The notes under the pieces were generated by a model. It did not search any database. It had not been told where the DNA came from and was given only the letters and a program-made list of their open reading frames with translations. Shown one piece after another: positions 1 to 32,000 of a DNA stretch of 32,000 bases. Made by a program: the position numbers and the translations under genes. This DNA is from Polynucleobacter sp. MWH-Aus1W21 (GTDB taxonomy: Bacteria > Pseudomonadota > Gammaproteobacteria > Burkholderiales > Burkholderiaceae), in assembly GCF_018687275.1 (NCBI RefSeq), contig NZ_CP061287.1, positions 1,880,212 through 1,912,211 on the forward strand, given 5' to 3'. The number at the start of each line of letters is the position of its first letter. The first letter of the stretch is position 1.

Positions 1-532
1 CTGAACCAACAACCGGGATAGCGCTTCCTGCCGTAGCGCTTCCAATACTGATGGCATAGGAAGAGGTCAATGTACTCGTGCCCGAACCTCCTCCAGAGCC
101 ACTTGTAATAGCTGGACCCCAAGCACCGTAGGTTTGATACTGAAAACCTTGTAAATATGGATTTGGTGTAATTCCTATGGTTGAACCAGCTTTATCCTTA
201 AGAAAATAATTGCCACCGCTAGAATCCAAGAAAATTGTGGATCCATTTGCAATACTAAAAGTAATTGTCGTACCTCCAAATGGAGTAAATGTTGCGCTAT
301 TTAAATTTCTGGCGCCATCAAAAATCATTGAACCCGAGATGCTTGAATCTTGTTGGGAAATGGAGCCTACAGAAGACACTGAGGATGAGTTGCCAGCAGT
401 AAAATTAACCGCTGAATTTGGAGAACTTGCATTCCAGCTAGTAAATGCATTTACAACACCACTGTTATTCGTTTTGGCACCGGAACAAGCAACAAGCAAG
501 AAAAGTGTAATTAATATTAGTATGTATTTCAT
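1..532 (-). CDS. Putative lipoprotein (C-terminal part lies outside the window)
   Basis: Minus-strand ATG at 532-530 is followed by MKYILILITLFLLVAC|SGAK, with lipobox L-V-A-C. I checked this frame codon by codon and it has no stop down to position 2. The mature part is S/G/T/N-rich. It is missing from the ORF track because it runs off the window. The + ORF 210..566 is its antisense shadow. Confidence 0.6.
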   Translation of the reverse strand, partial: MKYILILITLFLLVACSGAKTNNSGVVNAFTSWNASSPNSAVNFTAGNSSSVSSVGSISQQDSSISGSMIFDGARNLNSATFTPFGGTTITFSIANGSTIFLDSSGGNYFLKDKAGSTIGITPNPYLQGFQYQTYGAWGPAITSGSGGGSGTSTLTSSYAISIGSATAGSAIPVVGS

Positions 533-679
533 AATTTACTTTATGGTGAATATCAAATCATCTTAAACTATTTTTTACAGATCTTGAGCATGACTACCAT
601 TAACGCCAATAAATGGCACTCCTAAAGGCTTGACTTTCTATTTTCTTATATAAAATGGTGATTCTGCTAAAAATATAGA

Positions 680-989
680 TTAAACAATTAGAATATTATT
701 TAGTAAAAAACTAATCGCAATACTTAGTGCTAGTGGGGTAATTATAGTTGACGTATAGGTCAATAAAAAATAATGGGGTGCATAGATCTCTAGCGAAATT
801 TGCCTGCAAAAACATAAGAAATTTTTTTGAAACTCTAATATTAGAAGAGGTATTTGCTCTCGCAAAACCAAGAACAATATACGCCCCTGAAATTGCGACA
901 ATACCCATATAAAAATATCGGGCTTCACATGGAAAATCGATAAAACTAGAATAATAAAACTCTGCAGTTCGTGACCAAAATGGAATCAA
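680..989 (-). pseudogene. Frameshifted C-terminal remnant of an acyltransferase-3 family gene
   Basis: Minus ORFs 711..989 and 680..928 are in different frames. They align piecewise to the C-terminus of the intact neighbour 1641..2690 (IPFWSRTA..., YFY.G.VAI.GA, then SL.IYA.HYF.L.Y). The first ~250 codons of such a gene are absent. Confidence 0.6.
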
Positions 990-1457
990 GCAAATAAAAA
1001 CTAAAATAGCTCTTTATCCATCTATATCTGGGCGGTATTTAGAGTGCAATTAAGTAAGAGAGTGTGCTTTTGACATAAGTAGTTATGAAAATTGCTTATT
1101 TATACAACAACCTTTTATCATCCATAAATAATATAAACACCAAATCGCTTAAAAAAATCAAGGTAAAGGGGTTATCTGGATGGGACCCTTTTTAAAAAAT
1201 ATGGGCTAGGGGTATGGTACGGACAGCTTCTAGAAAAGCGTAAAGGGGTATCAGCCCATCTAGTATTCGGATGGCATGCGTCCTACTGAGCCATCATAAA
1301 CATCGATTTGCGCTTAGCTAATATGCTTATAGATTCAGTCTCATACAACTCTTGTTCTACTTTTTCGAGACCCAATTTGGTCCCACTAGTTTGTTAATTT
1401 AACTAAGCAGAGTTCGACTCTTTGACTTTTAATTTTTCTTAGTTCGTTGTTTTTACT

Positions 1458-1586
1458 GGGCTTCCCACCGCAGTTCAAGTTGCCCTACTCACAATCTACG
1501 ATATGTGCAAAGCAGTAGATCGTGGCATGGTCATGGGTGATATCAAACTCTTAGAAAAGAGTGGTGCTTGGGAAGCAGGAAAGTAA
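1458..1586 (+). pseudogene. moaC: 3'-terminal fragment of moaC (cyclic pyranopterin monophosphate synthase)
   Basis: This frame is open only from 1443 (TAG at 1440-1442). It reads [42 protein letters not shown], which matches the conserved MoaC C-terminus (..[11 protein letters not shown]....LL.KSGG). There is no start codon and no MoaC-like sequence upstream. Confidence 0.65.
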
Positions 1587-1640
1587 ACGCTAACCTTAGT
1601 AGCTTCAAGAGCATGCAACTTTTAGCATAGCTAACAGCCT

Positions 1641-2690
1641 CTATTTTTCTCCCAATAAAATTGTTCTTAATACTGGGATTCGATTAATTCCATATGACAG
1701 CCCAACACTAAGAAGCAATGGGGCCAAGACCTTGGGTGAGTAGCTCAGGAAAAAGTAGTGGATCGCATATATGCCCAGCGATAACTGACCGCATAAAATT
1801 AAAAAGTTCTGTGCAATGCCTTTTTTCCTCAATGAAACCCATTTTGCAAGACTCAATATTGCAAATGCTCCAGTAATTGCTACCAACCCAGCGTAGAAAT
1901 ATAAAAACTTTGCACCAATAAAAGTTAGGCCCATAGGGTCTACAAAATTATTTGGCGCAGTTCTCGACCAAAATGGAATGAGCGCTAAAAACAATCCACA
2001 TGACACTAAATATTTCCAAGTAGACATGTTGGGATATAGGTAACGATAAAAACCCATACCGAGCAAGTAGTAAAGGAAGTATGGTCGCAATAGGCTGACC
2101 CCAGCACCCCTAGGTGTATGCTCCCTAATCAACAACCAGAGCACAATCATCACGAGAATTTGAATGCGCCCGTCTGAGAGCAACTCAGCAATGTCATTCA
2201 AGCCCACCTTTTGAGACATCAGATAGATCGCTGATAAGAGAATATCGAAAACGCAAGTTAGCATGATGCAATAAAAAATGGCCAGCAAAAACCAGAGTGC
2301 TGTGTCTGGTCGCCTAAAAGCTAGTACCAGAGCTGATAAGACATCACTGCTATGGTGGTATATGAGTTGATTGATTGCGCACCAAGAAATAAAGGGGAGC
2401 AACAATCGAATCACCGCTTTAAATATCTTCGACTTTGCTAGTAGCAAGCTAGCCTTAAAGCCCTGCTCCACCCTCTCGGGCTTAAAGGCGATTGCAGCAA
2501 CAGCGCCCGATAAAAATACGAATAAGGGCATGTGAAACGAGTAGATCACTCTAAACCCAATGAGCTCATCAAAGTTTTGAGCGCTACCCTGAATCACATG
2601 GCCCAATACGACCAGGATGATTGCCAATCCTTTGGCAATATCCAAAAATGCATCTCTATCTTCCGATCTCCAAGAGGAATTTTTCAGCAT
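1641..2690 (-). CDS. Acyltransferase family 3 (OafA/YrhL-like) integral membrane protein
   Basis: 349-aa ORF that is hydrophobic throughout (multi-pass). The N-terminal motif RDAFLDIAKGLAIILVVLGHV is typical of acyltransferase_3 proteins. Confidence 0.85.
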   Translation of the reverse strand: MLKNSSWRSEDRDAFLDIAKGLAIILVVLGHVIQGSAQNFDELIGFRVIYSFHMPLFVFLSGAVAAIAFKPERVEQGFKASLLLAKSKIFKAVIRLLLPFISWCAINQLIYHHSSDVLSALVLAFRRPDTALWFLLAIFYCIMLTCVFDILLSAIYLMSQKVGLNDIAELLSDGRIQILVMIVLWLLIREHTPRGAGVSLLRPYFLYYLLGMGFYRYLYPNMSTWKYLVSCGLFLALIPFWSRTAPNNFVDPMGLTFIGAKFLYFYAGLVAITGAFAILSLAKWVSLRKKGIAQNFLILCGQLSLGIYAIHYFFLSYSPKVLAPLLLSVGLSYGINRIPVLRTILLGEK

Positions 2691-2753
2691 GCTACATCCA
2701 TGAGGTATTGATATCAGACATAGCCCATAGGATACATTGAAGGTAGAAAGGCT

Positions 2754-3284
2754 TTACCTAGTAATGCGGCACTCTGAAGGCAATAATTGCGGCAATAAAT
2801 TGGTTTCAGTTGATCGACAAGACCAACCACCCGCCCAAGTTGAACCTTCTGGCTTTGATAGATCTAATGCCCTAGGTGCATTTGCATCAGGTTCATTGGT
2901 GGGAACTAAATGGAGGGTATTTTTACCCTCTGGAGCCACGCTTACTTGATAGTCAATTGCAATAGCGCCAGATGGTGTGATTTCTATTAACTTAACACTA
3001 CGAGTTGGCGTAAAAGTGAAAGCCCCACTAGTTGCATCATCCATTGATACAGTTCCACGACTTGCAAAAGCCTCCGTTACGGCGAGCTTAGCGCTGGATG
3101 ACAAATTCATACCTTCCACAACGCGACTTCGAGCGATGTAATCTTGATATTGAGGTACCGCTACCGCAACTAAGATACCAATAATGGCCACGACAACCAT
3201 CACCTCGATCAAAGTAAATCCAGATTCTAGATTTTGATCTTGAGGGGTTTTGAGATTTTCAAATTGGCTACTAATGCTTTGCAT
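2754..3284 (-). CDS. Type IV pilin (PilA/PilE-like major pilin)
   Basis: Prepilin motif G|FTLIEVMVVVAIIGILVAVAVPQYQDYIARSR. A C-terminal Cys pair (WSCRSTETNLLPQLLPSEC) forms the disulfide loop. AGGAG lies 9 nt upstream of the ATG at 3284. Confidence 0.9.
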   Translation of the reverse strand: MQSISSQFENLKTPQDQNLESGFTLIEVMVVVAIIGILVAVAVPQYQDYIARSRVVEGMNLSSSAKLAVTEAFASRGTVSMDDATSGAFTFTPTRSVKLIEITPSGAIAIDYQVSVAPEGKNTLHLVPTNEPDANAPRALDLSKPEGSTWAGGWSCRSTETNLLPQLLPSECRITR

Positions 3285-3357
3285 ATATTCTGGCTCCTAA
3301 GGTGAAATACCTCATGATCCAGTCTACGCCTTTTGCATTCAAGGGCAGTTACAAATG

Positions 3358-3385
3358 AAAAAGCCGGCTGTGAAGGCCGGCTTTT
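3358..3385 (-). terminator. Rho-independent terminator downstream of the TerC-family gene
   Basis: Perfect GC-rich hairpin AAAGCCGGC-N-GCCGGCTTT, followed on the minus strand by TTTTTCATTT. It lies about 20 nt after the stop at 3406. Confidence 0.6.
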
Positions 3386-3405
3386 CTGATTCATCCGTAA
3401 GAAAA

Positions 3406-4110
3406 TCAATGCGCTTTTGCAGCGTTCTTCTTCTTAAGATAAGTGCCCGCCAAAATTACAATAGCGACACCAATAACCTCAAAAGCAAGCTTGGCATCAC
3501 CTAATGCAGCCTGAATGCTGTCTTTGATCGCAGGATCATCCACCAACATACCGCCAGCCAACAAACCTAAAAGGCCAGCACCCAAAGTAATAATGATTGG
3601 GAAACGCTCCATCACCTTCAACAGCATGGCGCTACCAAAAATGATCAACGGAATAGACATTCCCAAGCCAATAATCAACAAGAGTAGACGAGTCTCTTCC
3701 GGACCTTTTTGAGCTGCAGCTGCAACAGCCAATACGTTGTCCAAACTCATTACTAGGTCGGCAATTAAGATCGTACGAATAGCGGCCCAAATGCTGGTCT
3801 TGGCTTCCATATGTTCTTCGCCACCGCTATCCGATAAAAGCTGAATACCGATATAGAGCAATAACAAACCGCCAACGATTTTTAAGTACGGCAAAGTAAG
3901 CAATGCTACTGCTGTAATAGTAAGCACTACCCGCAAAACAATTGCGGCAGCACTGCCCCAGAAAATCGCTTTCTTTTGCTGTGCTGGCGGCAAGTTGCGT
4001 GATGCTAAAGCGATCACAACTGCGTTATCACCGGATAGCAAAATATTTGCAACGATGATTGATAAGAGCGCTGCCCAAAAGGTAGCGTCTGAAAATGCTG
4101 ATAAATCCAT
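3406..4110 (-). CDS. TerC-family integral membrane protein (YjbE-like)
   Basis: 234-aa multi-pass protein with the duplicated TerC signature LLSGDNAVVIALA ... MSLDNVLAVAAAA. AGGAGA lies 5 nt upstream of the ATG. Confidence 0.85.
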   Translation of the reverse strand: MDLSAFSDATFWAALLSIIVANILLSGDNAVVIALASRNLPPAQQKKAIFWGSAAAIVLRVVLTITAVALLTLPYLKIVGGLLLLYIGIQLLSDSGGEEHMEAKTSIWAAIRTILIADLVMSLDNVLAVAAAAQKGPEETRLLLLIIGLGMSIPLIIFGSAMLLKVMERFPIIITLGAGLLGLLAGGMLVDDPAIKDSIQAALGDAKLAFEVIGVAIVILAGTYLKKKNAAKAH

Positions 4111-4163
4111 GGTGTCTCCTACGTTTCTCTTATGTTTTATTTTATTTTTAACTACTTGGCACT

Positions 4164-4197
4164 ACAAAAAAGGATGCCGTTTTAGCAGCACCCTTTT
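4164..4197 (-). terminator. Rho-independent terminator after sucD
   Basis: The minus-strand RNA reads AAGGGUGC-loop-GCAUCCUU followed by UUUUUUG. The stem contains a G.U wobble only on the minus strand and a mismatch on the plus strand. It lies about 12 nt after the sucD stop. Confidence 0.55.
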
Positions 4198-4209
4198 CCA
4201 AAACACTAA

Positions 4210-5103
4210 TTACAACATGGCTTTCAATAAAGCAGCCATTTCTGATGGATTCTTTGTGACTTTGAAGCCACATTCTTCCATTACAGCCAATTTCGCATCA
4301 GCAGTATCGGCACCGCCAGAAATCAACGCGCCTGCGTGACCCATACGCTTGCCTGGAGGCGCTGTTACGCCGGCAATAAAGCCAACTACTGGCTTTTTCA
4401 TATTGTCTTTGCACCAGCGAGCAGCTTCAGCCTCGTCTGGACCGCCGATTTCACCAATCATGATCACAGCATCAGTCTCTGGATCTTCATTGAACATTCT
4501 CATAATATCGATGTGCTTCAAACCATTGATTGGGTCGCCACCGATACCAACTGCTGTGGACTGACCTAAACCAATTGATGTCAACTGACCAACCGCTTCA
4601 TAAGTCAATGTACCGGAACGGCTAACAACACCAATGCGGCCTTTCTTATGAATATGACCAGGCATGATGCCGATCTTGATTTCATCTGGAGTGATGATGC
4701 CTGGGCAGTTAGGGCCAAGCAATAAAGTCTTTTTGCCGCCAGCAGCTTCTTTTGCATGCATCTTATTACGCACTTCAAGCATGTCACGCACAGGAATGCC
4801 TTCAGTAATACAGATAACGAAGTCGAGGTCAGCCTCAACCGCTTCCCAAATCGCAGCAGCAGCACCTGGAGGCGGTACATAAATTACAGAAGTGGTTGCA
4901 CCAGTTTGCTGAGCAGCCTCTTTAACAGTTCCATAAATTGGAATGTTAAAAATAGACTCACCAGCTTTTTTAGGGTTTACACCGGCAACGAAACAATTCT
5001 TACCGTTTGCGTATTCCTGACATTTTTCAGTATGGAACTGACCTGTCTTACCAGTAATACCTTGTGTAATGACTTTGGTGTTTTTATTGATCAAAATAGA
5101 CAT
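4210..5103 (-). CDS. sucD: Succinyl-CoA ligase (ADP-forming) subunit alpha
   Basis: 297 aa. [21 protein letters not shown]...[10 protein letters not shown]...GHAGA is canonical SucD, including the phosphohistidine loop. Confidence 0.97.
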
Positions 5104-5118
5104 ATTGAAATTCCTGAA

Positions 5119-6288
5119 TTATTTGTTTTTGGCAACAGCAGCAACTACCTTTGTAGCGGCTTCAGCCATTGAGTCGGCGCTAATAATTGGCAAACCTGAG
5201 TCCGCAAGAATCTTCTTGCCCAACTCTTCGTTTGTACCCTTCATACGCACGACCAAAGGTACCGTGAGGTTTACTGCTTTACATGCAGTAACAACACCGT
5301 CAGCAATCACATCGCAACGCATAATGCCGCCGAAGATGTTTACCAAAATTGCTTCAACACTCTTGTTCTTCAACATGATCTTGAATGCTTCAGTAACTTT
5401 TTCTGCTGTAGCACCACCACCAACGTCTAAGAAGTTTGCAGGTTCGCCACCAAACAACTTAATAGTGTCCATTGTGGCCATCGCCAAGCCCGCACCATTA
5501 ACCAAACAGCCAATATTGCCGTCGAGAGAGATGTAAGCGAGGTCAAATTTGGAAGCCTCGATTTCAGCGGCATCTTCCTCATCGATATCGCGGTAAGCAA
5601 CGATTTCTGGATGACGGAACAATGCATTTGGATCAAAGTTGAACTTTGCGTCCAAAGCCTTGATTTTGCCGTTACCTTCGAGAATTAATGGGTTGATTTC
5701 AACCAATGATGCATCGGTATCCCAGTAAGTCTTGTAAAGATTTTTGAATACGTCACGTGCCATTGGAATAGACGCCTCAGGAACGCCAATACCTTTAGCA
5801 ACAATGTCGCAATCCGCATCTGTCAAACCAACCATTGGATCAACAAATACTTTGATAATTTTTTCTGGGTGAGATTCTGCAACTTCTTCAATATCCATAC
5901 CGCCTTCGCTAGAGGCCATGATCACATTCTTCTGTGTGCCACGGTCTGTAACGATACTGAAGTAGTACTCTTTTTTAATATCAGCGCCATCTTCAATTAA
6001 GAGGCGATTTACTTTTTGACCTTCAGGTCCAGTTTGATGCGTCTTGAGCTGCATGCCCAAAATTTCAGAAGCATATTTCTTCACTTCGTCCATGCTTCTA
6101 GCCAATTTCACACCACCGCCTTTACCGCGACCACCAGCATGAATCTGTGCCTTCACAACCCATACTGGGCCTCCCAGTTTTTCAGCAGCTTTCACCGCCT
6201 CATCAACACTAAATGCAGGGATGCCGTTAGGAACTGGCACATTAAATTGGCGAAGAAGTTCTTTGCCTTGGTACTCGTGAATTTTCAT
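5119..6288 (-). CDS. sucC: Succinyl-CoA ligase (ADP-forming) subunit beta
   Basis: 389 aa. [20 protein letters not shown]...[18 protein letters not shown] is the canonical SucC ATP-grasp N-terminus. GGAG RBS is present. It ends 15 nt upstream of sucD. Confidence 0.97.
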
Positions 6289-6476
6289 AATTACTCCGAA
6301 ACGGTATCTTTTTTAGCAAGCAATGAGGATAAGTTAAACCGATGTTGCCTTGATCCCATGCTTACTCTAGAAATAGCTAAATTAGCCAATTTTGAATAAA
6401 TGCGAACGGCTTGACCGACTCCATAAGTCTATCATGCTGCAACGCCGCAAATAGGGTTTTCTGATCCGTAATTGCC

Positions 6477-6998
6477 CTAATCAGGGGTTTGTCCGCCAAT
6501 GATCTTGGCAACGATATCCGATCCAAAGCCCTTAGAAGCTAGAAATCGATATTGTCGAGCACGCTCTTTTTGATCCGTGGCTCGCTGACCATATTTGCGC
6601 ATCCAAAGCTCGTAGGCGCGCTGAAATTCAGTCTCTTTTAATGCTCCCAGCAATTTGGCTGACTGCTTTGAATCTACACCCGCCCTTTCGAGCTCGTCGG
6701 CAATCTTTCTCATGCCGTACCGCTCACTACGACGACGAACCAAGGCCTCCGCAAAACGCTCATCAGACAACCACCCACGAGCCTCAAAATCATCCAAAAC
6801 TGCCTCAATTTGGATATTTCTAGCCTCTGGAGTTTGCTCGGCCTGATCTCCACCTAATTTACCCCATCTAGCCTCAGATTCAGCTAATTTGGCAGCCAAG
6901 CTCTTGCGACTATATTCCCGTAGGGATAAAAGTCGCAAAGCCCGAGCTTTGAGACTCGGGCTTTGTTTGGGCTTTTTATTGCTACTTAAATCTGACAT
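6477..6998 (-). CDS. recX: Recombination regulator RecX
   Basis: Lies immediately downstream of recA. The protein is helical and Arg-rich (ALRLLSLREYSRKSL...ALVRRRSERYGMRKI...RQYRFLASKGF). The ORF track starts at a TTG (7010). I prefer the first ATG (6998, MSDLSS...), but the start remains uncertain. Confidence 0.85.
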   Translation of the reverse strand: MSDLSSNKKPKQSPSLKARALRLLSLREYSRKSLAAKLAESEARWGKLGGDQAEQTPEARNIQIEAVLDDFEARGWLSDERFAEALVRRRSERYGMRKIADELERAGVDSKQSAKLLGALKETEFQRAYELWMRKYGQRATDQKERARQYRFLASKGFGSDIVAKIIGGQTPD

Positions 6999-7015
6999 TG
7001 AATTATTCAACGCTG

Positions 7016-8107
7016 TTATTCGACTTCTTCTTCCTCAGCAAGTACATCAGTCACTACTGCTGAACCAGCCTTGACACCAAGCTTCTCACGAATCTTTTTC
7101 TCGATATCTTGAGCAATAGCTGGATTCTCTTTTAAGAACTCACGCACATTATCTTTACCCTGACCAATGCGGTCGCCGTTGTAGCTATACCAAGAGCCTG
7201 ACTTTTCAACGAGGTCTGCTTCGACACCCATATCAATAATTTCGCCTTCTCTAGAAATACCAGCGCCGTACATGATGTCAAAAATGGCTTCACGGAATGG
7301 AGGGGAAACTTTGTTCTTCACAACCTTAACGCGAGTTTCGTTACCAACAACCTCATCACCTTTTTTGATGCTACCGATACGGCGAATGTCTAAACGCATA
7401 GATGCATAGAACTTCAGAGCATTGCCGCCAGTGGTTGTCTCTGGTGAACCAAACATCACACCAATTTTCATACGAATCTGATTAATAAAGATCACGGTAG
7501 TGTTAGTGCGCTTGATTGCGCCGGTCAACTTACGCAAGGCCTGACTCATCAAACGAGCTTGCAAGCCAGGCAAAGAGTCGCCCATATCGCCTTCGATCTC
7601 AGCCTTAGGGACTAAGGCAGCAACAGAGTCGATCACGATCAAGTCAATAGAACCAGAGCGCACCAATGCATCTGCAATTTCTAAAGCTTGTTCGCCAGTA
7701 TCTGGCTGAGAGATTAAAAGATTATTTACATCAACACCAAGGCGTGATGCGTACTGAACATCCAGTGCATGCTCTGCATCGATAAACGCGCAAGTACCGC
7801 CGAGCTTTTGCATTTCTGCGATTGCGTGCAATGTGAGCGTTGTTTTGCCAGAAGATTCTGGGCCATAAATTTCAATTACACGACCGCGCGCCAAACCACC
7901 AACTCCAAGAGCAATATCCAACCCCAGTGAACCGCTTGATACCACCTGAATATCTTGACTAATTTCAGCATCACCCAATCGCATGATTGAGCCTTTACCA
8001 AATTGCTTCTCAATTTGCGCCAGTGCTGCTGTTAGTGCTTTTTGCTTGTCTCCGCTCATTCCTTCAAATTCTGAAGAGGCTGATTTTCTTTTGTCATCCA
8101 AGGCCAT
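7016..8107 (-). CDS. recA: Recombinase RecA
   Basis: 363 aa. [18 protein letters not shown], Walker [11 protein letters not shown] and [30 protein letters not shown] are all diagnostic for RecA. Confidence 0.98.
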
Positions 8108-8178
8108 TTTTGATTCCCTTTTCGCTATGTACTGGGCTTTTTCCCGAAGTTTTATCTACTGTGTAACAACTTAGGAGT

Positions 8179-8208
8179 TACTGTATATAAAAACAGTAGT
8201 ATTTGCAA
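8179..8208 (-). promoter_or_regulatory. LexA (SOS) box overlapping the putative recA promoter
   Basis: TACTGTATATAAAAACAGTA at 8179-8198 fits CTGT-N8-ACAG. TTGCAA, a -35-like hexamer, is at 8203-8208 on the recA strand. The site lies 72-100 nt upstream of the recA ATG. Confidence 0.75.
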
Positions 8209-8215
8209 GCGACTT

Positions 8216-8758
8216 TTAAAGCGAATTTACGGATTTTTTGCTAGGCTGGGCTTGATTGGCTTGGTCCCAGTAGAAAAAGAGAGGAATAGCCACGGCCCAG
8301 ACTACCCCAACCAGGATAAATCCAGTAATTTGGCCGCCAGGGCCCCATCCCCCAGCCCCCATCCGAATACCTGCTTCATACGACATCGGCCCAGCAATAC
8401 CGCCTAAAACAGCCCCTAAAACGGGTCTTCCTCGCAACCACGTCAAAGAACCATTAATAGTGGTTGCCACCAAAACCCACAAGACCCACATCCACAAGGG
8501 TGATAAGTACGGCGATGGCCAATCATCTCGAAAATCCAAATAACCTAAATGCATGATGAGGGTATCCGCCGCCAAACCAAAGATGAACACTTTGAGTAAA
8601 AGACTGATTTCTGTTCTTGGAGAAGGTGAGCGCCAGGCATGGACAGCTATATAGACAAATGTTCCGAGAGCAGCCCAAAACACCCGTTGATTGGCTGCGC
8701 CCAAGACACAAGCAAACCAACCCGCCTGGAAAAGTAGAAAGTTCCAAAATTTATTCAT
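8216..8758 (-). CDS. Small integral membrane protein (DUF2878-like; family assignment from memory)
   Basis: 180 aa with 4-5 hydrophobic spans. The N-terminus is MNKFWNFLLFQAGWFACVLGAA. Confidence 0.65.
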   Translation of the reverse strand: MNKFWNFLLFQAGWFACVLGAANQRVFWAALGTFVYIAVHAWRSPSPRTEISLLLKVFIFGLAADTLIMHLGYLDFRDDWPSPYLSPLWMWVLWVLVATTINGSLTWLRGRPVLGAVLGGIAGPMSYEAGIRMGAGGWGPGGQITGFILVGVVWAVAIPLFFYWDQANQAQPSKKSVNSL

Positions 8759-8868
8759 GTGCCAGACCGGATCCGTCCAATATCATTCAAAATTGAATCT
8801 TAAGCGAGCACTTAAAAAGCTGCCGCATATAAAAATACAAAAACATCAAACTGGATGAGAGACAAAGT

Positions 8869-9867
8869 ATGAAAAATGCAATTACCAACAAACAGCGTCG
8901 CCTAATGCTACATGGTTGCCTTGCAACAACATTAGCTACTTACTTAAGCGCCAGCTTTTCTCAATCAACTTGGCCACAAAAACCTATTCGCTTTATTGTG
9001 CCATTTGTCCCCGGGGGAACATCCGATATCGTTGCGCGTACGGTTGGTCAAGAACTTTCTCGTCAACTACCTTATCCAGTCATATTGGAAAATAAAGCTG
9101 GTGGTGGCGGTGTCCCAGCTATGCAAGAAGTTGCGAAATCTGCGCCAGATGGTTACACCATGATCCTGGGGCATGTTGGATCCATGGCGGTGAATCCCTA
9201 CATCTTTTCAAATACAGGATATGACGTTAATAAAGACTTTGCTCCAGTCACCCTGCTTGCTACAGTGCCCAGCTTATTTGTTGTAAATCCAGAATTGCCA
9301 GTTGAAAATCTCAAGGAACTCATAGCCTATGCCAAGAACAATCCTGGTAAATTAAATTACGGCTCTGCAGGCAACGCCAGCGCGGGACATCTCGCTATGG
9401 AATACCTTAAGCTGACTACCGGAATGGATATCACCCACATTCCTTACAAGGGAACCGGACCTGCATTAACCGATCTTCTGGCGGGCAGGATTCAAGTTTT
9501 TTCTGCTGGCACCCCCGCCCTATTGCAATACATTCGCTCAGGCAAGCTAAGGGCAATTGCAGTTGGTACACCCCAAAGAATTGCTTCTTTGCCAAACGTT
9601 CCAACTGTTGCGGAATCGGGCTATAAGGGATTTGAATCTGTTCAATGGTATGGAATCCTAGTTCCAGCAAAAACTCCCAAGAACATCATTAAACGCATTC
9701 AGGAGGAATCCTATAAGGCTCTCAGAACACCGGCAGTAGCAGAACGATTTGCAAGCGAAGATGCTGTTATAGGTGGAGGTCCCCCAGCGGAATTTGCTGC
9801 CTTAATAGCCCAACAACAACGCATTTGGAAAGAAGTTGTCTTAAAGGCTAATATTCGCGCCGATTGA
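8869..9867 (+). CDS. Bug-family (TctC-like) tripartite tricarboxylate transporter substrate-binding protein
   Basis: 332 aa with a signal peptide. Bug-family hallmarks are present: PIRFIVPFVPGGTSDIVAR, NYGSAGNASAGHLAME and VPYKG-like IPYKGTGPALTDLLAG. Confidence 0.9.
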   Translation: MKNAITNKQRRLMLHGCLATTLATYLSASFSQSTWPQKPIRFIVPFVPGGTSDIVARTVGQELSRQLPYPVILENKAGGGGVPAMQEVAKSAPDGYTMILGHVGSMAVNPYIFSNTGYDVNKDFAPVTLLATVPSLFVVNPELPVENLKELIAYAKNNPGKLNYGSAGNASAGHLAMEYLKLTTGMDITHIPYKGTGPALTDLLAGRIQVFSAGTPALLQYIRSGKLRAIAVGTPQRIASLPNVPTVAESGYKGFESVQWYGILVPAKTPKNIIKRIQEESYKALRTPAVAERFASEDAVIGGGPPAEFAALIAQQQRIWKEVVLKANIRAD

Positions 9868-9883
9868 GCGCCTGCATAAGAAA

Positions 9884-9910
9884 AGGGCTAGAAGATTCTC
9901 TTCTAGCCCT
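9884..9910 (+). terminator. Hairpin terminator between the Bug gene and the tRNA 3' end
   Basis: AGGGCTAGAAG-ATTCTC-TTCTAGCCCT followed by ATATTT. It lies 17 nt after the stop at 9867. Confidence 0.5.
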
Positions 9911-9915
9911 ATATT

Positions 9916-9992
9916 TGGTGGCGAATCAGGGATTTGAACCCCGGACCTGCGGATTATGATTCCGTCGCTCTAACCAGCTGAGCTAATTCGCC
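9916..9992 (-). tRNA. tRNA with CAT anticodon (elongator tRNA-Met, or tRNA-Ile2 if lysidine-modified)
   Basis: The reverse complement is GGCGAAT TA GCTC AGCTGGTTA GAGC G ACGGA ATCATAA TCCGC AGGTC CGGGG TTCAAAT CCCTG ATTCGCC ACCA. This is 77 nt, folds as a full cloverleaf and has an encoded CCA. A G1-C72 pair and the lack of GGG/CCC in the anticodon stem argue against an initiator tRNA. Confidence 0.9.
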
Positions 9993-10113
9993 GAACTCGG
10001 TATTTTAGCGTAATTTAGCCTAGAGAGCTATTTCAAGCCGTCTAAATTCTTCTTCCCATGAAAAACGGTGTTTTTACGGTAAATACGCGGTACACACCTT
10101 GTCTACAAAAATT

Positions 10114-10128
10114 GTCGTTTTAAACGAC
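10114..10128 (+). repeat. Palindrome copy 1, GTCGTTTTAAACGAC (left island border)
   Basis: Perfect 15-mer with a TT extension on the left (TTGTCG...). It is intergenic and ends 3 nt from the stop codon of ORF 10132..10560. Confidence 0.9.
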
Positions 10129-10131
10129 GGG

Positions 10132-10560
10132 TCAGGACGCAGAGATTTTTGTTTTATCTTCAGGTTTGTACTGGGTGCCACACTGCTCACATGATTTAAG
10201 GCTATTTCTCCAAATCGGTCCTTGCTGCTCAGATCCACACTTCTGACAAATCATCTTCCAGCCCTTTGTGATGCTCTTGATCTTATATTTGGCAAAGATT
10301 ATGAGGTTTGCAACAAGCGATAACTGTTGGGCATGCTCATATGAGCCCCAAGGGGAGCTGATTTGTCCGCCATTCTTATTTTGATTAATCCAATAATTTC
10401 TAGTTAATTTGCTAGTGTCATCAGACTCCTGAGCAAGGATATTTGTGGAATAAACGATTGTGTATTCCTTATTTGTATCCTCAAGCTCAATTTCTAAGTC
10501 TTTATTACTTAGATACTGCTCAACTTGCTTTCTGATTACATCGGAATTTTCAGAAGTCAT
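10132..10560 (-). CDS. Hypothetical protein with C-terminal zinc-ribbon (CxxC...CxxC)
   Basis: I prefer the ATG at 10560 (MTSENSD...), which forms an ATGA overlap with the stop of the upstream exonuclease gene and suggests translational coupling. The C-terminus carries CQKCGSEQQ...CEQCGTQY. Confidence 0.6.
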   Translation of the reverse strand: MTSENSDVIRKQVEQYLSNKDLEIELEDTNKEYTIVYSTNILAQESDDTSKLTRNYWINQNKNGGQISSPWGSYEHAQQLSLVANLIIFAKYKIKSITKGWKMICQKCGSEQQGPIWRNSLKSCEQCGTQYKPEDKTKISAS

Positions 10561-11450
10561 GTAGCAATCCCACACATTTTTATAAAGTCATTTTCAGTAA
10601 GAATTTCAATCTTAACCCCTTCTGCGATTAGTTCTTCAGCCTTTCGTTGCTTAGTACTTTTATCGTGCCCTGCAAGAGTTGTTAAGTCTTGAATTCCCAC
10701 CACCAAGTAATTAGTCTTCTTTGTTACGCTTGAGCCAATCTTAAATCCAAACTGACTAGCATGAGTTGCTGCCCCATCCCTAGTCATTGTCACCAGCGCA
10801 CCTGTGAAAACAATTATCTTGCCAAAAAATATACCCTCTTCTTTTGGTAGATAGTCTGATGCTTTAAAGCCATGATGAAATGGATGTGGATTTTCTATCT
10901 GATACTTAATTCCCCGTAATAAAACTTCTTTAGTTATTAAACAATCAGCGATAGCTCGATGAGCTCCCTCCACAGAAACATTGAGTTGTTGCGCGACTGT
11001 AGACAGCTTATGATTTTCCAATTCCGGGAAAGCTCTTCTTGCTAAAGCCAAGACATCCTTTAATGGACGATGTTCTTCTGTATGGTTATTTAAAAATTTA
11101 CTATCAAACCCTGCGTTATACGCCCATATCTGCAAGTCGCCAGCAAACTGAAAGAAAGCCTCTACAGCCTCTGGATTGCTGGGCGCACCTTCAAGCATTT
11201 CATCAGTAATTCCAGTTAGCTCAACGATAAAAGGATCCAACCTGTCGGGCTCCACATCACTATCTTCAATATCCTCATCTTCATCGTCAAAGAATCCGTA
11301 GACATCATCAGGCTTTGTAAGAGTCTGAAATTGATCTATTACTTCGCCAGTATCGAGATCTACTTTAATTGCTCCAATTTCAATAATTTGATCTCTACCA
11401 CTATCTAAGCCAGTAGTTTCTAGATCAACAATGATTGCGTAATTTGCCAT
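10557..11450 (-). CDS. DnaQ-like DEDDh 3'-5' exonuclease fused to a C-terminal BRCT domain
   Basis: Exo I is IIVDLETTGLD, Exo II is WAYNAGFDSKFL and Exo III is HRAIADC. The C-terminal segment KIIVFTGALVTMTRDGAATHASQFGFKIGSSVTKKTNYLVVG is BRCT-like. Confidence 0.85.
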   Translation of the reverse strand: MANYAIIVDLETTGLDSGRDQIIEIGAIKVDLDTGEVIDQFQTLTKPDDVYGFFDDEDEDIEDSDVEPDRLDPFIVELTGITDEMLEGAPSNPEAVEAFFQFAGDLQIWAYNAGFDSKFLNNHTEEHRPLKDVLALARRAFPELENHKLSTVAQQLNVSVEGAHRAIADCLITKEVLLRGIKYQIENPHPFHHGFKASDYLPKEEGIFFGKIIVFTGALVTMTRDGAATHASQFGFKIGSSVTKKTNYLVVGIQDLTTLAGHDKSTKQRKAEELIAEGVKIEILTENDFIKMCGIAT

Positions 11451-11542
11451 TCTTGAACTTTACTATAGGGCTAGAAAAAACAAAATCGGTCTTGCCCAAC
11501 CCTGCACACCGAAATTAAGCTATGTTTTTCAGCTAGAGAAAC

Positions 11543-12814
11543 ATGCCTAAAGAAACTGAGCTGCTCACCCTTTTCTTTCAAAGCACCCCCACCACTGAAA
11601 AATCCCCTCAGCTCAAATACCTAGAAAACCTAGCCACTGGCAAGCTAGTACATATGAGGGATGGCAACATCACTCTTTATAAGCGTGAACGAAGCAAACA
11701 GTGGCAAATGCGCTTTAGGCTATTTGATAAGAAGTGGCACAGAGTCAGCACTGGCTACGAAGATCTCGAATACGCCAAGAAGAAAGCTGGCGACATATAC
11801 GATAGAGCCCGCTTTATGGAAGAGCTGGGATTACCGCCGCTTAATAAACGCTTTGATTCAGCCGCAGAAGCAACTAAGGTAGAGCTACAAAGCGACCTGG
11901 ATAACGGGGTGGGTAAAAAGATCTATGTAGATTACATATCAGTAATCGACAACTATCTAATCCCGTTCTTTGGTAAGAAGCACCTGACTAGCATCAGCCA
12001 TCAAGATATTGCGGAATATGAAGTTTGGCGTAGCGAGAAGATGAAACGCAAACTCATGCAATCCACAATGATGACTCACTTCTCCGCTTACAACAGAGTA
12101 TTTGATTTAGCAATTAAAAGGGGTTGGCTCAGCGATAAGCATCCAGTTCCAAGGCTGGGCACTAAGGGCGAAAAGAGTAAGCCAAGACCTGCTTTCACAA
12201 GAAAGGAAATTGACTACTTATTAGAGTTTCTAAAAACATGGAGTGAAGGAGGCAAAACCGAGGAAGCGCATAACGGAAGACTACTTCTAAGAGATTACAT
12301 AGAAGTACTCCTAGCTACAGGAATGCGTCATGGCACAGAAGCATTCAATATTCAATGGCGACACTTAGAGTGGCATACAGACAAGAGCATTAGATACCTA
12401 CGAATATGGGTAAGTGGAAAAACGGGCCCACGCTGGCTTATAGCAAGGCATGAGGCAGTTCCAGTAATAGAGCGCCTAAAACAACGCTTTAAGGAATGGG
12501 ATCATTTAACGCTTGATCAATTACTGGAAGAAAAGCGTGAAGAATTCTTATGGCGCCATCCCAATGGTGAACGCCCATATGACTTTGTTAGTAGTTTTAA
12601 ATGGCTGATGAAAGACTCAGGGCTATTGCTTTCTACAACTGGTGCTAAGCGCACTTTGTACAGCTTTAGACACACCTACGCTACGTTTAGCTTAGTTGAA
12701 TGGGGCATGGATATTCACACGCTAGCAAAGCAAATGGGCACGTCTGTACAAATGCTAGAACGCTTTTATAGCAAGCTCACAGCCACATTAGCTGCGGAGA
12801 AGTTGGCGGGTTAA
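11543..12814 (+). CDS. Tyrosine-type site-specific integrase (Int-1)
   Basis: 423 aa. Catalytic signature: LLATGMRHGTEA (Arg), FRHTYAT (His-x-x-Arg), ERFYSK (Tyr). The N-terminus has an arm-binding-like beta region, ITLYKRERSKQWQMRFRL. It is a paralogue of 19130..20401. Confidence 0.9.
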   Translation: MPKETELLTLFFQSTPTTEKSPQLKYLENLATGKLVHMRDGNITLYKRERSKQWQMRFRLFDKKWHRVSTGYEDLEYAKKKAGDIYDRARFMEELGLPPLNKRFDSAAEATKVELQSDLDNGVGKKIYVDYISVIDNYLIPFFGKKHLTSISHQDIAEYEVWRSEKMKRKLMQSTMMTHFSAYNRVFDLAIKRGWLSDKHPVPRLGTKGEKSKPRPAFTRKEIDYLLEFLKTWSEGGKTEEAHNGRLLLRDYIEVLLATGMRHGTEAFNIQWRHLEWHTDKSIRYLRIWVSGKTGPRWLIARHEAVPVIERLKQRFKEWDHLTLDQLLEEKREEFLWRHPNGERPYDFVSSFKWLMKDSGLLLSTTGAKRTLYSFRHTYATFSLVEWGMDIHTLAKQMGTSVQMLERFYSKLTATLAAEKLAG

Positions 12815-12820
12815 AGATTT

Positions 12821-12835
12821 GTCGTTTTAAACGAC
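12821..12835 (+). repeat. Palindrome copy 2, GTCGTTTTAAACGAC
   Basis: Perfect 15-mer with a TT extension on the left. It begins 6 nt after the Int-1 stop codon. Confidence 0.9.
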
Positions 12836-12845
12836 TGCTAAACAT

Positions 12846-13178
12846 ATGAAACCTAGAAAACTTAAAACTACTTCGGTTGACTCACGCTGGTCTTGCTATG
12901 AGAGATTTGATCAAAGCCTACAAGACGCCATTAACAGTAACGAGAAAATACTGAGTATTGGGTACTTGAGCTATACCTGTGAGCACAAAACACATAAGCC
13001 CCTTAGTCATTCGCGCATCACCTGTAAAGCAATACATAGAAATCAAGGGTGCTCGTTATTGATTAAATTAACCAGAGTTTTAAATACAAACTCTGGCCTA
13101 CGTAAACAACAGAAATTCAATAGGCATGAGAAGAGAATCACAACAAAGTGGATGCCAAGATTAAAGACTCGGTATTGA
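12846..13178 (+). CDS. Hypothetical basic Cys/His-containing protein (weakly supported ORF)
   Basis: 110-aa ORF with no recognisable motif and no clear RBS. It is the only ORF on either strand in this interval. Confidence 0.3.
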   Translation: MKPRKLKTTSVDSRWSCYERFDQSLQDAINSNEKILSIGYLSYTCEHKTHKPLSHSRITCKAIHRNQGCSLLIKLTRVLNTNSGLRKQQKFNRHEKRITTKWMPRLKTRY

Positions 13179-13258
13179 TTTACGCATTACCTGTCAACCA
13201 GAAAATCTGTCAACCGTTAAAAACCATATCCCACAGATCAAACCGCGATTTTGAATCA

Positions 13259-13633
13259 TTAGAGCGGTTTGGGTGTCTCGCCTTTTAAGTAAGCCTGAAA
13301 CATTCTTTGCTCTTCTGGCGATCTCGTAGTGATGGTAGGTTGTGCTTTTAGCTTTGATGGAGCAATCGTTTTATATTGGGGTGCTGGCTTAGTTACAGTA
13401 GGCGGCGCTGGCCTTGCTTGCTGAGGTATTGGACTGGGCGTCGGCCTTTGCGGCAATTTCACTGCTTTGGGCTTTGGGGCTTTCGGAGCTTTGGCTTTGG
13501 GTTTGCTTGCTTCTGCCGCCTTTTGTTTAGCCTGGGCACTAGCTTGTTGGCTAATAGCACTCCAAGTGTTATTCATAATGATTCGCAGTAGCCCTAGTTG
13601 ATCTTCTGCATTGGCAATTTCGTACATTCTCAT
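13259..13633 (-). CDS. Hypothetical Pro/Lys/Ala-rich protein
   Basis: 124 aa. AGGAGA lies 5 nt upstream of the ATG. The central part is low-complexity (KPKAKAPKAPKPKAVKLPQRPTPSPIPQQARPAPP). Confidence 0.6.
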   Translation of the reverse strand: MRMYEIANAEDQLGLLRIIMNNTWSAISQQASAQAKQKAAEASKPKAKAPKAPKPKAVKLPQRPTPSPIPQQARPAPPTVTKPAPQYKTIAPSKLKAQPTITTRSPEEQRMFQAYLKGETPKPL

Positions 13634-13690
13634 ACGTTTCTCCTTTCCTTATATTTAGCGGGAACGTACGAGAAACTAGGGAATCGATAA

Positions 13691-13834
13691 CTAAACCTCC
13701 ATGGGCAAATGTACGATGTTCTCCACCCCATATTGCCCAATCAGTAAAAAGTAAGCGTCTTGCGAGCTACTTGCCATGATTCTTGTTTTGACGACGTAGC
13801 CATTAGCCCGTACGTAGGCTTCAAAAGTTTTCAT
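13691..13834 (-). CDS. Possible 47-aa small protein
   Basis: Translated by hand as MKTFEAYVRANGYVVKTRIMASSSQDAYFLLIGQYGVENIVHLPMEV*. It fills the gap between two co-oriented genes. It is below the ORF-track size cut-off and its RBS is weak. Confidence 0.3.
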   Translation of the reverse strand: MKTFEAYVRANGYVVKTRIMASSSQDAYFLLIGQYGVENIVHLPMEV

Positions 13835-13890
13835 TTAATCAATCCAAAGAAAAAGTGCTAACACTATGATTAGCATTAGCACTTGGTTAC

Positions 13891-14328
13891 TCACTTACCA
13901 AACCCTGCACGTACAGCGCCGCTAGCTTGCTCAATTTGTGTATCGAGCTCTCCGGCTTCTACTGCCCCCTTCACAATCTCAAGGGCTTTAATCAGCTCAT
14001 CAGCACTAGCAACCTCTACAGCAGACTTGCCTTTAGCAAATTCAATAACGCGACTTCCATAGCGGATGTTTAAGCAAACCTTGCCATCATTAGCAACAAA
14101 CCACCAGGGACGTACCCGCTTTTGATGCTCAATTGTTTTACGAGAACCATCAGCGTCTTTAATGCTTTTATATTTCTTAACGCTGTAAGTGCCACCTTCC
14201 TTTTGGGCTTTAGCTAATTGGATTTGCTCCCAGACTTTGTTGCCTAACTTATGACGGCGATGAAGGATGGGTGGAATTGCTGTTGGTTTTTTAGAATTAA
14301 CCAACTTCAAACTATTAAGTGCGCTCAT
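13891..14328 (-). CDS. Hypothetical protein of the kind common on mobile elements
   Basis: I prefer the second ATG (14328, MSALNSLK...) because AAGGAG lies 6 nt upstream of it. No catalytic motif was recognised. Confidence 0.65.
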   Translation of the reverse strand: MSALNSLKLVNSKKPTAIPPILHRRHKLGNKVWEQIQLAKAQKEGGTYSVKKYKSIKDADGSRKTIEHQKRVRPWWFVANDGKVCLNIRYGSRVIEFAKGKSAVEVASADELIKALEIVKGAVEAGELDTQIEQASGAVRAGFGK

Positions 14329-15337
14329 CGTTTTCTCCTTTGTATGAATGGGCACACTTAATTTATTGTCGGCCTTTTTGAAAGAGCAACCTCTTTATGC
14401 CAAAAGCCACATGAACCTAATAATCACATTCATTTCTACTCTTCTTTTATTAGGTTTAACTAAATAACTTTATAAATTACTACTGAAACAAGGGCAGTGA
14501 CACCCAGTCGTTATGTCACCCTAAAGCTGGACTTAGAGTCGCAGTCATGGAAATTCTGGGCAGTAGCAGAGACTTAGTATCACTATCCTTTACAGGACGT
14601 CATTAGAGTTGCTTACTAATTGATACAAGAATATTTCAGCACAAAGATTAAATGAATCACGAGCAAGCCCTGCTTACACAGCAACTTGCGAACAAGACAT
14701 TGGTAGCCACTTAATGCTGATGTCATTGTTGCGTTTTACGGCCGCACATAAAAGGAGACAGCAAAACCGCCCTTACCCAATTGGGTTGTGCCCTAAGTGG
14801 TGTAGTAAAGAACTCAGAGAAAGTCCTTTTCCTTATTTCTTCTCTATAACTGAGCCTGTTGCTTAAGGCTCAGTGTAGGTTGAATCTAGAGAAAGCCAAT
14901 ACAAACAATTTAAGAAGAAAGAAATGTGATGAGCGACAAGCGAAATCACAAGCGAGTGTTAGCTCGCTTACTACTAAGGGGGGTATAGGTAGAAAATCAC
15001 CACCCGAAAAGCTTCAGCTACCTATTAATTTTTCGTAGCCCAGAAATTTAATAGCTGTAGACCCATTCAGGGTAAATCCTTCGTTTAAGCGATGATTAGA
15101 AGCTTTCGCTTACTTGGGTAGCAGAACCCGAAATCAAACAGCTTGTAGGGCTTATAAATACTTCATGAAATATCGTGGCGAAAATGCCACGAAAACATAA
15201 TCTAATTAATAAAAGATTATGAAATCAGCTAAGTCTTTGAATTGTGGAAGGTTCTTTCTTAGCCATTTTCGGTTGCTCTCACCAAACATAAGAAAACATA
15301 CTGTAGCTCTGTATTTATTACATTTCAGGGAGAACGT

Positions 15338-15904
15338 ATGTCACAAGCTAGAGTTTTAAATCCACAAGAACTACGCAGAGTTTTAGATCACGTCGCTACA
15401 CGTAGGCACAGCGCACGTAATCGCGCTATGTTGCTACTTACACACTACGCGGGTATGCGAGTAGGTGAAGTTGCCGCACTACGTATAAACGACGTTTTAA
15501 ACAGCGACAACACAATTAAGGATGAAGTACGCTTAATGCCCGAGCAAACCAAGGGAAAGCATGCCCGTACTGTTTACTTAAATGAACGTATGCGCAAGGA
15601 AATTAGCCAGTATTTGCGAGTATTACGCATTAGAGATGCCAGCAAGCCTTTGTTCTACACACAGAAACAAGCAGGTTTCTCAGCTAACTCCCTAGCCCAG
15701 TACTTCTTTTACCTATATCGCAACGTAGGCTTAGATGGTGCGAGTAGTCATAGCGGAAGACGTAGCTTTCTAACTGGCCTTGCCAATAAAGGTACAGCTA
15801 TCCATATATTGAAGAGCCTAGCTGGACATAGAAACATCAGTACTACTGCTAGCTATCTATATTCAAGCCCAACACAGCTTAAAGCCGCTGTGGAGCTTGT
15901 TTAA
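15338..15904 (+). CDS. Small catalytic-domain-only tyrosine recombinase (FimB/FimE-sized)
   Basis: 188 aa. It carries AGMRVGEV (Arg), KGKHARTVYL (Lys hairpin), SSHSGRRSF (His-x-x-Arg), LAGHRNISTT (His) and ASYLY (Tyr). It has no N-terminal core-binding domain. GGGAGA RBS is present. Confidence 0.85.
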   Translation: MSQARVLNPQELRRVLDHVATRRHSARNRAMLLLTHYAGMRVGEVAALRINDVLNSDNTIKDEVRLMPEQTKGKHARTVYLNERMRKEISQYLRVLRIRDASKPLFYTQKQAGFSANSLAQYFFYLYRNVGLDGASSHSGRRSFLTGLANKGTAIHILKSLAGHRNISTTASYLYSSPTQLKAAVELV

Positions 15905-16243
15905 CTATTTCGCTATGTTGGTGACAACTTCGCCAACATAGTCTTGCTTTACTTCTGCTGAGACTAGCTGTACCAGCAACTTAATGCCCTTTTCCGATGG
16001 AAGCTTATGCCCAAACCAACAACAATAAACTTCCACTCTCTTTTTTCCAACCTTACCCAAGGGTAACTTCACAGAAGGCGCAAGAACAAAAGTTCCGCTG
16101 ACTTCAGCATTTCTATACATCGCATTAACAACTTTGATTACTCTGTCGGCTTTTACAGTTTTAAAGTTCCTTTCGGTTGCTGTAGAAGATAAGTCGGGAC
16201 ATTTTGCATCATTCCAAGCTGGTGCTTTTAGATAGAAATCCAT
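15905..16243 (-). CDS. Hypothetical protein
   Basis: 112 aa with a GGAGA RBS. It is convergent with the small recombinase gene and abuts it with no gap. Confidence 0.6.
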   Translation of the reverse strand: MDFYLKAPAWNDAKCPDLSSTATERNFKTVKADRVIKVVNAMYRNAEVSGTFVLAPSVKLPLGKVGKKRVEVYCCWFGHKLPSEKGIKLLVQLVSAEVKQDYVGEVVTNIAK

Positions 16244-16287
16244 AATTTCTCCACGCTTAGTTTAAGTTTTAACAGGATATCAAATTT

Positions 16288-16302
16288 GTCGTTTAAAACG
16301 AC
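16288..16302 (-). repeat. Palindrome copy 3 in opposite orientation (reads GTCGTTTAAAACGAC on +)
   Basis: Perfect 15-mer with a flipped centre (TTTAAAA). It is intergenic and ends 1 nt from the stop of ORF 16304..17047. Confidence 0.9.
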
Positions 16303-16303
16303 A

Positions 16304-17047
16304 CTATTTACTCAACGGAAACTTACCCAATCCGGCATTGGCAATCATCTTCTCTGCGTTAGTGATATATCGCTTTACGCTTGCGCCCATGACATTTCTA
16401 TAAACCTGTCGCTCGTTCATGCTCATGTTATCCGTTGTCATTGCGGAGGGTACCAAACGCATACTTTGCCCAATCTTCCAATAAGGAACTTTGGGAATTT
16501 GTCCTTTGTGCTTTAGATATTCATCGTAAACAGCTAAAGTAGTTTCTAGATTTCTAATAGTGTAATTTTTAGCAAGCGGGTACTTAGCAGAGCTTTCTTC
16601 GAATGTTTTGTACTGACGCCCTCTTTTAATTGTGTGTCTCTTGTTTAACAACGCATTAAATCGACTCTGTAAATATCTTTTACTAGATGTCAGCGGCATA
16701 GCCACTACAAGGACTTTATCGTCAGTCCACGATTTATTCCACTGTGCCTTATCTGTCAACTCCATTAGCACCATATCACCACCTTCCGATACATGCTTTT
16801 CAGAAAATAGCTCGACTCCTTTTTCCTTCCACCACTTCTTGAAGTTATCTTCTCGCACATCCCCAAAATCTTTATAGAGTTTTGCGTACTTGCCCTTGCC
16901 GCCATTCTCACAGCACTTTAAGTAATCCTCATTACGGCGCAAATAAACCCACCACCAGTAATAAGGGCTTCTGGTTTGAAGCGATATTTTTGCGGGCTTA
17001 TTTTTAGTTCCGAAATTAGGAGCGTCGGCGAGAAATCTTACTTTCAT
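16304..17047 (-). CDS. Hypothetical protein with an N-terminal W/Y-LRRN motif (tentatively DUF6499/DUF2285-type regulator-like)
   Basis: 247 aa. SPYYWWWVYLRRNEDYLKCC resembles the AWEFLRRNPxY motif of ICE-associated regulator-like proteins. This is recognised from memory and was not searched. Confidence 0.6.
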   Translation of the reverse strand: MKVRFLADAPNFGTKNKPAKISLQTRSPYYWWWVYLRRNEDYLKCCENGGKGKYAKLYKDFGDVREDNFKKWWKEKGVELFSEKHVSEGGDMVLMELTDKAQWNKSWTDDKVLVVAMPLTSSKRYLQSRFNALLNKRHTIKRGRQYKTFEESSAKYPLAKNYTIRNLETTLAVYDEYLKHKGQIPKVPYWKIGQSMRLVPSAMTTDNMSMNERQVYRNVMGASVKRYITNAEKMIANAGLGKFPLSK

Positions 17048-17186
17048 TTTCTTAACTTTTAAATAGCAGGATGTCTATTAGTGTATCAGAAAAAGTGCTA
17101 TGTAGCCTTAGTATCTATCTCATGGCAAGCGGTTAAATTCTTAACAAGCAACCATACTTTTAATACACATAGAAAGAGAGTTAATC

Positions 17187-17975
17187 ATGAATACATTAAC
17201 AACCGTAGTAGAAACAACAGCAACTAGCAACGTCGTTTTAAACGACAAACAAAAGAAGGCTCGTAAGGCTTCTATTGCTACTAATGCGTCAAAGCTTTTA
17301 GGGGCAATGGAAGAAAGCCGCATTACTTGGGAAGAAGGTGCGTACAGAACGAGCAATCAAGCGTTGTATCAAGTGCTAGCTCAGTGCTTACAGTTTTGCG
17401 GAGAGCTTTCAATTGGTGATGCTAAGGCTCGTTTAGTTGCGCTTGAGAAGTTTTATAAATCACGTAACTATAAGTACAACAAAACTAAGCCTTTAATCAC
17501 ACGAGTTATTCGCGCTGTATTCGGCGACATTGATAGACGTCGCTTGAGCACCTATTCAATTGTTTTACGAAAGGCTCAAAAGTTAAATGTGTCTTTCTCA
17601 GAACTTGCTGACTGGATTGAAAAGGAAGGCGGGGTTCAAGAAATTAAGTTGGGGCATAGTGAAACATTTGTAAGCGTTACAGATAAAGCTGAAATGGCAA
17701 AAGAGCATTTTGAAAAAATGAAGCCTCTTGGTAGCGCAAATTCAGAAATGCTTTCAATGGTGGCAGATGCTGATTTTATGGGTGACACCTGCGTACTGTT
17801 GGCGGAGCAAAACAGTCAGGGCGGCTTTGACGTTAAAGCTGTTCTTCGTAACGCAAGTCTTGTTAAAGCGGCATTTGCGGCTCTTTATGCGAAACAGCAA
17901 GAAATTACTGTTGAAGCAAAACGAGTTGTCGATGCGGCTAATGATGCCGAAGCGAAGTTAGCTAAAGCAGCCTAA
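17187..17975 (+). CDS. Hypothetical helical protein (first gene of a 3-gene + strand operon)
   Basis: 262 aa with an AAGAGAG RBS. Palindrome copy 4 occupies codons 16-20 (VVLND). Confidence 0.7.
   Translation: MNTLTTVVETTATSNVVLNDKQKKARKASIATNASKLLGAMEESRITWEEGAYRTSNQALYQVLAQCLQFCGELSIGDAKARLVALEKFYKSRNYKYNKTKPLITRVIRAVFGDIDRRRLSTYSIVLRKAQKLNVSFSELADWIEKEGGVQEIKLGHSETFVSVTDKAEMAKEHFEKMKPLGSANSEMLSMVADADFMGDTCVLLAEQNSQGGFDVKAVLRNASLVKAAFAALYAKQQEITVEAKRVVDAANDAEAKLAKAA
17232..17246 (+). repeat. Palindrome copy 4, GTCGTTTTAAACGAC (intragenic)
   Basis: Perfect 15-mer with an AA extension on the right. Its reverse complement shares 18 bp (TTTGTCGTTTAAAACGAC) with copy 3. Confidence 0.9.
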
Positions 17976-18030
17976 CTGACAGAATGGCGGCCTTATGCCG
18001 CCATTCCTTACCTATTGAAAGGAATTAAAA

Positions 18031-18693
18031 ATGAATAAGGAGAACCAAAATGCACCTCAAAATGTTTTTGACATCCACTACAGCAATCCTGAAAGTCGAT
18101 TACGAATCGAAGATATTGTCACAAATATCGAAGAGATACCTTCAAGCGGCAAATCAGGATTACTTCTTTACGGAGTCTATGGGACAGGAAAAACCACTCT
18201 CGCGAACTTGCTACCTGACGCAATCGAAAAAGGTAAAGCTGGCGTAGGCTTAAATAGCCCAGAAACCTTTATTGGCTGTCAGCAAGGATTCAATGGGCCA
18301 CAGGTAATGACGCTTATAGGCAATATCTTAAACGTCATGTCCTTTAACTCTAGCGGGCTTCACTACATCATCCTTGATGAAGTCGATAACTTAACCAAGT
18401 TAGCTCAGCAGAGTTTGAAATCAGCTATGAATACCCATAGGGCAGTTTTTATTCTGACAACCAACAACATATCTGAGCTTGATAAAGGTCTAAAAGATAG
18501 ATGCGTATTGATTGAAATGAATGCGGGCGCTCCTGAGGAGTATTTGCCATTAGCAAAAGAAATTGCCCAAAATAAAAATGTCTTTTTAAACGACGAAGTT
18601 TTATTAGAGGCTATTTCATTGGCAAATGGGTCATTTAGAAATCTTAATCATGGCCTCAAGCGGTTAGCTAGGCGGAAAGGAGTAGCGATATGA
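18031..18693 (+). CDS. Small AAA+ ATPase, clamp-loader (RFC/DnaX)-like
   Basis: 220 aa. Walker A is LLLYGVYGTGKTTLA, Walker B is HYIILDEVDNL and sensor-1 is FILTTNN. AAGGAA RBS is present. Confidence 0.85.
   Translation: MNKENQNAPQNVFDIHYSNPESRLRIEDIVTNIEEIPSSGKSGLLLYGVYGTGKTTLANLLPDAIEKGKAGVGLNSPETFIGCQQGFNGPQVMTLIGNILNVMSFNSSGLHYIILDEVDNLTKLAQQSLKSAMNTHRAVFILTTNNISELDKGLKDRCVLIEMNAGAPEEYLPLAKEIAQNKNVFLNDEVLLEAISLANGSFRNLNHGLKRLARRKGVAI
18580..18594 (+). repeat. Palindrome copy 5, degenerate (GTCTTTTTAAACGAC, 14/15), intragenic
   Basis: One mismatch at position 4. It lies in the AAA+ gene in codon phase 0 (VFLND). Confidence 0.7.
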
Positions 18694-19097
18694 AAAGTCG
18701 AGATATTCACCATGGCGTCTACATGGCACCATTTGGTTTATCAACCATTGTTATGGCAAGTCAGTCTAATCTTGAATGGCATATGAATAAATACCGCACC
18801 CAAAAAGATGAATCATTTTTGAAGGGCTTGCTTAAAAGACTTGAATATTCACTGCCTTTGGAAGACAAGTTTTTTGACTCTAATCCTCACCTAGCCGTAT
18901 CTAGCAATCAAAGGTGGAAGAATTTTTGTGATGATTGCGTAATTCTTGCGACCTTATCAGCATATTTAAATAATAGTAGAGTCGTGCTAATTCACCCTGA
19001 TTCATATAATCCTTCTGAAGGATTGAATACTCAATATGAAATGCCAAAGAAACGCCCAACTTTTATTGAGGGCATAGAAATTCAGCAACTCAATTAA
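18690..19097 (+). CDS. Hypothetical protein
   Basis: 135 aa. Its start forms an ATGA overlap with the AAA+ gene stop, suggesting translational coupling. Confidence 0.6.
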   Translation: MKSRDIHHGVYMAPFGLSTIVMASQSNLEWHMNKYRTQKDESFLKGLLKRLEYSLPLEDKFFDSNPHLAVSSNQRWKNFCDDCVILATLSAYLNNSRVVLIHPDSYNPSEGLNTQYEMPKKRPTFIEGIEIQQLN

Positions 19098-19104
19098 CTC
19101 TCTT

Positions 19105-19131
19105 TAAGCCCACTTTTTAGTGGGCTTTTTT
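19105..19131 (+). terminator. Rho-independent terminator of the 17187-19097 operon
   Basis: AAGCCCAC-TTTTTAG-TGGGCTT followed by TTTT. It lies 8 nt after the stop at 19097. Confidence 0.65.
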
Positions 19132-20401
19132 ACGCCAATTGCTCAGCCGCCATAGTGGGAGTCAGTTTTGAATAGTGCCTCTCAATCATGGCGGCACTAT
19201 TTCCCATTTGCTTAGCCAGCGTGTGAATATCCGTCTTATTCTCTAGTAGCTCTAATGTTGCGTAAGTATGTCGCAATGAGTACAAGGTACGCATTTGCCC
19301 ATCTTGACTCTTAGCTAGCCCACTGTCTCGCATGAGCTTCTTAAATGTCCCATCTATACGCAATGGCTGATGTCCGTCCGCCATTACAAATATCTTTTGA
19401 GGAGCACGAGATTCAAATAATCTATCAAATGGAATGTCATATACGGCCTTTTGACGACTGTGTAAACGCTTGAGAACATCAATCGCTCTATGCTTAGCAA
19501 TTAACCAACGCCCACCAGTCTTGCCATCTACCCATATACGCAAGTACTTTTTACCATTATTGGTATGCCATTCAATGTTATTCCAGCAAATATTTAATGC
19601 TTCAGTTCCATGCCGCATTCCAGTTAATAGAAGCATCTCAACGTAATCTCGCACTAATGGGCGAATCTCGCGCTCAATCTCTAAACGGCCCTCTTTAGCC
19701 CATTGCTCCATATAAGCAAGTAACTTATCAATCTCTTCACGACTAAATGCTGGGCGAGTTTTACCTTTGTGCCCTCGTGAAGTTAATTTTGGTATTGCTA
19801 CACGCTCACTAATCCAGCCTTTATTGACTGCTGTTTGCTGTAGCTTTGTCCAAGCACTAGAAAAGTTCATAAGGGTACTGGCTTTAGGCACTAAGCGCAT
19901 TTGTCTATTTCGCCAAATCTCAAACTCATGAACGTCTGTATAAGTTATTTCTTCTAACCGCTTGTCCTGAAAGTAGGGCAGGAAGTATTTCTCAATACAA
20001 GTGATATAGCTTAGATAAACACTCTTTCCTATACCTTCGCCCAAATCACGTCGCATTTCATAAAGAGTGGTGTGCGCTATTTCTGCGAACGTCGGAGCTT
20101 TTTGCGCAAGTCCTAAGCGCTGGCGAAATCTGGCTTCATCGTATAAGTCGCAGGCAACTCTGACGGCATGTTCAATTGATGCTTGCTTGGTTGAAACTCT
20201 ATCCCATGTGCTGTCATGTCGTTTAAAACGACATTGCCAGAGTGGGCTATTTGGCCTGCGGAAGATAACCACTTCACCGTCACGTAAAAGCAGCGATTGG
20301 GGTTCTGCGAAATGAAGCGTTGATAACTTGGGCTGATGATACTGAGGTGATGAGGGTAGAACTTCTAGATTTGTAAGCTTGGTGACTACGTCCTTAGACA
20401 T
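19130..20401 (-). CDS. Tyrosine-type site-specific integrase (Int-2), paralogue of Int-1 in inverted orientation
   Basis: 423 aa. It carries LLTGMRHGTEA, LRHTYAT and ERHYSK. It is collinear with Int-1 along its whole length (for example YLRIWV.GKTG.RWLIA.H). Palindrome copy 6 lies in codons 57-62 (CRFKRH). Confidence 0.9.
   Translation of the reverse strand: MSKDVVTKLTNLEVLPSSPQYHQPKLSTLHFAEPQSLLLRDGEVVIFRRPNSPLWQCRFKRHDSTWDRVSTKQASIEHAVRVACDLYDEARFRQRLGLAQKAPTFAEIAHTTLYEMRRDLGEGIGKSVYLSYITCIEKYFLPYFQDKRLEEITYTDVHEFEIWRNRQMRLVPKASTLMNFSSAWTKLQQTAVNKGWISERVAIPKLTSRGHKGKTRPAFSREEIDKLLAYMEQWAKEGRLEIEREIRPLVRDYVEMLLLTGMRHGTEALNICWNNIEWHTNNGKKYLRIWVDGKTGGRWLIAKHRAIDVLKRLHSRQKAVYDIPFDRLFESRAPQKIFVMADGHQPLRIDGTFKKLMRDSGLAKSQDGQMRTLYSLRHTYATLELLENKTDIHTLAKQMGNSAAMIERHYSKLTPTMAAEQLA
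20218..20232 (-). repeat. Palindrome copy 6 in opposite orientation (GTCGTTTAAAACGAC on +), inside Int-2
   Basis: Perfect 15-mer. The flanks extend the palindrome to 19 bp (ATGTCGTTTAAAACGACAT). Confidence 0.9.
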
Positions 20402-20465
20402 GAACTTGCTGTAGAAATTTTGAACTCATTCAGCAAGTTTATTTTCAGAGTTTTATTTGGACAAC

Positions 20466-20705
20466 CTAAATGGGTATATTTTTAAAAGATTCCTTATAGC
20501 CTTGTGCGCTTAATACCGTATCGTAAAGACCAACATCATCATCTTCGTGTTTATTAATTCCGACATAATTAAGGCCGGCATCTTCATAGCGCTTAAATTT
20601 ATAAACAGCATCATTCATTAACGGACCATTGAATATGCCAAGGCTAACTACCTGATCCACCGCCTTCTCAGGGTCCCAGTCATTTTGCATTTGTAGTGTT
20701 GTCAC
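20466..20705 (-). CDS. Hypothetical small acidic protein (start uncertain)
   Basis: 79-aa ORF from a GTG start. An ATG five codons in (MQNDWDP...) is an alternative. No motif was recognised. Confidence 0.4.
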   Translation of the reverse strand: MTTLQMQNDWDPEKAVDQVVSLGIFNGPLMNDAVYKFKRYEDAGLNYVGINKHEDDDVGLYDTVLSAQGYKESFKNIPI

Positions 20706-20786
20706 TTTTTCAGTTTTTAGGGAATGTGGATTGAAACGGGGGGATTACCTATTAATCCTCTGCACTATCAAAGAGCTTATTGAAGT

Positions 20787-20801
20787 GTCGTTTTAAACGA
20801 C
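20787..20801 (+). repeat. Palindrome copy 7, GTCGTTTTAAACGAC (right island border)
   Basis: Perfect 15-mer in the same orientation as copies 1 and 2. Sequence to its right is visibly more GC-rich. Confidence 0.9.
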
Positions 20802-20910
20802 AGCGCATGAATGGGGGGTGGCTGTTATGGAGTGAGAAGCGGTCACACAGAATCATTTATTGCTGGAGACAGAGAACGACCCGAAACAGTCATTTATAGA
20901 GATCTAAAAG

Positions 20911-20932
20911 AAAACCACCCGAAGGTGGTTTT
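20911..20932 (-). terminator. Hairpin terminator (bidirectional in appearance) at the distal end of the GC-rich operon
   Basis: AAAACCACC-CGAA-GGTGGTTTT. On the minus strand it is followed by CTTTTAG. Confidence 0.5.
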
Positions 20933-21003
20933 GGTGTTTCTTGGTGGTGGAGTATAGCACTACGCCAAACGCTCATCCCGCAGGAGTGAGGTATGCCGTC
21001 CTG

Positions 21004-21033
21004 AAAACGCCCCCCAATGAGGAATACGGGGCG
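21004..21033 (-). terminator. Candidate Rho-independent terminator about 175 nt downstream of the PIN-like gene
   Basis: The minus strand reads CGCCCC-loop-GGGGCG followed by TTTTCAGG. Confidence 0.45.
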
Positions 21034-21206
21034 AATCCAAGGACTTACTCCAACCACCTCACTGGTTCGGAAAATTACCGTCCAGTGCGTGTGTCGACTG
21101 CTTGCCCCAGCTGAGCTGGCGCTTGCTTGGGACCGATTGTATCCCCTTCTAGCGCATCTTGCCTCCGCCGATGGCCCTGCCCGAAAACCACTTCAGCGCT
21201 TGATGG

Positions 21207-22361
21207 CTATGGTTCCATATCGAAATCGGGCTCAACCTCTCCAACTTCAACGTCGTACTCGCCACCGGCCAATTCAATTGATGGATCAAGTTCATCAACT
21301 GCCGCATGCGCAAGATCGCCACGCAAGGTGATGAACACATCCACTTCCATCTCATGATCGCGTGAGACCTCTAGAGAGCCAAAATTAAGCTCTTCATGGT
21401 CGATGGTGTCGTATATAAAGAATTCAACATTCACGTCCACAGAAACCTGAACTGTTGCCCTGACCTCGATGATGCAAATGGTAGGGTCATGTTCCACCAA
21501 CCATGTACCGATTCCAGCTAGGTCCACCGAGTGAGCGAGGTAGTGCGCTTGATCCACCTCTGCCTCAACACGATGACAAAACCCCGTCCAGACATCATCT
21601 GCATTCCAATATGCACCGGCTACATGGTTTTCAACTGCGGCCTGCACCAATGTAGAAAGACTGCTGGCGGTGCTTCCAAGCTCCGCGCTGACTTTCGCGG
21701 TCACGCCCGCTGCCACCGGATTGGTGGACTTGAACAGCGCAGCGAATTCATCCAAGGATTTCACACAGTAGAGCCAATCACTGTGCTTGGCGAAATCTGC
21801 CCAACCGCCGTCCCGTGAGATCAAGATGCCTTGCTTTTGGGTTGCCTTGGCATGGTTTTCCAGCGTCAGGAGCGCGGCAGCATCGGGAAATTCGGACTTC
21901 TTTCTGGCTTCAAATGGTGCCGCTTCTTGGAAATAGCGGTCAAACATCTGTCGCGCCAAATCTGGCCCAGCAATTGGTAAGACACCCCCACCTAAGCTTG
22001 CCACAAAGGCCTTGAACTCTCTGGAAAAATTGCGCGAGGTAACAGATTCGGAATCAAGCGCTTTGATTTGTTCAGTGACAGGGGTGAAATTCAGACCTGA
22101 TAGGCGTTGCAGTTTTGCAATTGCCGCATTCAACTCTTTGGCGACCTTGGAAACCGGCTCCATTCGATGGGTGTGGACCTCCCGCTCAACAATTTCTGTT
22201 TGCTGGATGGTCAGCCAAGCCGGTCTCTGCAGCGGCAATGCACGTAACGCACCGGCGGAAAATTTGTACGCATGGCTCTGAATTACGTCCGTATCGATCG
22301 AGAAGAAACCAACGCTCTTTTCTTCCAACAATGCTTGCGCGCTTGGCAATCCATTTGGCAT
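21207..22361 (-). CDS. PIN-like (DUF4935-type) domain protein with an acidic C-terminal domain
   Basis: 384 aa. The N-terminal half has the acidic-residue pattern of PIN-like nucleases (FFSIDTDVI..., TEIVEREV, KSEFPDAAALL, ILISRDGGW). The family call is from memory. The C-terminal ~170 aa are unassigned. Confidence 0.6.
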   Translation of the reverse strand: MPNGLPSAQALLEEKSVGFFSIDTDVIQSHAYKFSAGALRALPLQRPAWLTIQQTEIVEREVHTHRMEPVSKVAKELNAAIAKLQRLSGLNFTPVTEQIKALDSESVTSRNFSREFKAFVASLGGGVLPIAGPDLARQMFDRYFQEAAPFEARKKSEFPDAAALLTLENHAKATQKQGILISRDGGWADFAKHSDWLYCVKSLDEFAALFKSTNPVAAGVTAKVSAELGSTASSLSTLVQAAVENHVAGAYWNADDVWTGFCHRVEAEVDQAHYLAHSVDLAGIGTWLVEHDPTICIIEVRATVQVSVDVNVEFFIYDTIDHEELNFGSLEVSRDHEMEVDVFITLRGDLAHAAVDELDPSIELAGGEYDVEVGEVEPDFDMEP

Positions 22362-22388
22362 ATGGCCTCTTTATTACAAGTAGTTGAA

Positions 22389-22601
22389 CTATTCCTGTTT
22401 CTTCCGAAGCATAGTCGCCAACCCAAGACCAATCCCAAACTCAATCGCACTAACTACAGCGTATGAAATTCCGAAAGACGCCCCAATCAAGGCCGCGACA
22501 CCCAGCCCAATCAAGCTGGCGGTACGGTCTCCCTTTGAAAACCATCCAGTGGCCGCACCCGCACCAACGTACAGAACGACATATTTCATACTTATGTACA
22601 T
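22389..22601 (-). CDS. Small Gly-zipper membrane peptide
   Basis: I prefer the ATG at 22601 (MYISMKYVVLYVGAGAATGW...), which has AAGGAA 7 nt upstream. It has two glycine-rich hydrophobic segments (GLGVAALIGASFG, GIGLGLA). Confidence 0.55.
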   Translation of the reverse strand: MYISMKYVVLYVGAGAATGWFSKGDRTASLIGLGVAALIGASFGISYAVVSAIEFGIGLGLATMLRKKQE

Positions 22602-22629
22602 AGAAAGTTCCTTTTCTCGCCAGTTATCT

Positions 22630-23709
22630 TTAACGCTTCCTTGTTGCCCATAGACGCCCACCTTCTATAGACAGTCTGAACTTTTGCTGAGTGTCAACTT
22701 CGCCTAGCCAAACGCCATCGACATCATTTTTGAGAGGCACTGAAGATGCATGATCAAAAACATTTTCATCCGGAGCAAATCTCATGACATTCAATGCCCC
22801 CGTGAATCCATCCAAAACAACAGTCCCAAATTCCCAGGGACAATTGCTCTTCATGCAGCCATTCATCACAAGAAATCTTCCGTTATGAACATGCGAAGAT
22901 CCTGGGCCGCTCATTGCAGTTCTGAATGCTCGAAATCGCTCTGGCTTGATCTTCTGAACCACCGATGCTCGGACCTGCTCGTCACCTAGGACGGTATCCG
23001 GATGCTCTCCGACGAAGCGTAGGAATTTTTTGTCGAAACGAACATCAACGTAACCGTCTTGCTTTACAAATATCCGCGTCGATGGCAACAAATCTCCCAA
23101 ATCGTTCTCAGTTCCGTCGTAAAAATTAATCACAGACGATCTACTAAGGCGTTGCCCATCAAAAGCAAATCCGTATTTTGTGATCTTGTTCTTCGGGCCA
23201 TAGAAGCTGGTGCCTACGCGAGTCACACGAATGCCGGAATCTGCCAAAAACACTATGTAATGATCATTCCACGTACTACACATCGTGCCACCGCAATTCG
23301 TAGTGACGATCGCTAGTTTTGCGTTCTTTTCATCTGGGTATGCAGCTCGGATGTGTACTATCCCATCGCAAGCCCCACTGATGTACTGCAAAGACCCAGA
23401 ATTTCCATTGCGAACTTCGAGTCGCTTGTACTCACATTCCTCTCGAACAGGCTGAGTGTATGACTGTCCAGTAACTTTCCCCTCAGCGACCTGGATGAAT
23501 TGACCGTTGGAGAACCTCACCTTATCCAATACGGTGTATGGTTGACTTTCATCCCACATGAATTCCGAATTTGGTCCACCATTCGGTTGCGCATGTGCTG
23601 ACGCGACAAATCCGAGAAGAAGGAACGCCACTGGCAAGCCCCATACCTTCTTCATCAAGAAGAAGGCACCAATCAGTCGCACTTCAAATTTTCTAATCTT
23701 CCAATTCAT
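22630..23709 (-). CDS. Secreted protein of unknown function
   Basis: The ORF track starts at 23823, which overlaps the SNase gene by 113 nt. An ATG at 23709 lies 1 nt after the SNase stop. An ATG at 23652 gives a clean signal peptide, MKKVWGLPVAFLLLGFVASAHA|QP. The mature part contains several Cys and no known motif. Confidence 0.7.
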   Translation of the reverse strand: MNWKIRKFEVRLIGAFFLMKKVWGLPVAFLLLGFVASAHAQPNGGPNSEFMWDESQPYTVLDKVRFSNGQFIQVAEGKVTGQSYTQPVREECEYKRLEVRNGNSGSLQYISGACDGIVHIRAAYPDEKNAKLAIVTTNCGGTMCSTWNDHYIVFLADSGIRVTRVGTSFYGPKNKITKYGFAFDGQRLSRSSVINFYDGTENDLGDLLPSTRIFVKQDGYVDVRFDKKFLRFVGEHPDTVLGDEQVRASVVQKIKPERFRAFRTAMSGPGSSHVHNGRFLVMNGCMKSNCPWEFGTVVLDGFTGALNVMRFAPDENVFDHASSVPLKNDVDGVWLGEVDTQQKFRLSIEGGRLWATRKR

Positions 23710-23710
23710 A

Positions 23711-24226
23711 TCAATCGCCACCTCGCCCTTGATGCCTAAATTCCCATGGGGCGACTGGAGTGGGCTCACTCCAAAGCCCAATTTTGAGCTGCCTCGCCTG
23801 ATACTCGGCATCAGCATACTCACGCCTCAGACTCTCAGATTGATCATTCGAGTAACGCTTGTAGTGCCAGGCCATTCCGGCTCGAATCTGTTCGAGGCAA
23901 ACATCAGTACCATTAAAAATGACCCGACCAAGGAAACGACCATACCTGTCTTTTTTATTTGACTCGATATTCACTGTCTTCCCGAACACCTGGTCAGAAA
24001 GGCTTTTCTTAGAGACCGATCCAAATGGCTGAGACTTTTCCGGTGCGTCAATCCCTGCGAGCCTCACCTTTAGGCGGTCATGGTTGTCAACGAGAACGGT
24101 TATGGTGTCACCATCCGATACACCAACAACACGACCGACGATATCTGCCGCCGTAGCAGATAAAGAACTCCAAAGGAGTGCAATGCCGCAAAGAGCCAGA
24201 CAGACTGAGTGGGCAGAAATCGGCAT
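23711..24226 (-). CDS. Secreted staphylococcal-nuclease (SNase/thermonuclease) family nuclease
   Basis: 171 aa with a signal peptide ending SATA|AD. It has the SNase core: GVSDGDTITVL...VRLAGIDAPEKSQPFG...DRYGRFLGRV...EQIRAGMAWHYKRY...A.....GLWS. Confidence 0.9.
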   Translation of the reverse strand: MPISAHSVCLALCGIALLWSSLSATAADIVGRVVGVSDGDTITVLVDNHDRLKVRLAGIDAPEKSQPFGSVSKKSLSDQVFGKTVNIESNKKDRYGRFLGRVIFNGTDVCLEQIRAGMAWHYKRYSNDQSESLRREYADAEYQARQLKIGLWSEPTPVAPWEFRHQGRGGD

Positions 24227-24229
24227 GAC

Positions 24230-25456
24230 TTAAGGTTTGATGACTGCGAGAACATCTATGCGAGAAAGCTCCTTCTCACACCACTGTTGAACCTTAAGGT
24301 TTGAAGTGCGCCGCCCCATCTCAGCATACTGAATACTCTCACCCAGATTTCCAATTTTCCTTAAGTGGCCTGCCAACATACACGCAGATGTATCTGAACC
24401 AGCCTTGGCGCGCTCGCGCAGAAAATCACTGAATTCACTGTCACTCGATGGCAGTCGCCCCTTTGAAAACACCCATTCCTTGAACGGCACAGAATCGTAT
24501 CGATCCAACTCGGGACTCAAATAATCATAGTAGGCAATCAACACCATCGCTCTATCTGCTGTTTTCGGCGCATCCTTCCACTCAGCGTATTTGAAAAATG
24601 TCACCTGAAGCAGGTTATATAACGCGTAAACAACGCCCCTCGCTGCTGCCTTGTCGAATAACTCAACTGCCTTTTCTGGATTTTTCGGAGTGCCAAATCC
24701 ATCCAAATAAAAAACCCCCAGATTGTTCAATCCAACACTTGAATCCACATCAATAGCTAGCGACGCATACTCAAACAACCGTTGCTTTGTTACTCTCTTT
24801 GCTATTTCCAAATATTCGGTCCCGGCCCAAGCAAAATTGATCTTGCAGTAGATGTCGCCAACGGCAAAGCATTTCTCATACAACGGCGCGGCCCGCACAG
24901 GCTCGTAGAGTGGAGACTTTGGGTTCATGTAAGACGCCGCCTGCGTCCCCAGTGGGGCATCTGGCAATCTGAAATACTCCTCACACCTTTTAACTGCCAA
25001 CTCTTTATTGAACAAAAGGTGATTGGGGTCCTTGTAGATCTCACAGAGTGCCGCGAGTGCAGCCTTTCGATTTTTATCGTCTCCACTTGAAACAAGGGTT
25101 TCCAGCCTAGACGTCCACAATGAGGCTTGAGGCTTGCTTGTCTTTATTCCTTCTTTCCCCGTTCCGAAATGCATGGCCAGAAGTTGAATCGATGGAACGT
25201 CACCTTTTTGAGCAAGTGGAATCAGAATTTCTGGAGCATCCCCTCCTCGCAGATTACGCATTAGCATCCTCGCGAGCGAAAACTTATCCCGTTCATCCAG
25301 CTGTGTTGCAACAGAGCTCGCATTGCTCAAAACGTAGTCACGCCCATTCTTTTCAAGAATCTCTCGCAGCGTAGCTGCCGAAGCATCAAGACCAACAAGC
25401 ATTCCGTTTAACAACAAAGTTAGGGCAACAAGCGCTCGAATTTTTTTCACTTTCAA
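24230..25456 (-). CDS. Periplasmic Sel1-like repeat (SLR/TPR-type) protein
   Basis: 408 aa with signal peptide MKVKKIRALVALTLLLNGMLVGLDASA. It has the Sel1 signature GLNNLGVFYLDGFGTPKNPEKAVELFDKAAARGVVYALYNL plus further helical repeats. Confidence 0.8.
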   Translation of the reverse strand: MKVKKIRALVALTLLLNGMLVGLDASAATLREILEKNGRDYVLSNASSVATQLDERDKFSLARMLMRNLRGGDAPEILIPLAQKGDVPSIQLLAMHFGTGKEGIKTSKPQASLWTSRLETLVSSGDDKNRKAALAALCEIYKDPNHLLFNKELAVKRCEEYFRLPDAPLGTQAASYMNPKSPLYEPVRAAPLYEKCFAVGDIYCKINFAWAGTEYLEIAKRVTKQRLFEYASLAIDVDSSVGLNNLGVFYLDGFGTPKNPEKAVELFDKAAARGVVYALYNLLQVTFFKYAEWKDAPKTADRAMVLIAYYDYLSPELDRYDSVPFKEWVFSKGRLPSSDSEFSDFLRERAKAGSDTSACMLAGHLRKIGNLGESIQYAEMGRRTSNLKVQQWCEKELSRIDVLAVIKP

Positions 25457-25513
25457 AACCCCTTATCTTCATTGCATTGGGTAACGACCACCACATTGAC
25501 TGACCATCAAAGC

Positions 25514-27196
25514 TCAGCCCTTGAAATAGTCACTCAGCTTGTCAACGCCTTTTTTGAAAGCCGCCCGGATAACATGCTCTATTAGATGTATGTTCCATTG
25601 ATCTTTGTATGAGCCAGAACCATACGTTTTTTTATCGCTTTTAGAGCCCACGACGAATTCACCATTGGCAGTCCAAACGTGAACATCGCTCCAAGAAAGC
25701 CGTACCTTTTCGTTTGCTCCGAGAAATTTATGCCTCACAAGAGTCACATATCCATCTTCAACAACGAAGTCTCCAAAGTGCAATGACTTTCCGGCCTCTA
25801 ATGCCTCCCCCATCTCAATGATGAGTCGGACGCAAACTGCGCGCCACATCGCAGCCAGAAACCCTGAATACGTAGATTCTTTGCGAAGACTAATTGTTGT
25901 TGACCCAGAGCGTGTGGCAAAAGCGATTTCGTAGTCCGTACCAGTAGGAATTCCATTGACAGAGTGACGAACGGCCCCCCAACGCACAGCAGTGACTGAT
26001 TCAAGTGGGTATCGCTTCTCTTTCCACTCGATTCCATTTTCAGAAATGGCCAGGGTGTCTTTAAAAACAACGCCAACTTCAGCAGAAAACTTTATTGATC
26101 GTGCCCACTCAGCATCTCGTGACTTAGCCTTCTGCTCAGATTCAGCTCGTTCGGATTTGATATCCGACAGCGCTTTAGCGTCTTGCTCAACACGGTCTGA
26201 AAACTCAGGCAACTCTGAAAATATTTCTCCAAGCAAATGAGTCAATCGAGTCGAAAGGTTTATTTTGTCGTGCTCATTGAACAACTCAATTGCAAGGCTC
26301 CTTATTGCGTAAGCCATTTTTCGACTGGCTTCATGCTCAATTCCACGGGCCTTAGTACTTAGTTGAATTGGTTGGGCGAACCGGTCCCAATTTTTAGCGA
26401 CACGCTCCAGTCTGTCTATTGCCAAAGCTGTTGCCGACTCCCCATTGGGAACGGCCTTGCGAACAGCTTCGATCAGTTTGGTTACGTTGTCTGCCTCTTT
26501 CTCTAAGACGCCCTGCACCTCAACTGCATAGCCATCAACCAATTCATCTATCAACTCAGGCGCGTGATCTTCACCACTGTTCGTAGCGCCATCAACGCAA
26601 TCAGTGATGGCGATCAGTAGAGCTTCAGGCGGCAACCTGTTCAGGGCATCCTTGATGGCAGAACGAAAGTAGCGTTTTCGCTCAGCTAATTCAGTCTCTA
26701 TTTGCTCAACAGACTTAACCTCAGGAAATCCGGAAATAGAACGATCTTCATTGATGTCACGAATTACCTCATCAACATCAACCTCTTCAACAAGCCTTGC
26801 CAACTCCTGGATAAATTCAGAGAGATCTTTCGGAGCATGTGCCCCATCTACCGCCTCAAAAGCAGACGCCAATAAATTGCAGTGAGCTAGCGTCGGCAGT
26901 CCTGTTTCGTTTCGCACGGCCATTGGATCAAGCTGCAAACCGTCCAACAACTGTTTGGCACGTCTAGGTGAAACACCCGGGAGCCAGGCCATCTCTACAC
27001 TCAGCCGATTCCTTGGATTTGTTAGATCACTTCTTGCCTTTTGACATTCATCAGGGCTAATCTCGAGAGACTTCTGCTCTGCTTGATCGGAAATCTTTCG
27101 CCTATCGTCTCTACTCGTAACATCAAGCACCATAAATGGGCTGACATGCAGGGTGCTCTTACCCTCACCGTATTTGAAGCGAGCTGCAGTTGTCAT
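25514..27196 (-). CDS. J-like domain protein (HPD replaced by SPD) with helical middle and beta-rich C-terminal region
   Basis: 560 aa. Residues ~19-75 (SPFMVLDVTSRDDRRKISDQAEQKSLEISPD...DLTNPRNRL) follow the J-domain pattern F/Y.VLGV ... HPD ... L.D...R. The spacing from the conserved Leu to the H position matches E. coli DnaJ, but Ser replaces His. Confidence 0.7.
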   Translation of the reverse strand: MTTAARFKYGEGKSTLHVSPFMVLDVTSRDDRRKISDQAEQKSLEISPDECQKARSDLTNPRNRLSVEMAWLPGVSPRRAKQLLDGLQLDPMAVRNETGLPTLAHCNLLASAFEAVDGAHAPKDLSEFIQELARLVEEVDVDEVIRDINEDRSISGFPEVKSVEQIETELAERKRYFRSAIKDALNRLPPEALLIAITDCVDGATNSGEDHAPELIDELVDGYAVEVQGVLEKEADNVTKLIEAVRKAVPNGESATALAIDRLERVAKNWDRFAQPIQLSTKARGIEHEASRKMAYAIRSLAIELFNEHDKINLSTRLTHLLGEIFSELPEFSDRVEQDAKALSDIKSERAESEQKAKSRDAEWARSIKFSAEVGVVFKDTLAISENGIEWKEKRYPLESVTAVRWGAVRHSVNGIPTGTDYEIAFATRSGSTTISLRKESTYSGFLAAMWRAVCVRLIIEMGEALEAGKSLHFGDFVVEDGYVTLVRHKFLGANEKVRLSWSDVHVWTANGEFVVGSKSDKKTYGSGSYKDQWNIHLIEHVIRAAFKKGVDKLSDYFKG

Positions 27197-27293
27197 GCCT
27201 TCCCCTTGTCTTGTATGTTTTTGTTTCTGGATGATCTAGCTTCGACCATTTCACATAAAGTGACCATCAACGAAGTCCAAGAATTTTTCAAGC

Positions 27294-28634
27294 TCATCTC
27301 AGCTGCCTAATTTGTCTCGACAAACAACTGTTATAAGCCGCTGGACCATTTAGATATTTATCAGAGGAACACGCCGCCTCAACGGACTGTCTTTGCGTGT
27401 AGTTCAAATTTGAGAGATCAGGCTTGCTGGACTGTCGGCTCAACATACTGAGTTGATTGGATAAGCATCGGTTGTAAGCCGCAGGACCATTCAGATACTT
27501 GTCGCTGGAGCATGCTGCTTCAATTGATTCACGTTCAGGACTGGAAAGCGAGTCCAAGGATGGGCGCCGGTTGTTGGAATTAAGAGCACTTAGCTGCCTT
27601 GTTAGGCACCGGTTGTATGAGGCCGGGCCGTTCAGGTACTTTTCGTTGGAACATGCCGCCTCTATCGACTCTTGCTCCGCCGAGGCCAGCCCACTTAAAT
27701 CCGGTCTTCTAGGGGCTTTGCGAAGTGCCGCCACCTGTCGCTCACGACAAGCTCGATATGCCGCCGGACCATTCAAATACTTATCAGTGGAGCAGGCAGC
27801 TTCAATTGACTCTTCCTCGGGTTGACTGAGTTGGGAAGTATCTGTCTCCGTCACTACTGCAGGACTTTCTTGTCTCAGTTGTGGCGGCGTGCTCGCCACC
27901 GGAGACGCAACACGCGGACGGACTGTAGAGGAAGAAAAAATTTTTCGACCTTCAGCTTCATACTCAGTCCGATATCTCTCTACTTCACTGCGCGCACTTT
28001 CTAGTGATCCGCTTCTATATCTGAAACTACTGCAGCGACTGTTGTAATCAGCAACAAGTGAATTAAAACGATTCACATCCGAATCGTTGTACGGATTCAG
28101 CGCCTCTTTGGCCGCGTCCAATCGAATGCTTTCAGCGCTGCAATACCTTATTTGAGGTTGCGACAGCACCAATCCGGTACCGACAGGCGGCGTTTCCTCT
28201 GATGGCTTTGTCGGAACTTGCACATCGGATGTTGGAGGCTGCCAAGTTGGTGAGTCGACTTTTGCAGATGCGCTGTTAGTTGATGTTGAATATGCAGGAG
28301 GATATTCAGGTGACTTTTTTCCCGCCGACGAGGCCAGCCATATCAACCCAACAACCACGGCAATACCTATAAGCCATTTCCCTTGGAATCCACCCTCGCT
28401 TGACTTAGGCGGGTCTTGGTAGATTGCTCTTGGTTGCGGTTGCGGTTGCGGTTGCGGTTGCGGCTCAGTTTTTTTGGCCGCATCCTCGACTGGCTGCGAC
28501 GCACCTCTAATCGGCTCAGGTTCTACGTCACGCTTTTCAATGGAGGGTGCATCGCCAACATCAGAAACCATAGACGAAAGACCGGCAAAGCCTTTTGCCT
28601 CATCCTTTGGTGTTTTGTCCAAACCACTACTCAC
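27294..28634 (-). CDS. Single-pass membrane protein with (PQ)n tract and four C-terminal Cys-pair repeats
   Basis: 446 aa. GTG start with GGGGGA RBS. It has one TM segment (WLIGIAVVVGLIWLASSAG), a P/S/T-rich linker, and then 3.7 copies of a 47-aa unit, ESIEAACS..KYLNGPAAY..CL..Q. Confidence 0.85.
   Translation of the reverse strand: MSSGLDKTPKDEAKGFAGLSSMVSDVGDAPSIEKRDVEPEPIRGASQPVEDAAKKTEPQPQPQPQPQPRAIYQDPPKSSEGGFQGKWLIGIAVVVGLIWLASSAGKKSPEYPPAYSTSTNSASAKVDSPTWQPPTSDVQVPTKPSEETPPVGTGLVLSQPQIRYCSAESIRLDAAKEALNPYNDSDVNRFNSLVADYNSRCSSFRYRSGSLESARSEVERYRTEYEAEGRKIFSSSTVRPRVASPVASTPPQLRQESPAVVTETDTSQLSQPEEESIEAACSTDKYLNGPAAYRACRERQVAALRKAPRRPDLSGLASAEQESIEAACSNEKYLNGPASYNRCLTRQLSALNSNNRRPSLDSLSSPERESIEAACSSDKYLNGPAAYNRCLSNQLSMLSRQSSKPDLSNLNYTQRQSVEAACSSDKYLNGPAAYNSCLSRQIRQLR
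27297..27818 (-). repeat. Tandem coding repeat, 141-bp unit x about 3.7
   Basis: Derived from the protein periodicity: three 47-aa units plus a terminal 33-aa partial unit. The units are diverged at many positions but keep both Cys residues and KYLNGPA. Confidence 0.8.
28432..28461 (-). repeat. Hexanucleotide microsatellite (GGTTGC)5, encoding (PQ)n
   Basis: Five perfect GGTTGC units were counted on the + strand. They are in frame within the 446-aa protein (PQPQPQPQPQ). Confidence 0.9.
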
Positions 28635-28643
28635 ACATCCCCC

Positions 28644-30086
28644 TTAGATGAAGCCGATCTTGTTATGGGATCCGCCCTCTCTTTGCCTAGCTGGAGTTGC
28701 TTGCATTGCAGCCTGCAGGCTCTCTTGATCTAATTTGTCTTTGCCTGCGCGCGCAGCAAGACGTGCTCCTTCACGAACGATGAAAGTCACATCAGATAGC
28801 GGACGACCGGCCATTTCACGAGCAAATGGCAACGGGTCAACCGAATCATCTTTCGGCAACGTTGATAGCAATTTTTCAAGAAGAGAGAGGATCTCCTCCT
28901 CACTTGCAAAGTCGACTTTGATCACATGATCAAAACGTCCACGACGAAGAATTGCAGGATCAATCATTTCGATTCGATTGGTCATCGCAATGATCAACAC
29001 ATCGTTCTTTACTGCCTCTGGAATTCGCCGCAGAAACTCAGCAACTTCCTCGACTCGATGGTGACCACTTCCCATCTCGCGATCAGCGAGAAAGGCCTCC
29101 ATTTCATCAATAACAAGAACTGATGGCGCATTCTCAATTGCCTTGTCAAATACTTCAGCCACCTTTTTGCTGGTTTCATGTATGTAGGGACTGGCAACAC
29201 TCGATGCATCAATCTGAAAACTAGGCCAACCTAAGAAGTCGACCAAGCGTTCAACTGCAAAAGTTTTCCCGCAACCTGGGGGGCCATGCAGAACTACAGC
29301 TGAAGGAAAGTCGATTCCGAGAGCCTTGTATCTGTCTCTGTTCTGAACAATGTCAACAATGTGCTCATTAAAAAACGCTGCCAGATCAGGCCGACCAGCG
29401 AGCTCAAACACCTTTGGCTTATCTTTCACTTTGCCGTTTGAAGATGATGGCTTGCTTACCAGTTCAGCAGGCCCCTCTTGATTTCCAACAGGAGCGCTCC
29501 GACGCCTTCTCTCTGGGACGACCTCAGACACTTCATATCCCGCAGCTTGAACTACATCTTTTAAGTGACTTGCTCCTAGCCAACTTAGGGTTTGATGCAA
29601 GCGCCTGAAGGATTTTGCAGATACGGGTGCACCACCAGTAAGCCAATAGCCCAATACAACGTCATCGTCTGTTCGAGAGGAAATGCTGTACGTAGGAAGA
29701 AGGCGGCTAATCTTTTCAACGTAAATAGCATCTTGCAGAGGTGAATCTGGGTCGATGCTCCTCGTCGCTTTGAAAGCAAGGGCGAAAGAGAGTGCTTCTG
29801 CTTTCGAGTCGGGTGAGTGCCCCTCTGTTACAGGACACAAAACTTGAGTAGCACCGCAGGAAATCGAACGAAGTTGTCGATCGCCATAACTGAAAACATC
29901 AAATTGCCCATCCTCTGCGATTCCGGCAACGACCCAGTGCTTGACTAGATCATCAAGAGCAATTAATGCGCGCCCTGCACCAGGGGTTTCCAATATTTGC
30001 CAGTTCACCCCTTCAAATAGGGCTACCCTTGTTCTTGCACCATCGGGCAATTTGAAGCCAATTGGAAGCCACGAATCGATCGCCAT
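28644..30086 (-). CDS. Classical-clade AAA+ ATPase (Cdc48/FtsH-like module) with an unassigned ~250-aa N-terminal domain
   Basis: 480 aa. Walker A is VVLHGPPGCGKTF and Walker B is VLVIDEMEAF. IIAMTNRIEMIDPAILRRGRFDHVIKV carries sensor-1 plus the second region of homology. Its ATG lies 2 nt after the Hsp70 stop. Confidence 0.9.
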   Translation of the reverse strand: MAIDSWLPIGFKLPDGARTRVALFEGVNWQILETPGAGRALIALDDLVKHWVVAGIAEDGQFDVFSYGDRQLRSISCGATQVLCPVTEGHSPDSKAEALSFALAFKATRSIDPDSPLQDAIYVEKISRLLPTYSISSRTDDDVVLGYWLTGGAPVSAKSFRRLHQTLSWLGASHLKDVVQAAGYEVSEVVPERRRRSAPVGNQEGPAELVSKPSSSNGKVKDKPKVFELAGRPDLAAFFNEHIVDIVQNRDRYKALGIDFPSAVVLHGPPGCGKTFAVERLVDFLGWPSFQIDASSVASPYIHETSKKVAEVFDKAIENAPSVLVIDEMEAFLADREMGSGHHRVEEVAEFLRRIPEAVKNDVLIIAMTNRIEMIDPAILRRGRFDHVIKVDFASEEEILSLLEKLLSTLPKDDSVDPLPFAREMAGRPLSDVTFIVREGARLAARAGKDKLDQESLQAAMQATPARQREGGSHNKIGFI

Positions 30087-30088
30087 GG

Positions 30089-32000
30089 TTAACTCCGCAC
30101 AATGTTGGCACCGGCCATCATCTCGTCGTCACCCCCAGATCCGATTCGAATGGAATCGAGCTGAGCCACAACTGCACGCAGCTTGTCGATGTCGTTGGCC
30201 TTTAGTGCTTCAGCGCCAACGCTGGAAAGTTGAGCATGCTCTCGTGCATCCGGGAACAGGTACGAGTCCTTTGAGAGCCATTTGAAACGGTCAATGACGA
30301 ACCAATCTTGCCGCCACAGAATCATGAAATTCTTGCCACGCAGATCGTCGAGGTGCGCCTCAAAATCGCCACTGTTATTGTCAATAGAGCGTTGAGCTGT
30401 CTTCACCAAATTGTCAAACGAGTTCGCTTCCGTAGGTCGCGCATGCTCTCGGACCAAACGATCAAAGAAATCTAATGCTTTGTCGAGTTCAAGTTGGCGT
30501 ATTTCTTTAAGGTGATCTTTTCGTGCAAGCGCTAGAAGACGCTTTGCTTCCTGGACGTTGTCCATTGCCTGCTTCGCAGTCTCTGGGTCAGACTCGCCGG
30601 ATTTGATCGACTCCGCCTGTGCAAGCTTTTCTCTAGCCTGCTGAAGGCGGGGATCATCAATCTTCGACTCCATTTCATCGAGCCGCTGTATGGCATGTTC
30701 AGATTGCTCGGCCACGAGTTTTGATGCCTGCGTGTAATCAATCTGACCATCTTGTCGTGAGTAGAAATTTCTACCACTGTGGAATGATCCACCGATAGAA
30801 GGAACCGAGACTTCCATCATGATGTTGCCCGAGTCCAAGATTTCATACTCACAAATCATCTCAGCACCAGCGGCAATAACTCCATCATCGAAATCGGATC
30901 CTTTGATTTCAAACATGCCAATGAATCTGTTGTCATTGACAGGGTCGGAAATTTCCCCCTCCCAAAGCTTGAACTTAATTGACCCTGCACTCCCTGCACG
31001 CAGGGATTCTTCAGTCTTAAAAACCTTTTTTCCCTTCTTCGGCAGCTGATCTCCCTCGCGCACCAGGTAGTCCAACACTAAACGCCCTCCCAGCTTGTCT
31101 CGGGCTTCCACGCCGATGGAGTGCGACGCTGGAATTGCATCGATGCTTGCCGCAGTTCTTGTGATGACGATCTTGTCGTCCTTAAGGCTAACCGGCCCAC
31201 CTTTCGAGTCAAAAACGAAGACCTTGAACGTGTTTTCGCCAGGCTTTCCTAGATTTAACTCAACCGCCGCACCGTCTTTAAGCGCAAGACGACCTGAGGA
31301 CCACCCGGAATCCAAACTGTCAATCTGGAACTCAGTTCCAGCTGCTGCACTACCCCCAACCTTCACGACAATCTTGGCTTTCGAATCGGGTGTGCGTGCA
31401 ATAAAGTTAAATGCAATATCTAATGCGCCACCGGCACTCAAAGCCCCACGCGAACTCTTTCGCCCCCTGCTATCCGATTGCCAGTCGATTGACTCCGCAA
31501 ATACTGAAGCACCTTCGGCAACTGCTGTCATCGGATTCACATCGGTAGATGGTGCAATACCCATCTCGAAAGCGACTTTGTCCCTAAGGGGCTTGTATTG
31601 AGTTGGGCCTCCGACGAAGACTATTCTTTCTACATCGTGTGCACTTAAACCTGCCTTTTCCAGAGTTTCTCTGGCAGATTGGATGGCCTCATCCACCTTT
31701 GGTGCTATCAGTGCGTCAAGCTGACTTCGACTAAAAGGGATGTCGACATAAATCTCCGTACCATCCTGATCCGAGACACCCAGATCGGATTCGGTCAAAC
31801 TGATGACAGACTCTTCTTTGGCAGAGAGTTCGATTTTTGCCTTCTCTGCCGCCCACAAGCACATTCTTAACAGTGCCTTGTACTTGCTGTTGGAAGTGAA
31901 ATCTTCTGGAAGATTGAATTGAGATAAGAGCCAAGGTTTGACAACGTTATCAAGAATGGAGCGGTCAAAGTCTGTTCCACCGCACATGGCCACGCCGCCG
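30089..32000 (-). CDS. Atypical Hsp70-family protein (N-terminus outside the window)
   Basis: The frame continues past 32000 (...GGVAMCGGTDFD, compare DnaK DLGGGTFD). AAEKAKIELS and VFVGGPTQYKPLRDKV...VNPMTAVAEGASVFA match the Hsp70 nucleotide-binding domain. A beta-rich SBD-like region and a helical tail follow. The 634-aa track ORF begins at an internal Met. Confidence 0.9.
   Translation of the reverse strand, partial: GGVAMCGGTDFDRSILDNVVKPWLLSQFNLPEDFTSNSKYKALLRMCLWAAEKAKIELSAKEESVISLTESDLGVSDQDGTEIYVDIPFSRSQLDALIAPKVDEAIQSARETLEKAGLSAHDVERIVFVGGPTQYKPLRDKVAFEMGIAPSTDVNPMTAVAEGASVFAESIDWQSDSRGRKSSRGALSAGGALDIAFNFIARTPDSKAKIVVKVGGSAAAGTEFQIDSLDSGWSSGRLALKDGAAVELNLGKPGENTFKVFVFDSKGGPVSLKDDKIVITRTAASIDAIPASHSIGVEARDKLGGRLVLDYLVREGDQLPKKGKKVFKTEESLRAGSAGSIKFKLWEGEISDPVNDNRFIGMFEIKGSDFDDGVIAAGAEMICEYEILDSGNIMMEVSVPSIGGSFHSGRNFYSRQDGQIDYTQASKLVAEQSEHAIQRLDEMESKIDDPRLQQAREKLAQAESIKSGESDPETAKQAMDNVQEAKRLLALARKDHLKEIRQLELDKALDFFDRLVREHARPTEANSFDNLVKTAQRSIDNNSGDFEAHLDDLRGKNFMILWRQDWFVIDRFKWLSKDSYLFPDAREHAQLSSVGAEALKANDIDKLRAVVAQLDSIRIGSGGDDEMMAGANIVRS

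Follow-up and report, generated by a model that had tools for sequence, protein, structure and literature searches.

The palindrome GTCGTTTWAAACGAC, found by motif scan in six perfect copies and one 14/15 copy in the window (the whole 32-kb stretch of Polynucleobacter DNA analyzed here), identifies an unannotated family of tRNA-integrating islands that is widespread in freshwater Burkholderiales. Judged from sequence comparison, the motif is most likely a site for an element-specific dimeric protein. On balance, we lean toward the fuller reading that GTCGTTTWAAACGAC is the core of a 17-bp dyad site for an element-specific homodimeric protein with both an accessory role on the att arms and an internal regulatory or architectural role.

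A palindrome confined to one segment of the window

The segment bearing the palindrome encodes three tyrosine recombinases (Int-1, a 188-aa enzyme, and Int-3), as the initial annotation had claimed. Its features are as follows.

9916..9992, minus strand: tRNA-Met(CAT); island-free contigs cease to match 3 nt past its 5′ end (9995/9996)
10132..11450, minus strand: zinc-ribbon protein (147 aa) and DnaQ-like exonuclease with BRCT (297 aa); left segment, absent from related core elements
11543..12814, plus strand: Int-1, 423-aa tyrosine integrase of the type found with tRNA-Met junctions (L014)
13259..14355, minus strand: basic protein of 124 aa and DUF6641 protein; the conserved core module starts here on the left
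14492..14627, plus strand: Polynucleobacter-1 RNA motif (RF01718), in a highly conserved noncoding stretch of about 1 kb (14356-15337)
15338..15904, plus strand: 188-aa tyrosine recombinase, catalytic domain only; the family's most conserved protein
16304..17047, minus strand: p247, 247-aa protein, candidate regulator with subthreshold Trans_reg_dom matches
17187..17975, plus strand: p262, 262-aa protein of a large uncharacterized family, candidate binder or initiator; site in the 5′ coding region
18031..19097, plus strand: 220-aa RFC/clamp-loader-like AAA+ ATPase and 135-aa ORF
19130..20401, minus strand: Int-3, 423-aa tyrosine integrase of the type found with tRNA-Phe 3′ junctions in relatives
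20404..20438: ACTTGCTGTA-N15-TWCAGCAAGT, a conserved 10-bp inverted repeat immediately 5′ of the int-3 ATG
20911..21058, minus strand: terminator hairpin (20911-20932) and structured RNA-like element (about 20943-21058) ending CCACCA

All seven copies of the palindrome reported in the initial annotation were recovered at the same positions.

10114..10128, copy 1: perfect, G-type; directly 3′ of the 147-aa gene stop; arm site, 121 nt from the tRNA-Met 5′ end
12821..12835, copy 2: perfect; Int-1 stop 6 nt before, as first reported, and ATG of a 110-aa ORF 11 nt after
16288..16302, copy 3: perfect, 17-bp palindrome at 16287-16303; between the p247 stop and the start of a 112-aa ORF
17232..17246, copy 4: perfect; codons 16-20 of the 262-aa gene, encoding VVLND
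18580..18594, copy 5: one mismatch (GTCTTTTTAAACGAC), hybrid half-sites GTCTTTT/GTCGTTT; within the 3′ part of the AAA+ gene
20218..20232, copy 6: perfect, 17-bp palindrome at 20217-20233; within int-3 codons ~57-62
20787..20801, copy 7: perfect, 17-bp palindrome at 20786-20802; terminal site, about 110 nt from the terminator and RNA-like gene at the GC shift

The earlier statements that the motif is absent from the other ~21 kb and cannot be due to chance were borne out: 0.06 matches were expected versus the 7 observed, none of 100 shuffles reached 14 strand-hits, and no further match with ≤2 mismatches was detected in the 32 kb. A weaker relative noted at 15491-15508 is present, but with a 3-nt insertion. 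Site density is approximately one per 1.5 to 2 kb. Among 2.9 million viral contigs, only 7 isolated copies and no clusters were found, which we judge to be about chance level.

The site was originally parsed as 4-bp arms around an asymmetric 7-bp spacer giving each copy a direction; this is not its natural parse. The motif is a perfect 8-1-8 dyad of 17 bp, T-GTCGTTT-W-AAACGAC-A, with GTCGTTTWAAACGAC as its 7-1-7 core, and the two "orientations" differ solely in the central base. Conservation is confined to these 17 bp: the flanking T/A outer positions are kept in 85% of half-sites, whereas the center is free and variability peaks at the central three positions. A symmetric variant, GTCCTTTWAAAGGAC (C-type), takes the place of the G-type, position for position, in four related loci (L002, L004, L011, and L030), and GTCGTGTWACACGAC is the variant in L015. 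Homotypic sites predominate (60 G-type, 20 C-type).

Site positions are conserved across the island family

With ≤1 mismatch allowed, the motif occurred in 14 of 16 related loci compared (from Polynucleobacter, Dechloromonas, and Oxalobacteraceae), mostly in several copies and at matching gene-relative positions; no copy was found outside the elements in these loci. The half-site GTCGTT is unchanged between Polynucleobacter and Dechloromonas. The position class of copy 3, between the 188-aa recombinase and p247, is retained in six loci (L001, L003, L008, L010, L012, and L030), that of copy 5 in three (L001, L010, and L012), and that of copy 6 in five (L001, L003, L005, L006, and L008).

Conservation at copy 4 extends to the protein. 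The peptide VVLND is present in 94/120 homologues of the 262-aa protein and is near-invariant amid a disordered, otherwise variable N terminus; VLLKD, the peptide given by the GTCCTTTWAAAGGAC variant in sister elements, accounts for 14/120, and VV(L/S/Q)ND recurs in distant members of the family (937 clusters). By these comparisons, the copy 4 site is a DNA-level constraint within coding sequence that fixes the peptide.

Across the elements, 74% of sites are intergenic versus 23% of the DNA. Intergenic sites are more frequent at convergent gene ends (n = 48) than in divergent promoter regions (n = 18), a distribution that would not be expected of a classical promoter operator.

Palindromes flank tRNA-fragment junctions and are absent from empty sites

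The junction repeats of the elements are tRNA-Phe 3′ and tRNA-Met 5′ fragments, and palindromes lie 30 to 210 nt from them, at fixed distances on both arms. In the tRNA-Phe type, a G-site is followed after ~30 nt by a tRNA-Phe 3′ fragment and a terminator, then after ~90 nt by a C-site and, 31 nt further on, by another G-site; the 46-bp pairing of G- and C-sites was seen 19 times, and the inner-arm G-site accompanies only about 10% of tRNA-Phe fragment copies. A tRNA-Met-type arm reads G-site, ~205 nt, tRNA-Met 5′ half, 80 to 125 nt, G-site. Copy 1 fits the latter pattern, and G-sites 80 to 125 nt from tRNA-Met 5′ halves were also present in L066, L088, L107 (twice), L114, and L119. Copy 7 is the counterpart of the outer G-site on the tRNA-Phe-type arm; the terminator hairpin at 20911-20932 is common to the tRNA-Phe junctions of relatives, and aligned elements lose homology shortly after TTGGACAACCT (20458-20468). 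Many other copies are kilobases away from the nearest junction, which distinguishes them from ordinary attP arm sites.

The initial annotation tied the motif to the recombination biology of the island and placed copies 1 and 7 on its borders. The first point stands, in that the outermost copies adjoin junctions, and the second holds in part. The DNA inserted relative to island-free contigs extends beyond 32000, so that copy 7 delimits a single element of an array and the insertion continues past it. We infer that the att core is located in the 5′ half of tRNA-Met. An empty site lacking any copy had been named beforehand as counting against a lox-like core, and the island-free contigs hold no copy of the palindrome.

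Under the reading we favor, the family consists of tandemly accreting, tRNA-integrating islands in Polynucleobacter and other freshwater Burkholderiales. Their crossover cores are the tRNA fragments, with the palindromes flanking the true integration sites at tRNA gene ends. The bound protein probably assists the integration/excision complex in an accessory or architectural role, as at arm-type, Xis, or ArgR-cer accessory sites. Internal copies, including those in the 5′ coding regions of the 262-aa gene and int and at most cargo-module gene boundaries, could make the same protein an element-wide regulator or organizer, in the manner of KorB operators or parS.

Alternative explanations for the palindrome

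The site was initially read as a lox/FRT/dif-like crossover core. On this account a tyrosine recombinase, most plausibly the 188-aa enzyme, cuts the sites to delete, invert, or shuffle segments, and the outermost copies are the island ends. Every element encodes the 188-aa recombinase, nearly every gene boundary in cargo stretches holds a site, and repeated junction units remain conserved precisely as far as the outer G-sites. Like dif, pdif, and attC, the sites are concentrated at 3′ ends and convergent junctions, and the central base provides a formal polarity. We nevertheless regard such a core as quite unlikely. It is unsupported because empty sites carry no copy, the junction repeats are tRNA fragments and not the palindrome, conservation ends with the 17 bp (only 8 bp per half-site), the breakpoints of identity between the window and L001 (~14230, 15870, 17990, and 19266) miss the sites at 17232, 18580, and 20218, and the small recombinase, 87 to 94% identical between G-type and C-type elements, has no residue that tracks site type. 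Moreover, sites occupy essential 5′ coding regions in different reading frames, such that recombination between them would destroy genes, and the 112-aa ORF indel adjoins a single site instead of being flanked by two. Very improbable, in our estimate, is a hairpin signal in RNA or single-stranded DNA, acting as a weak terminator, 3′-end stabilizer, processing or translation-control element, or replication/transfer hairpin. A 7-bp stem is predicted (−5.8 to −6.6 kcal/mol), the G/C variant is a compensatory pair of the kind a stem would show, the central three positions vary as a loop might, copies 1 and 3 score as terminator-like just past stop codons, and sites are in excess at gene 3′ ends. 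However, the stem is too weak for an intrinsic terminator, its sequence, beyond pairing, is invariant within an element, and some sites, on att arms or beyond true terminators, are in places that no transcript need cover. One-sided mismatches, exemplified by copy 5 in the window and in L001 and by four of the six sites in L008, broke pairing on both strands in 19 of 25 cases yet persist at conserved positions, which favors recognition of the duplex over a hairpin.

Dispersed operator or centromere-like sites, offered in the initial annotation as an alternative, come much closer to the evidence. In its pure form, this explanation holds that the palindromes are partition or condensation sites (parS- or matS-like) without a role in recombination or transcription, where a clamp-like or bridging protein, with the 262-aa protein together with the RFC-like AAA+ ATPase as the candidate, loads and segregates or compacts the excised, replicating element. 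The perfect palindromes are dispersed, confined to the element, and in some cases within genes; their density and permissive placement, mostly in spare intergenic DNA, are as expected, and the 262-aa/AAA+ operon is universal, with a site in its first 60 nt. Against this, no ParA/ParB/KorB-like domain or fold was detected, fixed spacing to att cores on both arms is unexpected for loading sites alone, and cargo-only modules that lack the operon still retain sites; we therefore consider a pure partition function unlikely. The retention of sites in cargo-only modules would equally suit a host factor, i.e., a chromosomal Burkholderiales regulator or nucleoid protein recruited as a recombination accessory, as cer recruits ArgR, and so would the constancy of the half-site between genera. 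Clean residue covariation with G/C site type was likewise found in none of the core proteins of the element, L011 breaking the pattern of the 262-aa protein. A host regulator should also have chromosomal targets, however, and the 21 kb of flanking chromosome, the empty-site contigs, and the DNA outside elements in related loci contain no copies. In one element lineage, all internal sites have switched to C-type within the same host genus, which points to an element-borne determinant and leaves a host factor distinctly improbable.

Candidate binding proteins and similarity to known systems

For the element-specific dimeric protein that we prefer, the candidates are the 262-aa protein, the 247-aa protein, DUF6641, and the integrase N-domain. 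Several observations speak against this preference: no core protein covaries cleanly with site type, intergenic sites are commoner at convergent gene ends than in divergent promoter regions, few tRNA-Phe fragment copies have the inner-arm G-site, many sites are far from a junction, and a hairpin stem would likewise show the compensatory G/C swap. Neither the 262-aa nor the 247-aa protein had a significant match in Pfam, PDB sequences, or a Foldseek search of the PDB; the 247-aa model, the only one run against BFVD, had no significant Foldseek match there.

KorB operators (OB) of the IncP-1 plasmid RK2 and parS sites are short palindromes in about 5 to 12 copies, read by a dimer for element-wide control or organization. 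The island sites resemble them as perfect palindromes dispersed on one mobile element, some within genes and some near or far from promoters. They differ in that neither a ParB/KorB-type HTH or CTPase nor a ParA partner was detected in the island, the island is integrated and not a plasmid, and its sites are also fixed on att arms and in excess at convergent gene ends. Looping repressors have internal operators, such as gal OI at +53 and lac O2. Similarly, copies 4 and 6 are palindromes in 5′ coding regions, at +45 in the 262-aa gene and at about +170 in int, respectively, but the half-site order is the reverse of that in LacI/GalR operators, many sites are far from promoters, and the island encodes no LacI-family protein. 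Known Int and Xis arm sites are nonpalindromic and confined to about 250 bp. As in attP intasomes (lambda Int/Xis/IHF; ArgR/PepA at cer), the island sites occupy both arms at fixed distance from the core, are absent from attB, and bound the outer limits of the conserved att region; in contrast, they are perfect dyads, mostly kilobases away and in part within coding regions. With loxP, FRT, dif, and pdif they share an inverted repeat about an AT-rich center, association with tyrosine recombinases, and placement at gene 3′ ends or module boundaries, but their arms are 8 bp instead of 11 to 13 bp, the center is symmetric, and the empty sites, junction repeats, and breakpoints differ as described above. 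The dispersal of parS sites is documented (PMC5961200).

Tycheposons of Prochlorococcus and additive flexible genomic islands of freshwater Methylophilaceae are described as tyrosine-recombinase elements at tRNA genes, including tRNA-Met (bioRxiv 10.1101/2020.12.28.424599; PMC10872708). They share with the islands tandem accretion with partial tRNA copies between units, niche-gene cargo, and some degenerate or cargo-only units (10.1101/2020.12.28.424599; PMC10872708). The string "palindrom" does not occur in the text of the tycheposon preprint (10.1101/2020.12.28.424599). The present islands differ from both in their core set, which comprises the 262-aa and 247-aa proteins, the RFC-like AAA+ ATPase, DUF6641, the 188-aa recombinase, and the Polynucleobacter-1 RNA.

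Sequence and symmetry of the site

A search of the 32 kb at up to two mismatches recovered the 15-mer GTCGTTTTAAACGAC at seven places (window positions 10114, 12821, 16288, 17232, 18580, 20218, and 20787; copies 1 to 7), with no further match elsewhere. Six copies are perfect and one, at 18580, carries a single mismatch, as listed in the initial annotation. That annotation also held that such a recurrence could not be due to chance, and dinucleotide-preserving shuffles bear this out (0.06 matches expected). Copy 2 does start 6 nt past the stop of Int-1, a 423-aa integrase, and three tyrosine recombinases are indeed encoded in the island. The proposed architecture of 4-bp arms around an asymmetric 7-bp spacer requires correction, since the 15-mer is a perfect 7-1-7 palindrome. 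The copies described as flipped, from which each site had been given a direction, differ by the central base alone.

When over 70 sites, drawn both from the window and from related loci, were pooled, the motif extended to an 8-1-8 dyad, T-GTCGTTT-W-AAACGAC-A (hereafter G-type), with the outer T/A present in 85% of half-sites and a mild A/T preference 2 to 3 bases outside the 17 bp, followed by background. Listing every perfect 7-1-7 palindrome in the related loci revealed a second form, the C-type GTCCTTTWAAAGGAC, which in four loci (L002, L004, L011, and L030) occupies the positions held by the G-type elsewhere; p262, a 262-aa island protein whose gene contains a site, reads VLLKD there. A third type, GTCGTGTWACACGAC, occurs in L015. 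In these variants the changes fall symmetrically, at positions 4 and 12. Most sites are homotypic (60 G-type and 20 C-type), hybrids such as copy 5 (GTCTTTT/GTCGTTT) are rare, and the internal sites of any one element share a single type. A switch coordinated at about five independent positions implies that the site has coevolved with whatever reads it, and we conclude that G-type and C-type are coevolving specificity classes, of which there are at least two. The 17-bp code is easy to search for, as TGTCGTTTWAAACGACA and TGTCCTTTWAAAGGACA, and marks a large unannotated island family.

The weak relative of the motif noted at 15491-15508 is also present. It is a degenerate site-like sequence inside the gene for a 188-aa tyrosine recombinase, where it supplies the codons for NDVLN(S)D, and the window copy is broken by 3 nt. 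At the same place in the recombinase gene of locus L014 (position 8155), the match to the site is 14/15.

The island family and its fixed site positions

In streamlined freshwater bacteria, Polynucleobacter among them, diversification proceeds mainly via islands beside tRNA genes. By its matches the window is Polynucleobacter-like, and its GC content dips between ~10.0 and 20.8 kb, then climbs to 0.48 to 0.53 beyond 21 kb. Its features are as follows.

Features of the window
Left of the motif region: RecA, a DUF2878 protein, and a TctC-family receptor
9916-9992, minus strand, left of the motif region: tRNA-Met(CAT)
Motif region: 147-aa protein with a zinc ribbon
Motif region: 297-aa protein, DnaQ-like exonuclease with BRCT
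Motif region: Int-1, 423 aa
Motif region: several small ORFs
Motif region: DUF6641 protein
14356-15337, motif region: ~1-kb noncoding stretch holding the Polynucleobacter-1 RNA
Motif region: 188-aa tyrosine recombinase, catalytic domain alone
Motif region: p247, 247 aa
Motif region: p262, 262 aa
Motif region: 220-aa AAA+ ATPase, RFC/clamp-loader-like
Motif region: Int-3, 423 aa
~20943-21058, minus strand, next to the terminator at 20911-20932: structured RNA-like element of ~115 nt
21207-31993, minus strand, right of the motif region: site-free, GC-richer block (0.47 to 0.53)

Scanning a genome collection with a p262 alignment yielded 16 related loci from Polynucleobacter, Dechloromonas, Oxalobacteraceae, and other Burkholderiales. 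Of these, 14 carried the motif with no more than one mismatch, most of them in several copies. The loci have in common a core module consisting of a 124-aa protein, DUF6641, the Polynucleobacter-1 RNA, the 188-aa recombinase, p247, p262, the AAA+ ATPase, and an integrase, and the sites keep the same positions relative to these core genes.

Conserved site positions across related loci
Past the DUF6641 stop
Gap between the 188-aa recombinase and p247
p262, codons 16-20
AAA+ gene, 3′ part
Gap between the AAA+ operon and the int stop
int, codons ~57-62, or ~75 bp upstream of int
Close to the ends of the element

The site within p262 encodes VVLND, which is invariant or nearly so although the surrounding N terminus is unconserved and predicted to be disordered. 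VVLND was found in 94 of 120 p262 homologues, and VV(L/S/Q)ND is often kept in distant members. Its fixation within an otherwise variable N terminus reflects selection on the DNA, acting through the coding region. Freshwater metagenomes and Polynucleobacter genomes are rich in homologues of p262 and p247, every one of them annotated as hypothetical; in a profile search, the p262 family comprised 937 clusters at 50% identity.

Rfam places the Polynucleobacter-1 RNA (RF01718) at 14492-14627 on the plus strand of the window. It was detected in all seven related loci tested (L001, 7700-7835; L003, 527-662; L004, 7058-7196; L005, 7218-7355; L006, 7690-7825; L008, 7314-7450; L009, 7308-7443), always between DUF6641 and the 188-aa recombinase and on the recombinase strand. 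The ~1 kb of noncoding DNA around it is the best-conserved part of the element (97 to 100% identity to L001). The island family, of which it is a fixed part, thus provides a genomic context for this orphan Rfam motif. Pairing of the RNA with the palindrome was considered and rejected, as a reading of the RNA found no motif-like sequence within it.

With a tyrosine integrase beside a tRNA gene, partial tRNA copies between tandem units, and niche cargo, the element resembles tycheposons and additive flexible islands. The sources describe these as tRNA-targeting tyrosine-recombinase elements with tandem accretion, partial tRNAs, and niche cargo (bioRxiv 10.1101/2020.12.28.424599; PMC10872708), and the genomic phenomenon here matches them. 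The string "palindrom" does not appear in the tycheposon preprint (bioRxiv 10.1101/2020.12.28.424599), and a full-text literature search with the motif strings returned no match.

Attachment junctions

In empty-site contigs encoding an identical TctC protein, tRNA-Met is followed directly by an FAA-hydrolase gene, and the homology of the window to these contigs stops 3 nt past the tRNA-Met 5′ end. The FAA-hydrolase gene is absent from the window; the inserted DNA therefore runs beyond the 32 kb. The window island shows no flanking direct repeats besides the motif itself, the far end of the inserted DNA lying outside the window, and the window contains neither a second tRNA-Met copy nor a second copy of the 3′ end of the RNA-like gene. 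In relatives, a 22- to 25-nt tRNA-Phe 3′ fragment with a terminator is repeated many times per island, and a full tRNA-Phe adjoins the element in L012 and L015. Halves of tRNA-Met, from the 5′ side, are repeated at junctions in L107, a metagenome locus, and at least six others (L088, L114, L119, L118, L041, and L014). Judged from these sequences, the direct repeats expected of att cores are the tRNA-Phe 3′ and tRNA-Met 5′ fragments, not the palindrome. A terminator hairpin, AAAACCACCCGAAGGTGGTTTT followed by ..TTCTTGGTGG (window 20911-20947), also occurs many times per island in L001 to L006 and in metagenome loci. It is usually joined to tRNA-Phe 3′ fragments, and the two together resemble scars left by recurrent integration events.

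Scanning metagenomes for the 17-mer returned at least 120 contigs, from samples whose names look mostly freshwater. Among the matches listed, 44 contigs carry core genes and the rest are cargo stretches with up to five sites. At junctions of the tRNA-Phe type, neighboring G-type and C-type sites lie exactly 46 bp apart (at least 19 cases), separated by a conserved 31-bp spacer (ATCGACTGACGCAGGGATG..TAATTGA..). Conservation continues for ~55 to 130 nt past the C-site, as far as the terminator and either a tRNA-Phe gene or a fragment of one, and similarity ends entirely beyond the G-site. Some of these junctions (L002, L003, L044, and L053) have an extra G-site ~30 nt off, on the other side of the fragment. 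At junctions of the tRNA-Met type, a G-site lies 80 to 125 nt beyond the tRNA 5′ end (at least seven cases, including window copy 1), with a second G-site 187 to 211 nt away on the opposite side in at least five cases; in L107, homology between both copies of the junction begins and ends exactly at the G-sites. Lying at set distances on either side of the tRNA cores, the sites bracket the att regions on both arms, an arrangement resembling the arm-type or accessory sites around lambda attP.

Copy 7 stands to the terminator at 20911-20932 as the sites do in tRNA-Phe junctions, the terminator being common to both. The adjacent RNA-like element is strongly structured (minimum free energy, -58.8 kcal/mol; z = -4.5) and has an acceptor-like stem ending in CCACCA; neither ARAGORN nor Rfam recognized it. 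It occupies the place of tRNA-Phe in relatives and so may serve as a tRNA-like target for integration. At the other border, the island abuts the tRNA-Met 5′ end and 5′-half fragments recur at junctions, so that the att core of Int-1-type elements apparently lies in the 5′ half. Such an element would thus supply a new upstream region to tRNA-Met, a polarity unusual for tRNA-targeting islands. These data place the attachment regions at the tRNA-Phe 3′ end and the tRNA-Met 5′ half.

Class of the site

The site is element specific, dyad symmetric, and positionally conserved; it flanks the genuine att cores on each arm, and attB has no copy. The initial annotation had read it as a crossover site of the lox, FRT, or dif kind. 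Tyrosine-recombinase core sites consist of two inverted arms of ~9 to 13 bp around a 6- to 8-bp overlap, and a crossover site should be found as one copy at attB, recur as the direct repeats at junctions, and contain the breakpoints. Instead, the empty sites lack a copy (island-free contigs L017 to L019 contain no motif at up to three mismatches), the junction repeats are tRNA fragments, and conservation spans just 17 bp (8 per half), falling near background beyond ±1 in more than 70 sites. Breakpoints also lie off the sites. Between the window and its closest relative, L001 (a single pair), blocks of ~100% identity alternate with blocks of 55 to 85%, and the breakpoints at ~14230, 15870, 17990, and 19266 miss the sites at 17232, 18580, and 20218. 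Moreover, p262 and int each carry a site early in the coding sequence, in different frames, so recombination between these sites would destroy both genes; as the frames differ, inversion between copies 4 and 6 was also rejected as a source of in-frame gene fusion. The crossover reading is therefore not upheld, whereas the observation on which it was built stands and the alternative offered with it, dispersed operator- or centromere-like sites, proves broadly right.

Sites of the KorB OB, parS, and matS class are short perfect dyads, dispersed inside and outside genes and restricted to one replicon, element, or domain. The palindrome likewise occurs in multiple dispersed, element-restricted copies inside and outside genes, but Pfam, NCBIfam, and PHROGs searches detected no ParB/KorB-family or other recognizable HTH protein encoded nearby. 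Like attP arm or accessory sites, it is placed at a set distance from the crossover core on each arm and is missing from attB. Such sites are confined to an att region of a few hundred base pairs, whereas most copies here are internal, kilobases from the junctions. In this comparison, the site resembles a cross between attP arm sites and dispersed palindromes of the KorB/parS type, and departs from each in one defining feature. Integron attC sites, acted on by the integrase IntI, are imperfect palindromes of 57 to 141 bp with R″/L″-L′/R′ boxes at cassette 3′ ends; the 188-aa protein scored far below the cut-off of the integron-integrase model, and the site is 17 bp without extended structure. 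REP, BIME, and MITE-type repeats are genome-wide extragenic palindromes associated with a RAYT-type transposase, and we found no motif outside islands in ~21 kb of the window and the flanks of the loci, nor any HUH/RAYT gene. A phage link was dismissed, as viral contigs hold just seven isolated copies, judged to be about chance level. We know of no fit among the consensus sequences for LexA, the LacI/GalR family, Fis, the ARG box, TyrR, and KorA/KorB.

The palindrome might also act as a hairpin rather than as duplex DNA. The 7-bp stem can fold (-5.8 kcal/mol), and the G/C swap between types is compensatory. Against this, 19 of 25 single stem mismatches abolish pairing on both strands and are still kept at conserved positions, and each element fixes the stem sequence itself, beyond mere pairing. 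Together these features favor duplex recognition by a dimer that tolerates one weak half-site.

Sites in cargo DNA

With crude ORF calls, 74% of the sites among the matches listed are intergenic, versus 23% of the DNA.

Location of intergenic sites
Tandem junctions: at least 90
Convergent ends: at least 48
Divergent promoter regions: at least 18

In cargo stretches, again among the matches listed, a site stands at nearly every gene boundary. The excess at convergent ends, together with kilobase-scale dispersal, fits a density function like that of KorB, parS, or matS sites better than a classical promoter operator. The cargo itself consists of ordinary accessory genes (OmpA family, FGE-sulfatase, Na+/H+ antiporter, TonB-C domain protein, and MerR-fused cytosine methylase). 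In L107, a module at 6359-11791 that carries the OmpA-family and Na+/H+ antiporter genes, without integrase or core genes, lies between two nearly identical att-like junctions, each composed of a G-site, a tRNA-Met 5′ half (at 6578 and 11641), and a G-site. Its sequence suggests that cargo-only units retain the same cis sites and thus may be nonautonomous units mobilized in trans.

Candidate binding proteins

Searches of Pfam, NCBIfam, PHROGs, PDB profiles, and Foldseek detected no relative of known function or fold for p262 or p247. Across the other island proteins, the profile searches were informative for the integrases, the DnaQ-like exonuclease, the RFC-like AAA+ ATPase, and DUF6641 only. 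AlphaFold2 models (pLDDT, 67 for p262 and 87 for p247) had no significant Foldseek match in PDB, nor did the p247 model in BFVD. None of 10 distant p262-family members tested contained a Pfam domain. In four p247 members, only subthreshold matches to the proteobacterial transcriptional-regulator-like Trans_reg_dom (PF20109) were obtained. No additional small HTH gene recurs near sites.

Covariation with site type was no more discriminating, as no protein compared had a clean discriminating residue. The p262 proteins of C-type elements form a clade with three type-specific residues, L011 being an exception. Type-specific columns in p247, Int, and DUF6641 may be phylogenetic signal. Those of Int fall in the C-terminal half alone; its N-terminal 180 residues have no type-specific residue in a small sample (three versus five elements), and arms carry G-type as well as C-type sites. 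Type-specific columns are lacking from the AAA+ ATPase and from the 188-aa recombinase. The recombinase is 87 to 94% identical between G-type and C-type elements, with no residue tracking type, a further point against the crossover reading.

Proposed mechanism

We propose that a homodimeric protein, probably element encoded, would bind the sites. On the arms, it would assist the 423-aa integrases in an accessory or architectural role; the Int-3 type of these would use tRNA-Phe and the Int-1 type tRNA-Met (L014). At internal sites it would regulate or organize the element; those in p262 and int would resemble an internal operator, with further sites at most cargo gene boundaries. The binder, if found, would represent a new DNA-binding family and make island regulation and mobilization directly testable in organisms that are hard to study. 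Rival readings, each considered unlikely, are a lox-like crossover, a hairpin signal, sites for partition alone, and recognition by a host factor.

A bolder reading, which we consider rather unlikely, is that the palindromes form an island-wide address code. A core-encoded dimeric bridging protein, for which the uncharacterized p262 family with its RFC-like AAA+ partner would be the candidate, would bind every copy, drawing the internal sites and every att-junction arm together in a single nucleoprotein domain. A single autonomous element could then regulate, excise, and mobilize the neighboring cargo-only modules of a tandem array, and switches between G-type and C-type would create incompatible island lineages that had lost cross-mobilization. 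If true, streamlined freshwater bacteria would be organizing and partitioning their flexible gene pool in a manner not described before.

Other features of the window

A 10-bp inverted repeat, ACTTGCTGTA-N15-T(A/T)CAGCAAGT, lies at 20404-20438, directly upstream of the int-3 start codon. The ACTTGCTGTA repeat could be aligned in all nine loci compared, most clearly in five, and may represent a further, distinct operator or a site related to Int. The 9-mer CTCGGTATT occurs at 9996-10004, the exact left junction with the chromosome, and at 13168-13176, where the Int-1 segment meets the conserved core module; the pair may be a short direct repeat or may be due to chance. The block at 21207-31993, which is also missing from the island-free contigs, encodes a PIN_12 protein, a staphylococcal-nuclease homologue, a Sel1-repeat protein, an IetA-like AAA ATPase, an HSP70-like protein, and several unknowns, and may be a defense island.

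Follow-up and report, generated by a model that had tools for sequence, protein, structure and literature searches.

The window, the whole 32,000-nucleotide stretch of Polynucleobacter sp. MWH-Aus1W21 DNA analyzed here, covers two-thirds of a horizontally mobile gene cassette, lacking its upstream part. The cassette core comprises five genes in a recurring fixed order, encoding a GrpE-like protein, an Hsp70, an AAA+ ATPase, a single-pass membrane protein, and a J-like protein, and is found across many phyla, in about 90 related loci. A literature search found no published description of the cassette, in agreement with the novelty that a preliminary description had claimed for the gene combination, and it is apparently a widespread, undescribed mobile gene set. 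We tentatively propose that it encodes a chaperone/unfoldase machine dedicated to membrane proteins that bear a tag and are linked to the cell wall, with conflict, in the form of anti-phage action, as its predicted role.

In the 42 related loci flanked on each side by 7 kb or more, all core genes are present in 38 and lie in the same order in 36. The co-occurrence of the Hsp70, AAA+, and J-like genes thus extends far beyond the source genome. The cassette occurs in Beta-, Gamma-, Alpha-, and Deltaproteobacteria, Nitrospira, Gemmatimonadales, Ignavibacteria, and Methylomirabilia, with a very patchy, horizontally transferred distribution; a megablast search with the Aeromonas copy as query found no copy in 5,426 complete E. 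coli genomes. A three-gene version in Poribacteria lacks the AAA+ ATPase and the tagged membrane protein together. This version is chromosomal, located beside thyA/folA, and looks more housekeeping than defensive, which counts against a conflict role. So does the makeup of the core, in which no nuclease, protease, NADase, or obvious pore-former is conserved as an enzymatic effector. The core proteins have no PADLOC or curated-family match other than a generic likeness of the AAA domain to IetA.

Nine open reading frames, all on the minus strand, had been described as one operon, and all nine are present with the reported order. Their intergenic gaps of 2, 9, 97, 57, 3, 1, 28, and 27 nt were reproduced exactly with the start codons chosen previously, and it is this spacing that suggests co-transcription. 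The nine genes do not form a conserved unit, since only four of them belong to the core; the fifth core gene, encoding the GrpE-like protein, lies upstream, beyond the end of the window. The sole convincing terminator-like hairpin of the gene string, a consensus match with a nine-pair stem and T runs on both strands (bidirectional, 20911–20932), is located downstream of the PIN gene. GC content rises from 0.36–0.48 over 1–21 kb to 0.47–0.53 over 21–32 kb, consistent with a compositionally foreign block. The integrase-bearing island said to adjoin the block was also found: a tyrosine recombinase gene (19130–20401, minus strand; Pfam Phage_integrase) is the immediate neighbor and the third recombinase of an island array that begins at tRNA-Met (9916–9992), contains two further recombinases, and ends with the block. 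Most domain calls of the preliminary description are real; profile searches matched HSP70, AAA, Sel1, SNase, and PIN_12 in Pfam.

The core Hsp70 (30089–32000, minus strand) is atypical. The window encodes the C-terminal 636 of its 830 residues, 100% identical to an 830-residue Hsp70 family protein of Polynucleobacter sp. MWH-Aus1W21, and the N-terminal 194 residues lie beyond the window. The encoded part is sequentially composed of the C-terminal half of the nucleotide-binding domain (NBD; 31484–31999), a disordered linker with an extra β-domain (31130–31456), a β-type substrate-binding domain (SBD-β; 30770–31129), and a helical lid with a C-terminal helical domain (30092–30736). The Pfam HSP70 match (3.6e-22) covers only the C-terminal half of the NBD, and alignment of a full-length orthologue to the DnaK NBD shows intact ATPase motifs. 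The AF2 model, of only moderate confidence (pLDDT 70), aligns with full-length DnaK, the SBD included (E 4e-13 over 511 columns), and hhalign aligns the protein in register with the DnaK SBD-β (E 0.05). The Hsp70 retains a substrate-binding domain, a feature overlooked previously. Its NCBIfam scores for DnaK and HscA are all about an order of magnitude under the cut-offs. The GrpE-like protein is about 124 residues long; 16 of 42 orthologues match Pfam GrpE, every one below threshold, and no other family recurs. From these sub-threshold or weak matches, it is a putative exchange factor.

The AAA+ ATPase (480 residues; 28644–30086, minus strand) combines a novel N-domain (29367–30086) with a single AAA module (28647–29366; Pfam AAA 3.2e-30). 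The sequence contains a Walker A motif GPPGCGKT (29262–29285), a pore loop SPYIHE (29175–29192), a Walker B motif VLVIDE (29103–29120), and a second region of homology with RRGRFD (28929–28979), together with arginine fingers. The pore loops are predicted to be of the threading type. The protein had been called Cdc48-like. It is a single-ring ATPase of the classical AAA clade, and the name holds only to that extent: the protein has just one AAA module, and its scores for PAN and FtsH equal or exceed that for Cdc48. NCBIfam scores for PAN, FtsH, and CDC48 are all far under the cut-offs. A profile of the N-domain had no match among PDB sequences. About 60 loci contain the gene in collinear arrangement.

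The core inner-membrane protein (446 residues; 27294–28634, minus strand) carries a cytoplasmic N-terminal tag, GFAGLSSMVSD in the window (28560–28592), followed by a (PQ)n linker encoded by a (GGTTGC)5 tandem repeat (28432–28463), a transmembrane helix (28320–28376), a conserved juxtamembrane periplasmic domain with two cysteines (27993–28172), and four Cys-pair repeats (about 27297–27818). Its earlier description as a TM/Cys-repeat protein agrees with our reading of the sequence, which shows one hydrophobic helix and four ESIEAACSxxKYLNGPAAYxxC repeats. The tag, with the consensus GFAGLSSLVSD, is nearly invariant across phyla at the extreme N terminus. Each locus has one to three copies, always N-terminal and always on membrane proteins, and the disordered linker between tag and transmembrane helix has a median length of 66 residues. 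The periplasmic parts of 66 family members contain PG_binding_1 in 26, PG_binding_2 in three, SLT in two, and SH3_3 in one. The hydrophobic helix and the peptidoglycan-binding domains together indicate an N-in/C-out topology. Both the tag and the peptidoglycan-binding relatives had been overlooked.

The J-like protein (560 residues; 25514–27196, minus strand), a candidate adaptor, is composed of a four-helix J-like module without HPD (26972–27157), a long helical domain (26093–26971), and two PH/PTB-like domains (25796–26092 and 25517–25795), the latter two also absent from the preliminary description. Its AF2 model (pLDDT 90.5) gives local Foldseek matches to a PTB domain (4dx9, prob 0.97), to BAR-PH structures, and to a viral DnaJ (prob 0.96, E 0.73). 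In an hhalign comparison with the E. coli DnaJ J-domain (E 0.007), SPD is aligned on HPD, a position that is variable across 50 orthologues. No family match was found in Pfam, NCBIfam, or PADLOC, and the J-like assignment, made from sub-threshold or weak sequence matches, is provisional. The family comprises 638 clusters at 50% identity (E<=1e-30). Most orthologues possess an N-terminal extension of about 110 residues, consisting of a zinc ribbon and a helical part, which the window lineage has lost. MTTAARFKYGEGKS in the window matches MTKAICFKCGEEKAS of the 672-residue orthologues; the 97-nt gap between the membrane protein and J-like genes (27197–27293, minus strand) is thus attributed to an internal deletion, with loss of this extension. 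A free-standing paralogue of the extension, p105, is located upstream in locus L001.

The remaining genes, also on the minus strand, are not part of the core. An exported Sel1-repeat protein (24230–25456; Pfam Sel1 5e-09) is limited to loci L001–L005. A staphylococcal-type nuclease (SNase; 23711–24226; Pfam SNase 5e-25), an exported protein of 359 residues (22630–23709) limited to L001–L004 and without a family match in Pfam, NCBIfam, or PADLOC, and a 70-residue Gly/Ala-rich membrane peptide (22389–22601) follow. As reported, the Sel1, SNase, and 359-residue proteins have signal-peptide-like N termini. The peptide, previously termed a Gly-zipper, has no match in Pfam, NCBIfam, or PADLOC; it is 72% identical to a 74-residue reading frame of L001–L004 and absent from other loci. 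These four are exported or membrane add-ons of the window lineage. The SNase is an optional yet recurrent accessory, found within the operon in a few lineages beyond the window clade. Its three distinct placements around the core are that of the window clade, one upstream of the GrpE-like gene in L009, and one downstream of the J-like gene in L055. Most loci have no nuclease and contain another envelope module (p214, p165, tagged p350, p217, RDD, or p92). The PIN_12-domain protein (384 residues; 21207–22361; Pfam PIN_12 5e-19) is probably not part of the system but an unrelated neighbor. Its gene coincides with the top local GC (0.53) and has no counterpart in any of the 85 related loci. Among these are the 98–99% identical L001–L004, which have other genes at its position.

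The proposed link to accessory DNA is borne out in relatives. The cassette is cargo of Tn7-like TnsABCDE elements on Aeromonas and Shewanella plasmids, with 94% DNA identity; one copy lies inside an F-type tra cluster of a conjugative element, and further copies are located on plasmids and on tRNA-linked, integrase-bearing islands. BrxR-family regulators are encoded upstream in five loci of different subclades, and about half of BrxR homologues flank known defense systems (PMC9122601). Matches to a Type I MTase, BrxD, SngB, NsnA, and RT are present in the flanks of the cassette. The case for a conflict role is weakened by the neighbors of the Shewanella copy, which are cadR, a cation transporter, and lspA, and by the non-defense cargo that vehicles such as Tn7-like elements and ICEs also transport.

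These features suggest a mechanism in which a cytoplasmic machine would recognize the N-terminal tag of the membrane protein. We infer that the tag could be docked either by the PH/PTB-like domains of the adaptor or by the substrate-binding domain of the Hsp70. The Hsp70 cycle and the AAA+ ring might then act on the tagged protein by holding it, pulling on it, or extracting it, so that ATP-driven remodeling in the cytoplasm would be coupled to conditions in the cell wall or envelope. The mobile-element and BrxR/defense-island context points to a conflict system, which could act against phages or mobile elements as a sensor or executor at the envelope. The earlier suggestion of a conflict or envelope system thus stands as to the conserved core and its accessory location, and fails as to a nine-gene unit with nuclease effectors.

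In that nine-gene model, target sensing by the Hsp70, J-like protein, and AAA+ ATPase controls the SNase and PIN proteins as effectors. The tight spacing, the position of the hairpin after the PIN gene, and the three independent arrangements of SNase beside the core fit such a unit, but we consider it improbable: no related locus has the PIN_12 gene, the Sel1, secreted, and Gly-rich proteins are limited to one shallow clade, and most loci replace the nuclease with a different envelope module. Moreover, SNases with signal peptides act outside the cytoplasm and are therefore beyond direct gating or remodeling by cytoplasmic ATPases. The idea of an ordinary specialized housekeeping Hsp70 locus, such as those of hscC/djlB/djlC or dnaK, was rejected as highly implausible. 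The NBD is clearly that of an Hsp70, but the size of the protein, its extra β-domain, its low DnaK/HscA scores, the missing HPD partner, and the patchy carriage on mobile elements, with no copy in the E. coli genomes searched, all oppose it.

There is an appreciable, though minority, chance that the cassette is a stress-tolerance module without a conflict role, in which a private Hsp70 with its exchange factor, co-chaperones, and an AAA+ disaggregase or extractase preserves or removes a set of envelope proteins during stress, by a logic comparable to that of transmissible heat-resistance loci. The complete chaperone set with an unfoldase, the envelope nature of nearly all accessory gene products, the wastewater or clinical origin of the plasmids on which the Shewanella and Aeromonas copies adjoin metal-resistance genes, and the Poribacteria version next to housekeeping genes agree with it. 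A general chaperone, however, needs neither a cis-encoded dedicated client nor a nearly invariant tag on it, and the HPD-less J-like module, the recurrence of BrxR regulators and defense genes nearby, and the patchy distribution also argue otherwise. FtsA docks FtsN, PilM docks PilN, and MreB docks RodZ. By analogy, the cassette could be a scaffold for cell-wall or trans-envelope assembly, in which a bitopic peptidoglycan-binding protein is docked through its N-terminal peptide onto the actin/Hsp70-fold ATPase. Such a scaffold would organize local peptidoglycan remodeling or an envelope structure for the mobile element. The membrane protein mirrors the FtsN/PilN plan of short conserved cytoplasmic N-terminal peptide, transmembrane helix, low-complexity linker, and peptidoglycan-binding domain; SLT and PG_binding domains occur in the family, p350 has a weak T2SSM_b-like match, and one copy lies among tra genes. 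We regard this scaffold as unlikely, since the Hsp70 has a peptide-binding SBD and an exchange-factor-like partner, both typical of a chaperone cycle and not of a filament, an AAA+ unfoldase is no component of FtsA/PilM/MreB-type scaffolds, and the tra association was seen only once.

Several known systems resemble the proposed tag-directed machine in part. Like the cassette, HscC with DjlB and DjlC in E. coli is a specialized, non-essential Hsp70 with its own co-chaperones, one of them membrane-anchored. HscC proteins are 550–580 residues long (PMC8215388), compared with 830 in the cassette; DjlB and DjlC are genuine J-domain proteins, and HscC has no AAA+ ATPase, exchange factor, or tagged peptidoglycan-binding partner. 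Type III CoCoNuTs, predicted defense operons, encode the Hsp70-like NBD/SBD protein CnuD and, in some variants, a Cdc48-like AAA+ ATPase and a glycine-zipper protein (PMC11090510). They resemble the cassette in combining an Hsp70-like protein with such SpoVK/Cdc48-like ATPase and Gly-zipper extensions, but their foundation is McrB-type GTPases and McrC homologues, accompanied by coiled coils and HEPN RNases; Pfam and NCBIfam/PADLOC searches found none of these in the window. The Walker motifs of CnuD are degenerate, whereas the cassette NBD is intact, and CoCoNuTs have no tagged membrane protein.

The AAA module also resembles IetA of ietAS, an anti-plasmid and anti-phage pair of an AAA+ ATPase and the protease IetS (PADLOC 8e-26, NCBIfam IteA 2.6e-24). 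The score is 86 bits against a cut-off of 510, the likeness is confined to the generic AAA module, and an IetS-like protease is missing from the locus. GAP1-N2 GTPase-centric predicted conflict systems co-opt HSP70, GrpE, and DnaJ-FNIII proteins (Kaur et al. 2020, PMC7159879), again an Hsp70 with GrpE and DnaJ-fused partners. They are centered on TRAFAC GTPases and FNIII-repeat proteins, both absent from the cassette, and occur mainly in Actinobacteria and Firmicutes.

Other parallels are functional analogies with partners of no detectable homology, and imply no family assignment. In FtsA–FtsN, PilM–PilN, and MreB–RodZ, an ASKHA-fold ATPase engages a bitopic membrane partner, often one that binds peptidoglycan, by the partner's conserved cytoplasmic N-terminal peptide. 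Msp1 and Cdc48 extract membrane proteins, with a classical AAA+ ring pulling an unstructured cytoplasmic tail. A further counterpart is DnaK–DnaJ–GrpE with ClpB, which likewise pairs an Hsp70 having ATPase motifs and an SBD, with GrpE and J partners, and a hexameric-type AAA+ ATPase with aromatic pore loops. The cassette differs in its longer Hsp70, with a β-domain insertion behind the NBD and an additional long, helical C terminus, in a J-like module without HPD, in a short exchange factor that matches GrpE only below threshold, and in a single classical-clade ring (PAN/FtsH/Cdc48-like) instead of the two-ring Hsp100 with an M-domain. It also encodes its own dedicated client in cis, and mobile elements carry it. 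The two systems nevertheless likely share the same logic, in which the Hsp70 targets a substrate and the AAA+ ring threads it.

The minus-strand segment at 21207–32000 contains nine open reading frames in the order given by the preliminary description, and the gaps of 2, 9, 97, 57, 3, 1, 28 and 27 nt between them are reproduced with the start codons it preferred. Pfam matches are found for HSP70 (C-terminal half of the NBD), AAA, Sel1, SNase and PIN_12. Four products, those of the J-like, TM/Cys-repeat, secreted-unknown and Gly-rich genes, have no family match in Pfam, NCBIfam or PADLOC. In Polynucleobacter sp. MWH-Aus1W21, an 830-aa protein named 'Hsp70 family protein' shows 100% identity to the Hsp70 fragment. 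The genes upstream were read from four metagenome contigs (L001–L004), which are 98–99% identical to the window locus. In these contigs, the full-length 830-aa Hsp70 gene is overlapped upstream by a 124-aa ORF, termed p124. A DUF4236 protein (89 aa; L001:723–992) and a 220–253-aa protein are encoded between a BrxR gene and p124 in the closest relatives.

A locus survey with one genome per species yielded 80 loci. They derive from Beta-, Gamma-, Alpha- and Deltaproteobacteria, Nitrospira, Gemmatimonadales, Poribacteria, Ignavibacteria, Methylomirabilia and Actinomycetota bins. Searches of the surveyed loci with all window proteins by tblastn reveal a collinear core, sequentially composed of p124, Hsp70, an AAA+ ATPase, a membrane protein and the J-like protein. 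Forty-two loci have 7 kb or more of sequence on either side; all five genes are present in 38 of them, and 36 keep the same order. The proposed co-occurrence of Hsp70, AAA+ and J-like genes across genomes is thereby borne out, and a chance clustering of the core genes was rejected in view of the collinearity across phyla. The J-like family has no Pfam model and is large: it numbers no fewer than 1,918 homologues when clustered at 90%, and a full scan (E ≤ 1e-30) gives 638 clusters at 50% identity.

The nine genes themselves do not form the unit that had been proposed, as the real core consists of five genes and lies partly outside the window. The Sel1, secreted-unknown and Gly-rich genes are limited to L001–L004 and one further related locus, L005. 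PIN_12 occurs in no other surveyed locus, nor in the contigs with a 98–99% identical J-like protein. Exported SNase genes are found within the operon at three different positions in three lineages; SNase is therefore a recurrent option and not a core part. The model in which the nucleases act as the effectors is not supported. An ERAD-like reading, with Cdc48, Hsp70 and a Sel1 repeat like that of Hrd3/SEL1L, was also dropped at the family level, Sel1 being confined to one shallow clade. The PIN_12 protein (21207–22361) is composed of an N-terminal PIN_12 domain and about 200 unassigned C-terminal residues, and is confined to this strain's version of the locus. Its gene lies in that kilobase of the window where GC is highest (0.53) and is thus probably an independent insertion. 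A palindromic hairpin, AAAACCACCCGAAGGTGGTTTT, is located at 20911–20932 between the PIN gene and a recombinase gene. With runs of T on either strand, it may act as a terminator in both directions.

The Hsp70 NBD is readily recognized by its similarity to the DnaK NBD (phmmer, 6.8e-51). Its ATPase motifs are intact: the phosphate-1, phosphate-2 and adenosine motifs are kept as IGIDLGTTNS, DLGGGTLD and VGGPT, as in an actin-fold NBD. Modelled with AF2 (pLDDT 70), the window fragment comprises a disordered stretch, a region rich in beta structure and a long helical part. Foldseek aligns this model with full-length DnaK over 511 columns (E 4e-13) and with lid-less DnaK over 407 columns. Since only about 170 residues of the query belong to the NBD, yet 511 and 407 columns match DnaK, an SBD is present after an extra beta-domain, in agreement with the SBD-beta sandwich and helical lid of DnaK. 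The hhalign alignment to the DnaK SBD is in register (E 0.05). The SBD is undetected by Pfam, whose weak recurring matches are DUF7382 and DUF4398. A direct NBD–SBD linker of the canonical DVLLLD type is absent; in the AF2 model, the disordered segment and the extra beta-domain of about 110 aa lie between the two domains. The NCBIfam DnaK models give 87 bits against cut-offs of 648–822, which places the protein outside the equivalog level.

The p124 protein may be related to the nucleotide-exchange factor GrpE. GrpE (PF01025) is the sole recurring Pfam family among 42 p124 orthologues and is matched by 16 of them, all below threshold (best E 0.0044, 17 bits against a 25.8-bit cut-off). An hhalign comparison with E. 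coli GrpE aligns the expected region weakly (E 0.09). At about 124 aa, p124 is without the long N-terminal coiled coil of GrpE.

The AF2 model of the J-like protein (pLDDT 90.5) begins with a module of four helices, continues as a long helical domain to about residue 368, and ends in two domains that each consist of a beta-sandwich plus a helix. The two C-terminal domains have local Foldseek matches to PH/PTB folds, namely the ICAP1 PTB domain (prob 0.97) and APPL1 BAR-PH. The N-terminal module consists of a short helix followed by helices II, III and IV. It aligns in register with the DnaJ J-domain by hhalign (E 0.007), with SPD over HPD, and a giant-virus DnaJ is a local Foldseek match with a probability of 0.96 but an E value of 0.73. 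These three lines, hhalign, helix topology and local Foldseek, agree and weakly support a J-like character. The HPD motif that marks a J-domain is not conserved across 50 orthologues, which carry SPD, NPD, DHD, DQE, DSD, DYD or DGD at this position. No DnaJ match is found by Pfam in the J-like protein, and neither the full-length nor the N-terminal profile has a meaningful match among PDB sequences. Foldseek of the whole model against PDB and BFVD gives no significant global match, only the local PH/PTB and DnaJ-like ones.

Most J-like orthologues possess an additional N-terminal zinc-ribbon and helical extension of about 110 aa, which is absent from the window lineage. The 97-nt gap before the J-like gene (27197–27293) is the scar of an internal deletion of this extension. 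In the closest relatives, a gene for a free-standing 105-aa paralogue of the extension precedes the cassette (L001:996–1313).

The AAA+ protein contains a single classical-clade AAA module (Pfam, residues 264–392). Its sequence shows both Walker motifs (A and B), a pore loop with Tyr-Ile and a second region of homology with RRGRFD. The preliminary description had called it Cdc48-like. The AAA assignment stands, but membership of CDC48 does not: the protein has one module and scores 95 bits against the CDC48 cut-off of 803. The PAN and FtsH scores in NCBIfam are likewise far under their cut-offs. A profile of the 240-aa N-domain matches no PDB sequence.

Every orthologue of the membrane protein opens with a near-invariant [KR]GFAGLSSLVSD[VI] tag. 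The window form, GFAGLSSMVSD, is encoded at 28560–28592. The tag is followed by a low-complexity linker (median 66 aa), one TM helix, a conserved two-Cys domain and variable periplasmic modules. Among 66 members, the periplasmic domains include PG_binding_1 (26), PG_binding_2 (3), SLT (2) and SH3_3 (1). The window copy has four Cys-pair repeats in place of the peptidoglycan-binding-type domains. A locus may encode up to three tagged proteins. Within the cytoplasmic linker, a (PQ)n stretch is encoded by a perfect (GGTTGC)x5.3 hexanucleotide repeat at 28432–28463. The membrane protein is 452, 442 and 446 aa long in near-identical contigs. These lengths differ exactly at the (PQ)n stretch, which suggests that in-frame slippage varies the length of the tether.

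A reduced version of the cassette is found on the chromosome of Poribacteria. It contains three types of gene, encoding the GrpE-like protein, an Hsp70 of 851–854 aa, and one or two J-like proteins, and is located between dUTPase and thyA/folA (L069:4856–11686; L089:9654–14876). Neither an AAA+ gene nor any tagged membrane protein is present in this version. Among fully covered loci, the AAA+ is never found without a tagged protein, nor the converse. The two are thus absent together and never singly, suggesting that they constitute one sub-module, with Hsp70, the exchange factor and the adaptor (the J-like protein) constituting the other.

Most loci possess an alternative downstream module in place of the Sel1/SNase-type genes. 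It encodes a cytosolic 214-aa protein (p214), two signal-peptide proteins, a second tagged membrane protein, an RDD-family protein and a small TM protein. Its proteins match no family in PADLOC-DB v2.0.0 at E ≤ 0.01. The RDD-family protein and the 92-aa TM protein share an N-terminal MAYEDPNAP motif (L029:14545–15174, L031:15194–15484 and orthologues), and p214 always begins with MGFLSNLFGG. These features point to several short N-terminal motifs within one locus. The extra motifs are compatible with a logic of tag recognition.

The placement of the cassette in accessory DNA, as first proposed from the window, extends to other genomes. In the window, recA, a TctC gene and tRNA-Met (9916–9992) are followed by an island array, in which the cassette copy lies. 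The array encodes three tyrosine recombinases (11543–12814, 15338–15904 and 19130–20401; the first and last are both 423 aa), an RNase_T exonuclease with a BRCT domain (10557–11450), a small AAA/STAND-like ATPase (18031–18693) and a DUF6641 protein. The GC content rises from 0.36–0.48 to 0.47–0.53 at about 21 kb of the window. The cassette is Tn7-like TnsABCDE cargo on the Aeromonas caviae IncP plasmid pKAM471_1 and on a 257-kb Shewanella xiamenensis plasmid from hospital wastewater. These two copies share 94% DNA identity and represent an 11-gene version directly downstream of tnsABCDE (L086:1–5279 in Aeromonas; L088:3933–11545 in Shewanella), followed in Shewanella by lspA, a cation transporter gene and cadR. 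Tn7-like genes are confined to these two copies, and Tn7 is therefore not the general vehicle. In Thiohalobacter, a cassette with two tagged proteins is inserted in an F-type conjugative transfer cluster, between traU/trbC and trbI/traC (L090:104–22496). Polaromonas and Vibrio plasmids carry the cassette beside an integrase and a toxin–antitoxin pair, and the Marinomonas cassette is flanked by helicase genes and transposases. The J-like protein is found in no phage record, and the Aeromonas copy is not detected in 5,426 E. coli genomes at the megablast level.

Five loci, belonging to different subclades, have a regulator gene of the BrxR family (wHTH-WYL) a short way upstream of the cassette (L002:2–850, L005:3066–3947, L009:1721–2590, L013:2061–2903 and L070:2–232), and one of these relatives shares 99% identity with the window locus. 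In a survey of BrxR, 48% of the homologues adjoin known defence systems, and the rest of the neighbours were proposed as candidate new systems (PMC9122601). A pooled scan of 150 flanking proteins gives strong matches to Type I MTase, BrxD, SngB, NsnA, RT and WYL, with counts pooled per family and without a background, and with no single recurrent partner. The flanking defence genes are suggestive of a defence-island signal.

Together, the loci show that an Hsp70-type set, a threading-type AAA+ and a membrane protein are passed on as a group. The best-conserved feature of the membrane protein is a short N-terminal peptide, located in the cytoplasm at the end of a long disordered tether, and its outside part is often peptidoglycan-binding. 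PH/PTB-like domains typically take tail peptides, Hsp70 SBDs take short hydrophobic peptides, and AAA+ rings start at unstructured termini. The tag peptide may be what the cytoplasmic machine grips on the membrane protein. By holding, pulling or extracting it at the expense of ATP, the machine would then link the cytoplasm to the condition of the wall.

Two roles of such a machine have to be weighed. Mobile-element cargo, adjacency to BrxR and a patchy distribution lead us to favour a role in conflict, with a function in stress or envelope maintenance as a serious rival. A more specific form of the conflict role, which we put forward tentatively and consider rather doubtful, is an immune or conflict system of a new class built on the Hsp70 chaperone cycle. 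Bitopic, peptidoglycan-anchored sensors would show their N-terminal cytoplasmic tag to a private set of Hsp70, exchange factor and HPD-less adaptor and to the AAA+ unfoldase. A breach or remodelling of the wall, as in phage entry, lysis or conjugation, would alter the engagement or extraction of the tagged proteins, and this in turn would lead to abortive infection or exclusion at the membrane level. The exported nucleases and other envelope proteins would be interchangeable add-ons.

Bacterial Hsp70 derivatives beyond DnaK and HscA have been described as largely unexplored 'dark matter' in a 2026 review (PMC13580251). The cassette gives one such family a testable setting, with its own exchange factor, an HPD-less adaptor and an AAA+ partner. 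Unusually, a client or partner with a short invariant tag is also encoded in cis. Should the cassette serve in defence or exclusion, it would bring a chaperone-driven, envelope-coupled mechanism into bacterial immunity. If not, it would provide a natural model for the targeting of Hsp70 and AAA+ to a specific membrane substrate and for HPD-independent J-like function. The family is large, lacks annotation and can be tested directly; mutagenesis and complex structure prediction can be applied to the tag, to the PH/PTB-like domains and to the novel N-domain of the AAA+.

The cassette differs from the known systems with which it was compared. Its Hsp70 is not an equivalog of DnaK or HscA. An hscC/djlC-type housekeeping identity, named beforehand as counting against the proposal, does not apply either: HscC-type Hsp70 proteins, which act with DjlB/DjlC, are 550–580 aa long (PMC8215388), whereas the cassette Hsp70 has 830 aa and its partner is without HPD. 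Cdc48/p97 contains two AAA modules (D1 and D2) and a double-psi-barrel N-domain, and ClpB/Hsp100 contains two AAA+ rings and an Hsp70-docking coiled-coil M-domain. The cassette AAA+, in contrast, has a single classical module and no Clp family match in Pfam or NCBIfam. It resembles IetA/IteA in a generic way, with 86 bits where 510 are required, and no protease is found in the cassette core, unlike in ietAS. CoCoNuT and other McrBC-derived systems are defined by a McrB-type NxD GTPase and McrC (DUF2357); neither is found here, and no McrB/McrC-type Pfam or PADLOC match occurs in the nine window proteins or the extended module. The Hsp70, J-like, membrane and GrpE-like proteins match no family in PADLOC-DB v2.0.0 at E ≤ 0.01. 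Full-text searches for Hsp70/AAA+/J-like defence or mobile chaperone systems gave only CoCoNuT, GTPase-centric systems and bNACHT25-DnaJ, none of which fits, and the novelty proposed at the outset is upheld. We rate the cassette as an Hsp70/AAA+ machine with an undescribed, dedicated and envelope-linked architecture. Its analogies are FtsA–FtsN, PilM–PilN and MreB–RodZ on one side, and extraction by Msp1 and Cdc48 on the other.
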